Source: an uncultured Eubacteriales bacterium (GTDB taxonomy: Bacteria; Bacillota; Clostridia; Oscillospirales; Acutalibacteraceae). From it: a DNA stretch of 52,720 nt. Position 1 is the stretch's first letter; each line of letters opens with the position of its first letter. Made by a program: the position numbers and the translations under genes. Positions 1 through 52,720 of the stretch are shown piece after piece. The stretch is from the NCBI GenBank assembly GCA_934725345.1, contig CAKVBG010000001.1:1-52720 (forward strand), in the 5' to 3' direction. The notes under the pieces are model-generated. The model was not told the origin of the DNA. It saw only the letters and a program-made list of their open reading frames with translations, and ran no database searches.

Positions 1-77
1 TTTTTTTCTTCTTCTTCCATTTCTTCTGCTATATTAAATCCAAACAATTCCATCTGCATTTCCTGTAGTTCATTTAG
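1..77. repeat. Terminal direct repeat: bases 1-77 are identical to 52644-52720 (circular-assembly overlap or short terminal redundancy)
   Basis: Read directly: the first 77 nt (tttttttcttcttcttccatttcttctgc...gtagttcatttag) recur exactly as the last 77 nt. Merging the copies keeps the ParB-like ORF in frame (398 + 343 nt = 247 codons). Confidence 0.95.
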
Positions 78-398
78 TTCTTGTTCTAATAGTACATTAT
101 CCCATTCACTTTCATTCAATTTGTTATCTACTAACCTATAAGCTTTTATTTGTTCTTCTGTAAGTTCTTCTAGCATTACTGTTGGTACATTTTTTAACCC
201 TGCTTTCTTAGCTCCTAGGATTCTACCATGCCCTGCTACTACACTCATGTTCTTATCAATAATTACTGGCTGTGTAAAACCAAACTCTTTAATACTGTTT
301 GCTATTTTTTCCACCTGTTCTTTTGTATGTTTCTTTGCGTTCTTTTTATAGGGTTTCAAATCCTTTATCTGCCTATATACTATGTTTAATTTCTGCAT
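1..398 (-). CDS. ParB/Srx-like N-terminal domain protein, 5' part (continues across the circular junction into 52643-52301; 246 aa in total)
   Basis: ATG at 398-396 with AAGGAG 6 nt upstream. MQKLNIVYRQIKDLKPYKKNAKKHTKEQVEKIANSIKEFGFTQPVIIDKNMSVVAGHGRILGAKKAGLKNVPTVML fits the ParB N-terminal pattern (SI..FG, P.I.D, GHGR, VP). The frame is open to base 1. Confidence 0.75.
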   Translation of the reverse strand, partial: MQKLNIVYRQIKDLKPYKKNAKKHTKEQVEKIANSIKEFGFTQPVIIDKNMSVVAGHGRILGAKKAGLKNVPTVMLEELTEEQIKAYRLVDNKLNESEWDNVLLEQELNELQEMQMELFGFNIAEEMEEEEK

Positions 399-485
399 TT
401 GTTTCTCCTTTCTGTTCTGTTTTATGTTTTGTTCTAGGTTTACTGTAGTATATTTTATATTCTTTTTATATACTTTCTTAATACT

Positions 486-671
486 CTAGCACATATAATA
501 GCCTTTTTCTATTACCATATCATATTGCTGTTCATTTAGTGTTATTTTTGTTTGTTTTCTTATATCTCCACAACAATCTGTATCACATATAAGCTTATAG
601 AATTTCATACCTTCATAGTTTATTTCTTTTACACTTGTAATATTATATACATACTTTTCTAAAAGGTTCAT
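486..671 (-). CDS. hypothetical small protein (61 aa)
   Basis: ATG at 671 with AAGGAG 8 nt upstream. Contains the Cys cluster CDTDCCGD. No family recognised. Confidence 0.6.
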   Translation of the reverse strand: MNLLEKYVYNITSVKEINYEGMKFYKLICDTDCCGDIRKQTKITLNEQQYDMVIEKGYYMC

Positions 672-684
672 AGCTATACTCCTT

Positions 685-993
685 TTACTTCTGTACTAAC
701 CTTTGTTCTGTTCTTTTGTATTTCTCTTGCTTAATTTGTTCTATCTGGTTTTGCTTTTCTTCACCTAACAGATATTTAATTTGTGCTAAACATATTTCTA
801 CGTCTGCTATTTCTTCTGTTATTCCATACATTACTGTTGGTTCTTTTGTTTTACAAGTTTTGTCTTTTGATTTTATTCTTTGATATTTACAGAATGCCTG
901 TGTAAGTTCTGCCATTTCTTCTGTACACTGTACCATTCTATTTTCTAGTGTAAATTGTTCTGCTTGTTTCTGAATATCATATAATATACCCAT
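685..993 (-). CDS. MazG-like all-alpha nucleotide pyrophosphohydrolase (putative)
   Basis: 102 aa helical protein with paired acidic motifs TEEMAELTQA and TEEIADVEICL, which resemble the EExxE / ExxD metal sites of the MazG family. Confidence 0.5.
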   Translation of the reverse strand: MGILYDIQKQAEQFTLENRMVQCTEEMAELTQAFCKYQRIKSKDKTCKTKEPTVMYGITEEIADVEICLAQIKYLLGEEKQNQIEQIKQEKYKRTEQRLVQK

Positions 994-994
994 T

Positions 995-1147
995 TTATTT
1001 TTGTTCCCTTCTTCTTAAATTCATCCATGCTATTACATTTTGAACTATCTTATGTTCTAATGCTTCTTCATATTTTATATTATGTTTTGTTGCATACTTA
1101 GTAACATAATCATGGATTGCTTTTTGGTCTTGTTCCATTGTTCCCAT
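995..1147 (-). CDS. hypothetical small protein (50 aa)
   Basis: Below the track cutoff. ATG at 1147 directly abuts the TAA of the upstream gene (TAAATG). Translation: MGTMEQDQKAIHDYVTKYATKHNIKYEEALEHKIVQNVIAWMNLRRREQK. Confidence 0.4.
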   Translation of the reverse strand: MGTMEQDQKAIHDYVTKYATKHNIKYEEALEHKIVQNVIAWMNLRRREQK

Positions 1148-1471
1148 TTATTCACCACTTTCTGTATCCAATATTATTTCTGTTTCGTTATTGCTATTTT
1201 GTTTTATTTTTACTGTTCCATATGCTTCTAATATGGTTTCTTTTGTTCTGCTTTCTGGTTTATAACCTAATACTTTTACTGTTGCTTTATTATGATTCTG
1301 TATATGTAGTGTAAAAGTATTTTGTTTTGTTTGCTGTTTATATTCATTTACTGCATTTTGTTTTACTTTATATATTACTCTGTCCATTTTCATGGAAAAC
1401 TGTCCACTTATTATAAACACTATTCCTAACAGAATCATCATCAGAGATAGTTTCTTTAATTTCCTGTTCAT
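1148..1471 (-). CDS. secreted or membrane-anchored hypothetical protein (107 aa)
   Basis: ATG at 1471 with an AGGGAG SD. N-terminal signal/anchor MNRKLKKLSLMMILLGIVFIISG. The track start at 1522 lies inside the promoter. Confidence 0.6.
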   Translation of the reverse strand: MNRKLKKLSLMMILLGIVFIISGQFSMKMDRVIYKVKQNAVNEYKQQTKQNTFTLHIQNHNKATVKVLGYKPESRTKETILEAYGTVKIKQNSNNETEIILDTESGE

Positions 1472-1493
1472 ATTATCTCCCTTTATAATATAT

Positions 1494-1522
1494 ATTATAT
1501 AATATAACAAAATATATGTCAA
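1494..1522 (-). promoter_or_regulatory. sigma-A/sigma-70-type promoter
   Basis: Minus strand reads TTGACA(1522-1517)-tatattttgttatatta-TATAAT(1499-1494). Confidence 0.75.
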
Positions 1523-1538
1523 GTATTATTTTAAAATA

Positions 1539-1724
1539 TTATATAAAAATTTTATTTTCTTTTACGTGTTCCTTTATCCATTGTAGTTCTGACTTGCTTT
1601 CTAATGCCCCTAGTTTGCGATTTAAGCCATTTTTATTATTTATGCTAGGATTTATCCTATTTATTGCATTTAACCGCTTATTTTCCCTATGAAACACTTC
1701 TAGGATATTATTCATAGATTTCAT
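1539..1724 (-). CDS. hypothetical small protein (61 aa, start uncertain)
   Basis: ATG at 1724 overlaps the end of the upstream gene. SD is weak (GGGG). The track extension to 1796 runs deep into the upstream ORF. Confidence 0.35.
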   Translation of the reverse strand: MKSMNNILEVFHRENKRLNAINRINPSINNKNGLNRKLGALESKSELQWIKEHVKENKIFI

Positions 1725-2220
1725 TGCCCCAATCGTCATTGCCCTCTTCTTCCATCCAATCCTCTGTATTTTCTGCTTTCCAGATTTCTTTTTCATCTTC
1801 TTCTGTTGGTGTATAACTTTCTCCCTGTGCTACAAGATTTATTGTAACATTGTTTTGTATCTTTCCTGTTTTCTTGAACATATCAAGCTTATCCATCATT
1901 TGTGTTATTTCTTTTATTGCTCCTACGTCACCCGTTAAACCTTTTTGGAATAATGCAACCATCAGCAATGACTGGTTTGTTAATTCTTCATCAGTAAAAC
2001 CAAAATTTCTTAAAATCTGTTTTTTCTTGTCACTATTTGTTTTCATTTCTAGCAACTGCCGCATGCAGTTTTGTAAAGCCATATTACGTTCCTTTTTCTT
2101 TCTTCTGGCTTCTACACCTTTCATTGCTATTTCATGCCGTTCTTCTGGCGTTCTGTCTTTCATGTTGATTAACATATCTTCAAGATATGGCTTTGGTGCT
2201 TGTCCTTTTTTCAATCCCAT
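1708..2220 (-). CDS. helical protein with an acidic DDW tail; weak resemblance to small-terminase-type DNA-binding proteins
   Basis: ATG at 2220 with an AGGAG SD. The core SLLMVALFQKGLTGDVGAIKEI resembles a motif I recall from terminase small subunits. The C-terminus is EEEGNDDWGNEIYE. The function call is weak. Confidence 0.4.
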   Translation of the reverse strand: MGLKKGQAPKPYLEDMLINMKDRTPEERHEIAMKGVEARRKKKERNMALQNCMRQLLEMKTNSDKKKQILRNFGFTDEELTNQSLLMVALFQKGLTGDVGAIKEITQMMDKLDMFKKTGKIQNNVTINLVAQGESYTPTEEDEKEIWKAENTEDWMEEEGNDDWGNEIYE

Positions 2221-2251
2221 ATTTTGCTCTCTCCTATCTTCTTTGTTTTTA

Positions 2252-2281
2252 TATTAAAATAAGCAGGGGAAAGCCCCTGCT
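2252..2281 (-). terminator. intrinsic terminator placed immediately upstream of the RBS of CDS 1708-2220
   Basis: Minus RNA: AGCAGGGG-cuuu-CCCCUGCU (8 bp, GC-rich) followed by UAUUUUAAUAU. Confidence 0.7.
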
Positions 2282-2446
2282 ATATACTAAACCTTATTGT
2301 CTTAGAGCGATTGAACAAATGAATCTTTATTAACAGTTACTTACCAATTACGAAGGGGGCAAACAATAAGGTTTATCACTTCTTTGGTGGCTGACATTCT
2401 TTGGCTGTCACTTATTTATAACTATCCTTTTATAACTCCTATGATT
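2282..2446 (-). promoter_or_regulatory. structured 5' leader / candidate riboswitch-attenuator or small RNA (about 160 nt)
   Basis: Lies between promoter 2447-2475 and terminator 2252-2281 with no credible ORF. A perfect 13-bp inverted repeat (2288-2300 / 2363-2375) encloses 62 nt. The GCCCCC run (complement of 2355-2360) can compete for the terminator GGGG arm. Confidence 0.5.
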
Positions 2447-2475
2447 ATATTACCATAGAAATTAGTGTATGTCAA
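2447..2475 (-). promoter_or_regulatory. sigma-A/sigma-70-type promoter
   Basis: TTGACA(2475-2470)-tacactaatttctatgg-TAATAT(2452-2447), with a TGg extended -10. Confidence 0.7.
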
Positions 2476-2672
2476 TGCTCTTTTGTAAATTTCTTTAATC
2501 TTTCTTTTGTCATTGTATAGTATGCGCTGTTAAAATTACAACTTTCTTTTTGCTTCTGCTTTACTCGCTCTTTTCGTATCCTTTCAACAACCTTTTGAAA
2601 TTCTTTGTATCTTTCACAGCTTATGTGGCACTCTGCATTTCTTTCCGTACAACCATTACACGGTATCACCAT
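2472..2672 (-). CDS. hypothetical Cys-rich small protein (66 aa)
   Basis: ATG at 2672. PCNGCTERNAECHISC cluster followed by a basic tail. The stop overlaps the -35 of the downstream promoter. Confidence 0.55.
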   Translation of the reverse strand: MVIPCNGCTERNAECHISCERYKEFQKVVERIRKERVKQKQKESCNFNSAYYTMTKERLKKFTKEH

Positions 2673-3069
2673 CTTTTATCAATCCTTTATTTCTTAGATA
2701 TGTTTCTACGTCACATAGATATAATATTGCTTCTTGCATATCTTCATCCTTTATATGTATAAATCCATTATCATCTACAATTGTATACCTATGTATAGGT
2801 ATTGGAAAACCTCTTTCACTTACATTATTTAGTTTATATCCCACTTCCTTAATATACTTTGTAATGGCAGATATCAAAACCATTGCTATTAACATTTGTG
2901 GAATTGTAAACCTTAAATACATAAATAATACCGGTACTGCAATTTGTACAATGATTGCTATTTTTCCGAGTTCTTCTATTACTGCATACTTTAATGTTGT
3001 GAGTAACTCTGCAAGTACCTCTATAAGCGTCTTAAATACACCTACATTGGTTTTTTTTACATTCTTCAT
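2656..3069 (-). CDS. hypothetical membrane protein (137 aa)
   Basis: ATG at 3069. Hydrophobic helices IAIIVQIAVPVLFMYL and MLIAMVLISAI. Confidence 0.6.
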   Translation of the reverse strand: MKNVKKTNVGVFKTLIEVLAELLTTLKYAVIEELGKIAIIVQIAVPVLFMYLRFTIPQMLIAMVLISAITKYIKEVGYKLNNVSERGFPIPIHRYTIVDDNGFIHIKDEDMQEAILYLCDVETYLRNKGLIKDGDTV

Positions 3070-3431
3070 AGTATTTTACCTTTCATTCCTTCTTTTAATA
3101 ATTTAAGTCTATCTTCCAACCTTTTTCTATATGGTTTTATCTTGCATCCTTCACACATATATTTGTTTTCTGATAAAAATAAATTGTGTGTTACCTCTTT
3201 ACATATTGCACAATTCTTTTCGTGTACTTCATTTTCTTCTGCCGATACATATACTTTTAATACCACAATATATGTGTTTTGTGTTCTCTTCTTCTGAATT
3301 GAATATGTAATATTATCGCTGTTATTTACTGCTATAATGTTTGTACTCACCCATTTACAACAATTCAAATAAGCTTCTTTCATATTCTTTCCAGAAAACT
3401 CTTTCTCTATTACTTTCTCACTTATTAACAT
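3066..3431 (-). CDS. hypothetical protein with CxxC pairs (121 aa)
   Basis: ATG at 3431 with a GGAGG SD, 5 nt after the RNase H stop. Contains CAICKE and CEGCK. The track start at 3473 overlaps rnhA. Confidence 0.55.
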   Translation of the reverse strand: MLISEKVIEKEFSGKNMKEAYLNCCKWVSTNIIAVNNSDNITYSIQKKRTQNTYIVVLKVYVSAEENEVHEKNCAICKEVTHNLFLSENKYMCEGCKIKPYRKRLEDRLKLLKEGMKGKIL

Positions 3432-3436
3432 TTTGT

Positions 3437-3910
3437 TTAGTCCTCCAACTCTTCTCGAGCCTTTACTGCACATTTATCAGCTAATTCATTTAATGGGTCA
3501 CCTTTATGTCCTGCAACCTTTACCATCTTAATTGTAAGCTTTTTCGTGTACACCAATTTAAACATTTTCTCCCATATGTTTTTGTTTTTCACTGGTTTAT
3601 TCTCTGCTGTTTTCCAATCATTGTTATACCAATTTAAAAGCCAACCTTTTGTTATAGCGTTCACAACATACGCACTATCACTGAATATTGTCACCTTTTT
3701 ATATCCCTCTTTTAAGGCTTTTACTAACGCCATATATACCGCTGTAAGCTCCATTTCATTGTTCGTAGTATATTCTTTAGAACCCTTCTTAATATCTACA
3801 TTTACGTACTCATTAACAACCTTTACAGCTACATACGCCCACCCACCTTTAGCATCCTTGCTACCATTATTAGAACAAGCACCATCTGTATAAAAATAAA
3901 TATCACTCAT
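3437..3910 (-). CDS. rnhA: ribonuclease HI
   Basis: IYFYTDGACSNNG..GGWAYV, NNEMELTAVYMAL, TIFSDSAYVVNAI and AGHKGDPLNELADKCA give the RNase HI D-E-D-H-D catalytic pattern. AAGGAG SD. Confidence 0.9.
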   Translation of the reverse strand: MSDIYFYTDGACSNNGSKDAKGGWAYVAVKVVNEYVNVDIKKGSKEYTTNNEMELTAVYMALVKALKEGYKKVTIFSDSAYVVNAITKGWLLNWYNNDWKTAENKPVKNKNIWEKMFKLVYTKKLTIKMVKVAGHKGDPLNELADKCAVKAREELED

Positions 3911-4274
3911 TTTCTTTTTTCTCCTTCATTATCTCCGCATATACCTTTATTAACAACTTTGCTTCAATTTCCCATAATGTTTTTCCATATACATATCCAA
4001 CCCACTCTCGTTTAGAATTTAAAACAGAACAGTTGTAATAAATAAAATCATCATTTTCCCAATATTCTTTTATACCTTGCTGGCTATATCCATATCTCTT
4101 ACAAATACCATGTACTAACTGTTCTATCAATTCTAATGGTATTAACTGTGTTTTTGTATAATTATTCTTTTCAAATAACTTTTTTGCAGGTTTTATTTTC
4201 CACAAAAATTTGTTTAATTCCTTTTTGTTTTCTTCAATTCTGCAATCAATGTCTAAAATTTGTTTTGCGTTCAT
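3903..4274 (-). CDS. hypothetical protein (123 aa)
   Basis: ATG at 4274 with an AGGAG SD. No motif recognised. Confidence 0.6.
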   Translation of the reverse strand: MNAKQILDIDCRIEENKKELNKFLWKIKPAKKLFEKNNYTKTQLIPLELIEQLVHGICKRYGYSQQGIKEYWENDDFIYYNCSVLNSKREWVGYVYGKTLWEIEAKLLIKVYAEIMKEKKENE

Positions 4275-4284
4275 TTGTTTCTCC

Positions 4285-4328
4285 TAAAATAAATAGCAGG
4301 ATGAATAGATTTGTTCCTACCATCCTGC
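4285..4328 (-). terminator. terminator-like hairpin directly upstream of the RBS of CDS 3903-4274
   Basis: Minus RNA: GCAGGAUG-17 nt loop-CAUCCUGC followed by UAUUUAUUUU. The large loop probably makes it only partially efficient. Confidence 0.5.
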
Positions 4329-4492
4329 CAATTGTGATTTACTATTTAGTTAGAGTATTCATTTACTTTCAATAACTTTTGTATTGTATGATTATTAGCT
4401 CAATTTTGAAATTTTAAAAAACGTTCAGATATATTATATTGTAGTTTCAACACATCATCATAGTGCTTTGTTTACATGTTACATTTTAACGA

Positions 4493-5239
4493 CTAGATTT
4501 CCCAATCGTCATCGTCCTCTTCTTCTGTTTCTTCCTCATCTTTTGCGTCATCAGCTTTCAGCATATCTGCATATACATCTGGCTTCTGTTTCGGTTTTAC
4601 TTTCAGACCTCTTTCTTTACACATCTTGAAAAGTTCCATAGCTGTTTTACCTGCATACGGGTCTGTTGCTTCTTCCTCTTCATCTTCTCCCCAATCTTCG
4701 TCCTCTTCTTCGACTGGTTCTGTTTTTTTAGCGGTTTTCTTCGGTGTAGCTTTCTTTTCTTCTTTTGCTTTTCCTTTTCCCTTTGTAGGTTCGATTTCAC
4801 CGTTATCAAGCTTTTCTAACAGCTTAATGAGTTCATCCTTTTTGCGACTCTTGCACAAAGATGAAATACCACGCTTACAACACAGCGCATAGAGGTCTTT
4901 TGCTGTCATTGACTCATAGGTGCTTTCCTCTTCATCATCTGTCCAGTCCTCTTCTTCCTCTTCTGTTTCCTGCTTCTTTGCTTTGCTTTTCTTCGGTGCT
5001 TCTTCTTCCTGTGGAATTTCCATTTCTGGTTCTTCTGTTTCCATTTCTTTAAGTCCTGTTTCTACAACTCTTGCTGTAGTTTTTGGAAGTGCTTTCAAAA
5101 TGTCTAACAGATATTCATTATCTGCGAGCGCTACCGTTCTAGTAAAAAGTGGGAATCTACTTCCAATCTCTGCAATGTTTTCTTTGTTGTTTCCATAAAT
5201 TTCTTTTGCGGCTTCATATGCCGTCCAATTCTTTGCCAT
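4493..5239 (-). CDS. highly acidic/basic mosaic protein with two HeH/SAP-like motifs and a DDDDWEI tail (248 aa)
   Basis: First gene after promoter 5292-5320; AAGGAG SD. HeH motifs: TAKDLYALCCKRGISSLCKSRKKDELIKLLEKL and TAMELFKMCKERGLKVKPKQKPDVYADMLKA. Also contains E/D runs and the K-rich segment KGKGKAKEEKKATPKKTAKK. Confidence 0.65.
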   Translation of the reverse strand: MAKNWTAYEAAKEIYGNNKENIAEIGSRFPLFTRTVALADNEYLLDILKALPKTTARVVETGLKEMETEEPEMEIPQEEEAPKKSKAKKQETEEEEEDWTDDEEESTYESMTAKDLYALCCKRGISSLCKSRKKDELIKLLEKLDNGEIEPTKGKGKAKEEKKATPKKTAKKTEPVEEEDEDWGEDEEEEATDPYAGKTAMELFKMCKERGLKVKPKQKPDVYADMLKADDAKDEEETEEEDDDDWEI

Positions 5240-5291
5240 AACGTTATTCTCCTTTTCTTCTCTTATTGTTTCTCTTTGTTATGTTGTATCT

Positions 5292-5320
5292 ATATTAACA
5301 TATTTTATACTATATGTCAA
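5292..5320 (-). promoter_or_regulatory. sigma-A/sigma-70-type promoter
   Basis: TTGACA(5320-5315)-tatagtataaaatatgt-TAATAT(5297-5292), with a TGt extension. Confidence 0.75.
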
Positions 5321-5329
5321 TACCTTTTA

Positions 5330-5596
5330 TCAACTTTCTGGCTTTTTAGGTTCTGTTTTCTTGATTGCTTCATCTATACATTCCCTTAACTGTATAAGTC
5401 CTTTATCATCAATCAATCCTAGACCACCTTTGAGAAAGATTCTTACTTCTTTTCCATTTTCTTCTGTTACAAGCTGTTCTGTAACTGCATAACCTTCTAA
5501 ATCATTTGTTTTAGCATTTCTTGCTTCTGATATTACAATGTTACGCTGTTCCTTAAAACGTCTTTTAGAAAGTTCATTGTAGTTTAATCGTCCCAT
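5330..5596 (-). CDS. hypothetical protein (88 aa)
   Basis: ATG at 5596 overlaps the end of the upstream gene. No motif recognised. Confidence 0.5.
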   Translation of the reverse strand: MGRLNYNELSKRRFKEQRNIVISEARNAKTNDLEGYAVTEQLVTEENGKEVRIFLKGGLGLIDDKGLIQLRECIDEAIKKTEPKKPES

Positions 5597-5979
5597 TCTC
5601 CTGCACCCCTTTCACTTTCTTCTACACTTGTGTCGGGAAGTTCAATAATAGCTTGGAATCTCAATTGTATCAATTCTTCATCAACCAAACTGCAAATACT
5701 TTCTACATTTACATTATCTGTTAATGATTTAAAAGGAATTGTTGCATTACCATCCTTATCAAAGTTAATTGCACCGATTGTAAAAATACCTAGATTCATT
5801 GGTTTCTTATCTGGTACTTTTGCATGAAGTGTAATATCATTGTTAAGACCTTGTAACAATTCAACGCTTGTAAGAATTTCATCATACCGAAGTTTAAATT
5901 TTACTTGGATTGTTTTATTCTTTCCAATGCTCATTCCTTCAAATGAAGCAATACCCTGCTGTTTTAATTTTCTCTCCAT
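5584..5979 (-). CDS. hypothetical protein (131 aa) ending in GAGEWDD
   Basis: ATG at 5979 with a strong AAGGAGGAAGGAAAG SD. Acidic, Trp-containing C-terminus. Confidence 0.6.
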   Translation of the reverse strand: MERKLKQQGIASFEGMSIGKNKTIQVKFKLRYDEILTSVELLQGLNNDITLHAKVPDKKPMNLGIFTIGAINFDKDGNATIPFKSLTDNVNVESICSLVDEELIQLRFQAIIELPDTSVEESERGAGEWDD

Positions 5980-6512
5980 CTGCTTTCCTTCCTCCTTTCT
6001 TTGTTTTTCTTTTTAAACTCCTGTTCTCTTTCTGCTCTCTCCAATTCTTTCTGTTTCATGTAAGCCATTCTTGCTTTTATATTTTGGTTTACGTTGCTGT
6101 GCTTACAAATATTATTATACTTCTTTTCTTCTGCTTTGTCAATATTTTCTTCTTTATTTTCTAACAATGGAGATAATGGCATATCTGGCAATGTACCTCT
6201 CATAAGTGTTTTAAATGCCACTATATCACTTTCTTTTATTGCAACCCATACTTCATCCGTGTTTATGAATTGGAAAGCAAATACTGGCAATTTATGCGCT
6301 TCTATGGCTTGTGCTTCTAAATTATGTAATACACTTTGTTTAATGCTGAAGCTTTCATTGTCTGTACTTTTTAATTCACATAAACAATGCTCACTCTGTC
6401 CATCGGCTTTTTCAATCCATGTTGCACCACTGTTTCTTGTTGGTTTAAAACCTAAACGCTTCATTACTTCTTCTTCATTCTTCCTATACCATTTTGTACT
6501 ACGTTTCTGCAT
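5964..6512 (-). CDS. putative PD-(D/E)XK-type nuclease with a K/E-rich tail (182 aa)
   Basis: ATG at 6512 (AAGGGAG SD); the track start at 6515 is GTG. EKADGQSEHCLCELKST gives a D...E-x-K arrangement. The call is tentative. Confidence 0.4.
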   Translation of the reverse strand: MQKRSTKWYRKNEEEVMKRLGFKPTRNSGATWIEKADGQSEHCLCELKSTDNESFSIKQSVLHNLEAQAIEAHKLPVFAFQFINTDEVWVAIKESDIVAFKTLMRGTLPDMPLSPLLENKEENIDKAEEKKYNNICKHSNVNQNIKARMAYMKQKELERAEREQEFKKKNKERRKESRWREN

Positions 6513-6804
6513 CACGTTTCTCCCTTCGTTCTTTTATTTCCTTACACCGTTTTCTTTTATCACAGTTAATACATTCAGAAATACTTCTGTCATAATATCC
6601 GATACATCCATATTCACCGGTATATCCTTCTGTTTTTTTCTGTATTTCTTCCAATTCTGCCATCCTTTCTAATACTTCAACAATTTCCTGTGCCTTAATA
6701 ATGTCAATACTTGCACATTTTATACCAGATTCATAACTTGTTTCAATAGCTCTTTTTACCACACTACTAAGTACCAATAAATTATATTCTTTTACAATCT
6801 TCAT
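6499..6804 (-). CDS. hypothetical protein (101 aa) with a C-terminal Cys cluster
   Basis: ATG at 6804. Contains CIGYYDRSISECINCDKRKRC. Confidence 0.55.
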   Translation of the reverse strand: MKIVKEYNLLVLSSVVKRAIETSYESGIKCASIDIIKAQEIVEVLERMAELEEIQKKTEGYTGEYGCIGYYDRSISECINCDKRKRCKEIKERREKRDAET

Positions 6805-6810
6805 TTTGTT

Positions 6811-7122
6811 CTATTCCTTTCCTAAACTCATTGCTATCATTGTTATATAGTCTTTATCATCCTGTTTTAATCTATGCCATAAATCAAAACCTGTACTTCC
6901 ATCAAAATCATAGAACACATAATAATATTGTGTTTCCTGTAAAATATATAAGCAAACATCTTTTTGTAATTCTACAAGCTGTTTTGCAAATTCATCATAA
7001 CTTTTATCAGATATAATGCTAGTGTTTTGTTCATAATACAAATAACTATGTATCAATACTGCTCTTTGTAAAAACTCTATTCTTTCACGCATTGTCCAAT
7101 AAGTAGGAAATTTAATCCTCAT
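6811..7122 (-). CDS. hypothetical protein (103 aa) resembling NAD-ligase domain Ia
   Basis: ATG at 7122 with an AAAGGAAAGGA SD (the track start at 7167 is TTG). LIHSYLYYEQNTSIISDKSYDEFAKQLVELQ resembles the LigA N-terminal YY..D.P.ISD.EYD motif. Confidence 0.35.
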   Translation of the reverse strand: MRIKFPTYWTMRERIEFLQRAVLIHSYLYYEQNTSIISDKSYDEFAKQLVELQKDVCLYILQETQYYYVFYDFDGSTGFDLWHRLKQDDKDYITMIAMSLGKE

Positions 7123-7663
7123 TACTTCGTCCTTTCCTTTCTGGTAACTGTGATATTTTGTATGCAAGCTTTACAACCTTATGTTTTAACTTTGTTTCCC
7201 TTCTAAGCATTGCATAATATTTCTTTGGTATATAATCATCAGATTCTAAATAATTACTTATATCATCTACCATAGTTACATAATCAAAAATATAATCGTG
7301 TAACTTTGAATATTCCGAATCATCATTACAACAATCATCATATTTCCATTGTATAGGACATTTTTCACACATATCAAAAACATTTTCTTGACTTGATGAA
7401 TATTCACAACAAAAACAATGTGACATAATTTTTGCACCATAACAATATATACTGGCGTATTCTATTTTTAAACTTTCTACTGCTGTTTTACTTCCTTTTG
7501 CATACTGCTGTGCTATCCATATCCACATTTTTCTATGTTGTAATATTGCAAAATCTTTGTTATTCCTTACTTGACTTAAAAACATATTTTGTTTTTCTTC
7601 TAATGTTGCACATTTCAAAATATCTAAATGATACCGTTTAATAACCTCTGCTGTTAATTCCAT
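7112..7663 (-). CDS. hypothetical Cys-rich protein (183 aa)
   Basis: ATG at 7663 with AAGGAG 7 nt upstream, just after the upstream stop. Contains HCFCCEY, CEKCPIQWKYDDCC. Confidence 0.6.
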   Translation of the reverse strand: MELTAEVIKRYHLDILKCATLEEKQNMFLSQVRNNKDFAILQHRKMWIWIAQQYAKGSKTAVESLKIEYASIYCYGAKIMSHCFCCEYSSSQENVFDMCEKCPIQWKYDDCCNDDSEYSKLHDYIFDYVTMVDDISNYLESDDYIPKKYYAMLRRETKLKHKVVKLAYKISQLPERKGRSNED

Positions 7664-7667
7664 TTGC

Positions 7668-8285
7668 TTACTCCTTCCAAATACCATCATTTACTGTCCA
7701 GTGTCTTATTTCACCTTTCCACCATTTTGTTATGTATTGTTTTCCTCTGGATGATGAAAGATAAACATTATCTTTTAACATTTGTTCTAAATCAAAGTCA
7801 AATAAAAAATGCTCTGACGGATTTGTTCTTCCAATATAACCACGGATTGCACAACCTCGCTGTCTGTTATATTCTCTTATCATTATTAGTTTATATAATT
7901 TTAAATCCGATTCATTTAGCTTTCCATCATATGATATCAAAATTCCTTTTGCATTTATTTGTTTGCTTTTAGCTTTGTTTCTTATTCTTTTTTTATTTCT
8001 TCTTTCTAATTCTTCTGATGTTAATTCATAGTCTCTTTTTAAAATATTTGAAATTCCTTTTGTATCCCATCTTATTCTACCAAAAGTATTTTCTACTCTA
8101 TCATAATAGTCTTTTATTTTATCTTTATTTTTATTTTTATATTCTTTATATCTTATTATTGAACATTTTTTACAATTGCAATTTAATCTATCAATTCTCG
8201 ATAAATCTTTTCCAAACATTTCTATTGGTAATTCCCTTTTACACTTACTACAAACTTTTGTTCCCTTTTCAAAATCTGCTTTCAT
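7668..8285 (-). CDS. hypothetical zinc-finger protein (205 aa)
   Basis: ATG at 8285 with a GGAGAG SD. N-terminal CSKCKRELPIEMFGKD...CNCKKCS, followed by a basic central region. Confidence 0.6.
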   Translation of the reverse strand: MKADFEKGTKVCSKCKRELPIEMFGKDLSRIDRLNCNCKKCSIIRYKEYKNKNKDKIKDYYDRVENTFGRIRWDTKGISNILKRDYELTSEELERRNKKRIRNKAKSKQINAKGILISYDGKLNESDLKLYKLIMIREYNRQRGCAIRGYIGRTNPSEHFLFDFDLEQMLKDNVYLSSSRGKQYITKWWKGEIRHWTVNDGIWKE

Positions 8286-8288
8286 TTC

Positions 8289-8519
8289 TTAACTCTCCAT
8301 CAATTCTTCTATGCACTCTTTTAGATGTTTACATCCTCTACAATTACTTAGTTTGCATTTTTTACAACTACTTGCAATACAATACTTTGACCCAACAAAT
8401 TTACACAAAAATTGGTCGCATCCATTTTTTATAAACTTATCAATTGATTTTGAATCTTCATCTATTTGTTTATGTTCTGCTTCATATTTATCAATAAACA
8501 CATCCCAGTTAATCATCAT
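8289..8519 (-). CDS. hypothetical Cys-rich small protein (76 aa)
   Basis: ATG at 8519/8516 follows an AGGTG SD. Contains CASSCKKCKLSNCRGCKHLKEC. Confidence 0.55.
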   Translation of the reverse strand: MMINWDVFIDKYEAEHKQIDEDSKSIDKFIKNGCDQFLCKFVGSKYCIASSCKKCKLSNCRGCKHLKECIEELMES

Positions 8520-8524
8520 TACAC

Positions 8525-8737
8525 CTACCATTTACAATATACATCAATGTTATCTCCATTTACTAAATGTACACAATACCAATGCGCTGATGTATAATAA
8601 CCAGACATCCCACAATCTTCCATTTCTTCAACAAATTCACTTTCCTCAAGTGCTTCATACTGTTCATCTGTAATAATTTCTCCGTTCATTTCCTTAATTG
8701 CTTCAATTGCTAAATTCTTCATTTTGTTTAACTTCAT
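8525..8737 (-). CDS. hypothetical acidic small protein (70 aa)
   Basis: ATG at 8737 with a GGAGG SD. First gene after promoter 8780-8808. Confidence 0.6.
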   Translation of the reverse strand: MKLNKMKNLAIEAIKEMNGEIITDEQYEALEESEFVEEMEDCGMSGYYTSAHWYCVHLVNGDNIDVYCKW

Positions 8738-8779
8738 AACTTTGTACCTCCAACCTTTTGTTTTCTTGTTTGTAACTAT

Positions 8780-8808
8780 ATATTAACACAACATAATATA
8801 ATTGTCAA
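8780..8808 (-). promoter_or_regulatory. sigma-A/sigma-70-type promoter
   Basis: TTGACA(8808-8803)-attatattatgttgtgt-TAATAT(8785-8780). Confidence 0.75.
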
Positions 8809-8996
8809 TAGTAAATTTAATAAATTTAGAAATAACTATTTGTAAAATATTTTAATTTATTTGTATAACATACTAATCACATTACATGTGTTATATATTA
8901 CTGTGTTTATTCTGTTCATGTTTATTCACTATGTTCATAAACATTTACTTATCCCTTTTAAGAAAGAAATATATAAAGAAAGAAAATTCCCCCCCC

Positions 8997-9590
8997 TTAT
9001 TCTAATAAATCATGATATTTGTAATCTTCATAATTTCCATCTTTTCTTTTATATATTATCTTGTTATACACTAATGTTTTTATCAGTCTTTCCTGCATCA
9101 AATCTAAAAACAAATCATTTATATAGTTTCTTTTTATGTTTTTATATGTTTTAAAATCCCTTTTTACAAGTTTTGTTATAATTTCATCCACTTCTAAATC
9201 TTCATAAACTCTACAACCTTTTGCAAAAAAGTTTTTGCCAAATATATCTTTATGTCCACCACAAACAAAACATTTATAATGGATTGACTGTTCTAACGCT
9301 TTATATATTGTTACGCCTTTAGAACCACTCCAAAACTTTATGTTATATACGTTTGATATCGTCCATAACTTTCCATCTTCTACATATCCATCACCAACAG
9401 TGCACTCATAATATATTGGTTTTCCACTACTGTCTGTATGAATAATACCATTTATCATGCATATATCATTATGTTTTCTATAGTACTCTTTTAGCAATGG
9501 TGTTATTGTTCTGTATATTTTACTTTTCCTCTGCATCTGTTTTGCATATATCTCATACTCTTCTAATGTTTTTCCTGTAAATCTTTCCAT
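8997..9590 (-). CDS. hypothetical protein (197 aa)
   Basis: ATG at 9590 with a GGAGG SD. No motif recognised. Confidence 0.6.
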   Translation of the reverse strand: MERFTGKTLEEYEIYAKQMQRKSKIYRTITPLLKEYYRKHNDICMINGIIHTDSSGKPIYYECTVGDGYVEDGKLWTISNVYNIKFWSGSKGVTIYKALEQSIHYKCFVCGGHKDIFGKNFFAKGCRVYEDLEVDEIITKLVKRDFKTYKNIKRNYINDLFLDLMQERLIKTLVYNKIIYKRKDGNYEDYKYHDLLE

Positions 9591-9689
9591 ATAATACCTC
9601 CATAATCTCCTATTTATAGCCTATTTTCAATTTTTATTCTTTCAGCTATGATTTATACATTTACAAGTGTAATTCCTTTAAAAAGCATT

Positions 9690-9926
9690 TTAGAGCTTCA
9701 TTCCATTTTTCATGCACCTTTTGTTTTTACCACTTTTGTTATAGTATTTATCTTTTTGTATAAATGCTTTTTCACTGTATTTTTCTAAATGCACACAATG
9801 TTTCAATATACACTGCCTTTGTTTTACTAACTCTTTATTTAGTTCCCCTTTATGTTCTTTGTAGTGGCAGTAACCTATGCTGTTATTTATTATGTTTCCT
9901 TCAATAGAGAGTCCTTTTTTATACAT
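9690..9926 (-). CDS. hypothetical small protein (78 aa)
   Basis: The second ATG (9926) has the better spacing to the GGAGGA SD. Cys/His-containing. Confidence 0.5.
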   Translation of the reverse strand: MYKKGLSIEGNIINNSIGYCHYKEHKGELNKELVKQRQCILKHCVHLEKYSEKAFIQKDKYYNKSGKNKRCMKNGMKL

Positions 9927-9993
9927 ATACATTCCTCCTACCTTTATAATATGCCCTATAATGCGCCTATTTAACGATTTAAAGCACTTTTAT

Positions 9994-10022
9994 ATTATAA
10001 CCCTATAAATATATAAATGCAA
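9994..10022 (-). promoter_or_regulatory. sigma-A/sigma-70-type promoter
   Basis: TTGCAT(10022-10017)-ttatatatttatagggt-TATAAT(9999-9994). Confidence 0.65.
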
Positions 10023-10043
10023 GTATAAAAGCTTTAAAAGGGC

Positions 10044-10072
10044 AAATAAAAAGGACAGCTATAAAGCCGCCC
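10044..10072 (-). terminator. intrinsic terminator after ruvC
   Basis: Minus RNA: GGGCGGC-uuuaua-GCUGUCC (7 bp including two G-U pairs that form only on this strand), followed by UUUUUAUUU. Confidence 0.65.
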
Positions 10073-10695
10073 TAAAAACATTCCTCCTTTAATTTCTGCA
10101 TACTAGGATGTAAAAAACCATAACTAGCAATACAATATGCATCTGCTATATCATCATTTATTTTACAAGGTGTTTTAATACCATTTATTCTAACATTCAC
10201 AATACCCTTTTTACCTTTACCGTTATATGGTTCTACAAAGTATTTTAATAAGCCTAACATTCTTAACTTTTCTATGGTAGGATATTTGTTTGGGTTAATA
10301 CCATATTTGTTTTCTTTAGGACTATTGCTCCCAACTATTTGTGTTTTCCAACTGTTAGTTGCTACTGAATATACTGCAATACCATATGCACGAAATACAT
10401 CTATTATAGTTGCTACAAGACTGCCTGTTGTTATTAAATATTGTGTAGACATATGACCGCCACTAAACGTTCTAATTCGCTCTATAATGCATTTTATTTC
10501 TTCTTCCTTATAATCTTTAAGCAAGCTTTCTAAAATAGCAGATAACGTCCTTTTAAGTGCCCTACGTTTAGCGGTATTGTTTTTACATCCTTTGAAATCT
10601 ATACTCTGCATAAGTAATGGTTCACGCATATGTTTTAATACTGCTATTCCTGTGCGTGTGTAACTTTCGTCTATTCCTATTACTATTTTAGCCAT
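10072..10695 (-). CDS. ruvC: RuvC-like Holliday junction resolvase
   Basis: MAKIVIGIDESYTRTGIAVL (catalytic D), IIERIR (E) and NDDIADAYCIASYG (D-D) give the RuvC/RNase H-fold pattern. GGAGG SD. Confidence 0.75.
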   Translation of the reverse strand: MAKIVIGIDESYTRTGIAVLKHMREPLLMQSIDFKGCKNNTAKRRALKRTLSAILESLLKDYKEEEIKCIIERIRTFSGGHMSTQYLITTGSLVATIIDVFRAYGIAVYSVATNSWKTQIVGSNSPKENKYGINPNKYPTIEKLRMLGLLKYFVEPYNGKGKKGIVNVRINGIKTPCKINDDIADAYCIASYGFLHPSMQKLKEECF

Positions 10696-10698
10696 ACT

Positions 10699-11469
10699 TT
10701 ACCTCCTTCCTAAAATATCTTGGTTGTGGAAAAATCTTCTTAATGTCCATACTTCTGAAAACCATATAGGGGTAAACCATATACTTTCTATATCATCTGG
10801 TAAAACTGGCTCTGGTTTCATAAGCGTATTTCCGTGTATCACATATCCTGCCAATCCATGCAATGCAAGCTGAATATAACACATATGTACACAAGTAATA
10901 TCTATATCCTGCCCTACAAAATACACATGGTTTTGGTAATTGTATTTATGGAACATACTCTTGCATAGTTCACTCGCACTTATAAGGGTTGCTCCTGCTC
11001 CACATGCAGGGTCATATATGCTTGTATATCCCTGTTTGTGTACTGTTTTACCTAACTGTTTCCTTTCGATTAAAACATTTGCCATAGCTTCACAAACACT
11101 ATATGGTGTAAAGAACTGCCCTGCGTGTTTATTTGATATTTCAAGCTCCATAAATAAACTGCCTAATAAATCTTGGTTTGGTCTACGCTGTAGTTCTTCA
11201 AAAAGTAATGCAAACATCTGCGGGAAAAGCTTCTGCTCTTTTTTATCATAGCTATTTATGATACGCATATATTCCTTTTCTCGCCCCGTATATACGCTTT
11301 TAAAGGGTTCTTCTTTTGCTAGTGGTAAAATACTTGTATTAGCTAATGTAATGGCAAATAAAGCCATACAATCGCCCCATACAGTATAAGGAGATTTACT
11401 ATTACATAACATTTTAAAACCATTCATAAACCTTTTCTTATAATCAGATTCTATTTTTGCTTTAACCAT
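10699..11469 (-). CDS. HsdM/N6-adenine methyltransferase-like SAM-binding protein lacking catalytic motif IV
   Basis: AGQFFTPYSV, motif I IYDPACGAGATL, VGQDID and HGNTL follow the type I HsdM order, but the protein ends 45 aa later with no NPPF/NPPY/DPPY. The start at 11469 vs 11478 is ambiguous. Confidence 0.6.
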   Translation of the reverse strand: MVKAKIESDYKKRFMNGFKMLCNSKSPYTVWGDCMALFAITLANTSILPLAKEEPFKSVYTGREKEYMRIINSYDKKEQKLFPQMFALLFEELQRRPNQDLLGSLFMELEISNKHAGQFFTPYSVCEAMANVLIERKQLGKTVHKQGYTSIYDPACGAGATLISASELCKSMFHKYNYQNHVYFVGQDIDITCVHMCYIQLALHGLAGYVIHGNTLMKPEPVLPDDIESIWFTPIWFSEVWTLRRFFHNQDILGRR

Positions 11470-11849
11470 TTTATACATTCTCCCTTTTCTGTAAATACTG
11501 GATAACAGTCAATTCTGCTTCCCCTATAGCCTGTGTTTATGTTTGCATTTAAACAATTAAAAATGCTCATATATTTGTTTTGCAATTCTTTTTTACCACA
11601 CACAATCTTTTGTTTTTCAAACCTATATAATGTTTCATTCTTTCTTACAATAATTTCTTTTACTGTACATAGAAATACAATGTTTGCTTTATTTCCTTCC
11701 CTTTTGCTTTTAAACACCAAAAATACTTCCTGTTCTGGTTCTAATTCTAAATATGCTTTTCTCACTGTTTTCTTACACTCCTTTGTTTCGCACTCCATAC
11801 AATCTAAATATGTTACTTTTAATTTATATGCTTTACAATATTTAGACAT
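11451..11849 (-). CDS. hypothetical protein (132 aa)
   Basis: ATG at 11849 with an AAGGAG SD. N-terminal CKAYKLKVTYLDCMECETKEC. Confidence 0.6.
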   Translation of the reverse strand: MSKYCKAYKLKVTYLDCMECETKECKKTVRKAYLELEPEQEVFLVFKSKREGNKANIVFLCTVKEIIVRKNETLYRFEKQKIVCGKKELQNKYMSIFNCLNANINTGYRGSRIDCYPVFTEKGECIKWLKQK

Positions 11850-11875
11850 TTTGTTTTTCTCCTTTTGTTTTGTTT

Positions 11876-11905
11876 ATTATAACACAAAAGGGTTGCAAAA
11901 AGCAA
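11876..11905 (-). promoter_or_regulatory. sigma-A-type promoter overlapping a terminator hairpin
   Basis: TTGCTT(11905-11900)-N18-TATAAT(11881-11876) with a TGt extended -10. The -35 lies within hairpin 11890-11908. Confidence 0.5.
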
Positions 11906-11908
11906 CCC
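11884..11908 (-). terminator. intrinsic terminator after the Cas4-like nuclease gene
   Basis: Minus RNA: GGGUUGC-uuuuu-GCAACCC followed by UUUUGUGUU. Confidence 0.65.
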
Positions 11909-12760
11909 CTAAATTCTTTCCTTTGATTTTTTGTAGCATACTTCACGCATTGGACATTCCTGTGCTTTTTTACAACTATAACCAGTGCATTTTGTGTGCC
12001 GTCCTACCATTTTATGTTTCTTTAGTAACCTTTGCTTGTATTCCTGTATTTGTTCTAATCTCCGTATGTATGGTGCTATCTCACTAGGATTGTACTCATA
12101 TTTGTATACTTTAAATTCCTGTGTATTTTTATCATCACATAAAACAATTCCTTTGTGGATTCCTGTTAAATACATATAAAGCTGGCACTGTTTTCTTCCA
12201 CTTGCATGGTATTTCTGTTTCTTAAATGTAAATGTATTAACGCTTTTAATTTCTACCACATAGGGTTCTTTAGGTACACTATCATCATATACGCTTGAAA
12301 GCTTCATATCGACTGGTAGAGCGCATATAATATCAGGGGTATATGATAAGTCATATTCATCAGCAAAGCGGCTAAAATCGCAATCTAAGGGCTTACACAA
12401 GCCACCCCTGATAAATAGCCTTTGCCATTTCTCATGTATTGCATCACCTTCACTGAATATACGCTTTAAACCTATTGGTGTTTGTTCTCCTTGTAACTGT
12501 TTATAGAAAAGGGATAATAATTGTTGCCTATAACAGAATTTATCATCTGACACAATAACAGCACTTGCGTGTAGACCTTTCCTTTCCTGTGTTTCTGCTC
12601 CACGTGTCATTACGCTTTTAAGAAATTTTAATTCTTCTGGAATATTTTTGTCTAAATAAAAAAGATTGTTTAATAGTTCTTCTATGTCACGTTCTTCTGA
12701 TGTTTGTAGCTTTGTTCCTGTTTGTATTGCATCCCTCTTTATATCTTCTAAGATTCCCAT
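11909..12760 (-). CDS. Cas4/RecB-family PD-(D/E)XK exonuclease with a C-terminal Cys cluster
   Basis: TPDIIC (D), YVVEIKSV (E-x-K), QCQLYMYL (QxxxY) and C-terminal CTGYSCKKAQECPMREVC (Fe-S-type cluster). Confidence 0.65.
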   Translation of the reverse strand: MGILEDIKRDAIQTGTKLQTSEERDIEELLNNLFYLDKNIPEELKFLKSVMTRGAETQERKGLHASAVIVSDDKFCYRQQLLSLFYKQLQGEQTPIGLKRIFSEGDAIHEKWQRLFIRGGLCKPLDCDFSRFADEYDLSYTPDIICALPVDMKLSSVYDDSVPKEPYVVEIKSVNTFTFKKQKYHASGRKQCQLYMYLTGIHKGIVLCDDKNTQEFKVYKYEYNPSEIAPYIRRLEQIQEYKQRLLKKHKMVGRHTKCTGYSCKKAQECPMREVCYKKSKERI

Positions 12761-12933
12761 TTTATACCACCTTCCTCCTGTTCTACAATGTGAATTGAAA
12801 TAATGTCTTTCTTTTCATGTCCAGTATCACAGAACCTTTTTATACATTCTTCTTTGTTTAATGCATAACAGAAGAATCTGTGTTCTGTGATACTTTCAAC
12901 TTTCCTTTGAAATACAATACAATAGAATATCAC
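12748..12933 (-). CDS. hypothetical small protein (61 aa, GTG start)
   Basis: GTG at 12933 overlaps the recA TGA (GTGA coupling). No internal ATG is available. Confidence 0.45.
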   Translation of the reverse strand: MIFYCIVFQRKVESITEHRFFCYALNKEECIKRFCDTGHEKKDIISIHIVEQEEGGIKWES

Positions 12934-13853
12934 TGTAGCATTTCCTTGTATTTCTTTTTATGTTCTTCCATTATTTCTTTACGCACATTGTCAAGGTCTG
13001 CAAAATCTACAAAACCACGTTCATAGAATAAAGGAATTTCGCAACTTTGCATTGGTGGGCATATCTTACTCTTTACAACTTTAACTTTCATTATCATTCC
13101 AATACGTTCTTTTGTTTCTGTGTTAAATGGGTTGTGGTTTGGTATCTCAATATAACCTTTACGTGCTACCTGTATTCTTAACGAACAACTATGTTTTAAC
13201 TTATGCCCTCCGGGTGTTTGTATATTATCACCAAAAGGTAATGCGTTCATTTTATCACGTATCTGGTTTATAAATATAACTGTTGTTCCTGTTTGTTCTA
13301 TAACATCTTCTAATGTAGGTAAATACTTATCCATAAGCCTTGCTACACCACCTATACGCATTTCAGACTCGCTATCTGTATTTACTGCTTTTCTGATTTT
13401 TTCTACATCTTCTTTTGGTTGCATTGATGGTACGCTATCTATCACTATTAAAGGAATCCCTTCTTCTGCAAAACGTATTGCTCTGTTAAATGCTTTCTCT
13501 CCGTACCTAGCACGATATATTAGCATCTGCTTCTTTTTATTGCCAAAAAGCTCTGCACGACTTTTATCGAACGTTCCTTCAATTGGTATGTCCAAACACA
13601 TTTCATGCTGTGCGCACATCTGGTAGGCAAGCGTTGTTTTACCTGCACTTTCAGCACCAAATATCTCAACTGTTCTACCGCATGGCATACCACCACCAAT
13701 AATATTATCAAGGTCTGCTAACCCTGTGCTCCATCTTGGTATATCTAAGATTTCACTTTTACTTCCTAAACTGTAAACACTACCTTGTTCTTTCTTGTCT
13801 ATTTCATTGCATAAACGCAAGATACCTTCTTTATTAAATCCTTTGCTCTTCAT
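12930..13853 (-). CDS. recA: RecA-family recombinase
   Basis: LDNIIGGGMPCGRTVEIFGAESAGKTTLAYQM (Walker A), LIVIDSV (Walker B) and VIFINQIRDKMNALPFGDNIQTPGGHKLKHSCSLRI closely parallel bacterial RecA. Confidence 0.85.
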   Translation of the reverse strand: MKSKGFNKEGILRLCNEIDKKEQGSVYSLGSKSEILDIPRWSTGLADLDNIIGGGMPCGRTVEIFGAESAGKTTLAYQMCAQHEMCLDIPIEGTFDKSRAELFGNKKKQMLIYRARYGEKAFNRAIRFAEEGIPLIVIDSVPSMQPKEDVEKIRKAVNTDSESEMRIGGVARLMDKYLPTLEDVIEQTGTTVIFINQIRDKMNALPFGDNIQTPGGHKLKHSCSLRIQVARKGYIEIPNHNPFNTETKERIGMIMKVKVVKSKICPPMQSCEIPLFYERGFVDFADLDNVRKEIMEEHKKKYKEMLQ

Positions 13854-14361
13854 TAGTATTGCCCCCTAACGCTGTATTTGCCATTTTAAGCCACTTTCTA
13901 AGAGTGATACATATATTTATATACCTACTTGGTATTTGCTCTGAATATGGCTTATTATCAGCTTCTTCTACAAGTTCATCAAATTTATTTAAATACCATT
14001 CTGCTTTCTTTAAATCTTCTACACCATTCTTGCCTTTATAACGCCATAAATATTTATATGCATTTATTGTACAGTATTTAGCTAAATCTTTTGTCCCGAA
14101 TGTTGCCTGCATTGCATCTATACATTCTATAGAACAACTATTTGCATAATGAGCTGGGTGATTTACATTATCTTTTTTAACCATTTTGTTCCCAAATATA
14201 TGCTTTTTATAAAAGTCACAACCAAAAATATCCTCCACCACAGCTACACAGCCACTATTCATACATTCAAGCGCAACAACTTCAAATTTACCATTTTTGT
14301 TTTCTGTTATTTCCTTGCAATACTCACAGCTACTGCATCTTCTATAATTTTCAAAATACAT
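13834..14361 (-). CDS. DUF3310-like phage protein with an N-terminal Cys-rich extension
   Basis: NHPAHYANSCSIECIDAM...INAYKYLWRYKGKNGVEDLKKAEWYL matches the HY..E.ID...KY..R...K...DL.KA.WY signature as I recall it. Confidence 0.55.
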   Translation of the reverse strand: MYFENYRRCSSCEYCKEITENKNGKFEVVALECMNSGCVAVVEDIFGCDFYKKHIFGNKMVKKDNVNHPAHYANSCSIECIDAMQATFGTKDLAKYCTINAYKYLWRYKGKNGVEDLKKAEWYLNKFDELVEEADNKPYSEQIPSRYINICITLRKWLKMANTALGGNTNEEQRI

Positions 14362-14367
14362 CTCTTA

Positions 14368-17091
14368 TTACCTCGCCATCAAACTACTGTTATATTTCAC
14401 AACTCTACTCAAATACCTTTTCTTATTAAATTCAAGTGCGCCCTGTTCTTTTAAAATATCAATAACTCTACTTGTTACTGCTCTACCTTTACAACGATCG
14501 TAAAAATCATCATAACTTTTAAATGCACCTTTCTTTCTTTCTGCTTCTATTGCTTCTGCCGCTTTGTCTCCTACGCCCTTTATAGTGCTTATTCCTTGCT
14601 GTATTACATTTTCACCATCATATGTTCTAAGACTTGTCTCCACTGTATAATTTACATGCGGTAACATTACCACAACACCCTCTTTCACAGCACATTCACT
14701 GTATTTGTATATATTTGCATCATTCTGTGCATACTTTATTTTTGTATACCAAAACTCTGTCGGGTAATATACCTTATAAAACATCTGGTCTATAGGAATA
14801 AGGGCATAGGCTGTACTGTGACCTTTATTAAAGCCATAGATTAACATACTCGCCCATAAGCTATCAGTTTCCTCTTTATTCATTCCCTCTTTTTTACAGC
14901 CACTATAAAAATCTTTCTTCATTTGTGTAATTATCGGCTTGTATTCTTCTTTGTGCAAGTTTTCTACTTTCTTCATAATCTTCAACATATCAAAAGACTG
15001 TTGCGGTGTAAGGTGTCCAACTTTCTGTGCTACTTCTACCGTTTGCTCTTGATATAACATTGTGCCATATGTTTCTTTTGTATATTTGTAATACGGTGTA
15101 CTTGTATCAACATTTCCACCCATTTTGTTTTTTGCAAACTGTTCATGCATTTTTAACTGTAAAGGGGCAGGACGATTGAGAGCATTTACCGCAATTATAT
15201 CCTCTACACAATCTGCATGGATTGTTTCAAGAATCTTTTTTGGTGTGCTTTTTTCAAACTGAAAAATTCCTTCTGTTTTCCCTTCTCTGAAATATTCCAA
15301 TACCTTTGTATCACTTTCCTCTTCCTCTGTTACTTTGTGCTTTGTAAGCTGTTCTAACTCTTTTAATTCACCCATAGTATTGAGTCCTAACATATCAAAT
15401 TTTGTACAGTTAATATGTTCTAAATCATCTTTGTCAAAACAACTACTTAATGCCCCTGTTTTTCTATCACGCATTATAATACAAGTATAATCACTTATAT
15501 CTGTTCCAACAACTGCAACGCCTGCGGCATGTTTACCGAGATACCTTACTTTACCATACATTTTACAAAAATGTTTTATAATGTTGTCGTGTTCTTCATT
15601 ATATTCTTCTACTTGCTTTCCAGAGCTTTGTAATTCTTCTAAATCAAGTTCCCCATCATGCTCGAATGTTTTTATGTAACTCTTAATTTCTGCAATCTTC
15701 TTTTTGTTTTCTTCTGCTTCATAATAATCAACTTCTTTTGTTGTTTTTAAACCACATACACTTGCAAGGTCATTTACAAGGTTGTCAACTCCATATAAAC
15801 CATAAGAACAAATCTGAACCGCCCTATTCGGATATTTATTTACTACATAGTCAATAACTTCTTGTCTACGTGGTGTCTCAAAGTCTGTGTCAATATCAGG
15901 GAGAGCTTTCTTTTCTTTACGCATAAAACGACTAAAATCAAGCTTGTATTTGATACTGTCTACATCTGTTATACCTATCGCATATGCTACCAAACAATTA
16001 CAAGCTGAACCTCTTCCTTTTCCTACTGCAATGCCTTGTTCTTTCGCCCAATTTATGTAATCACGAACGATTAAGAAGTAATCAGCAAAACCATGGTAGT
16101 TAATAACGTCCAATTCATATTTGCATCTTTCTATATATTTTTTGTTATATTTTCCTTTTTCTTTAAGTCCTTCTTTTACAAGGTGCAGTAGTTCTTTTTT
16201 CCCATCTTCTGTTTTTGGTAATTCCAATTGCAAACCATCTAAAATGTTATCTTCTACTTTATTGTATATTTCTTTCATATTATCCACAAACATTTCTGCC
16301 ACTTGCATACTGTTTTTAAATTTCTTTTTATACATTACTGCAAAACGTTCTGTTATTTCATTCTCTGTTGGCATATAACGTTCACTGTACGTATTCTTTA
16401 CGTCAAGTGTTGTTTTACCAATTTCATGCATTTTACAATACGTGTCGAAATCTTCTTTTCTTCCAAAATGGCTATCGCTTGTTAGGATGCATTTTATTTT
16501 CCGTTCCATTGCTAAATGCATCAATGTGTAGTCAACTTTCTGTTGTGTATGTTTATTATCTATCTTGTAAGGCTGTATTTCAGCATATAAGTCATTTTTA
16601 AAAATAGCCTTAAATTTATCCAATAACTTTCCTGCCGTTTCTTTATTGCCGTTTAAAATGGCTTGTGAAGTGGCTGACACTATACACGCTGTTGTACACA
16701 TTAAACCCTCATGGTATTTTTCTAATAACTTAAAATCCACTATAGGTTTGTAATAGAATTGTTCTGTATTTGCTACTGTCATTATGTGACATAAGTTCTT
16801 GTATCCTTGCAGATTTTTTACAAACAAATTCAAATGATAGTACCTTTTGCTTTGTTCTGTTTTTTTGTTCCAACTTGGTAGGAAATATACTTCACATCCT
16901 AACACTGGCTTTATTCCCACTTCATTACAAGCTTGATAATGTTTTACAAGTCCACTTATTGTTCCATGGTCGCTTATTCCTAAAGCTTTATATCCCATTT
17001 CTTTTGCATATACAGCCAAATCTTTTGACTTTCCAAAACCATCAAACAAGCTATACTCTGTATGCCTATGCAAATCAAAGAAATTTCCCAT
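14368..17091 (-). CDS. dnaE: DNA polymerase III alpha subunit (DnaE-type, compact 907 aa)
   Basis: ATG at 17091 (MGNFFDLHRHTEYSLFDG... = PHP domain); the GTG at 17127 lies at the promoter TSS. Also LGISDHG, a palm/fingers region, and a C-terminal HhH GVGDKAAEAIEAERKKGAFKSYDDF. No OB or tau-binding tail. Confidence 0.85.
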   Translation of the reverse strand: MGNFFDLHRHTEYSLFDGFGKSKDLAVYAKEMGYKALGISDHGTISGLVKHYQACNEVGIKPVLGCEVYFLPSWNKKTEQSKRYYHLNLFVKNLQGYKNLCHIMTVANTEQFYYKPIVDFKLLEKYHEGLMCTTACIVSATSQAILNGNKETAGKLLDKFKAIFKNDLYAEIQPYKIDNKHTQQKVDYTLMHLAMERKIKCILTSDSHFGRKEDFDTYCKMHEIGKTTLDVKNTYSERYMPTENEITERFAVMYKKKFKNSMQVAEMFVDNMKEIYNKVEDNILDGLQLELPKTEDGKKELLHLVKEGLKEKGKYNKKYIERCKYELDVINYHGFADYFLIVRDYINWAKEQGIAVGKGRGSACNCLVAYAIGITDVDSIKYKLDFSRFMRKEKKALPDIDTDFETPRRQEVIDYVVNKYPNRAVQICSYGLYGVDNLVNDLASVCGLKTTKEVDYYEAEENKKKIAEIKSYIKTFEHDGELDLEELQSSGKQVEEYNEEHDNIIKHFCKMYGKVRYLGKHAAGVAVVGTDISDYTCIIMRDRKTGALSSCFDKDDLEHINCTKFDMLGLNTMGELKELEQLTKHKVTEEEESDTKVLEYFREGKTEGIFQFEKSTPKKILETIHADCVEDIIAVNALNRPAPLQLKMHEQFAKNKMGGNVDTSTPYYKYTKETYGTMLYQEQTVEVAQKVGHLTPQQSFDMLKIMKKVENLHKEEYKPIITQMKKDFYSGCKKEGMNKEETDSLWASMLIYGFNKGHSTAYALIPIDQMFYKVYYPTEFWYTKIKYAQNDANIYKYSECAVKEGVVVMLPHVNYTVETSLRTYDGENVIQQGISTIKGVGDKAAEAIEAERKKGAFKSYDDFYDRCKGRAVTSRVIDILKEQGALEFNKKRYLSRVVKYNSSLMAR

Positions 17092-17131
17092 ATTCAATTT
17101 TCCTTTCCTTTTGTTTTCTATTTTCACTTAT

Positions 17132-17160
17132 ATTATAACAAAAGGCTTGAACTATGTCAA
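17132..17160 (-). promoter_or_regulatory. sigma-A/sigma-70-type promoter for dnaE, embedded in a terminator hairpin
   Basis: TTGACA(17160-17155)-tagttcaagccttttgt-TATAAT(17137-17132). Confidence 0.75.
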
Positions 17161-17163
17161 GCC
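17138..17163 (-). terminator. intrinsic terminator whose stem-loop contains the -35 of the dnaE promoter
   Basis: Minus RNA: GGCUUGA-cauagu-UCAAGCC followed by UUUUGU. Confidence 0.6.
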
Positions 17164-17174
17164 TAAGTTGTTCT

Positions 17175-17396
17175 TTATTTTACTTCTTTCTTTTCATTGC
17201 TTCTTTTATTTTCCAACTTATCAAGCCGAATAAGAATCTTGTCAAGTTCCATGTGTACCCTATCTACATTATTATACATATTACAACTAACAGAATCAAT
17301 ACTGTTTTGCATTGAGCATTTTTCATATGCTTCTCTTGCTCCCTGTTTCTTTGCTTTCTTAATCTGTCTTTCAAATTCTTTTCTTGTAATAAACAT
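17175..17396 (-). CDS. hypothetical coiled-coil small protein (73 aa)
   Basis: ATG at 17396 with a GGGAGGAG SD. Confidence 0.6.
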   Translation of the reverse strand: MFITRKEFERQIKKAKKQGAREAYEKCSMQNSIDSVSCNMYNNVDRVHMELDKILIRLDKLENKRSNEKKEVK

Positions 17397-17400
17397 TTAT

Positions 17401-18216
17401 TTACTCCTCCCAATCGTCATTCTCTTCTTCGTCCCATTCATCTGATTCACTTTCTTCTTCGTCTGCTTCTTCTAAGAGGTCAATATAATATTCTTTTGAT
17501 TTCTTTGGTTTGCAATCAATGTCACGCTCTTTGCAGAGTTTAAAGAGTTCCTGTGGTTTCATGCTCTCATAATCTGTTGTTTCTTCCTCTTCTTCCCATT
17601 CATCCTCTTCTGGTTCTGGCTCTGGCTCTTTTTTAGACTTTGGTTTTGCTTTTGTTTTATTCTTTTTAGGCTTTTCGTCCTCTTCTTCAAAATCTTCATT
17701 GTTATCAGACGGATATGCTTTATCAATTGCTTTCATAATTGCACTATCAGACATTGGCTTTGCTTTAATACGGAATTTAAGAGGATTTTCACCTACTACT
17801 GTAAATGATTTATTTGTTCCCTTTCCACTTTGTATAATGGTATAATCTCTATCTAACAGTGTTCCATTGTTTTCATACAATACTGCAAGTGTAGGAACTG
17901 GACTACAATTGTTGGCGGCAAACATAAGTAATTTAACTTCTTTACTTTCATAGTCGTATACACTCCATACATATAACTTTCTTGTTTTAATTCCATCAAT
18001 ATCACAATATGGACAATCCCTTCCGAACTGTTCTTGACATGGAACATTTATTCCATCCTCAAAACTGTTATGGAACTCCACTTCAATACCATCTTCAAAG
18101 TCTGTTAAAAATCTGATACGTGCTTTTGTTCCCTCTTTAAAAAACATGAATTTTCCTTTACTACTTCCACTCTTTGCAATTTCACTTTTAATTGCACTTA
18201 ATGTAATTTTTCCCAT
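17401..18216 (-). CDS. gp32-like zinc-containing ssDNA-binding protein with an HeH motif and an acidic DDWEE tail
   Basis: ATG at 18216 (the track start at 18261 is TTG). ARIRFL, CQEQFGRDCPYC and YVWSVYD parallel the T4 gp32 IRFLP / CPVC / YWANILV arrangement. The C-terminus carries KPQELFKLCKERDIDCKPKK and SDEWDEEENDDWEE. Confidence 0.55.
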   Translation of the reverse strand: MGKITLSAIKSEIAKSGSSKGKFMFFKEGTKARIRFLTDFEDGIEVEFHNSFEDGINVPCQEQFGRDCPYCDIDGIKTRKLYVWSVYDYESKEVKLLMFAANNCSPVPTLAVLYENNGTLLDRDYTIIQSGKGTNKSFTVVGENPLKFRIKAKPMSDSAIMKAIDKAYPSDNNEDFEEEDEKPKKNKTKAKPKSKKEPEPEPEEDEWEEEEETTDYESMKPQELFKLCKERDIDCKPKKSKEYYIDLLEEADEEESESDEWDEEENDDWEE

Positions 18217-18235
18217 TTCTTTCTGTTCCTTTCTG

Positions 18236-18619
18236 TTAATGTTTTGAAAAGTTAGATTCAAATTTGTTTATACATATACCGCTAAAATCTTCGATATTCA
18301 GAACATAGCCACCAAACTCAATCCATCCGTGTCTGCCTGTTTTGTATACTTCTTTCACAACTTTCATAATATTATCAATTGTTTCCATAACATCTTTCTT
18401 TGATTCTACTGTAATAATTTTTAAAAGTTCTTTGTCAAATTTGTCTTTATTTTCTGTTCTTTCAAATCCAACTTTTTCAGTGTACATTTCTACAAGTTCT
18501 TTATACTTTTCACTATCTTCATCATACTCCTGTTTTATACATTTGTCAAGATTAAATTCTTTTCCTGTATTCTTTTGTATCAGTGACATTCCTATCACGA
18601 TTTCTACTGCTAACTTCAT
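18236..18619 (-). CDS. hypothetical protein (127 aa)
   Basis: ATG at 18619 with a GAGGAAA SD. Overlaps the primase 3' end by 68 nt. Confidence 0.5.
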   Translation of the reverse strand: MKLAVEIVIGMSLIQKNTGKEFNLDKCIKQEYDEDSEKYKELVEMYTEKVGFERTENKDKFDKELLKIITVESKKDVMETIDNIMKVVKEVYKTGRHGWIEFGGYVLNIEDFSGICINKFESNFSKH

Positions 18620-19559
18620 ACATTTTCCTCGTTTCTCTTATACACTTTTTTATTTGTTTTTCATCCATTTCACCGCAATCTTTTATGTTTTCTGGATATT
18701 GAAATCTTATTACCTTAAAAAACTTTTCTAAGTATTTTGTTCCTTTTATTCCACATTCATCATTGTCTAATGCACTTATTACAGTTGTTATACCTTTATC
18801 TTTTAGTTTCTTTGTCTGTTCATCAGATATGTGCCAACCGAGGATTGCAACAACATTTTTTATATGTCCTCTCGTTCTAATTGCTAAGTAGTCCATAAAC
18901 CCTTCACAAATGTATACAACGCTGTTTTCAGAATAGTTTCCACATAATGTTTCACGTTTTCTAAATCCATCATTGTATAGATATTTTCTCTTTTGTTCTA
19001 CTTGCTTATTCATTGTCCTGCCAACCCAACCTTTAAATTCTCCATTATCTAAGATGGGAAACAATACTGGGTAACTTAGACTATAACTTGCCTTACAATG
19101 CCCTATATTAAGTGCTCTGGCGTTAAAACCACGTTTAGCCATATATTCTGTCACTTGCTTTTCTTCTGCCGTTTTAGGTGTATTCCAGTCTGTTTCGTGC
19201 AATCCGTAATAATATGCATATGCTTCTCTTACTGATGTTTTACTACGTTTCTTTCTTCTGTTTCGTGCTTTCACTTGTATGTTTTTTACTTCATTGCTTC
19301 TTACTATTTTTTCAAGTAATACACAACACTGTAAATCATTTAACTTTGGATTTGCAAGTTTTACAAAATCATATGCATTTCCTTGTACACCACAACCAAA
19401 ACAGTAAAAACTTCCTTCTGCTAAATTTACAACCATGCTTGGGTTTGCATCATCATGAAATGGACAAACAATCTTTATTTGTATACTTTCTGTTTCGTAT
19501 ATTAAACCATAATAGATTAAAACTCTTGCTAAATCATTACCATTATACTTCCTCTGCAT
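18552..19559 (-). CDS. dnaG: DnaG-type DNA primase (zinc finger + TOPRIM, no helicase domain)
   Basis: CHC2 finger CPFHDDANPSMVVNLAEGSFYCFGCGVQGNAYDFV. TOPRIM: ICEGFMDYLA and SALDNDECGIKG. Confidence 0.8.
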   Translation of the reverse strand: MQRKYNGNDLARVLIYYGLIYETESIQIKIVCPFHDDANPSMVVNLAEGSFYCFGCGVQGNAYDFVKLANPKLNDLQCCVLLEKIVRSNEVKNIQVKARNRRKKRSKTSVREAYAYYYGLHETDWNTPKTAEEKQVTEYMAKRGFNARALNIGHCKASYSLSYPVLFPILDNGEFKGWVGRTMNKQVEQKRKYLYNDGFRKRETLCGNYSENSVVYICEGFMDYLAIRTRGHIKNVVAILGWHISDEQTKKLKDKGITTVISALDNDECGIKGTKYLEKFFKVIRFQYPENIKDCGEMDEKQIKKCIRETRKMYEVSSRNRDRNVTDTKEYRKRI

Positions 19560-20067
19560 CCTGTTTCATTTCCGTTATTTTTATATATGGTTCTCCTAAC
19601 TGCAATTCATAACAACCCTTTATATCTTTTGCTTTAATCTCTCCGAGTTCACTAAGGTTATTTAATTTATCATTGTCAACTTCTTCTTCCACATCAATAA
19701 ATTTTTTAAACTTCTTAGCATCTACTCCACACTTCTTTAGATATTCAATCAACCCTTGCATATCATTTATAGTGTATGTTTTGTTTATGAATTGTTTTGT
19801 TAGGCTTTTAGGGATTCTTTGTTTTAACTTTTCAATATCCCATAAAATCTTTTTTGTTCTTACTTTTGTTACTTTTATGCTTTTATCTCCAACACCGATA
19901 TCAAAAGTATTTACATTGTCTTTTAAATTACTAAACATGAAATTAGAAATTGCGAGTTGTTCTTTCTTTCTTGTTTCGTTGTAATACTTGTCAAATTCTT
20001 TCTTTTGCTGTTGGAGATTATAAAGAACTTTTACACTCTTACTTATTTCCTTCATGTTCACTTTCAT
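19543..20067 (-). CDS. hypothetical protein (174 aa; N-terminal coiled coil)
   Basis: The first ATG is at 20067 (the track start at 20076 is TTG). Faint architectural similarity to Mu Gam / Gp157-type proteins only. Confidence 0.45.
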   Translation of the reverse strand: MKVNMKEISKSVKVLYNLQQQKKEFDKYYNETRKKEQLAISNFMFSNLKDNVNTFDIGVGDKSIKVTKVRTKKILWDIEKLKQRIPKSLTKQFINKTYTINDMQGLIEYLKKCGVDAKKFKKFIDVEEEVDNDKLNNLSELGEIKAKDIKGCYELQLGEPYIKITEMKQDAEEV

Positions 20068-20755
20068 ACTTTTCAATCACAGCCTTTCTGCCGTATTCTG
20101 TTCTCTGCTTTTTAAGATATTTGTTAATGTCCATTGGATAGAACCCATCTACTTCTCTAATGAAAAGTAATTCTTCAAAAGGTAATTCAAATGTATTACC
20201 GAAAAAACTTTCTGCTCTTACAAGTCTTTTCTTTCTATTAACAGCTGTGACTTTCGCTGTCCTAAGTTTTCTATATACGTTTCCGTCCTTTGCTTCTACA
20301 TAATGAATAAACACCACAAACGAACCAACTTTTAATGCATTTTCAAAAACACTTTCGTGCTTTGGCTTTGAATATTTATCAATGATTTCATCCAATGTTT
20401 TTGCGAACGGTATTGGATAAAGTCTGTTTTCTTCATGCTGTACAACTTTCTTTTCTTTTGGTTTCTCAATTTCTTTATGTTCTTGTAATACTGGTGCATC
20501 CCATTTTTCTTCTTCTGTTTTTGTTTTGTTTGCAAGTTCTTCAAAGTTCTTTACTGCTTCATCAATATTATCTGGTCTTGCACTTTCTTCAAGTTTTTTA
20601 TCAATATCCGCTTTATCATCTTCATACCACATAAGCCTATCAATAAGTTCTGTTTTATTGAATTTATGTCCTTTACTTTCAAGCGGCATTTTTCTTTCCC
20701 TGCATAACTGTTTTAATTCTGCTACCTTCATTGTTTCTAAATCTGTTCTGTTCAT
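20039..20755 (-). CDS. HeH/SAP-motif protein (238 aa)
   Basis: ATG at 20755 with an AAGGAG SD. N-terminus: MKVAELKQLCRERKMPLESKGHKFNKTELIDRLM. Confidence 0.6.
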   Translation of the reverse strand: MNRTDLETMKVAELKQLCRERKMPLESKGHKFNKTELIDRLMWYEDDKADIDKKLEESARPDNIDEAVKNFEELANKTKTEEEKWDAPVLQEHKEIEKPKEKKVVQHEENRLYPIPFAKTLDEIIDKYSKPKHESVFENALKVGSFVVFIHYVEAKDGNVYRKLRTAKVTAVNRKKRLVRAESFFGNTFELPFEELLFIREVDGFYPMDINKYLKKQRTEYGRKAVIEKYESEHEGNK

Positions 20756-20786
20756 GTTTTGTTCTCCTTACTTTTGTTTTTTCTTT

Positions 20787-20815
20787 ATTATAACATTTAT
20801 ATTTTTGTTTGTCAA
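20787..20815 (-). promoter_or_regulatory. sigma-A/sigma-70-type promoter
   Basis: TTGACA(20815-20810)-aacaaaaatataaatgt-TATAAT(20792-20787). Confidence 0.8.
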
Positions 20816-20826
20816 GTAGTTAAATC

Positions 20827-20928
20827 CTACCAATTTAAAAATTTTAAAATATATCCCATAATTGTAATACTTACAATCGGCAACCAAATCGGTGCTGTTC
20901 CTAATAACATATTTTTTAATTTATTCAT
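20827..20928 (-). CDS. small hydrophobic peptide (33 aa)
   Basis: Below the track cutoff. ATG at 20928 with an AGGAGAA SD. Translation: MNKLKNMLLGTAPIWLPIVSITIMGYILKFLNW. Confidence 0.5.
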   Translation of the reverse strand: MNKLKNMLLGTAPIWLPIVSITIMGYILKFLNW

Positions 20929-20939
20929 GTTTTGTTCTC

Positions 20940-21146
20940 CTATCTATGTAAACTTGTTTTCTGCATATTTAAGAATCTGTAAGACATATTATTTACTTCA
21001 TTTGTCTTTTGTTCTTCATTTAGAAAACCGAAGTCTTTCATGGCTGTTAAATAACCATAACAGTTTGCCATTGCTTCACTGTACGTCATTAAACTTCTTT
21101 TTACTGCTACCATTTGTGTAGCTTCAAATTCTTTATATTTCTGCAT
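20940..21146 (-). CDS. hypothetical small protein (68 aa)
   Basis: ATG at 21146. First gene after promoter 21180-21208. Confidence 0.55.
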   Translation of the reverse strand: MQKYKEFEATQMVAVKRSLMTYSEAMANCYGYLTAMKDFGFLNEEQKTNEVNNMSYRFLNMQKTSLHR

Positions 21147-21179
21147 CCTTTTGTTTTCCTTTCTTTTTGTTCTGTAATT

Positions 21180-21208
21180 ATAATAACATATAACTTTCCG
21201 TCTGTCAA
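21180..21208 (-). promoter_or_regulatory. sigma-A/sigma-70-type promoter
   Basis: TTGACA(21208-21203)-gacggaaagttatatgt-TATTAT(21185-21180). Confidence 0.65.
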
Positions 21209-21218
21209 CTATTATTTT

Positions 21219-21401
21219 TTAAAAATGTATAACGCATTCTCCATGTTTCTCAAAATATTCTTTTTCCATTTTTGTTAATTCTGACGGGTACTTGTTATTA
21301 TATCCAAATTGATTTCCTCTACGATATACTCTGTACATTATTTTTTGTTTTCCATTCTTATACTTGTACAAATGTTTTTCGATTTTTATTATTTCATTCA
21401 T
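21219..21401 (-). CDS. hypothetical small protein (60 aa)
   Basis: ATG at 21401 with an AGGGGTG SD. The track extension to 21467 has no SD. Confidence 0.5.
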   Translation of the reverse strand: MNEIIKIEKHLYKYKNGKQKIMYRVYRRGNQFGYNNKYPSELTKMEKEYFEKHGECVIHF

Positions 21402-21488
21402 TTTGCTTACACCCCTATTTGTATACTCTTTCAGATAAAATATAATGATTTGATTTGCATACTCCAAACATTTTTAGAATCTGACCGT

Positions 21489-21647
21489 TTAACCAATCTC
21501 TCTCTGCGTTCTTGTAATGATTTCCGCTCTGTACATTCTTCTAGTCATACCTCTTAATGCACTTTTTGTAACAATCGCACTATCTGGATTGTTTCTGATT
21601 GTTGCAATAATTACTTTCCCAAATTCGTAAGTTTCTTTTGTTGTCAT
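21489..21647 (-). CDS. hypothetical small protein (52-54 aa)
   Basis: Below the track cutoff. GGAGG SD, then ATG at 21653/21647. Translation: M(NM)TTKETYEFGKVIIATIRNNPDSAIVTKSALRGMTRRMYRAEIITRTQREIG. Confidence 0.5.
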   Translation of the reverse strand: MTTKETYEFGKVIIATIRNNPDSAIVTKSALRGMTRRMYRAEIITRTQREIG

Positions 21648-21700
21648 ATTCATTTCCTCCAACCTTTTGTTTTATTTTGTTTTCCTTACCTTGTAACTAT

Positions 21701-21730
21701 ATTATATATCACAAGGGGTTGTTTTGTCAA
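21701..21730 (-). promoter_or_regulatory. sigma-A/sigma-70-type promoter with its -35 inside a hairpin
   Basis: TTGACA(21730-21725)-N18-TATAAT(21706-21701). Confidence 0.7.
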
Positions 21731-21735
21731 CCCCT
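21714..21735 (-). terminator. GC-rich hairpin after the J-domain gene (weak terminator; no U-tract on the minus strand)
   Basis: Minus RNA: AGGGGUUG-acaaaa-CAACCCCU (8 bp). The loop and 5' arm spell TTGACA. Confidence 0.45.
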
Positions 21736-21747
21736 TTTTAATATTTT

Positions 21748-22218
21748 TTATGCGATACAAACTCTGCTAACTGATTCTTTTATAATCTGTGAACCATATT
21801 TTGTTCTAATGTCTGCCATTGTTGTTTTACCATAGCTTCTTGTTACTTCTTCTGGATTATGCCAATACCACATCTTTTTCTTACTCGCCCATTTAAAACC
21901 ATTTGCTTTGAGTTCTGTTTTGCATCCGTATGTATTACCGGATACCCAAATCCATGAACCACAGATTTCTATATCAACATTCAGATTGATAATACTGTTA
22001 ATAACATTTCTTAACATTTCATCTTCTGCCATGTTATATTTTCTTTTGTTTTCTGATGTATCACTGTTTTTAAGGACTTTAAAAAGTTCCTCATATTCAA
22101 CATTGATGATTTTAATTGCTTCATCCGAACCACCGTTATCTGGATGATTTTCTTTTACAAGTCTTTTGTATTCTTTTCTTAACTGCTCCAATGTTTCAAT
22201 GTTTTTAAAATATTTCAT
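21748..22218 (-). CDS. J-domain (DnaJ-like) co-chaperone protein
   Basis: LEQLRKEYKRLVKENHPDNGGSDEAIKIINVEYEELFKVL contains the HPD tripeptide in a J-domain helix II/III context. C-terminus: GSWIWVSGNTY..LKANGFKW. Confidence 0.85.
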   Translation of the reverse strand: MKYFKNIETLEQLRKEYKRLVKENHPDNGGSDEAIKIINVEYEELFKVLKNSDTSENKRKYNMAEDEMLRNVINSIINLNVDIEICGSWIWVSGNTYGCKTELKANGFKWASKKKMWYWHNPEEVTRSYGKTTMADIRTKYGSQIIKESVSRVCIA

Positions 22219-22264
22219 AACTTTTTGTCCTCCAAAACTTTTGTATTACCTTGTTTCTGATTAT

Positions 22265-22292
22265 ATTATAACACATTCAGAATAAATGTAAA
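22265..22292 (-). promoter_or_regulatory. sigma-A-type promoter with an extended -10
   Basis: TTTACA(22292-22287)-N16-TATAAT(22270-22265), preceded by TGt. Confidence 0.65.
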
Positions 22293-22300
22293 CCCATATT

Positions 22301-22480
22301 TTATTTATTTTTATAAATTTTTCTAAGTTTATCAAGAACTCCATTTTTCTTTTCAGCATTCACTCTATTATCATTTTTAAGACTTGTATAAATAAAAACA
22401 ATTTCATCTTTTGTGTAAAGGTCTGAATAATTTACACAACTTTCTGCAACTTTTAATGAACTAAATCTTTTTTCTAACAT
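22301..22480 (-). CDS. hypothetical small protein (59 aa)
   Basis: ATG at 22480 (the track start at 22492 is TTG). First gene of the early region. Confidence 0.5.
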   Translation of the reverse strand: MLEKRFSSLKVAESCVNYSDLYTKDEIVFIYTSLKNDNRVNAEKKNGVLDKLRKIYKNK

Positions 22481-22535
22481 ATTCTGTACCAACCTTTCTG
22501 CTTAACAACTTTCTGTATTCCCTTAACTTAATTAT

Positions 22536-22563
22536 ATTATAACACACTATAATAAAAAGTCAA
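22536..22563 (-). promoter_or_regulatory. sigma-A-type promoter with an extended -10 (first early promoter)
   Basis: TTGACT(22563-22558)-N16-TATAAT(22541-22536), preceded by TGt. Confidence 0.7.
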
Positions 22564-22605
22564 CACTTTTATACAAAATATTTTAAAAAAATTTTATAAC
22601 ATAAA

Positions 22606-22651
22606 ATAAGCTATATACTACTATAACTTAATATAATAATATATAGCTTAT
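22606..22651 (-). terminator. AU-rich 12-bp hairpin closing the orphan cassette
   Basis: Perfect inverted repeat 22606-22617 / 22640-22651 (ataagctatata) with a 22-nt loop, followed on the minus strand by AUUUUAUGUUAUAAAAUUUUUUU. Confidence 0.45.
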
Positions 22652-22656
22652 AAATA

Positions 22657-23406
22657 CTACTTATTCTTTTTATGTTCTTTCATTTGTTTTACTTCTTTGT
22701 TTGTGTATTCTTCATTGTATTTCTTTTTGTATTTCTCATGGTATTTATCTTGCATATTGTGTATGCTTACTGCATTGTAACCTGTTCCGTTAAGCTGTTC
22801 ATGCATCCTGTTTATCTTTTTAAGCTCTTTTGTTACATCTTCTACAAGTGTACTTATATATTCTGCATCAGCAACTAAACCAACGTTTATACACTTCTGC
22901 CACATTTCTTCATAAAGTTCTTTTGTTTCTTCTTCCCATTCTTTGTATTGTTCTATTGCACTTTTTACAAATTTAGGTAGAACATTATCATTTACATCTT
23001 CTGTTGTGTATTTACTCCATTCCCTTGGAATAAACTGTATCACTTCTACTTGGTGCACTGGAATAAGCTTTTTATGAATATTTATATACTTGTGATGTAA
23101 CTTTCTTCCCTCTGCTACTTCGCACATATATTGATATTCTAATTTGCGTTTGAACCCTTGTAAACCGAGGAAACAAAAATAATCTGCAAGCTGTTCATGG
23201 AAGCATAATGCTTTTTTCATGTGTTCATCAAGCTCTAAATATATTTGTTCCGCACTTTGTTCTTTTTCACGTTTATTTATGTTCATTCCTGTGTATGTCC
23301 TTTGTATATTTTGTGCTTCATTCTTTCTACTCCATGGCTGTTCCTCTTGTACATTTGTTTGTGTTACTGTATCCTCACCATATTTTACACCATTTCTTTC
23401 ATACAT
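22657..23406 (-). CDS. cassette ORF5: hypothetical all-alpha protein (249 aa)
   Basis: ATG at 23406, 8 nt after AGGAGG (the track start at 23415 is GTG). Basic N-terminus, then long predicted helices (FHEQLADYFCFLGLQGFKRKLEYQYMCEVAEGRKLHH...). Confidence 0.6.
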   Translation of the reverse strand: MYERNGVKYGEDTVTQTNVQEEQPWSRKNEAQNIQRTYTGMNINKREKEQSAEQIYLELDEHMKKALCFHEQLADYFCFLGLQGFKRKLEYQYMCEVAEGRKLHHKYINIHKKLIPVHQVEVIQFIPREWSKYTTEDVNDNVLPKFVKSAIEQYKEWEEETKELYEEMWQKCINVGLVADAEYISTLVEDVTKELKKINRMHEQLNGTGYNAVSIHNMQDKYHEKYKKKYNEEYTNKEVKQMKEHKKNK

Positions 23407-23418
23407 TTCTAACACCTC

Positions 23419-23799
23419 CTAGGCTGGTATTGTTGGAAAGTTAAATCCTGTTTTACATAATTCACACGGATTTACTATAAATGCATTTGTATCTGTTGCT
23501 ACGTTTGTGTGGTATACCCTTCTGCTTCGTAACTGGTCTGCATGAACATTGTTACCGCATTTTGTTCTAAGGATATATTGTGCTGTTCCCGTACCAAAAG
23601 TTATCGCTACTGTGTCTACACTTGTTACGTCCGGAATACTTTGTGCAATACAGATACATACCTTTTCTTTGTTACTATATGTTGCTTGTGGAATATTTAA
23701 AACAAGAACATTGTCTGTTAATGTTACACTATTTGTTTTTACAAAATGTGTACAACCGCCACAGCCATATCCACCATTATTATATAAATTACATGGCAT
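23419..23799 (-). CDS. cassette ORF4: hypothetical Cys-rich protein (126 aa, 8 Cys)
   Basis: ATG at 23799 with a GAAAGGTAGG SD. N-terminus MPCNLYNNGGYGCGGC, then VCICIA and PCELC. Confidence 0.6.
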   Translation of the reverse strand: MPCNLYNNGGYGCGGCTHFVKTNSVTLTDNVLVLNIPQATYSNKEKVCICIAQSIPDVTSVDTVAITFGTGTAQYILRTKCGNNVHADQLRSRRVYHTNVATDTNAFIVNPCELCKTGFNFPTIPA

Positions 23800-23831
23800 A
23801 TTTATTACCTACCTTTCTAAACGTTCTAATT

Positions 23832-23861
23832 AAACGAATAAGGGCGACTATAAGCCGCCCC
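23832..23861 (-). terminator. internal attenuator/terminator between cassette ORF3 and ORF4
   Basis: Minus RNA: GGGCGGC-uuaua-GUCGCCC (7 bp, one G-U) followed by UUAUUCGUUU. Sequence-similar to the terminator at 10044-10072. Confidence 0.55.
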
Positions 23862-23926
23862 TACAAATTCATCACGCATAAGCGGAAAATCTCTTAAATC
23901 TTAAAATACAAGCTTCTACACGTATC

Positions 23927-24619
23927 CTAGCATCCACAGCCATTTGCATAAGCTGTACCACACCGAGAATACATTTGTGCGCTTTCATATGGACTGCAAG
24001 TCTGATATGCCGGAATTGGTGTAGGTCTAAGAGTTGCAATCAGTGTTGCGTTCTGTGCCTGCTGACTTAACTGGAAGTTTGCAGTCTGTAACTGGTCGCG
24101 CAAACTCTGAATTTCATTCTGTGTCATTAACGCTCTTGTAGCATCTCCATCTGCTTTGATTGCATTTACAATATCACAAGTATTTCTTGCATTTTCATAT
24201 CTTACTGCATCAATGCTTCTTTGTGTTGTACAGCAACAATCAGAAAGTTGTGTTGCAAGTGCATTTGTATTCTGCATACCTGCTACTGCTACATTGTTAA
24301 TAGCTTGCTGTGTTCCATTGAACCCATTGAGTAATGATGTATTTACTGCATAGAATCCATCACATAAACCACTTTCCAAACCATTCAGTTTATTCATTAC
24401 TGCTTGGTTGTCGAAACCTCTCTGAACTGTGCTATCTGTATATGCGCTTGCTGTACTGTTCATTCCATTACCTCCCCAGTTGCCAAAGTTTCCACCCCAT
24501 GCAAGAAGAAAGAAAAGGAAGAAAATCCAACTGCCGTTCCCATCTCCAAACATACCATCATTGTCTCTTCCTAGTGCTAATGCATCTGCTACACTAAGTC
24601 CATTTCCATCCATACTCAT
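23927..24619 (-). CDS. cassette ORF3: Gly/Asn/Trp-rich single-pass membrane protein with 9 Cys (230 aa)
   Basis: ATG at 24619 with an AAGGAGG SD. Contains GDGNGSWIFFLFFLLAWGGNFGNWGGNG, DCCCTT, a coiled-coil-like QNEIQSLRDQLQTANFQLSQQ and the C-terminus NGCGC. Confidence 0.65.
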   Translation of the reverse strand: MSMDGNGLSVADALALGRDNDGMFGDGNGSWIFFLFFLLAWGGNFGNWGGNGMNSTASAYTDSTVQRGFDNQAVMNKLNGLESGLCDGFYAVNTSLLNGFNGTQQAINNVAVAGMQNTNALATQLSDCCCTTQRSIDAVRYENARNTCDIVNAIKADGDATRALMTQNEIQSLRDQLQTANFQLSQQAQNATLIATLRPTPIPAYQTCSPYESAQMYSRCGTAYANGCGC

Positions 24620-24667
24620 AACAAGTACCTCCTTAATTATTATTTATATAAACCTTGTGGTTTATAC

Positions 24668-24844
24668 CTACTTAACACCAAACATTTTCTTAAATTGCTG
24701 AAATTGCTTTAACGCCTGTTGCATATCAATTCCACGCTGTCTACACAAATTTTCTGCTGTTTGTTCTAATTGCTGTTCATTCTTTCCTTGTGCCATTTGT
24801 TGCGCTCTCTGAAATAATGGATTGCTATTAAAGTTTTTGTTCAT
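24668..24844 (-). CDS. cassette ORF2: Q-rich helical small protein (58 aa)
   Basis: Below the track cutoff. ATG at 24844 with an AAGGAG SD, overlapping the ORF1 end. Translation: MNKNFNSNPLFQRAQQMAQGKNEQQLEQTAENLCRQRGIDMQQALKQFQQFKKMFGVK. Confidence 0.5.
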   Translation of the reverse strand: MNKNFNSNPLFQRAQQMAQGKNEQQLEQTAENLCRQRGIDMQQALKQFQQFKKMFGVK

Positions 24845-25268
24845 CTTCCTTCACTCCTTTTAATTCAAGAATTTGATTTTTTAATATTTCTATAGCCTGT
24901 TCAAAATCACTTTGCAGAACATAGTCTGCATTTTGTTTTTGTTCTTTTATGTTTTGTTCTTGTAATGTATATACCTTTAATTCTGCACTACCATCTAGCA
25001 TTATTTGTTTTGTGTATATCCTTTTATTTGCAATATCTGTAAATACAAACATACTACCATCTAGGTCTATCATTGCCGCTTTCGCTTCATCATAACTTGA
25101 TACTGGTCTACCTTTTAACATTTGTATGTTTTGCTGTTGCTGATTTTGCATCATGTTCTGGTTATACATATTGTTATATTGTCCTTGTAACTGTTCCATT
25201 CTATTTTGTGTTAATTGCTGTTGGTATGGACTCATTCCAACCCCATATGGCGTATAACTGTACATCAT
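24828..25268 (-). CDS. cassette ORF1: protein with an N-terminal Q/N/M-rich low-complexity region (146 aa)
   Basis: ATG at 25268 after AAGGAG (the track start at 25274 is GTG). Contains YQQQLTQNRMEQLQGQYNNMYNQNMMQNQQQQNIQ, then a globular part and a C-terminal coiled coil. Confidence 0.65.
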   Translation of the reverse strand: MMYSYTPYGVGMSPYQQQLTQNRMEQLQGQYNNMYNQNMMQNQQQQNIQMLKGRPVSSYDEAKAAMIDLDGSMFVFTDIANKRIYTKQIMLDGSAELKVYTLQEQNIKEQKQNADYVLQSDFEQAIEILKNQILELKGVKEDEQKL

Positions 25269-25288
25269 CTTCACTCCTTTCTGTTATG

Positions 25289-25318
25289 ATTATATTGTAT
25301 CACACATATATTATGCAA
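25289..25318 (-). promoter_or_regulatory. sigma-A/sigma-70-type promoter of the orphan cassette
   Basis: TTGCAT(25318-25313)-N18-TATAAT(25294-25289). Confidence 0.65.
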
Positions 25319-25355
25319 TGTTCCTACAAAGTGCCTACTTAGTTACTTTTTAGTG

Positions 25356-25385
25356 TAATAAAAAAGGAAGGTCAAATGACCTTCC
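25356..25385 (-). terminator. strong intrinsic terminator ending the head-tail operon
   Basis: Minus RNA: GGAAGGUCA-uu-UGACCUUCC (9 bp) followed by UUUUUUAUU. Abuts the stop of CDS 25385-25618. Confidence 0.85.
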
Positions 25386-25618
25386 TAAAACGCTTTTCCA
25401 ATCTTCATTAGAATTTTCCTATGTTTCTTTTTGATTGTTGTTTCCGACATTCCTAATGTATCGGCAATATATAGCAAGCTCTTTTCTTCTTTGTAATGCA
25501 TCCATAGAATTTGCTTTTCTTCTTCTGATAACATAGTTTGTTCTAACAGATTTTCAAAATCTTTTACGCTTGTTATTTCTCTTAATTTCTTTCTTGTTTC
25601 ACTGTTTGCTTTATCCAT
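25385..25618 (-). CDS. sigma-70 region-4-like HTH protein (77 aa)
   Basis: ATG at 25618 (ATGGATAA overlap with the upstream stop). LSEEEKQILWMHYKEEKSLLYIADTLGMSETTIKKKHRKILMKI follows the sigma region 4.2 / LuxR-type HTH pattern. Too short to contain region 2. Confidence 0.6.
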   Translation of the reverse strand: MDKANSETRKKLREITSVKDFENLLEQTMLSEEEKQILWMHYKEEKSLLYIADTLGMSETTIKKKHRKILMKIGKAF

Positions 25619-25751
25619 TTTTCCCACGCCCCATGTATTTACCGCAAACTGGACAACGTTTTGTACCACCTTTTGCTTTGCCCGATTTAGAAACTTTTGT
25701 TCTTGTTACCCTTGTTGACTTTGTAACGTGTATGCTTGCTTTAGATGACAT
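25611..25751 (-). CDS. very basic small protein with a single CxxC (46 aa)
   Basis: Below the track cutoff. ATG at 25751 with a GGTGGTGAG SD. Translation: MSSKASIHVTKSTRVTRTKVSKSGKAKGGTKRCPVCGKYMGRGKNG. Confidence 0.5.
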   Translation of the reverse strand: MSSKASIHVTKSTRVTRTKVSKSGKAKGGTKRCPVCGKYMGRGKNG

Positions 25752-25894
25752 TATTTATTCTCACCACCTTCATTGTGAGTTGCATTATCATTATACTGAT
25801 TTCCGTTTACATCATTATATTCAGCATTTGCATTATCACCTTTTGTATCTATATCTACATCTTTAGTAGTGTCATATGTTTCCACATAATCAAA

Positions 25895-26047
25895 TTAACT
25901 TTCATAATAAACAAACCCTGCATAAAATATAACTGCTTCTAAAAACATTATGATAATCAATAATACAATGATTTTATCTTTCTTTCTGTTCGATTTTGTG
26001 TACTCCCTTTGTACATCAATCAAGATTCTTTCTGTTTCGTTTTCCAT
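25895..26047 (-). CDS. small membrane-anchored protein (50 aa) ending at an in-frame TAA followed by 47 more open codons
   Basis: ATG at 26047 with an AGAGGAA SD. MENETERILIDVQREYTKSNRKKDKIIVLLIIIMFLEAVIFYAGFVYYES, then TAA (25895-25897). The same frame stays open to 25752. Confidence 0.5.
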   Translation of the reverse strand: MENETERILIDVQREYTKSNRKKDKIIVLLIIIMFLEAVIFYAGFVYYES

Positions 26048-26067
26048 CGCTATTCCTCTTTAAGTTA

Positions 26068-26991
26068 TTATTTATTTTTTTCAAGAACAACTTTCCATTT
26101 ATATGTTCCAATAAATGATGATGTATCTGTTTCTGCTCTTACGCTTATCTCACTGTCTAATGTTGCACCAACTACAATATCATATGCTTTTAACGCTCCA
26201 CAGTACCATGTTCCGATTCTCCCAACTCCATTTCCAGAAATCTTTGAAACACCAACTGATTTAATATAACAATTTGTCTTATCAAATCCCGAAGGATATT
26301 TAAAACCATACGCCATATATAAACCACCAGATTCCGTTGTCGTATTTGTTACAACTGCTGTTTTATTTTCTACGTCTGTTTTTAAATCATCTATTTGCTT
26401 CTGTAAACTTCCTGCAACGTCAGATGTAAGCTTGTTCTTAATATCTGAAAACCAGTCATCAAACTGTCCTTTTAACTGGTTAAACATTCCTTCTGCATCT
26501 AATTGGTCTATCATTCCTGTCACAAAACCGCATAGCTCTGTATTTGTTCTTGTATCTTCTATACGACTTGATGTTATTGTTGATGCACCAACTTCGACTG
26601 TTATTCTTGCAACAACCAAATCATATACAGAACCGCTTCGTTCTGGCTGTCCTGATGGAACATTTTCTCTTTTTCTTGCATATATTTTTCTATTTGCTTT
26701 GTCTAATGTAATAGTTATTAAATCTATGATTGATGAGCTTGTTGTATTTGCACTTAATGTCATATCCATATCTTCTGTTAATTCATACCAATACCCATTT
26801 ATAAATGCGCTTCCTGCTTTTAATGTCACTATCAATCCACTTTTAGGAACTACATTTAAGCCACTTCCTTTGTACACTCCATTTCCGATAAACTTTGAAA
26901 AGAATGTGGCAAAACTTGAAGCATCATATGACCTGTCATACGTTTCATCGGCTTGCTTTATTCCATTAAAAAATCCATAATTTTCTGCCAT
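26068..26991 (-). CDS. tail fibre / baseplate upper protein-like structural protein (307 aa)
   Basis: Last large gene of the tail operon; AGGAGG SD. The N-terminus FFSKFIGNGVYKGSGLNVVP...GSAFINGYWYEL...DLVVARITV resembles the conserved N-terminal domain of siphovirus fibres. Confidence 0.5.
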   Translation of the reverse strand: MAENYGFFNGIKQADETYDRSYDASSFATFFSKFIGNGVYKGSGLNVVPKSGLIVTLKAGSAFINGYWYELTEDMDMTLSANTTSSSIIDLITITLDKANRKIYARKRENVPSGQPERSGSVYDLVVARITVEVGASTITSSRIEDTRTNTELCGFVTGMIDQLDAEGMFNQLKGQFDDWFSDIKNKLTSDVAGSLQKQIDDLKTDVENKTAVVTNTTTESGGLYMAYGFKYPSGFDKTNCYIKSVGVSKISGNGVGRIGTWYCGALKAYDIVVGATLDSEISVRAETDTSSFIGTYKWKVVLEKNK

Positions 26992-27002
26992 TTATATCCC
27001 TC

Positions 27003-28517
27003 CTAATTTGTTAGCAAATCTTCTGTTGGTATATAAAATGCTATAAAATTTATTCTTATACTTCCATTTTCTAGCACTCTATCAAATGTCGCAAAACAAT
27101 TGTCACCTTCCCATGATGCACCCGTTATATGTACACCAGAAGCTTGTGCGTCACCATTCATTATTAGAACAACATAATTATGTGTGCTGTCTGCTGTTAT
27201 TCCAAATTTACTGTCGATGTCTTGTTTTGTAAACATCTTTACCGAGTCATTGTTTATTCCGTGAAATGTATAAGAACCTTGCTTAGACATCTTTTCTCTT
27301 GTTTTTTCTTTGTTATCAAGAACTCTTATAGATATTTCTGCATTTTCTATACGCTTAATTGCTATATCTGTTTTATTTTGTATGTTTTTCTTGTATGTTC
27401 CATATTCTATTTCGATATCAATGATTTTCAATGAATCTTGTTCTGATACAGTAACACCTATAATTTGTGCATCCATTATTATATTAAATTCTGTATCTTT
27501 TACAGTAACCCAATCACCGACATTGTAATCTTTCCTAAATTCATATTTTTCACTTCTCACTGTTGCGCTATATGTTTCAGTTACATTATTTTCTAATGCT
27601 TTTTCATTTGCTCGTTTCTTGACTTCTATGTCATATTGTTCTTGTGTGAGGTTACTTCCATTTACACTATCACTTTGTATATCTCTTGCATCTATCCATA
27701 ACTCTGAACGATTTAAACCACTATTACTGATTGAATCACTTTCATTTATATCAATTTCATACCATTTTCTTTTTGTTCCCTCTCCCTCACCTGCAACATA
27801 AGCAACATTTTTCATTTGTTCCACATCACGTTCATATGATGTTCTATTTATATTGCTAAGTTGCTGTGAAAAAATTACAACACTATTATTTTCTGCATTT
27901 TGTATTCTTCTGTCTATGCCACTTTTTATAAATACATTCCAAAGTTTTACATTTGTTTTATTGCCATTGTTATCTTCACGTGGTTCGCCTATGCTTGGAT
28001 ATACTGATACACCTAACTTATCACTTTCAAGACATTCTTGTATTTCATCCCACAAATAACCACCAGTAACTTGTGTATCTATTTGTGTCAACTTTGTGTT
28101 TTGCGATATTTTATTTACAATATTCATTTTTAAATAACGTTTACTATTTACATTACTTGTATCAAAACATTCTTCTATAAGTGTTTTAATATATTCTGCT
28201 GTTGTTCCTTTAAAAGTTATTGTTTTATTTATAACTCTCTGTGTAAGTATGAATGGCGCTAAACGTCCAGTTATTGTTATCGTTTTATCATATTCACTAT
28301 CGCTATCCTTTTGTATTTTATCTACCTTGCCTATTGTATATAAATCAAACATAATGTAATATTGTTCTGTTTTGTCAAATAGATAAAAATTGCTTTCTGT
28401 TAATTTTGCTATTACCTTAAACGTTCCTATTTCTCTAAAACGTTCCTCATACTGTGAAAATGTATATTCTCTAATTTGATTAACAAAATTAAAGTTGCTA
28501 TTTAATACTCTTAACAT
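27003..28517 (-). CDS. tail-associated (Tal-like) baseplate hub protein (504 aa)
   Basis: Position immediately after the Dit-like gene in the TMP-Dit-Tal order; appropriate size; GAGAGG SD. Confidence 0.5.
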   Translation of the reverse strand: MLRVLNSNFNFVNQIREYTFSQYEERFREIGTFKVIAKLTESNFYLFDKTEQYYIMFDLYTIGKVDKIQKDSDSEYDKTITITGRLAPFILTQRVINKTITFKGTTAEYIKTLIEECFDTSNVNSKRYLKMNIVNKISQNTKLTQIDTQVTGGYLWDEIQECLESDKLGVSVYPSIGEPREDNNGNKTNVKLWNVFIKSGIDRRIQNAENNSVVIFSQQLSNINRTSYERDVEQMKNVAYVAGEGEGTKRKWYEIDINESDSISNSGLNRSELWIDARDIQSDSVNGSNLTQEQYDIEVKKRANEKALENNVTETYSATVRSEKYEFRKDYNVGDWVTVKDTEFNIIMDAQIIGVTVSEQDSLKIIDIEIEYGTYKKNIQNKTDIAIKRIENAEISIRVLDNKEKTREKMSKQGSYTFHGINNDSVKMFTKQDIDSKFGITADSTHNYVVLIMNGDAQASGVHITGASWEGDNCFATFDRVLENGSIRINFIAFYIPTEDLLTN

Positions 28518-28518
28518 A

Positions 28519-29478
28519 TTACATACCTCTCACATTAAAAAATCTTTCTGTATACTCTACAAATACTTCTACATTGTTTTTGCTCTGTTCATCTACTTCA
28601 TAAGAATAATAACTTTGTCCTCTTAACACTTTAAACAATGTACTTTCTAATGAAAGTAAACCTATTATGGATTCTTCCTCTCCTGTTCCAGAATGATGTA
28701 ATATTATGTCTTCTTCTCCTGTTTCTGTATTTATAATTATACTATCACCATCTAAAATTGTCAACCCATAAAAAGATATTTTTTCATTTGTTTGTATATT
28801 GTAAATAGCAGGATTTATCACATCACCGCCAACTGCTTTAATTGTTATTTTTGCACCAACTTCTATGTCTCCAGTATTTTCCATAGGTACGCTTGTTCTT
28901 TTTGCTATATCACCGAATACAACATATTCATCTGTTTTATCTTCTGTTAATACTAACGGAAATGTTAATTTTGCATCTGTATGCGCAAATTGTACCATTT
29001 TTGTTTCTTTCGCAAATAAAGGATTATAACATTCAAATTCTAATGTAAATAAACAATATACTTCACTGTTTTCACTTTCTTCTGTACTATATTTTGGCGG
29101 CTGTGTTGGTCTTGCTTTTAAGGTATATTCTCCTGCTTTTATGATAACATCTTGATATATCGATATAATTCTATCCAGTTCAATTTTGTTATCATTTATT
29201 TGTTCTTTTTGTTCAGATAAATATTCTTCCCACGTATTTCCTACTGGATTCATACCTTTTGTATCTGCTATAACATATCCAACTATAGAAAGTTTCCGTG
29301 TTCCTACTGTAATTCCTTCTAATGTTTTCCCTATTTGAAATGGAACTCTATAAGTTTCCTGTTCCACTGTAGGAGAATCCCAATCAATAGAATTTAATAC
29401 ATATTTTCCATTTCCGCTTTTATTAAGTTCTAATTCTTTTCCGGTAATTGTATTTAATATAACAATGGAATCTATCAC
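28519..29478 (-). CDS. distal tail protein (Dit)-like (319 aa, GTG start)
   Basis: Directly downstream of the tape measure gene. GTG at 29478 follows a GAAGGTGG SD. Confidence 0.5.
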   Translation of the reverse strand: MIDSIVILNTITGKELELNKSGNGKYVLNSIDWDSPTVEQETYRVPFQIGKTLEGITVGTRKLSIVGYVIADTKGMNPVGNTWEEYLSEQKEQINDNKIELDRIISIYQDVIIKAGEYTLKARPTQPPKYSTEESENSEVYCLFTLEFECYNPLFAKETKMVQFAHTDAKLTFPLVLTEDKTDEYVVFGDIAKRTSVPMENTGDIEVGAKITIKAVGGDVINPAIYNIQTNEKISFYGLTILDGDSIIINTETGEEDIILHHSGTGEEESIIGLLSLESTLFKVLRGQSYYSYEVDEQSKNNVEVFVEYTERFFNVRGM

Positions 29479-29493
29479 AATACCACCTTCTTT

Positions 29494-32349
29494 CTAAATT
29501 CCATATGCCAATTCTTTCTTTGCTTTTTTCATCTGCCTAGCATATTCATAAGGACTAGGCTGTGTGTTATAGAAGTTAAATGTATCACCGCCCGTACTAC
29601 TTGCATTTACGCCCTTACTATAAGCTTTGTTTTCTTGTGCTGTTAATACTCTTTCACCCTTGTGCAACTCTGCTATATATCCATTATACGGAACATAGTC
29701 AAGACCATTCGCATGGCTACCTTTTACACTACTTGCCGCACTCTTTGCATCATCAGCACCAGAAACAATGTTTTTAAAACCATCTACAATACCAGAAACA
29801 AAGTCACCAATGCTATCAGCAAAATCTGATACCCAACCGAGAATACTATCTCCAATGCTTTTAATACCATCCCATAACTGGTTAAATGCGTCCCTGCCTG
29901 CGCTATACAACCTAGAGCCTAATTCGGATACTTTGCTAGGAATTTGCGTTAATATAGACCAAATATTAGACGGTAAATTGCGTATTATATTTAGTACGTT
30001 TGTCAGAAAACTTTGCATAGCACTGCGTCCTTGTGATATCATCTGACTGCCCCATGTTACTACATAGTTAAATGCACTTACAAGCCATTGCCAAATAGCA
30101 CCCGGCAATTGTGCAAAGAAAGCAACTACATTGGATATAAATTGTGGTATAGCTGTTGCCGCCCACGATAACAAATTAGAACCAAACAAATATATATACC
30201 CTATTGCTTCTCCTATAATATATCCTATATTATATGGTAAATTCTGGAAAAATGCTGTAACATTGGATATAAATTGTGGAACTGTTACATTTGCAAAATT
30301 ATTCAGTCCATTCGGTAATGTTTCTGTAAAGAATGTTATAATACCATCAAATGCACCTTCTATAGCATCTATTGCACTATCTATAATACTAGGTATTGTA
30401 CTTGTGAAAAATTCTCTGAATTTATCTGCTACCCCATCCAGACCAAATGCTTCTAAAATATTTGCTCCTATCTCTCCAAATATTGCAATAATATTTGTAA
30501 CAAAACCTAAAGCAAGCTCTACGATAGAATCAAATATTCCTGTCAAGCCATCTTTTACTTTTTGCCAATCTCCTGTGAATACACCGATAAAAACATCAAG
30601 TACAGAAAGTATTGTGTCAAACACATTTGAAAGGACATCAACTACTGTTTTAAACGCACCAGAAAATATAGGTGCTATGATATTGCATAAACCAACCCAT
30701 GCAACTTTTATTATATTTGCGACGGTAATAAATAAGGGAGCTATCTCTAACAGCCTTTCTTTCATGCCATTGAAAAAGTTCATAACAACACTTAATAATT
30801 CTTTAAATATTGATACCATTGAATTTCTGAAATCTTCATTTGTTTTCCATGCTGTTATAAATACAGCCGCTATACCTGCTATTGCCGCAACTACCGCACC
30901 AATAGGTGAAAGAACAACTTTTAAAACGTTACTCATTATTGACACATTCTTAGTAAATCCCATTGCACTAAGAGCGGCATTATTCATTTGTCCAAAAAAT
31001 ATACTTGATATATGAGATATACCATCAAACACCGCTGAAATATTTCCAAACACTTTAAATAGTTTAGAACCTATTAACATTATTGGTGCTATTGCGGCGG
31101 CTATTAAACCAAATTTTACAATTAAATCTTGTTGCGATTCTGATAAGCTGTTAAATTTTTCTACAAGCCCTGTTATCCATTCTGCTAATTCTCTTATATA
31201 TGGCGTTAATCTTTCTCCTATTGTTATGCCTGCACTCTCTAAAGCACTTTTTAACAACGTTACTGCACCACCTAAATTATCTTGCATTGTATCAGCCATT
31301 TCTTGTGACGCACCTGTACAATTCACTATGCTTTCCGATAATTTGTTATAATCTTCATCGCTAGCGTTTATTATAGCAAGCAATCCAGACATTCCCTCTT
31401 GCCCTGCTATCATAGCCGCATAACTGGCTTTTTGGTCTTCTGTCAATCCAGACATAGAACTTCTAAGCTGTTTTAATATATTATCTAAGCTTTTCATAGA
31501 ACCATCTGAATTAGTAACACTTATTCCTAACGCATCCATTGCTGTACCAGATTCTTTTGTCGGTTTTACAAGTCTTGTAATCGTGCTTCTTAATGCCGTT
31601 CCTGCTTGTTCCCCTTTTATTCCTGCATTTGCCATTAAGCCTATTGCGACTGCTGTATCTTCTATGCTGTAACCCATTGCTCCTGCTATTGGTGCAACAT
31701 ATTTAAAAGTAGCACCCATTAACGAAACATTTGTATTACTTCGAGAACTTGCTTCTGCCAAAACATCTGAAAAATGTTCTGCATTACTTACTTCTACATT
31801 ATATCCATTTTTTAATACTTTTGTTGTTCCATCAGCGGCGAGCCCAAATGCTGTCATAGCATCTGTTACGATATCTGATACTGTTCCTAAATCCTCTCCA
31901 CTTGCGGCGGCAAGGTTCATAACACCAGAAATACTATTCAGCATATCCTTTGTGTCCCAGCCTGCCATTGCCATATATTTGAAAGCTTCGGCACTTTCTG
32001 TTGCACTAAATTTTGTTTTAGCGCCCATTTCTATTGCTTTATCTCTTAACTGTGTAAATTGTGTCCCTGTTGCACCGCTTATCGCTTTTACTTCGGACAT
32101 TGCACTATCAAAGGTACTTGTTACTTTTACTGCCGCTGTTCCAATTCCTAATAGTGGTAATGTTACGCTTTTTGCTAATCCACTTCCTACAGTATTTAGG
32201 GCACTGGAAAATCCTTTAAACTTTTGTTCTGCTGTCGAGCTTTTATCTCCAAATACCTTTAAATCGTTGTAGGCACTTGCGAAACCTTTAGAGAATTTAG
32301 AGGTATCTAATTCGAGGTAAGCTATAGCAGAACCCATATTTATTGCCAT
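29494..32349 (-). CDS. tail tape measure protein (951 aa)
   Basis: Follows the chaperone pair. The N-terminal core MAMAGWDTKDMLNSISGVMNLAAASGEDLGTVSDIVTDAMTAFGL is typical of tape measure proteins. Long Ala/Gly/Ile-rich helical body with an internal 44-aa duplication (PQFISNV.AFF). Confidence 0.85.
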   Translation of the reverse strand: MAINMGSAIAYLELDTSKFSKGFASAYNDLKVFGDKSSTAEQKFKGFSSALNTVGSGLAKSVTLPLLGIGTAAVKVTSTFDSAMSEVKAISGATGTQFTQLRDKAIEMGAKTKFSATESAEAFKYMAMAGWDTKDMLNSISGVMNLAAASGEDLGTVSDIVTDAMTAFGLAADGTTKVLKNGYNVEVSNAEHFSDVLAEASSRSNTNVSLMGATFKYVAPIAGAMGYSIEDTAVAIGLMANAGIKGEQAGTALRSTITRLVKPTKESGTAMDALGISVTNSDGSMKSLDNILKQLRSSMSGLTEDQKASYAAMIAGQEGMSGLLAIINASDEDYNKLSESIVNCTGASQEMADTMQDNLGGAVTLLKSALESAGITIGERLTPYIRELAEWITGLVEKFNSLSESQQDLIVKFGLIAAAIAPIMLIGSKLFKVFGNISAVFDGISHISSIFFGQMNNAALSAMGFTKNVSIMSNVLKVVLSPIGAVVAAIAGIAAVFITAWKTNEDFRNSMVSIFKELLSVVMNFFNGMKERLLEIAPLFITVANIIKVAWVGLCNIIAPIFSGAFKTVVDVLSNVFDTILSVLDVFIGVFTGDWQKVKDGLTGIFDSIVELALGFVTNIIAIFGEIGANILEAFGLDGVADKFREFFTSTIPSIIDSAIDAIEGAFDGIITFFTETLPNGLNNFANVTVPQFISNVTAFFQNLPYNIGYIIGEAIGYIYLFGSNLLSWAATAIPQFISNVVAFFAQLPGAIWQWLVSAFNYVVTWGSQMISQGRSAMQSFLTNVLNIIRNLPSNIWSILTQIPSKVSELGSRLYSAGRDAFNQLWDGIKSIGDSILGWVSDFADSIGDFVSGIVDGFKNIVSGADDAKSAASSVKGSHANGLDYVPYNGYIAELHKGERVLTAQENKAYSKGVNASSTGGDTFNFYNTQPSPYEYARQMKKAKKELAYGI

Positions 32350-32351
32350 GA

Positions 32352-32552
32352 TTATTTACCTCCAAAATTTTTATAAAAATCTGTAAAATTGCTATATTCT
32401 TCTTGCTCTTCTTCTTGTTCTCTATATATTGGTTTCTCTTCGTTTTGTAATCTCAGTATTATCTCTGCACACGCTTCGTTAAAACAAAAAGCTGTATAGT
32501 TGTCCTCAACGCCTATAATATCACTAGGCAGACAATTATACAGCTTTGACAT
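32352..32552 (-). CDS. tail assembly chaperone, downstream (gpT-like) segment
   Basis: 66-aa ORF between the gpG-like gene and the TMP gene. No SD before ATG 32552. Its frame (+1 relative to the gpG-like gene) is open back to 32594. Confidence 0.5.
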   Translation of the reverse strand: MSKLYNCLPSDIIGVEDNYTAFCFNEACAEIILRLQNEEKPIYREQEEEQEEYSNFTDFYKNFGGK

Positions 32553-32574
32553 GGACAGTATGCTTTCTATTTTT

Positions 32575-32985
32575 CTACTCTGTACGAAAGGATTCTAAGG
32601 CTTTTACCCCTTGCTGTGAATAATTAAACAAGAACATCATTTGTTCGTCTGTAAGCTCCAAACCTACATTCTTAATATCTTCATATGTTGGTTCTACAAG
32701 TGTTTCACTCGCAATAATGTCTAGCACATCATACAACTGTTTCATTGTATCTTCTTCTTCTGTGTCAAGTCCTGCACCACTCTGTAAAAATAATTCATTC
32801 GCTTTTACAAGTAATGTGTTTGGGATTCTTCCTTGTTTTGCCATACCTAAAATAGATGGTCGTTTTAATCTTGCGACAAGTGGCTGTCCTTCTGCGAAAG
32901 GCGGCATTTCCACAATTGTCCCACCTGCATAATTCTTTAAATCTTCAATACTTGTTACGTTTACTTCTCTCTTTTTTACTGCCAT
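32575..32985 (-). CDS. tail assembly chaperone (gpG-like, 136 aa)
   Basis: Position between the major tail protein and TMP genes; AAGGAG SD; acidic protein. Confidence 0.6.
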   Translation of the reverse strand: MAVKKREVNVTSIEDLKNYAGGTIVEMPPFAEGQPLVARLKRPSILGMAKQGRIPNTLLVKANELFLQSGAGLDTEEEDTMKQLYDVLDIIASETLVEPTYEDIKNVGLELTDEQMMFLFNYSQQGVKALESFRTE

Positions 32986-33024
32986 GTTGTGTTCTCCTTA
33001 ATTTATATCATAAAGTTATTTTAC

Positions 33025-33642
33025 CTATACGACTGCAATTCCACTTTCTTCCACGCTTTGCTGTTCTACGGTATATTCTGTTAAGTTAGGTAACTGCTCT
33101 ACATACTGTATTGTATATGGCGCTTGTCCTGTTTTTGGCGCACTGTTAATCGTGTACTCTGGAACTCTGAATACATCATCTTCTGTATTGATTGTAACTG
33201 GTGTTCCTTGGCAATTCGGATATGTTATCTTCTCATACATTGTAATCTGTCCAGATGCATCATATACGGCTGAATAAGCATCAAGCTCGAATATCTCGCC
33301 TTTTGTATTTTCTCCTGCTTTTGGTGGTGTATATTTAAGTGTTGTTCCACTTCCTTCTACTGTTCCACCTTGGAAAATTTTCACAAGCTCTGGAATAAAT
33401 ACATTGTCTGTTAATGTAATCTGGTGTCCGGTGATTGTTGTTGTGCTAGGCTTTTGTGCTAACAATTTTCCCAACTTTACAAGTTTAATAGCATCAACTG
33501 TATCTGTTTGTGGTTCTACTGCAATCTTATTAGCTGTATCTACTGCAATTTCCATCCCACTATCTTCTGTGCCTGTTCTTACTACAACAAGTGCAACGTC
33601 TATAGTAGGAATACCTACAGCTTTCTTTTTTGTTCTTGGCAT
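33025..33642 (-). CDS. major tail protein (205 aa)
   Basis: Position upstream of the chaperone pair; strong AAGGAG SD; size and beta-rich composition typical of siphovirus tail tube proteins. No sheath gene is present. Confidence 0.6.
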   Translation of the reverse strand: MPRTKKKAVGIPTIDVALVVVRTGTEDSGMEIAVDTANKIAVEPQTDTVDAIKLVKLGKLLAQKPSTTTITGHQITLTDNVFIPELVKIFQGGTVEGSGTTLKYTPPKAGENTKGEIFELDAYSAVYDASGQITMYEKITYPNCQGTPVTINTEDDVFRVPEYTINSAPKTGQAPYTIQYVEQLPNLTEYTVEQQSVEESGIAVV

Positions 33643-33656
33643 TATTTATTCTCCTT

Positions 33657-34013
33657 TCAATATTGTTCTATCTTTCTGCATCCTGCATATTGAAAACTCT
33701 TCATATGTCCTTTTATGTCTGAATCATAAAAGCTTGCTGTTTCATTCCCAACATACATTATAGTAGGATACATTTTCTTTAACTTTTGTTTTGTTTCATA
33801 TATTAGACTTTCAAGCCTACTATAATTGTTTTGTGGAACATAACACATTATCGTGTACAATGGTCTTTCACTGGATACGGTTAACGGAACTGTTATATCT
33901 TCCAATTTAATAACCACATATTCTTTTGTACATTCTCCACTATGCTGTGAAGGAAAAAATGTTTCTGTTCCATCTTCTGCAATTGTGTCATATATTTGTT
34001 TTAATATACTCAT
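33657..34013 (-). CDS. tail completion / tail terminator-like protein (118 aa)
   Basis: Fourth small gene of the head-tail joining block. ATGA overlap with the upstream gene. Confidence 0.45.
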   Translation of the reverse strand: MSILKQIYDTIAEDGTETFFPSQHSGECTKEYVVIKLEDITVPLTVSSERPLYTIMCYVPQNNYSRLESLIYETKQKLKKMYPTIMYVGNETASFYDSDIKGHMKSFQYAGCRKIEQY

Positions 34014-34366
34014 GGTCTTAAATATTTTAGCAACTCCTTGTATCCGTCCAACACTTCTTGACTTTTAGCATTTACTGTTTTCTGTAAAATCGCATATCTT
34101 TTTTCATGACATAGTTCCAAATACACTCCATAATAAACACCATGTCCAATATAGATTCTTGTTTTGTTTCTTAGCGTTTCTACCCATCCGACGAGTCTTT
34201 GCCTTGCGTGTCCTGTTCTATCTGTCCATGGTCTATTCTGTTTTGCATAATTTTGAAACTTCTTTGCACCTTCATTCGCAAACATTTTAATTGCTATCTG
34301 CGATTTTGTTTCTGCATTTTGTAAATTTAATAAAAGTTTTGAAGCATCTAATCTAATTCCTGCCAT
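34010..34366 (-). CDS. HK97 gp10-like head-tail joining protein (118 aa)
   Basis: ATG at 34366 (the track start at 34396 is TTG). AKKFQNYAKQNRPWTDRTGHARQRLVG resembles the gp10-family motif. Confidence 0.5.
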   Translation of the reverse strand: MAGIRLDASKLLLNLQNAETKSQIAIKMFANEGAKKFQNYAKQNRPWTDRTGHARQRLVGWVETLRNKTRIYIGHGVYYGVYLELCHEKRYAILQKTVNAKSQEVLDGYKELLKYLRP

Positions 34367-34733
34367 CTTGTACCAACTCCAAAGATAAATCCACAACCAT
34401 GTTATATTCTTGTATGTTATTTTTATCTACAATGTTATATCTATTATTATTTATGATAACAAACATTCCATTTTCAATTTGTTCTGAATCTTCCATACAT
34501 ACCATTAACATTGGTTGTGCCTTTGCTTTTATTTTTGTTCCATCACTTATTGTTTGTGCTGTATATCCCTTTGTAATGTGGAATAAACCACTAACTTTTT
34601 GAATTTCTTCAATATCGCTAGTGGTTTCTCCATATCTGTCTGTTTTCTGCTTATACACGGTATATTTATCACCATGTATCTGTATCTCTCTTTTTACCTT
34701 GTGAAGCTCTGTAAAGAGCTTTCCACTTCTCAT
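34353..34733 (-). CDS. head closure / head-tail adaptor protein (126 aa)
   Basis: Position and size. ATGA overlap with the upstream gene. Confidence 0.45.
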   Translation of the reverse strand: MRSGKLFTELHKVKREIQIHGDKYTVYKQKTDRYGETTSDIEEIQKVSGLFHITKGYTAQTISDGTKIKAKAQPMLMVCMEDSEQIENGMFVIINNNRYNIVDKNNIQEYNMVVDLSLELVQDGRN

Positions 34734-34978
34734 ATCAGCACCCCACTATTTGTATCAATGTATTGAGACGCTAACATTTTGAAGTAGCTTGAACTGTCTT
34801 TCGTAGTAAGTCCACTTACATTCAATCCTGTTGTTTCTGCTTTTAGAATCAAACCCTCATAACTTGCTTTTTTCACATTGTTATTGTTTTTTTCAAGAAG
34901 ATACAAAAGTTCTTCGTTTGTAAAATACGGTGTTTGTTCTTCTCGCAAATTAAACTTTAACTTTTCCAGATTGTCCAT
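34730..34978 (-). CDS. head-tail connector (gp6/gp15-like) protein (82 aa)
   Basis: First gene of the joining block. AAGGAGG SD. The pattern NLREEQTPYFTNEELLYLLEKN is typical of DNA-packaging/connector proteins. Confidence 0.5.
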   Translation of the reverse strand: MDNLEKLKFNLREEQTPYFTNEELLYLLEKNNNNVKKASYEGLILKAETTGLNVSGLTTKDSSSYFKMLASQYIDTNSGVLI

Positions 34979-34996
34979 GTTAGCACCTCCTTCTTT

Positions 34997-35308
34997 TTAT
35001 GAGTGCTGTTCTCGAATTGCTTTCTGGATAATCTTTCTTGCTTCTCCTACATTCTTAGCAGAAGAGGTATCGATACCATGTTCCTCTGCATACTTCATAA
35101 GCTGTTCCTTGTTCATCTCTGAAACTGGAATTTCTGTTTCTACAGCTTCCTGTTCAACTTCTTCTGTATAATCATTTACAAATCCTTCAGATTTTTCTTC
35201 CTTTGTTTCGTTTACAAGCCTATATCCTTTTTTCTTAAAAATACTATCATAAGCACTTTTAGAGACTTTAATATAATGCTTATTTCTTACTGCTACTACA
35301 AATGCCAT
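34997..35308 (-). CDS. HeH/Rho-N-like motif protein downstream of the capsid gene (103 aa)
   Basis: AGGAGGGG SD. C-terminus: MNKEQLMKYAEEHGIDTSSAKNVGEARKIIQKAI. Confidence 0.6.
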   Translation of the reverse strand: MAFVVAVRNKHYIKVSKSAYDSIFKKKGYRLVNETKEEKSEGFVNDYTEEVEQEAVETEIPVSEMNKEQLMKYAEEHGIDTSSAKNVGEARKIIQKAIREQHS

Positions 35309-35321
35309 ATTGTTTCCCCTC

Positions 35322-36356
35322 CTAAACTGTTGTATCGATAATGTACACTTGGTCTGCTGTTGGGAAATCTGGTAAACAAATCATTGTTACTTTCGTTTCT
35401 ACTGTAACTGGGTCTGCAACTTTAATTGTAGTTACTGCAACTCCTGTGTCTGTGATATTAACATTTGCTACAGAACCACTCATAAGGTCAGATTCCTCTG
35501 GTGTTGTTCCAAACCATGTGTTACCGAGCTTTCCAGACGGGAACATTGTGAAAGTATCATCTGGAATGTATTTCTGCGTTGCTCCATCTTCGTCTTTGTA
35601 ACGCTTGTCATTAACTGCAATTTCAAGCCCCAATTCATCGGAAATGTACTGTTTAATTTTCTGGTCGGAAATAAAACCAACACCATCTGTAAGGGTAAGG
35701 ATAGACTTTTTGATTTCTGTATTGATTCTAAAATATGCAAATGTTTTTGAATTGCATACTGCTCTTGTTGGTGTTACTCCCGTATCTTCTACAATCTTGT
35801 TAATACCATTTCTAATATCATCCATAATTGTAGCTGTTGGGTCGCTCCACGATTTAGTTGTTGTTACTTTGTGTGCGTCTGGCATCTGATAGTCATATTC
35901 ATATGTCTGTCCATTACCTTCCATAACAATTGTACCAGTCGTAAGCGCCATCATACGCATCCTTTCACGCTGTGCACTTGCACCTTCGAGAAGTTCTGTT
36001 TCGTCTGCAAAGATTCTATTTACAATAGCATCAATGTAAGCTTGATTTCCGCTTTCGATAACCTTATTAAGTTCCTGTCTTAATTCTTCATCAATGTATT
36101 TAGATTCTTTGAAGAAAGGCATTTCAGCACTTAATTTTTCAAAACCAATTCGAGGTCTTGGAATAGCGGCTACATCATAAGCACTCGGTTTTAATACAAT
36201 CGGAAGTCCATTAGAACCTTTTAACCATTTAAGGTCAAGTCCGAGTTTTTTGTCATTCGGGAAAAGCTCTTCTCCCATATATGGTTCTCTGTCCTGTTGT
36301 AAAATTTCCCAATAGGATGTTATTTCTTGGCTAAGAATTAAATCATAAATTGTCAT
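35322..36356 (-). CDS. major capsid protein (lambda E-like family, 344 aa)
   Basis: Order is scaffold, decoration protein, then this gene. AAGGAGG SD. The N-terminal LFPNDKKLGLDLKWLKGSNGLP...KPSAYD and overall layout resemble E-family capsid proteins. Confidence 0.75.
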   Translation of the reverse strand: MTIYDLILSQEITSYWEILQQDREPYMGEELFPNDKKLGLDLKWLKGSNGLPIVLKPSAYDVAAIPRPRIGFEKLSAEMPFFKESKYIDEELRQELNKVIESGNQAYIDAIVNRIFADETELLEGASAQRERMRMMALTTGTIVMEGNGQTYEYDYQMPDAHKVTTTKSWSDPTATIMDDIRNGINKIVEDTGVTPTRAVCNSKTFAYFRINTEIKKSILTLTDGVGFISDQKIKQYISDELGLEIAVNDKRYKDEDGATQKYIPDDTFTMFPSGKLGNTWFGTTPEESDLMSGSVANVNITDTGVAVTTIKVADPVTVETKVTMICLPDFPTADQVYIIDTTV

Positions 36357-36382
36357 ATCTGTTTACTCCTCCTTGTTTATTA

Positions 36383-36772
36383 TTAGCAAGCCACAAACTT
36401 AATCATTGGAAGTGCGGCTTTGACTTCTGCTGTGATTTTTGCTTTTGTTGTATTATCAATTCTGTTTGTATTTACAAAACCAAATAAAAGAATTGTTCCA
36501 TTGTTTTCATCATCTGTTACATCTACATCATGTAAAAGAATACCTACTGCATTTGAAGCTCCTGTTGTTGTAGTAGCAGGTGTAAAAGCTGTCGTTCTTG
36601 CATCAAGATTTCCTGTTACTGGTGTTCCTGCCTTTGCAATCTTTCTACCGTTTTCTGTGATACCACAAGTTTTATCTACAACAATTCCCATAGATACTTG
36701 ATGTTCTACTGCAAAAAGAATCTGATTTTTGTTTCCATATGTTTCTTTCATAATTCCTGTATTGTTAAACAT
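36383..36772 (-). CDS. head decoration protein (gpD-like, 129 aa)
   Basis: Lies between the scaffold and capsid genes. AKAGTPVTGN...AVGILLHDVDVT...GTILLFGFVN matches the gpD-like pattern. Confidence 0.55.
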   Translation of the reverse strand: MFNNTGIMKETYGNKNQILFAVEHQVSMGIVVDKTCGITENGRKIAKAGTPVTGNLDARTTAFTPATTTTGASNAVGILLHDVDVTDDENNGTILLFGFVNTNRIDNTTKAKITAEVKAALPMIKFVAC

Positions 36773-36792
36773 TTATATATTCCTCCTTACTA

Positions 36793-37461
36793 TTAGTTGC
36801 TAAAATAATGACTTTTTGGTTTCGCTCTATTTGCGAGTAACCTTTCTGCCATCGTTCCTTTATGCTGTTCTTTGTTTCCTTCATTGTTATTTGTATTAGT
36901 TCCGTTATTTTTGTTTTTATCTTCTTTTGGAACTCTTTTTCTTGTTACTGTTCCTTTTTGCTTTTCTTCTTCATCTTCATCAGAAAAATAAATCTTTCCA
37001 TTTGTGCTGTCTTTGATTTCAGCAATCACAGCGTTAATATCTTTATCTTTCGTAACTTTTGCCTTTGCGATAATTACCAAATCATCTACGATTTCTGGCT
37101 TTGCTCCTAGCTGAATTGCAGATAACTTAGCTTCTGCCATGATACGTGCTTCACGTTCTTCTGCAAGCTGTTTCGTTGTGGCTGTAAGAGTGTCATTAGA
37201 TTTCTGTAAATCTGTTTTGTTTTTTTCTTCCTCTTCTTTTGCCTTTGCAACAATACCCTTTAAGGTGTCACCATCTTCAACGCCTAACCCTTTTAAATAC
37301 TCTGCAATTGCATCGTTTTTAATCTTTTCAGCATCTACAGAATTATTATTCTGTGTGTTTACATTCTGTTGTGTATTTGTCTGTGCTCCATTGTTCTGTG
37401 CTGTGTTCTGATTTTCTCCATTGTCTCCTGTTACATTTACATTAGTATTTGTATCTGCCAT
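36793..37461 (-). CDS. capsid scaffolding protein (222 aa)
   Basis: Low-complexity N/Q/T-rich N-terminus and long charged helices (KAKEEEEKNKTDLQKSNDTLTATTKQLAEEREARIMAEAKLSAIQ). Position upstream of the capsid genes. Confidence 0.65.
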   Translation of the reverse strand: MADTNTNVNVTGDNGENQNTAQNNGAQTNTQQNVNTQNNNSVDAEKIKNDAIAEYLKGLGVEDGDTLKGIVAKAKEEEEKNKTDLQKSNDTLTATTKQLAEEREARIMAEAKLSAIQLGAKPEIVDDLVIIAKAKVTKDKDINAVIAEIKDSTNGKIYFSDEDEEEKQKGTVTRKRVPKEDKNKNNGTNTNNNEGNKEQHKGTMAERLLANRAKPKSHYFSN

Positions 37462-37478
37462 TTTGTTTTATTCTCCTT

Positions 37479-37790
37479 TTAAAATTCTTTATTATACTTT
37501 GTTTCAAATATTCTTATTTCTCTTTCTAATCGTTTTTGCTTTTTCTCTACTGCTTTCAATTCCTTTTTGTATTGGTGTTCATCTCTTATCGTTTGTAGTT
37601 TTGCAATATGTTTTCGTATTTGCTTTTTTAATACCAATGTACTTTGCGTATCATAATAAGCACCGAATCTTTCACCACAAAACGGACATTCTATAAATGT
37701 CTTTATTACTTCTGTATTATCCACAACCTTTTGTTCCTGTTTTAGCATTAAATCAAAATCCTTGTGGCACTTATCACAAGTTACTTTCAA
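37479..37790 (-). CDS. zinc-ribbon + coiled-coil protein (103 aa, TTG start)
   Basis: CDKCHKDF...ECPFCGERF, then a basic coiled coil. Only TTG at 37790 preserves the first CxxC. Architecture parallels the upstream gene. Confidence 0.5.
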   Translation of the reverse strand: MKVTCDKCHKDFDLMLKQEQKVVDNTEVIKTFIECPFCGERFGAYYDTQSTLVLKKQIRKHIAKLQTIRDEHQYKKELKAVEKKQKRLEREIRIFETKYNKEF

Positions 37791-38187
37791 TTATATCACC
37801 AACCTTTTCAAATGTCAAGCATTCTGCAATAATTTTTTCATTTTCATCAAAATATTTTTTTCCACTGCAAATCTCTTTTAGATTTTCTCTTGCTGTTCTT
37901 ATCTCTGCCATTAGTTTGTCCTTTTTCTTTACATCTTTTGGACTCACTGTTTCACCTTTCATTTGCTTTCTTGCAACCTTTATAATTAGCTTTTTAAGAC
38001 GTTTATAATTTTCAATGGTATTTTTATCGTCTATCTGCACAAAATCCCTTGTACCGCATCTTACGCAATCGTAGTACATAACTTTGTAATAGTTTCCATA
38101 TTCGTCATGCACATCTTTTCTAATAAGGTTACTAGCTCCTATTTCATTTACTTCTCCACATTTCTTGCAAACTCTCTTAATCTCCAT
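37774..38187 (-). CDS. zinc-ribbon + coiled-coil protein (137 aa)
   Basis: ATG at 38187 with an AGGAGAA SD. CKKCGEVNE...CVRCGTRDF, then a basic helical region. Confidence 0.6.
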   Translation of the reverse strand: MEIKRVCKKCGEVNEIGASNLIRKDVHDEYGNYYKVMYYDCVRCGTRDFVQIDDKNTIENYKRLKKLIIKVARKQMKGETVSPKDVKKKDKLMAEIRTARENLKEICSGKKYFDENEKIIAECLTFEKVGDIIESNL

Positions 38188-38202
38188 TTGTTTTCTCCTG
38201 TT

Positions 38203-39201
38203 CTATTGTATAAAATCCAATGCGTATCTGTCTATATCTGGATACGTTCCTACTGGACTATTATACCACATTCCTATCTTTTTTGCAATATCGGACATAC
38301 TATCTGGTATTACTGCTTCAAATGTACACATTCCATTCGGATGGTCTAATGGTAATGCATCTTTTGGAAACACCCCTTCACCTAAACCATATTGGTCTGT
38401 TTCTGCCCTCTCTCTGCATATTTCGCACACTCTTCCATGAAAGTTACTTGTAAGCCATCTGTAACCGATAACAAATGGGTCGTTTCTGTTTACATTCTCA
38501 AAACTTTGTTGGTATGCATGGCTTATTAGTGTTCTTGCCAATCTCTGTGCATTGTAGTCGACTTGTCCAAAATAAAAACTGTCTTTTATCTTTTCGCCTA
38601 CATATTGTGCCCTGCCTGCATTTACATCTGTTTGTCTTGCAATTCTCCAACTTTGTATTGTTCTGCTTTTCTTTTGTGCGCTTGTGTCAACATAACTTTC
38701 TAATTCCTGTGCTATCTGGTATGCACTTTTTCCTTGTGCTGTTCCAAATGATATAATTTTATTAAGACTTTCTTGTGTCTTTTTATTATATCCCCATATA
38801 GCACCGCTAAGTGTCCAATCATCTTGATATATATTACCGTTTATAATGTTTCTTACAATCATATCTGGAACATATTGAAAAGCATTGTGTACATCTTGGT
38901 CTTTAAATCCACACTGTTTCAAGAATGTTCTTACATCTTCTACAACTGCATTGCTCACAGTGTTCATGTTTCTGATTACTCCACCTTTTATATCTCTGTT
39001 TAATTGTTCTATCCTTTGCTTGATATCACGCTTTAATAGAATAAGGTTTTGTTTTTGGTAATTTGTATTACTCATGTTTGCAACTCTTTTAGAAACATCT
39101 TTATACAATTGCGTGTACATTCTTTTTATTTCTTTCTGCATCTGCATTGTAGTTGTATTTCTTACTTGTTCAGAATTTTTCAAACTGAATTTCTGTGGCA
39201 T
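38203..39201 (-). CDS. head morphogenesis protein (SPP1 gp7 / Mu F-like, 332 aa)
   Basis: ATG at 39201 after AGGTGA, right after the portal stop. The C-terminus WLTSNFHGRVCEICRERAETDQYGLG...LPLDHPNGMCTFEAV is the gp7/F-family signature. Confidence 0.75.
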   Translation of the reverse strand: MPQKFSLKNSEQVRNTTTMQMQKEIKRMYTQLYKDVSKRVANMSNTNYQKQNLILLKRDIKQRIEQLNRDIKGGVIRNMNTVSNAVVEDVRTFLKQCGFKDQDVHNAFQYVPDMIVRNIINGNIYQDDWTLSGAIWGYNKKTQESLNKIISFGTAQGKSAYQIAQELESYVDTSAQKKSRTIQSWRIARQTDVNAGRAQYVGEKIKDSFYFGQVDYNAQRLARTLISHAYQQSFENVNRNDPFVIGYRWLTSNFHGRVCEICRERAETDQYGLGEGVFPKDALPLDHPNGMCTFEAVIPDSMSDIAKKIGMWYNSPVGTYPDIDRYALDFIQ

Positions 39202-39202
39202 T

Positions 39203-40768
39203 TTATTCACCTAACTTCTTTTGCATTTGTACATCTTCCAGATTGTTGTCAACTTCTTCTTCTGTTCCTCGTTTATTCAACTCACTTTGTACTTGTGTAT
39301 TCATACTCATACTGTCAAACATATTCTGCTCAATTGCAATCTGCATAAGTTCCTGTTCGATTTGTTCATCTGTTTTAAACTCTTCCTTACGCCATTTCTT
39401 AATATAAGATTTTCTGCTTCGTGCATTTGCGGCTATCTCTGCAAGGTCTGAATCCTTTTCTGTTTCTTCATCTTCCATCAATGCATAATTTTCTACAACT
39501 TGTATATTATACTGTATTTCTGCAAGTGTTGGAATAACATACAGTGAAGAAATAATATCCTTATTCAACTTTGCAAGGTCTATAATCGTTTCTACAATAA
39601 ACTCTAATGCAGGTCGCCACACTTTCATTTTTTCATCACAGCGAACCTGCAATGGATAGTACAATGCTTTTAAGGCTTTACCACTTGTTATTGTTCCTAC
39701 AAGTGTTTCTTCGCTTATGTTTGGCACATCAAGCTCATTATGCATTGCTGTTTTGATTCTACTTAATGTTTCTTTTACCGATTCTGTATGATTCATCTGT
39801 GGTGCTAATGTTCCAACCATGGGAGATTTACTATCTATGTTTTGGTTAGACTGTAAATCCCAATAAGCTCCTGCACCGCTTGGTAAATTTTTAGTTGTGT
39901 TTGGACTCATATCTACAGTATACCGAATAGGGTTCATCCCTTTTCTTTCACTGTCAATATCGCCATTACTTAATCTGCTATAACCTTCTTCATATTCAGA
40001 TAAGCTTTCCATTTCTGACACACCACGTTTGTCTTGTAATGTTCCGTCATTAAAAATAACAATTGCCGGAATGTATTCAAGTTGTGTTGGTGTTTCTTTT
40101 ATTAACACTTCTATTTGTTTACCAGAACCATTGTACAAAATGGAACTCATATAAATAACACTATTTCTTTCTTCATACCTGTTTACAAGGTACATTCTTT
40201 CACTTGTTGTTTTACTTTCACTTACATTTTCAAAGCTTATAAACTTTGTAAGCCTGTCTGAACCATATTCTGTTTCATAATAAAATTGTAAGCTACTATA
40301 AAAATGTGTTTGTATTCCATCTTCTTCTGAAAAATCTACTAAGCAAGCAACCCTTTTACCAATAAAACAATCTTTAGCACCTTGTATCAATGCCCTAGAA
40401 AAATTATTGTTTTTATTATTTAATACCTTATCAATTAACTTTTGGTATTCCTGTGCTTCTGTACTTGTTTTATCATCTGTATCAATAGGCTGTACAAAAA
40501 AATCTGGTGTTTGTGAAAACATAAATCTTGCTTCTTTGTCTATCAATGTTTTTGCAATCTTAAACTTTATGTTAGATGGAACATAATCTCCTGCACTACC
40601 TTCGGTATAAAACTTAGCTCCCTTTTTATAATCTATATAATTCTGTTGTATTTGTAGTAATTCTTGTGTATATAAATTATATCCTGTTTTTATTTCATTT
40701 CTTAAAACAAAATAAGGAAAGTTACATAATGCTGTAGTTACTTCTACTCCGTATTGTTTATTACTCAC
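39203..40768 (-). CDS. portal protein (SPP1 gp6-like, 521 aa, GTG start)
   Basis: First gene after promoter 40800-40828. GTG 8 nt after AAGGAG. Size and position upstream of the gp7-like gene fit a portal. Confidence 0.75.
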   Translation of the reverse strand: MSNKQYGVEVTTALCNFPYFVLRNEIKTGYNLYTQELLQIQQNYIDYKKGAKFYTEGSAGDYVPSNIKFKIAKTLIDKEARFMFSQTPDFFVQPIDTDDKTSTEAQEYQKLIDKVLNNKNNNFSRALIQGAKDCFIGKRVACLVDFSEEDGIQTHFYSSLQFYYETEYGSDRLTKFISFENVSESKTTSERMYLVNRYEERNSVIYMSSILYNGSGKQIEVLIKETPTQLEYIPAIVIFNDGTLQDKRGVSEMESLSEYEEGYSRLSNGDIDSERKGMNPIRYTVDMSPNTTKNLPSGAGAYWDLQSNQNIDSKSPMVGTLAPQMNHTESVKETLSRIKTAMHNELDVPNISEETLVGTITSGKALKALYYPLQVRCDEKMKVWRPALEFIVETIIDLAKLNKDIISSLYVIPTLAEIQYNIQVVENYALMEDEETEKDSDLAEIAANARSRKSYIKKWRKEEFKTDEQIEQELMQIAIEQNMFDSMSMNTQVQSELNKRGTEEEVDNNLEDVQMQKKLGE

Positions 40769-40799
40769 TGTTATACTCCTTTCTTTTGTTGTTGATACT

Positions 40800-40828
40800 A
40801 TTATATATTGTTATTCTATGTTTGTCAA
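40800..40828 (-). promoter_or_regulatory. sigma-A/sigma-70-type promoter of the portal-head-tail operon
   Basis: TTGACA(40828-40823)-aacatagaataacaata-TATAAT(40805-40800), with an A-rich UP-like tract upstream (40829-40900). Confidence 0.8.
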
Positions 40829-40937
40829 TATATATTATATATAATATTCTTTTTTATTTATTTTCTTTTATCTTACTTTTCTTTTCTTTCTTTTTCTTTA
40901 TACACTTACAAGCTCCTATTTGCCTATTTAAATCTAT

Positions 40938-40968
40938 TTATAATAATAGGGCGGTATTTCTACCACCC
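40938..40968 (-). terminator. intrinsic terminator after the endolysin gene
   Basis: Minus RNA: GGGUGGUA-gaaa-UACCGCCC (8 bp, one U-G, GNRA loop) followed by UAUUAUUAUAA. Confidence 0.65.
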
Positions 40969-41003
40969 CACTAATAAAAATGCTTATATGCCTTAAATAG
41001 CCG

Positions 41004-42008
41004 CTACTGAATATACAATTGAAACTTATCTATTGCTATTCCAAACTCTCCTGCATATCCATCCATACCACCACTTGTAAAGTTGTCTATTTGTTCACTG
41101 TAATATGCCTTGCTTGTTATCGGTGATACTCTATAACGTGCCTGTTGGTATTCATAACCTTCTGGTGTTATATAATACACTTCTATTGCATCTATTGTTC
41201 TTCCGTCGCCTGCATAACCATTATTGAAATCATTTAAATTACATCCTGTTACATATGGCAGCCAATCTACTCCGAGAACATGGACTCTGTATTTAACAGA
41301 GCCTTTATCTACTCTGATTGCTACGCCTGTTATTGGTACTCCATCTCCTGCCCCTGCAAAACCATTGCAATTTACATCATTCTTATTTGTTATAAAATCC
41401 CACCATTTGTTTCCATTTGTTTGTACTGCATATGTAGCATTTACTTGTCCTAAACTTTTGTTACATTCTGTATTTGTTTCTGTACTATAATTTGTTTTAA
41501 TGCTACTTACCGTACCATTTATAATGTCCTTTTTGAATGTATTCCAGATACTAGCATCTTTTCCACCAGTACCCCATCCATTCCATCCCGGGCATTGTTT
41601 TGTACATACATCCCAATGTCGAACTACATTGCTTGCAGGAATGTTATATTTGTTCATAAGGTATTTTGTAAGCTCTACAGTGTTCTTATATGTTTTGTTT
41701 GCTATTGCTCCATTTGTACTGCACATTTCAATGTTAATGCAATTGTAATTTGTTACTTTTCCAAAAAGGTTATTGTTACCATAATTTACACCGACACCCC
41801 AACTTATATTATTATCTTCTACACACTGGTATATGTCGTTTTCATCAACAAAATAGTGTGCGCTACCGCCCCTATATACATCACGGAAATAGTTTGCATT
41901 GTTTTTTGCTTTATCAGTCCAATTCCCTGTGTAATGAATAACAATATACCTTTTTGTATTTCCATCATTTTCAAAATTAACTTTCGTTAAATCACGTATG
42001 ATATTCAT
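41004..42008 (-). CDS. endolysin: N-acetylmuramoyl-L-alanine amidase (PGRP/Amidase_2) with C-terminal ChW-like wall-binding repeats
   Basis: YIVIHYTGN, GGSAHYFVDENDIYQCV, NCINIEMC and RHWDVCTKQCPGW give the amidase_2 zinc-site pattern. C-terminal repeats: GFAGAGDGVPITGVAIRV, GYAGDGRTIDAIEVYY, GYAGEFGIAIDKFQLYI. Confidence 0.85.
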   Translation of the reverse strand: MNIIRDLTKVNFENDGNTKRYIVIHYTGNWTDKAKNNANYFRDVYRGGSAHYFVDENDIYQCVEDNNISWGVGVNYGNNNLFGKVTNYNCINIEMCSTNGAIANKTYKNTVELTKYLMNKYNIPASNVVRHWDVCTKQCPGWNGWGTGGKDASIWNTFKKDIINGTVSSIKTNYSTETNTECNKSLGQVNATYAVQTNGNKWWDFITNKNDVNCNGFAGAGDGVPITGVAIRVDKGSVKYRVHVLGVDWLPYVTGCNLNDFNNGYAGDGRTIDAIEVYYITPEGYEYQQARYRVSPITSKAYYSEQIDNFTSGGMDGYAGEFGIAIDKFQLYIQ

Positions 42009-42061
42009 TTGCCTTTGAACCTCCTTATCTGCTTATTTAAGACATTTTAATTGTTTAACGG

Positions 42062-42295
42062 CTATTTCTCTGCTTCTACTTCTGGAATCCCTGCAATGCT
42101 CGTTAACACGCTTACAACGCCTGCTACTACGCTTGCACTAAGTACCATTTTCCAATCTACAGAACTAATCACTGTTCCTGCACCAATAACACCTACTGCG
42201 GTTTGTGCCATTGTTTTAATAGCTCTCACTACTGTTGCCTTGCACCACTTTACTGTATTTACATCTGGTTTTAATACGCAATTCTTAAACATCAT
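42062..42295 (-). CDS. holin (77 aa)
   Basis: Immediately upstream of the endolysin gene. Two hydrophobic helices (AIKTMAQTAVGVIGAGTVI, MVLSASVVAGVVSVLTSIAGI) and a charged C-terminus. Confidence 0.65.
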   Translation of the reverse strand: MMFKNCVLKPDVNTVKWCKATVVRAIKTMAQTAVGVIGAGTVISSVDWKMVLSASVVAGVVSVLTSIAGIPEVEAEK

Positions 42296-42545
42296 GTTTT
42301 ACCTCACTTTCTAAATCTGCTATCCTGTGATTTGCTACTTTTAATTGTTCCTCTTGTACTGCTGTCTTTTCTTCTAATCTGTATGTTCTTTCAATTAAGT
42401 TGTTATGTTTGTTTACCTTTTGCGTAAGTTCTTCTAATTTGTATTCCATCAATGCGCGTGTTTTATCATTTTGCGCTCTATTGTTTACTACACATACAAA
42501 CAATGTAACGGAAGCACTCACAAGGCTTGCTATTATTGTTTCCAT
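42285..42545 (-). CDS. BhlA/UviB-like membrane + coiled-coil lysis accessory protein (86 aa)
   Basis: ATG at 42545, 1 nt after the upstream stop. N-terminal TM IIASLVSASVTLFVCVV followed by a coiled coil. Confidence 0.45.
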   Translation of the reverse strand: METIIASLVSASVTLFVCVVNNRAQNDKTRALMEYKLEELTQKVNKHNNLIERTYRLEEKTAVQEEQLKVANHRIADLESEVKHDV

Positions 42546-42546
42546 T

Positions 42547-42963
42547 CTAAGATACCTCTGTATATTGTTTGCTTGTAAATGTCCATGTATCTGTGTTATC
42601 AACTTTTAAATCCATAAAAACAAATTTACCATTGATAAAACAATCACCAGTAAAATGCACTTCTGTATCTGTGTATTGTGTTAGCTCAAGAATCATTGTT
42701 GTATTACTGAATGTACTTGAAGTTAATTTTACTTCTATTGTTTTGTTTGGGTAATCATTCATAATAGATAACAATGATTGTACAGCATTGTTTGTGAAGC
42801 TTTGTACAGTTATTTGCCCCATTGTTTCTGTTGCTATTATTATTTCATGTTGATATTCAAGTAAGTCTTCAACAGTAGCGTACATTTTTTCTGTTTCATT
42901 GTTATTTTTATTACTTTTTTTTCGCAATAATGCAAATAATTCTTCGCTACTTAATGTTTCCAT
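42547..42963 (-). CDS. hypothetical protein (138 aa)
   Basis: ATG at 42963 with an AAGGAGG SD. No motif recognised. Confidence 0.6.
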   Translation of the reverse strand: METLSSEELFALLRKKSNKNNNETEKMYATVEDLLEYQHEIIIATETMGQITVQSFTNNAVQSLLSIMNDYPNKTIEVKLTSSTFSNTTMILELTQYTDTEVHFTGDCFINGKFVFMDLKVDNTDTWTFTSKQYTEVS

Positions 42964-43056
42964 ATTTTATTTGCCTCCTTTTTTATTTTATATTTTTCCC
43001 TCATAAAGTAAACGCTTTTTTTGTTAACTATAGCCCCATTTAGCCATTATTATAGG

Positions 43057-44799
43057 TTAACGTACAAGCCCTTCTGAGGTAAATTCATTTTTCTTGAAAT
43101 CTACAATTCCGTTTTCTCTTAAAATTTTAGTGAGATTAACTGCTGGTGCATTTAGAATTAAATTATCAGCATTAAAAGGAAAATCGTTATTGTAAATTGT
43201 TACATATAAATCGCCGTTGTAATTATCGCCCAACCAATAGCCAAACTCCATGTCTGTTTCGGTTAGTTTTACTTTTTTAAAATCCCACCCATCAGTAGCG
43301 AACCAGAATAGTCCAGCTCCAAGATAATCTGGCATAAGGAATTTGTTTCCGTGATTATCAATTGTTACATTTGATAACGCAATATTACCAAATTCTTCTT
43401 GTGGTGCTTTGTACAAGTATGTGTAGTTAGAATAATCGCTAAGTTTTGATGTTGGACATCTCATAATTCCTTTGTTTTTGTAATATTCCGAATCTTGCGT
43501 ATAATCAGTACAAAAATACGCATAATATTCATCGAACCACCACTGTGTTAATTTAAACTGTGACCCATTGGCAACAATCTCAAATTTCCATTTATCAGAA
43601 GTAACATCGTATGTTGCTTTGATTATGTAACATTCATTAGGCGAATCGCCTGTTGTAATATACCAGTTTTTGTCGTATTTGTTATAATATACGCCATGAA
43701 AATGCCTAAAAGTTATTACATTATTTTCAATAGATGTCTTTCCAGATTCAAGGAAGCATTTGATTGTTTTTCCACCGTCTACGGTGTACCATCCTCTTGG
43801 TGTACCATTTAGCTTATATTCGCCCCACGCAAGAACTTCTGTACCGTCAATTATGTGAATAAATGAGTTATAATATGAGAAAAAATTATTTTTATCTATT
43901 GGAGTGAAAGTTTCTCCGTCAATGCCGTATATTGCGGATTCTTCCATTGTGCTAAAATCTTTTGACACAACACAGCATTTTTCATCACCGCAAATAAGTA
44001 TACTGCAATCCAAGAAGAAATGAATATACTTTATGTTTCCATATTTGTTTTCTTTTTTTACCCAAGTTTTTCCTAGGTCATTAGAAAACTTTAAATAGTT
44101 TGTGTCGTTTTCATCTTCGCATTTAATGATATAGTTCAAATGTGTCCCAATTACAGTTTCCCTGTTTTTACTTAGATTTATTGAAATCTGTTCAGGCAAG
44201 TTTTTTTTGTTATTTTTCTCAAGAAGATTAACTCTTTCGTATAACCCATCAGAAAACATTTTATCCCCAGTTATTTTGAAATCAATTTCATACACTGGTA
44301 GTTCCGAATCGTTAGCTTTTGCAAAGACGAATTTAAGGTGCTTATCGCCAATTTGGGGATTATACCACCATTCTTCATCGATAGAATTTGCTTCAATCCA
44401 GTCAGACATATTATTGATTGTTTCGCCATCATCCGCATAAAACCATCTGTATTTGTCGAATCCACTGGCTTTAATATAGCATTTTTCTCCAGCTTTCAAA
44501 AAAATGTCATTAGTTATAACTCTTGTATTATCAGGTATAAAGTCGTTAAATGGTCGACCAACCTGAATGTATTGTGTCCCATTTCGCAAGAAATTTCCTA
44601 GCACATTTTTATGTACCAAAGAAATGCCATTTTCTACGGTTGCTAAATCTTCCTTTAATTCATCAATCTGTGCAAGTTTTTCTGCACTTATACCTCCTAA
44701 ATCACTTCCCTCTGGTGCAGGCGGTATAAATTGTACTTCTTCTGTTGCGCCTGTTGCTTCATTCTTTGCATAAAAACATTCTGCTTTTACTCTTGCCAT
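43057..44799 (-). CDS. receptor-binding / tail spike-like protein with BNR (Asp-box) sialidase-like propeller (580 aa)
   Basis: ATG at 44799 after AGGAAGGAAG. Asp-box FSNDLGKTWV and a second degenerate YTVDGGKTI. The C-terminal half is rich in aromatic beta-strands. Confidence 0.5.
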   Translation of the reverse strand: MARVKAECFYAKNEATGATEEVQFIPPAPEGSDLGGISAEKLAQIDELKEDLATVENGISLVHKNVLGNFLRNGTQYIQVGRPFNDFIPDNTRVITNDIFLKAGEKCYIKASGFDKYRWFYADDGETINNMSDWIEANSIDEEWWYNPQIGDKHLKFVFAKANDSELPVYEIDFKITGDKMFSDGLYERVNLLEKNNKKNLPEQISINLSKNRETVIGTHLNYIIKCEDENDTNYLKFSNDLGKTWVKKENKYGNIKYIHFFLDCSILICGDEKCCVVSKDFSTMEESAIYGIDGETFTPIDKNNFFSYYNSFIHIIDGTEVLAWGEYKLNGTPRGWYTVDGGKTIKCFLESGKTSIENNVITFRHFHGVYYNKYDKNWYITTGDSPNECYIIKATYDVTSDKWKFEIVANGSQFKLTQWWFDEYYAYFCTDYTQDSEYYKNKGIMRCPTSKLSDYSNYTYLYKAPQEEFGNIALSNVTIDNHGNKFLMPDYLGAGLFWFATDGWDFKKVKLTETDMEFGYWLGDNYNGDLYVTIYNNDFPFNADNLILNAPAVNLTKILRENGIVDFKKNEFTSEGLVR

Positions 44800-44800
44800 T

Positions 44801-45115
44801 TTATACGCTTCCTTCCTGTTTAACACATCTTTTCTGTTCACTATACACTATTTCGCCTGCTACTATGTTTACAGCTTCGCCTGTGTCAATACTATACCAT
44901 GTTCCTGTTTCTTCTTCATTTATTTTATGAAATACATATACTTTATCTTCTGCCCCTGTTGCATCAAGAATAAGTGCTGTACTTCCGCTTGCTATTCCGC
45001 TTGTTGGTAAATTTGCTACATCCGCTTTTAAACACTGTATTTTATATCTAGCACCTTCCCTACCAACTAATTGTATACTTCCTACCTCAATGTCTTTTAC
45101 TTCCTTATATGCCAT
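44801..45115 (-). CDS. hypothetical protein in the fibre module (104 aa)
   Basis: ATG at 45115 with an AGGAGG SD. Confidence 0.55.
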   Translation of the reverse strand: MAYKEVKDIEVGSIQLVGREGARYKIQCLKADVANLPTSGIASGSTALILDATGAEDKVYVFHKINEEETGTWYSIDTGEAVNIVAGEIVYSEQKRCVKQEGSV

Positions 45116-45127
45116 TTTAAACACCTC

Positions 45128-45616
45128 CTATAAGCTATCCAATTCTGTTTCCGCTGTCCATAAACTAAACACTTCATTTTCGCCTAATGCTTTTACTTGT
45201 ACAACCGCACCTTCCATGTTTTCATTTAGAAAATCATCAGAATAGTTAGATATAATAAAAGCATTATAATCTGTTTCAAATTCTTTTTGTTCACCATTTT
45301 GTTTTGTTATGCGCACTTTATAGCTTGTCGCATTTTCTACTTCATTCCATTTAACTGTTACACATGAATATTTGTACCACCTAAAATCCATATTGAGATA
45401 CATTGCACTTTCTATTACTGGTACTTCAAGTTTATTCTTCTCAATGAAATTCTTTGCCGCATTTCCGAAAGCTTCTTTTAATTCATCACTTATATCTACC
45501 TTTATTTCTGGTATTTCTATATGTGGTGGATTAAGTTTAGGGGTACACGCATAAACGGGCATTGTAGGTACAAATAAGGACGCTACAAACAATCCTGTAA
45601 ATATTTTCTTTTTCAT
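45128..45616 (-). CDS. predicted lipoprotein with an FN3-like domain (162 aa)
   Basis: ATG at 45616 after AAGGAG. Signal peptide MKKKIFTGLFVASLFVPTMPVYAC (lipobox-like VYAC). VTVKWNEVENATSYKVRITK is an FN3-type strand pattern. Confidence 0.55.
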   Translation of the reverse strand: MKKKIFTGLFVASLFVPTMPVYACTPKLNPPHIEIPEIKVDISDELKEAFGNAAKNFIEKNKLEVPVIESAMYLNMDFRWYKYSCVTVKWNEVENATSYKVRITKQNGEQKEFETDYNAFIISNYSDDFLNENMEGAVVQVKALGENEVFSLWTAETELDSL

Positions 45617-45629
45617 CTCTTTCACTCCT

Positions 45630-47510
45630 TTACTCAAAAGCTATCCATATATATTCACTTGTTGCTAACTGTGTTTCTTCTTTACTTGTTGGTGTATATG
45701 TTACTGTTCCACCATTAAATGATAATGTTCCCACTGCTGTACTAGGTACTTTGAGATAAGAACTTGCATTAACTCCAACACCTTTAGTTGTTCCATTTTG
45801 ATATGTTATTGCATTCATACAAGACGAACCTGTTGAAAAACCACCACTTTGTAACAAATAAAATTCGGATATACTATTTAATCCTGTTTCAATTGTTGTT
45901 GGCGAACTTCCTTTTTTCACACTTATTGTTCCCTTACCGAAACCATTACCGCCAACTGTTGTATCAAGTGTTCCTGCTATTCCTAATATTGTTTTTCCTT
46001 TTTTAACATTCTCAGGTTTTAAATCTGATACAGCAAATATATTTATACTTACTTCCTTTGTACCATCATGATAACCTTTTGGAATTGTATAAGATTCAGT
46101 TTTTGTTGCAAGTGTTGCATTGCTAATATTCGTTTTATCTGGCATTGTACCAGTTACTTTTTCACCTGCTACATAAGCAGTTTTGCCACTTAGAATGTTT
46201 TCAGCTATAGCAGTCGCATCGCTTGTATCAATACCAGTACTTGCTTCTAGTGTCCCAATAACGCCTAATATAGAGACATCTTTCTTTATATTTTCCGGTA
46301 TGATTTTGTCTCTATCAGATTTTTCTATATTTACTGTTACGCCTTTACCATTTGAATGTCCTTCTGGAATTGTTATTGTACTATCTTTATTTCTAATAGA
46401 ATAACTTCTGTCACCAATTTCTTCCATAGTACCTGTTATTTTTTGTCCTTTAGAAAAGGCTATAAGACCTTTCAACATTCCACTAGCTGTTACTGTTCCA
46501 TAAGATGTATCAACTACATTGTCATTGATTATTTTTGTTCCTGTTAATTTCAACCCGTTTTTACTTGTAAAGGTTTTACCTTGCGCAACGTCTCTTGCTA
46601 CTGCATCACCAAATTTATCTGCATTTATTATTGCTGTTCCTGTTTTCGTATCATTGTCTTTCATTAGCACTGGCTTTGTTTTATCTGCAAGCGCTGTACT
46701 TGTATTCATTCTTATTACTGGAATGTCAAGCGTGACTCCTGCTACTGGTTCACTTTTAACAATGTCAAATGTAGGATTAGATAATGTTGTTTTAAGATTT
46801 CCTGTGTCATCAAGCGTACCAATTACCTTTTTACCTTTTACATAAGCTGTGCGACCTTGTTCTATATTACTACTTATTGCTGTTGCATCATCTGTATATA
46901 ATTTCAATAAAGACTTTGCACTATCTTCGTTTTTTTTTAATGATACGCACCGTGTTTCACTATTGTATACAAATTCATTTGCTACATTTGTTTCGTATAA
47001 ATTTAAAAGCTGTTCAAGAATATCTGGATACTGTTCTTTTATTATTTCTTCTGCCTCTAATCCTTCTAAGCTTGTTCCGCTTGCAAGTGTTGTGTGCCAC
47101 CTATTTGTTTCTGTACCGTCTTGCGTACTCCATCTTGCACATATTACAAACTGTACTTCTCCTTTGTATGCTGTTACTGTATCAGAAAGCACCCAACTAA
47201 ACGTTACTGCTTCTTCTTCAATTGCTGTATCTGTTACAATATAAGAATCAAGGTCACCATTTGCATTTCTGTAGTTAATATATATATGTGCTTTGCTCAT
47301 ATCAAGATTATTTCCTACATATCGTGCAATTTTAAAATACTTTCTTTCACCATCTAAATCGTGCTGTACACCGAATATCAATTCACCATCTGGAATTATT
47401 ATTTGTCTTGTTATTGGATTTATTTCTAAATACTCGTTTGCATCTTCTATTACACTTTTATCAGTTAAATCTTGTTCCGCAACTTTTAACAAATCTTCTA
47501 CTGTTGGCAT
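45630..47510 (-). CDS. tail fibre protein with six G-x-T-x7-G-T repeats (626 aa)
   Basis: AGGTGA SD. Repeats: GRTAYVKGKKVIGTL, GKTFTSKNGLKLTGT, FSKGQKITGTM, VSILGVIGTL, GKTAYVAGEKVTGTM, GKTILGIAGTL. Confidence 0.65.
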   Translation of the reverse strand: MPTVEDLLKVAEQDLTDKSVIEDANEYLEINPITRQIIIPDGELIFGVQHDLDGERKYFKIARYVGNNLDMSKAHIYINYRNANGDLDSYIVTDTAIEEEAVTFSWVLSDTVTAYKGEVQFVICARWSTQDGTETNRWHTTLASGTSLEGLEAEEIIKEQYPDILEQLLNLYETNVANEFVYNSETRCVSLKKNEDSAKSLLKLYTDDATAISSNIEQGRTAYVKGKKVIGTLDDTGNLKTTLSNPTFDIVKSEPVAGVTLDIPVIRMNTSTALADKTKPVLMKDNDTKTGTAIINADKFGDAVARDVAQGKTFTSKNGLKLTGTKIINDNVVDTSYGTVTASGMLKGLIAFSKGQKITGTMEEIGDRSYSIRNKDSTITIPEGHSNGKGVTVNIEKSDRDKIIPENIKKDVSILGVIGTLEASTGIDTSDATAIAENILSGKTAYVAGEKVTGTMPDKTNISNATLATKTESYTIPKGYHDGTKEVSINIFAVSDLKPENVKKGKTILGIAGTLDTTVGGNGFGKGTISVKKGSSPTTIETGLNSISEFYLLQSGGFSTGSSCMNAITYQNGTTKGVGVNASSYLKVPSTAVGTLSFNGGTVTYTPTSKEETQLATSEYIWIAFE

Positions 47511-47520
47511 TTTTATTCAC

Positions 47521-47832
47521 CTACCTTTGTTGCACATAATATCTATTTGTAGTAAGTTCCTTTTCGCTGTTCTTTCCTGTTACTTTGAAAGAAAAGATAC
47601 TTCCTCTTGTTACTTTCTTTGGAATTACTACAACCCCATTATTTGCTATTATGTTCGTTTCATTGTTTTCTGAATCGTATAAACTTACAACCTTTGCTGT
47701 GTTCTTCCACTCTTCATCAAATTTGATAGCCAAACATAAATAGTTATCTGTTCCTCGGATAATATAACTTAAATCTGTTGTTTTATCTTTATCCAATTTC
47801 TGCCCTTTTACATTAAAATGTAAATTACGCAT
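47521..47832 (-). CDS. hypothetical beta-rich protein upstream of the tail fibre gene (103 aa)
   Basis: ATG at 47832 with an AAGGAGG SD. Confidence 0.6.
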   Translation of the reverse strand: MRNLHFNVKGQKLDKDKTTDLSYIIRGTDNYLCLAIKFDEEWKNTAKVVSLYDSENNETNIIANNGVVVIPKKVTRGSIFSFKVTGKNSEKELTTNRYYVQQR

Positions 47833-47837
47833 TTCTT

Positions 47838-48083
47838 TTACCTCCTTCTTATTCCACTTGCTACTGTTCTTCCTGTTTCCTGTTCTTCTTCTGTTTCAAT
47901 GTTTATTGGTTCTGCTTCATATGTTTCAAACTCTGGTTCTCTATCTTCTACTACTGCAAGTGCTAATTCTAAACCATTATGCAAACCACAACTATAATCA
48001 TCTGTTATATTTTGTACTTGTATTTCTTTTAACATTCCGATTGTTTCATGTATTCTCCTATATTCTTTCCAATATTTAAACAT
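47838..48083 (-). CDS. hypothetical protein (81 aa)
   Basis: ATG at 48083 with an AGAGAGG SD. Acidic C-terminal half. Confidence 0.55.
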   Translation of the reverse strand: MFKYWKEYRRIHETIGMLKEIQVQNITDDYSCGLHNGLELALAVVEDREPEFETYEAEPINIETEEEQETGRTVASGIRRR

Positions 48084-48152
48084 ATCTCATATACCTCTCT
48101 AAGCTTCTATTTGCCGTTTTAAGACACTTTATCATTATAAGCTTATATTTCC

Positions 48153-49511
48153 TTAACCTGCTTTTGTATTTGCTTTATAGTCCTTTAAATCCGCTACTGT
48201 ATAATTGTTCAATGCATATGCAATACCATCCAATGTATGCGCATCTATATTAAATTCATCATAAATGATATTGCCCTGTTTATCTTTTGCATATGTTAAA
48301 TCTTTTAACTCCCTTATTGTGTTTTTACATTTTGGGGAACAAACAATTTTATTAAAACGCTTCAACTTCTTCACATTTTGTAATTTACTTCCTGCATACT
48401 TTTTACAACCATACATTGTAAAACCTTCCTGTCTGTAATACTGTATTGCTTTTGGCTCGGCTGAATCTGCAAATATAGGCTGTTCACATTTTTCTGCCCT
48501 TTCCTTTACTTTCTGTACACTGTCAAGTCTTACAAAATTGTTATCTGTTATATGGTTTCTATATACTTCATCATAAATATAAAGTATCTTATTTATATCA
48601 TCTACTGCACAACTCATTAGCGCATTGTAACTTGTTTCAAATCCAAAGTCCAAACCAAAGAAATGATAATGTGCTGATATATTGTTTACTGCCTTTGTAA
48701 ATTCTTTTGCGTTCTTTGCAACTGTAAATTGCGGTAATACACGTAAACCACTTGCACCAAATCTTCCCCACCTTGCCACAAGCCATAAATGCTTATCATT
48801 GTTCTTTAAGTTGTCTAATCGCTTTATATAAGACACTGGAAGAAATGGGTTATCATCCGGCAAACTATGATGGTAATACACGCCATTCTTTTTATTTACA
48901 AGTGTGCGCTTTTTGTATACTTCCTTTTCATTCTGTATTATTTGCTCTTTTCCCTTTTCATCTGTATGTACAAAGAATGTATTGTACACCCAGTTCTCTT
49001 TTCCTATAGGGTTAGTTGTCATAATAAAGTGTAGTGTTTTGTTTGGTTCACGTACACGCCCTAAAAGTTCTGTATATGCCGCAAATGTTATCTCACTACA
49101 TTCTTCCATCCATACGATACTTACACCGTGTACAGACTTAATCTTTTCTACATTGTCCAATCCTTTGAATATTATTCTACTGCCATTCGGAAAACGTATT
49201 TCCATAGGACTTGCTATTGCTATTACTTCTCCATTTGTACTACTTGTGTGTCGTGCTTCTCTGGAAGATAAAATACCTAAATCTGTTAGTATTTCTTTGA
49301 ACAGTGCAAAACAACTTTCTCGTATTGTATCCTTTACCTGCCGTACTACAAGTGCTGTTCTTTTCTCTTCCATTAACTTGATTATGATTTTTAATGCTAC
49401 ATGATATGATTTTCCAGAACCATACCCACCAAATAATAAATACTGTTCATATTCCCAATCTGTTAGGAAATTTGCAAAACGATTAGAAACATTGATGTTC
49501 AACTCTGACAT
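48153..49511 (-). CDS. terL: terminase large subunit (452 aa)
   Basis: ATG at 49511 after AAAGGAGAGG (the track start at 49535 is TTG). Walker A LLFGGYGSGKSYHV, Walker B-like SIVWMEEC, and a C-terminal nuclease region with FADSAEP. Confidence 0.85.
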   Translation of the reverse strand: MSELNINVSNRFANFLTDWEYEQYLLFGGYGSGKSYHVALKIIIKLMEEKRTALVVRQVKDTIRESCFALFKEILTDLGILSSREARHTSSTNGEVIAIASPMEIRFPNGSRIIFKGLDNVEKIKSVHGVSIVWMEECSEITFAAYTELLGRVREPNKTLHFIMTTNPIGKENWVYNTFFVHTDEKGKEQIIQNEKEVYKKRTLVNKKNGVYYHHSLPDDNPFLPVSYIKRLDNLKNNDKHLWLVARWGRFGASGLRVLPQFTVAKNAKEFTKAVNNISAHYHFFGLDFGFETSYNALMSCAVDDINKILYIYDEVYRNHITDNNFVRLDSVQKVKERAEKCEQPIFADSAEPKAIQYYRQEGFTMYGCKKYAGSKLQNVKKLKRFNKIVCSPKCKNTIRELKDLTYAKDKQGNIIYDEFNIDAHTLDGIAYALNNYTVADLKDYKANTKAG

Positions 49512-49537
49512 TCTGTTTCCTCTCCTTTTATACAACT

Positions 49538-49579
49538 ATAAGCAAGATATAGCTCTTTTACCTGCTACACCTTGCTTAT
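49538..49579 (-). promoter_or_regulatory. 5'-terminal stem-loop in the terL mRNA leader
   Basis: Perfect 9-bp inverted repeat ATAAGCAAG(49538-49546)/CTTGCTTAT(49571-49579) with a 24-nt loop. It begins within a few nt of the predicted TSS. Confidence 0.45.
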
Positions 49580-49583
49580 AATT

Positions 49584-49612
49584 ATTATACCATATTTAAT
49601 TTTGTTATGCAA
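49584..49612 (-). promoter_or_regulatory. sigma-A/sigma-70-type promoter of the terL-fibre-lysis operon
   Basis: TTGCAT(49612-49607)-aacaaaattaaatatgg-TATAAT(49589-49584), with a TGg extended -10. Confidence 0.75.
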
Positions 49613-49615
49613 TGC

Positions 49616-49909
49616 CTATTTTAAAATATTTCCCAAAATATCTTTTATGATATCTTCTGCTAATTCTTTATTTGCTTCATCCATATGCTTTTTATATTTT
49701 TCACCATGAACTGCTTCCATACATTCATCTCTGTAAATCAATAATGTCTGTGCTTTAAGCTGTAAAAACTCATTTCTCTTTTCATCCTTCGCTTCTTCCT
49801 CTACTGTTTCCGACAAGAAACAATTTAAAACAACTGCCATACTTTCCAATAATATATCCTGCTTCTTTTCAATTCTTTCTAATGTTTCAATCACTTTGTT
49901 TTCTTCCAT
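49616..49909 (-). CDS. hypothetical helical protein (97 aa); alternative small-terminase candidate by position only
   Basis: ATG at 49909, 6 nt after GGAGGG. Immediately upstream of terL but separated from it by a promoter. Confidence 0.5.
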   Translation of the reverse strand: MEENKVIETLERIEKKQDILLESMAVVLNCFLSETVEEEAKDEKRNEFLQLKAQTLLIYRDECMEAVHGEKYKKHMDEANKELAEDIIKDILGNILK

Positions 49910-49960
49910 TTGTTTTCCCTCCATAATGGTTTATTTGTTTTCTATAGGCTTATACCTAAA

Positions 49961-50034
49961 TGGGTCATGTAGGACTCGAACCTACGACCGTTCGCTTATG
50001 AGGCGAATGTTCTAACCAACTGAACTAATGACCC
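49961..50034 (-). tRNA. tRNA-Met (anticodon CAU; elongator-type or Ile2-type, not initiator-like)
   Basis: Full cloverleaf read by hand: acceptor GGGTCAT/ATGACCC, D arm GTTC-AGTTGGTTA-GAAC, anticodon arm TTCGC-CTCATAA-GCGAA, T arm GTAGG-TTCGAGT-CCTAC, discriminator A. No encoded CCA. Confidence 0.9.
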
Positions 50035-50130
50035 TTGCGCGGCTTTTCACACTGTAGGACTGCTACTCAACCGCATAGCTTTTATCAATGAAGAACTAAG
50101 TATGTTTTGTATAGCTTGTTTGCTATACAG

Positions 50131-50202
50131 CTACCCTAGTTGGACTCGAACCAACAATAACAAGAGTCAAATTCTTGTGCGTTACCATTTCGCCATAGGG
50201 CA
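50131..50202 (-). tRNA. tRNA-Gln (anticodon UUG)
   Basis: Cloverleaf: acceptor TGCCCTA/TAGGGTA (one G-U), D arm GCG-AAATGGTAA-CGC, anticodon arm CAAGA-ATTTGAC-TCTTG, T arm GTTGG-TTCGAGT-CCAAC, discriminator G. Confidence 0.85.
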
Positions 50203-50285
50203 TTGTGTAGGGTGTATGTTTTTTTGTGAGGGGGATACACACCCTACATGAAAAAGAGTAAGTTTACTTCTGTGTTTTAATGACT

Positions 50286-50537
50286 TTAACACCTGTCAAT
50301 CTTTTCAGCAAGTTCCTTTGATAATTTGAAATCACTTCTTTTGTAGCACTGTTCTAAATCATCATAATATGTTCTGCCTATACACCATATGTTATATGTT
50401 TGATATGACATAAATAAAATGAAATCATTATTCTTCAATACCACAAACGGAACATAGCTTGTCTTGAATCTTGTCAATTTTATGTTTTCAATATTGTTTT
50501 CACAATACTCTAAGAATTTTGTTCGTGCTATTCTCAT
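50286..50537 (-). CDS. hypothetical early protein (83 aa)
   Basis: ATG at 50537. Weak SD. Preceded by a 19-codon micro-ORF (50551-50610) that has a strong SD. Confidence 0.55.
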   Translation of the reverse strand: MRIARTKFLEYCENNIENIKLTRFKTSYVPFVVLKNNDFILFMSYQTYNIWCIGRTYYDDLEQCYKRSDFKLSKELAEKIDRC

Positions 50538-50643
50538 TGTTCTGTATACTCTAACTCTTATCAGCTTCTACTAAATTCCAAACCTTTTTGATTGCTTCTG
50601 TTCTTTTCATAACTTTTGTTCTCCTTTGTTTCTTTCTGATTAT

Positions 50644-50672
50644 ATATTAACATATTGTTCTGCATTTGTCAA
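50644..50672 (-). promoter_or_regulatory. sigma-A/sigma-70-type promoter
   Basis: TTGACA(50672-50667)-aatgcagaacaatatgt-TAATAT(50649-50644). Confidence 0.75.
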
Positions 50673-50682
50673 GATATATTTT

Positions 50683-50856
50683 TTAAAATCCTTTTCTTCT
50701 CATTTCTTCTTCTAATTCTATTAACTCATTCCACAATTCTTTTTCTCTAACCTGTGAGATACTATTTTCTGGATGTTCTTTTAAGAAATCATTTTCTCTT
50801 GCCCATATACTTAATAATTCATCATGTGCTAATTCATATAATCTTTGTTCTTTCAT
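50683..50856 (-). CDS. hypothetical early small protein (57 aa)
   Basis: ATG at 50856, 7 nt after GGAGGA (the track start at 50871 is GTG within the SD). Confidence 0.55.
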   Translation of the reverse strand: MKEQRLYELAHDELLSIWARENDFLKEHPENSISQVREKELWNELIELEEEMRRKGF

Positions 50857-50901
50857 TTTCGTGTCCTCCACTTTCTTTTGTTTTCTTTATCTTATGTACT
50901 T

Positions 50902-50930
50902 ATTATATACTATTTACTTTGTTTTGTCAA
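50902..50930 (-). promoter_or_regulatory. sigma-A/sigma-70-type promoter
   Basis: TTGACA(50930-50925)-aaacaaagtaaatagta-TATAAT(50907-50902). Confidence 0.8.
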
Positions 50931-50939
50931 TACTTTTTT

Positions 50940-51101
50940 TTATAACATTTTCTTTAAATCTTCAATTGTCATGTTATCTTCTACAAGCTCACCTTGCATA
51001 TTCCATAACTCATATTTGTTTTCTTCTGTTCCATAGAATCCATCAAACTGATTAAATACCATGTAGCCTTTGTTTTCTAATGCTTTAATAATTTCTTTCA
51101 T
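50940..51101 (-). CDS. hypothetical early small protein (53 aa)
   Basis: Below the track cutoff. GGAGG SD. Translation: MKEIIKALENKGYMVFNQFDGFYGTEENKYELWNMQGELVEDNMTIEDLKKML. Confidence 0.55.
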   Translation of the reverse strand: MKEIIKALENKGYMVFNQFDGFYGTEENKYELWNMQGELVEDNMTIEDLKKML

Positions 51102-51147
51102 TTTGTTTTACCTCCAACCTTTTGTATTACTTGTTCCTTATGAATAT

Positions 51148-51176
51148 ATAATAACATAATACTTAGGGATAGTCAA
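51148..51176 (-). promoter_or_regulatory. sigma-A/sigma-70-type promoter
   Basis: TTGACT(51176-51171)-atccctaagtattatgt-TATTAT(51153-51148). Confidence 0.6.
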
Positions 51177-51183
51177 TACTTAT

Positions 51184-51330
51184 TTACATATATTTTCTAA
51201 GCTCTTCTGCATGTTTTAACATTGCAACTTTTTGTTCTTCACTTACATCTGAATTGACAATACTTTCAATGTATCTTGCAATTGCCTGTTCCTTTTCTGT
51301 TTCATTCATTTTAATACTTACATTCTTCAT
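51184..51330 (-). CDS. hypothetical early small protein (48 aa)
   Basis: Below the track cutoff. AAAGGAAA SD. Translation: MKNVSIKMNETEKEQAIARYIESIVNSDVSEEQKVAMLKHAEELRKYM. Confidence 0.5.
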   Translation of the reverse strand: MKNVSIKMNETEKEQAIARYIESIVNSDVSEEQKVAMLKHAEELRKYM

Positions 51331-51373
51331 AACTTTTTGTTTCCTTTCTTTTGTTTTCCTCTTTCTAATTATT

Positions 51374-51402
51374 ATAATACTATATTATATATTAAATGTC
51401 AA
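51374..51402 (-). promoter_or_regulatory. sigma-A/sigma-70-type promoter
   Basis: TTGACA(51402-51397)-tttaatatataatatag-TATTAT(51379-51374). Confidence 0.65.
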
Positions 51403-51423
51403 TATGTTTTTATAAATTTATTC

Positions 51424-51455
51424 AAAAAAAATAAGCACTCCAATTAAGGAATGCT
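51424..51455 (-). terminator. strong intrinsic terminator after the GT-A-like gene
   Basis: Minus RNA: AGCAUUCC-uuaauu-GGAGUGCU (8 bp, one U-G) followed by UAUUUUUUUU. The stem overlaps the stop codon. Confidence 0.8.
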
Positions 51456-52311
51456 ATTTCTTGTATTTATCACTTATTATCTTTGGTGTGCAATTATTCC
51501 AACTTACACTATGATGCAGTCGCATTGTACTTTTCTTTCCGCCCATCATATTTATTGTTACACAACTAGGACAACACATTACGCTGTAGAAACTTTTCAA
51601 ATATGTTCCACTATCTAAATACTGTTCACTCATTCCGCCTTTTTGTTTCTGTGTTTGTATTTGTTCTATTACCACATCTGTATACGTGAATAAGAGTTTT
51701 CCTTGTACTCCTAATAATGTATATGTATTTACGTCCTCGTTGACTCTTCCTATAAACTCGAATACTCTGTTCGTTTTACAAAAGAAGCTATTCATAGCCT
51801 TGCGAAGTATTTTATCTTTAAAACGTTTGTTATCCTTACCACCGATAAAGTCTCCACCTTGTGCAAATGCTACTGTTACTGCTTTCGTTTCATCTAAGAA
51901 GTCTAACATATAATCAAATAGTTCATTTGCATTTGTTACTGGAACACTTTTAAACTTTTTATCCCGTATTACCTTATAAGCAAGTTGTGTATAGTCATCA
52001 TCAAATTCTAGGAAATATTCATAACCTAATTTCTTTGCTATTTCAAAACAAGCATTTCTTGCATAGAATATTGTTCTATGTTCATCAAAGTTATCCATCT
52101 GGTCGTATCTATTTGCTATATCCTGTTTATCAAATACATAAACATTGTTCTTTCCATATATCCTTTTATATTCATTTTCTAATTCATCTTCATCATCTAT
52201 CACAAGAATTATTTTGCCGGTATATCCTGCTTTCTGCAATGTCTTTAATGTTTTTATATTTCCTGCTCTACCATGTGTAAGAATAAACACCACAAAACTT
52301 TTATGCTTCAT
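51454..52311 (-). CDS. GT-A-fold-like glycosyltransferase (putative, 285 aa)
   Basis: ATG at 52311 after GAGGTGAAGAGG (the track start at 52320 is GTG). N-terminal strand-loop FVVFILTHGR, acidic VIDDEDE, and a DXD-type LEFDDDY. Cys-rich C-terminus. Confidence 0.45.
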   Translation of the reverse strand: MKHKSFVVFILTHGRAGNIKTLKTLQKAGYTGKIILVIDDEDELENEYKRIYGKNNVYVFDKQDIANRYDQMDNFDEHRTIFYARNACFEIAKKLGYEYFLEFDDDYTQLAYKVIRDKKFKSVPVTNANELFDYMLDFLDETKAVTVAFAQGGDFIGGKDNKRFKDKILRKAMNSFFCKTNRVFEFIGRVNEDVNTYTLLGVQGKLLFTYTDVVIEQIQTQKQKGGMSEQYLDSGTYLKSFYSVMCCPSCVTINMMGGKKSTMRLHHSVSWNNCTPKIISDKYKK

Positions 52312-52720
52312 CCTCTTCACCTCTTAGCAGTGCTACTTGTTCACTAAGCTGTACATATCCTTTTGCTATAGCATCTTCAAAGTCTATTATCACAAGCGCA
52401 CTATCTTCCATTAGTTCTTGCATTTCCTTATCTGCTTGCGCATAGTATTCTGCAATCTTAGTATAATTAAAACATAAATGCCTGTACGCTCCTAATCTTA
52501 AAAATCTTTTTTCTTCCTCACTTACATTGCTTTCTTTTATTCTTCTTAGCAGTTCATTTGTTTTGCTTACGTCTACAAGTTCATTTAACTCTGGTATTTC
52601 TCCTTTTATTTCATACTGTGGAATATTTGTTTTCATTGTGTATTTTTTTTCTTCTTCTTCCATTTCTTCTGCTATATTAAATCCAAACAATTCCATCTGC
52701 ATTTCCTGTAGTTCATTTAG
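52301..52720 (-). CDS. ParB/Srx-like protein, 3' part (same gene as 1-398; 52644-52720 duplicates 1-77)
   Basis: The track ORF starting MQMELFGFNIAEEMEEEEKK is an internal Met of the junction-spanning gene. The helical C-terminal domain ends at the stop 52301-52303. Confidence 0.75.
   Translation of the reverse strand, partial: LNELQEMQMELFGFNIAEEMEEEEKKYTMKTNIPQYEIKGEIPELNELVDVSKTNELLRRIKESNVSEEEKRFLRLGAYRHLCFNYTKIAEYYAQADKEMQELMEDSALVIIDFEDAIAKGYVQLSEQVALLRGEEDEA
52644..52720. repeat. Second copy of the 77-bp terminal repeat
   Basis: Exact identity with bases 1-77. Confidence 0.95.

Follow-up and report, generated by a model that had tools for sequence, protein, structure and literature searches.

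The stretch of DNA analysed here, 52,720 nucleotides long and referred to below as the window, carries a cassette of five open reading frames, all of which lie on the minus strand in the ORF list of the window. ORF1 (24828-25274) is listed with 148 amino acids; translation more likely begins 5 nt past a GGAG, at ATG 25268, for a product of 146 residues. The start of ORF2 (24668-24844, 58 amino acids) overlaps the end of ORF1, and is followed by ORF3 (23927-24619, 230 amino acids), which is the anchor gene of the module described below, ORF4 (23419-23799, 126 amino acids) and ORF5 (22657-23406), which encodes 249 amino acids from its ATG, the mechanically defined frame beginning at GTG 23415. 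The initial annotation of this DNA had described five ORFs with products of extreme composition, and on both counts it was borne out: among the 71 ORFs of the window, ORF1 and ORF2 exceed all others in their Q+N fraction and ORF3 comes third, while ORF4 is third in Cys content. Residues 1-55 of ORF1 consist of 55% Q+N+M. The G+C content of the cassette (0.355-0.368 over 23-25 kb) is slightly above that of most of the genome.

The cassette is predicted to be a separately transcribed unit. Upstream, a terminator at 25365..25386 on the minus strand (9-bp stem, of which 5 pairs are GC, then a U-run; -14.6 kcal/mol, z = -5.1) closes the late (tail) operon together with a sigma-region-4 regulator gene, and so insulates the cassette on this side; the site is kept in relatives with differing stem sequences. 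At the other end an AT-rich hairpin of about 20 bp followed by a U-run (22606..22651, minus strand; -22 kcal/mol, z = -5.0) serves as the cassette terminator, and relatives have an equivalent hairpin and U-run of other sequence after their ORF5 homologue. The predicted sigma-70-type promoter (25289..25318, minus strand) comprises TTGCAT (25318-25313), an 18-nt spacer and TATAAT (25294-25289), and is overlapped by an extended -10 sequence, TG-a-TACAAT (25302-25294). Most of the diverged relatives keep an extended -10 (TGnTAnnnT), placed approximately 25-30 nt before the ribosome-binding site of ORF1. It is this conservation that supports the promoter; a generic promoter scan gave no support, as it showed no enrichment over shuffled sequences (28 found against 26 expected).

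A two-hairpin RNA element with a U-rich tail is found 3' of ORF3 (23838..23886, minus strand), in which a small hairpin, UCCGCUUAUGCGUGA (23886-23872), precedes a GC-rich, terminator-like hairpin (23864-23838) that separates ORF3 from ORF4 and has a z of -4.4 against shuffled sequence. A GC-rich hairpin occupies the post-ORF3 gap in 78 of 91 distinct loci, compared with 0/67, 5/69 and 0/54 for the other gaps of the module, and it is followed by a T-rich tail in 62 of those 78. No Rfam family was found for the element. Its stem sequences vary between lineages at a position that is kept, which along with the GC-rich stem and U-rich tail is the pattern of an intrinsic terminator, and from these features we suggest that it is probably an attenuator or an mRNA 3'-end stabiliser. 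The initial annotation had proposed an insulated unit with its own TTGCAT-N18-TATAAT promoter, flanking hairpins and an internal hairpin between ORF3 and ORF4. The promoter sequence is indeed present, the flanking structures fold far better than shuffled sequence at positions conserved in relatives, and the comparative data strengthen the prediction of an insulated unit with an internal attenuator-like hairpin.

Directly upstream of the cassette lies a gene for a small sigma-70 region-4 (RinA/ArpU-like) helix-turn-helix protein of 94 amino acids (25385..25669, minus strand), which matched Pfam Sigma70_r4 (E 1.8e-8) and phrog_36 (E 4.9e-14); the NCBIfam RinA/ArpU matches were weak and fell under the curated cut-offs. 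A homologue of this gene precedes ORF1 in many distant loci, and the crAss-like phages cr271_1 and cr116_1 have an excisionase-like helix-turn-helix gene at the same place. It is possible that the protein acts as a dedicated regulator of the cassette.

Searches with the products of ORF1-5 returned no significant match in Pfam, NCBIfam, PADLOC or solved structures. An anti-phage defence system was rejected because none of the five proteins matched a PADLOC model at E 0.1, and a lysis cassette was rejected because the endolysin gene (41004-42008) and that of a holin-like 77-amino-acid protein (42062-42295) sit 16 kb away. The five proteins match uncharacterised phage families only, so that the earlier view that they belong to no assignable known family holds; the description of the cassette as an orphan does not. 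ORF1 matched phrog_21718 (E 2.6e-8), a family of 842 representative clusters, ORF3 matched phrog_16490 (E 1e-28) and ORF5 matched phrog_17879 (E 2.6e-4). Relatives of ORF3 number more than 7,664 among protein-database clusters, and the family occupies at least 598 loci in IMG/VR.

The check on conservation and synteny that the initial annotation had proposed gave a positive answer, in that the same gene order recurs across many phages. The order ORF1, ORF2, ORF3, a small beta protein and a helical or disordered protein is shared by phages of Clostridium perfringens, by Dulem viruses and by many phages from metagenomes, with ORF1 upstream of ORF3 in 109/119 loci and ORF2 between the two in 88/119. 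CrAss-like phages and Bacteroides phages have the module in recognisable form; one of the latter, Bacteroides phage C3_41T2LP, carries relatives of both ORF3 and the module. Many of the carriers of the module are Clostridia, and ORF3 has further relatives in viruses for which Methanomassiliicoccales is the recorded host, as well as in MAGs that bear the labels Verrucomicrobiales, Gastranaerophilales and Absconditabacterales. We conclude from these sequence comparisons that the five-gene set is one copy of a self-contained module that recurs in many gut phages, and its synteny across very different phages suggests that it is one functional unit.

The position of the module differs between genomes. 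In the window, in Dulem virus 36 and at loci L047, L062 and L101 it comes after tail or tail-fibre genes; in C. perfringens phages, Dulem virus 39, C3_41T2LP, L048 and L114 its neighbours are early, recombination or lysogeny genes; and in L066-type phages it is found inside the head operon, between the gene for the minor head protein and those for scaffold and capsid, without flanking terminators. Its carriers are annotated as siphovirus-, podovirus- and myovirus-like, and natural deletion or fusion variants exist (P0347, P0355). Like morons, the module has its own predicted promoter, a terminator on each side, a position that varies between genomes and deletion variants, as well as a G+C content slightly above that of most of the genome. 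Unlike morons, it has five or six genes in conserved order with an internal attenuator-like hairpin, and it is kept over very large evolutionary distances instead of being sporadic.

The N-terminus of ORF3 is acidic; after it come a Trp-flanked hydrophobic segment, a Gly/Asn/Trp-rich linker, an N/Q/A/T-rich region with CCC, a C-terminal coiled-coil-like stretch, the motif RPxPxPAY and a tail rich in Cys (GCGC). The CCC is invariant in 16 diverse members of the family, including those of crAss-like phages and of viruses recorded with an archaeal host. The composition of ORF3 is rich in A/G/N/T/Q, its C-terminal part matched coiled coils only, and weakly, and an AlphaFold monomer model failed (pLDDT 43); such failure is what general experience leads one to expect of intertwined fibre shafts. 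Of the hydrophobic helix reported in the initial annotation, the hydrophobic segment is present, but its length of about 12-14 residues makes it a weak transmembrane candidate, and there is no flanking Lys or Arg.

In ORF1 a disordered head rich in Q/N/M/Y/P precedes a small beta domain (GRPVSS...IYTKQ...DG), and an amphipathic helix forms the C-terminus; ORF2 is small and helical, and its conserved motifs are NP..(R)A..M..G and A.NLC.Q.GI. ORF5 appears helical from its sequence, and the top four hits of its profile in PDB sequences were all ferritins (E 1.6e-3 to 8e-3), over 45 residues only. The alignment covers helices A-B, the first two of ORF5, and includes a shared motif whose ferritin form is FxGLxGFxxxxxxQxxEE. 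However, these E-values are marginal, there is no Pfam match, and the EExxH of ferritins aligns with E-V-A-E of ORF5, the iron site being lost in the alignment. The family-invariant H70, E158 and E194 could form another site. At other loci DUF7841 proteins or proteins rich in R/Y stand in place of ORF5, and a role as helper or chaperone is possible.

The AlphaFold model of ORF4 is all-beta with 8 strands (pLDDT 66, pTM 0.58) and follows a Cys/Gly-rich N-terminal extension. C13, C16, C48 and ADQ(I/L)RSRR.Y are conserved, and the C-terminal CxxC is not conserved among relatives. When this model was compared with viral models (BFVD) using Foldseek, uncharacterised homologues came first (TM 0.66-0.75), followed by numerous proteins of tail fibres, collagen-like fibres and hyaluronidase fibres (E 1e-4 to 1e-2, probability about 1, TMq 0.44-0.55); nothing in the PDB scored below E 0.1. 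One crAss-like virus protein that bears DUF7841 also matched the ORF4 fold in BFVD, which ties slot 4 to slot 5. A BclA_C-like protein (Pfam BclA_C, E 4.7e-7 and 8e-5; PDB 9H38, F-BclA-CTD, E 3.9e-4) sits in the slot of ORF4 at about 50 related loci. The C-terminal domain of BclA and F-BclA is a TNF-like trimeric jelly roll described as the fibre tip of exosporium and endospore appendages (PDB 1WCK, 9H38; PMC12357932). The phage slot-4 proteins resemble it in being small stand-alone beta domains with a similar C-terminal strand; they differ in having no collagen-like repeats, carriers include phages of non-sporulating hosts, and ORF4 of the window is not detectably related to them (hhalign probability 0.5%). 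The BclA C-terminal fold is a general trimeric fibre-tip fold and no proof of a role in spores.

These findings bear on the suggestion, made in the initial annotation, that the products are cross-linked proteins of spore-coat or exosporium type which alter the spore or the cell surface of the host. It is partly echoed by the BclA C-terminal-like slot-4 proteins and Tyr/Arg-rich slot-5 proteins of relatives, and the Q-rich and Cys-rich composition and the many clostridial carriers are also in keeping with it, as is the weak ferritin likeness of ORF5, since some spore coat proteins are ferritin-like. However, none of ORF1-5 showed homology to a coat or exosporium family in Pfam or NCBIfam, and ORF4 is unrelated to the BclA-like set. 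Moreover, the module in recognisable form occurs in crAss-like and Bacteroides phages, and ORF3 relatives in viruses recorded with an archaeal host and in MAGs labelled Verrucomicrobiales and Gastranaerophilales; this occurrence with non-sporulating hosts makes a spore-specific role unlikely, and we regard this explanation as very improbable.

The reading that we favour, and advance as possible but doubtful, is that this widespread, portable phage module builds a fibre-like stalk-and-knob assembly, which is close to the novel virion decoration named as an alternative in the initial annotation. ORF3 would be the stalk subunit, forming an oligomer, probably a trimer, held together by its C-terminal coiled coil and Cys clusters (CCC, GCGC), and its Trp-flanked, hydrophobic, Gly-rich N-terminal segment would anchor it in a membrane leaflet or in a hydrophobic socket of the virion. 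ORF4 would form an exchangeable distal knob, replaced in other phages by the BclA/TNF-like jelly roll, and ORF1, ORF2 and ORF5 would be helpers, either adaptors or assembly chaperones. Transcription would start at the cassette's own sigma-A-type promoter, perhaps under the control of the adjacent helix-turn-helix protein, and the post-ORF3 hairpin would raise ORF1-3 over ORF4-5 or stabilise the ORF1-3 mRNA. No N-terminal signal peptide was seen on reading the sequences of ORF1, ORF2, ORF4 and ORF5, and therefore assembly would be cytoplasmic. Within this scheme the conserved gene order, the RNA hairpins, the likeness of the ORF4 fold and the sequence traits of ORF3 are observed, and we infer the oligomeric state, the binding pairs, the site of assembly (virion or membrane) and the target that is bound.

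Several observations argue for the stalk-and-knob assembly. In addition to the five-gene synteny in very different phages, these are the resemblance of the ORF4 model to phage fibre proteins, the BclA-like alternative knob in the same slot at 50 loci, the crAss-like protein that joins DUF7841 to the ORF4 fold, and the stalk-like composition, weak coiled-coil matches and failed monomer model of ORF3. The frequent position after tail or tail-fibre genes, or in the head operon in L066-type phages, also fits. Operons commonly encode the main subunit first and minor ones after it, and the post-ORF3 hairpin (78/91 loci) agrees with expression of a main and then a minor subunit. The module can be likened to the accessory fibres of phages that have separate tips and chaperones (side tail, head and collagen-like fibres), in that the ORF4 model resembles tail-fibre end domains, phages exchange one type of knob (ORF4 type or BclA-like) for another, as happens with fibre tips, the knob gene has a helper-like gene after it and tail-fibre genes often precede the module.

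Unlike these accessory fibres, however, the module has no sequence homology to any characterised fibre, Cys clusters and an N-terminus that is hydrophobic and rich in Gly mark its putative stalk, its partners are rich in disorder, and it has its own promoter, off the late operon and in several phages in the early region. Further points count against a fibre: the ORF4 model has a pLDDT of only 66 and no PDB match, an attenuator is not needed for a fibre with stalk and knob at 1:1, and the Q/N-rich and R/Y-rich disordered proteins, together with the small HExxH peptidase of relatives, fit no obvious fibre role. A strong, conserved terminator cuts the window cassette from the late operon, and its host-type promoter lies beside early promoters, an arrangement unexpected for a virion part. 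The early, recombination or lysogeny location in the phages listed above is likewise unfavourable, and the occurrence of the module in siphovirus-, podovirus- and myovirus-like phages makes attachment to one virion site hard to explain.

Alternatively, ORF3 would insert its short hydrophobic segment into the cytoplasmic membrane during infection and gather ORF4, ORF5 and the disordered ORF1 and ORF2 into a non-structural complex that changes the cell, possibly through superinfection exclusion, the tethering of phage processes, an effect on lysis timing or host takeover. A membrane is common to all hosts, which fits the portability of the module over phage types and host phyla, and an insulated cassette with its own predicted promoter beside early promoters, an early-region location in several phages and a dedicated helix-turn-helix gene upstream in many lineages would all be in keeping with such a complex. 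The Trp residues around the hydrophobic core of ORF3 resemble an interfacial belt, and variants P0347 and P0355 suggest that the module is dispensable. Nevertheless, we consider the membrane complex rather unlikely. The hydrophobic stretch of ORF3 is short and lacks flanking Lys or Arg, L066-type phages co-transcribe the module with head genes, PADLOC gave no match and the lysis pair is encoded elsewhere (holin 42062-42295, endolysin 41004-42008). To our knowledge, moreover, exclusion and immunity functions are provided by single small proteins and not by conserved units of five or six genes.

In a further explanation, the capsid would carry the proteins and release them together with the DNA, with ORF3 as a membrane pilot or channel and its partners acting early in the new host. 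In L066-type phages the module lies directly after the portal gene and that of a MuF/gp7-like minor head protein. The Gly-rich hydrophobic segment of ORF3 resembles a fusion peptide, and related modules encode a small HExxH protein that weakly matches a gene annotated as a PolyVal metallopeptidase in C3_41T2LP (hhalign 62%, E 7.5e-5). However, the window cassette contains no HExxH or DUF7841 gene, is shielded from late transcription and showed no homology to known ejection proteins. The window phage also has a full set of tape measure, Dit and Tal, which already covers membrane penetration in siphoviruses. We think ejection improbable.

More generally, we see a real possibility, though short of an even chance, that the module represents an undescribed multi-protein system of gut phages, found in phages of Bacillota and Bacteroidota and possibly in archaeal viruses, whose ORF3-type core, marked by its short Gly-rich hydrophobic anchor, invariant CCC and coiled coil, would be a new kind of protein. 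ORF3 would nucleate a membrane- or particle-bound assembly, together with interchangeable beta knobs, disordered partners rich in Q/N or R/Y and, in many of the relatives, also a small metallopeptidase. The expression of the system would be tuned by a conserved RNA attenuator, and its activity would be unlike that of any characterised phage system.

We conclude most firmly that, structurally, the cassette (22606-25318, minus strand) is one copy of a conserved, portable and separately regulated module, in which ORF1-ORF2-ORF3 are followed by two variable places, slots 4 and 5, taken in the window by ORF4 and ORF5. The five ORFs (ORF1, 24828-25274; ORF2, 24668-24844; ORF3, 23927-24619; ORF4, 23419-23799; ORF5, 22657-23406), the TTGCAT-18-TATAAT promoter and the three hairpins were all found where the initial annotation had placed them, and the hairpins fold 4.4-5.1 standard deviations better than shuffled sequence. 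The extreme compositions it described were borne out against the 71 ORFs of the window: glutamine plus asparagine content is highest in ORF1 and ORF2, with ORF3 third, and ORF4 ranks third for cysteine. ORF5 indeed encodes 249 aa from an ATG at 23406, a start that ribosome-binding-site spacing supports; the same criterion makes the ATG at 25268 the more likely start of ORF1. The hydrophobic segment noted in ORF3 is present, but is just 12-14 residues long. A four-cysteine zinc site joining the termini of ORF4 was rejected because the C-terminal CxxC is not conserved.

The cassette had also been called an orphan, and this label has to be given up, as ORF1, ORF3 and ORF5 belong to PHROG families of unknown function. 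More than 7,664 relatives of ORF3 were found in a large protein database at E <= 1e-3, none of them named or carrying a Pfam domain, and at least 598 ORF3 loci were confirmed in IMG/VR; ORF1 has 842 representative clusters, and ORF4 is represented by 201 close clusters, with a further 33 of a C. perfringens-phage type. That the proteins belong to no recognisable family still stands for Pfam, NCBIfam and PADLOC, which gave no significant match for any of the five, and megablast of the cassette region against GenBank phages returned zero matches.

Gene order is kept in relatives both close and distant. In close relatives (ORF3 identity 86-97%) the order regulator-ORF1-ORF2-ORF3-ORF4-ORF5 is identical to that in the window, and Dulem virus 36 carries all five genes 3' of its receptor-binding protein. 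The C. perfringens phages CPD1, HMD-PC1 and 17DYC have ORF1 to ORF4 with a shorter ORF5 relative, the module lying between antirepressor and recombination genes. ORF1-ORF2-ORF3 is also kept in loci with just 31-47% ORF3 identity, which include 32 from bacterial genomes and metagenome-assembled genomes (MAGs); here the gene after ORF3 encodes one of two small beta proteins, and the next gene a protein of 150-310 aa. The MAG labels of these loci are Clostridia, Lachnospiraceae, Oscillospiraceae, Bacilli, Gastranaerophilales, Absconditabacterales and Verrucomicrobiales, and one isolate, Lachnospira intestinalis, is among them. In one lineage of fetched loci (L066, L071, L078, L079, L082 and L083) the whole module is embedded in the head operon, with the genes for portal and minor head protein on one side of it and those for scaffold and major capsid protein on the other; a promoter and terminator scan of L066 alone found none flanking the module. 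In two database proteins, P0347 and P0355, the N-terminal part of an ORF1 homologue is joined in frame to the C-terminal part of an ORF3 or ORF5 homologue. They have the appearance of naturally deleted forms of the module, or else of chimeras created in assembly; real variants of this sort would suggest that the module is dispensable.

Slot 4 is occupied either by the ORF4 family (63 of the fetched loci by iterative search) or by a protein resembling the C-terminal domain of BclA (50 loci). Pfam BclA_C recognises these BclA-like proteins at E 4.7e-7 and 8e-5, and in the PDB their profile finds 9H38 at E 3.9e-4 and BclA at 0.05-0.2. Entry 9H38 represents the C-terminal domain of F-BclA, found as a trimeric jelly roll of TNF-like fold at the tip of an endospore appendage (PMC12357932). 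No relation between the ORF4 and BclA-like families was detected by hhalign profile-profile comparison. Slot 5 has three kinds of occupant, namely the ORF5 family, an R/Y-rich family, and proteins with disordered heads rich in R, Y, G and D that end in Pfam DUF7841 (E 1e-14 to 1e-30), and hhalign found no link among them. A small HExxH protein often comes next (35 loci). The window has no DUF7841, HExxH, R/Y-rich or BclA-like gene, and its copy is an ordinary member of this uncharacterised module set.

Relatives of ORF3 also occur in many crAss-like phages, in Bacteroides phage C3_41T2LP and in two viruses with a Methanomassiliicoccales host named on record, and the CCC motif and Gly-rich segment are invariant across all of these. 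In the crAss-like cr271_1 an excisionase-like helix-turn-helix gene precedes the ORF3 relative, and the five genes that come after it encode a 114-aa beta protein, a 162-aa protein whose beta domain and C-terminal coiled coil resemble ORF1 in architecture by eye, an 85-aa R/Y/G-rich protein, a DUF7841 protein (E 5.5e-35) and an HExxH protein. C3_41T2LP carries a DUF7841 gene together with an annotated PolyVal metallopeptidase gene, the latter matching the HExxH family weakly (62%, hhalign). At L085 (Caudoviricetes sp. vir215, 3152-5759), from a virus with a Methanomassiliicoccales host on record, genes for a reverse transcriptase and a tail protein immediately precede the ORF3 relative, an arrangement that looks like a diversity-generating retroelement. 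It is chiefly host range that weighs against the earlier proposal that the cassette modifies the spore surface, which we now consider very improbable.

Several signals recur with the genes. In relatives the terminator before the cassette is found at an equivalent position with stems that vary, an extended -10 (TGnTAnnnT) recurs 25-30 nt 5' of the ribosome-binding site of ORF1, and a long hairpin with a U-run lies 3' of the ORF5 homologue. A GATACTTT-like motif (window 25327-25334, minus strand) is found 17 or 28 nt upstream of the cassette -10 in most relatives (L008, L012, L013, L016, L024 and L028) and may serve as a binding site for an activator. Across the window the short form, RYACTTTK, shows no enrichment (35 found, 37 expected). 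When hairpins were counted per gap, a GC-rich hairpin was present after ORF3 (median gap 104 nt) in 78 of 91 distinct loci, with a T-rich tail in 62 of the 78, as against 0 of 67 ORF1-ORF2 gaps, 5 of 69 ORF2-ORF3 gaps and 0 of 54 gaps between slots 4 and 5; the MAFFT alignment of the element is too poorly registered for formal covariation. A few bases 5' of it lies a smaller hairpin (23872-23886, minus strand) with an invariant terminal UGA and equivalent sites at L001, L002, L096, L098, L106-L112 and L117. Its stems differ by lineage in a compensatory-looking way (CGC/GCG, CCC/GGG, CCUC/GAGG, CAC/GUG), which suggests a conserved RNA motif; Rfam has no family in the cassette region, this hairpin included. 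To our knowledge neither the module nor the conserved putative attenuator after ORF3 has been described before, and this holds as far as the searched literature shows; searches on phrog_16490, DUF7841, C. perfringens phage proteomics and the Bacteroides phage host strain gave nothing useful.

The putative regulator gene (25385-25669, minus strand) closes the late operon and immediately precedes the cassette; its 94-aa product is barely more than a sigma-70 region 4 of RinA/ArpU-like type. A sigma-region-4-like gene stands upstream of ORF1 in many distant loci, and its place is taken in crAss-like phages by the excisionase-like gene. The 94-aa protein may be the module's own regulator. Three small ORFs (25611-26047, minus strand) separate it from the fibre-like gene: one of 50 aa with a single strongly hydrophobic segment, an acidic one of 44 aa, and a basic one of 46 aa, which has a CPVC motif and overlaps the start that was called mechanically for the regulator ORF.

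Every gene of the window is on the minus strand (G+C about 0.26-0.37), and PHROG matches give an essentially complete siphovirus-like set: terminase (48153-49535), endolysin (41004-42008), portal (39203-40768), major head protein (35322-36356), tail tube (33025-33642), tape measure (29494-32349), Dit (28519-29478), minor tail protein (27003-28517), fibre-like protein (26068-26991), primase (18552-19559), DNA polymerase (14368-17127) and UvsX-like recombinase (12930-13853). The lysis genes (41004-42602) sit between large unknown genes and portal rather than 3' of the tail genes, and comprise the endolysin, an adjoining 77-aa holin-like protein (42062-42295) and a 105-aa protein with one membrane segment and a coiled coil by eye (42285-42602); with holin and endolysin located there, identity of the five-gene unit as a lysis cassette was dropped. 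Between terminase and lysis genes lie a 594-aa protein (43057-44841) with zero PHROG matches and a 626-aa protein (45630-47510) whose matches are confined to PHROGs of unknown function, both without functional assignment. The protein at 51454-52320 matches phrog_842, a beta-glucosyl-HMC-alpha-glucosyltransferase (E 7.7e-71), which hints that the phage may modify its own DNA with sugars.

The cassette lies exactly between the late-gene end and the first early promoter. Strong sigma-70 promoters (22563-22536, 22292-22265 and 21730-21701) precede the early and replication genes; the last has a perfect consensus and overlaps a plus-strand terminator-like hairpin call (21713-21736). The first sizeable early gene (21748-22218, minus strand) matches phrog_15863 (E 1.4e-45) and has a weak N-terminal DnaJ (J-domain) match under the Pfam cut-off; a similar gene comes after the cassette in close relatives. 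Insulation of the cassette from late transcription, the placing of the module among early genes in several phages and its portability across virion types speak for a membrane-bound complex outside the virion, which the data also fit and which we regard, at low confidence, as only slightly less probable than the fibre-like assembly.

The AlphaFold model of ORF4 is an eight-strand beta protein (pLDDT 66), for which Foldseek found nothing under E 0.1 in the PDB. In BFVD it matches first its own uncharacterised family and next many proteins with tail-fibre, tail-collar-fibre, collagen-like-fibre or hyaluronidase-fibre annotations, and also one crAss-like protein bearing DUF7841; the cr271_1 entry it matched by Foldseek has the same length as the 114-aa beta protein. 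The ORF3 monomer prediction is unusable (pLDDT 43), and the C-terminal part of ORF3 has weak coiled-coil matches and no others. With the ORF5 profile, ferritins alone come to the top in the PDB, weakly and across two helices; profiles of ORF1, ORF3, ORF4 and DUF7841 found nothing significant there. ORF1 and ORF2 have no informative match, an apparent likeness of ORF2 to TAL effectors in the PDB, at very low E-values, being an artefact because about 20 insignificant repeat matches, each with an i-Evalue >48, had been summed. No signal peptide was seen in ORF1, 2, 4 or 5 when the sequences were read by eye.

We tentatively favour, at low confidence, an assembly in which ORF3 would form a stalk carrying a swappable knob (ORF4 or the BclA-like protein), with the remaining products as helpers, because both slot-4 families appear to have fibre-tip-like folds, because phages swap the knob in the way they swap fibre tips, because the module is often 3' of tail-fibre genes or in the head operon, and because an intertwined shaft is compatible both with the composition of ORF3 and with the failure of its monomer model. 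A role as a pilot or in ejection is unlikely, ranking below both the fibre and the membrane complex, as does the spore-surface proposal.

This gene set is present in gut phage genomes by the thousand, yet none of its members has a known function. Recognising it as one conserved unit, which has a possible regulator gene of its own upstream, an RNA element within and parts that can be interchanged, gives experiments a single target in place of scattered hypothetical proteins, and cultivable carriers (C. perfringens phages CPD1, HMD-PC1 and 17DYC, and Bacteroides phage C3_41T2LP) make its function directly testable. Should the module encode a fibre, this may account for adhesion of gut phages that does not depend on the host; should it encode a membrane complex, it would represent a new way in which phages manipulate the cell.
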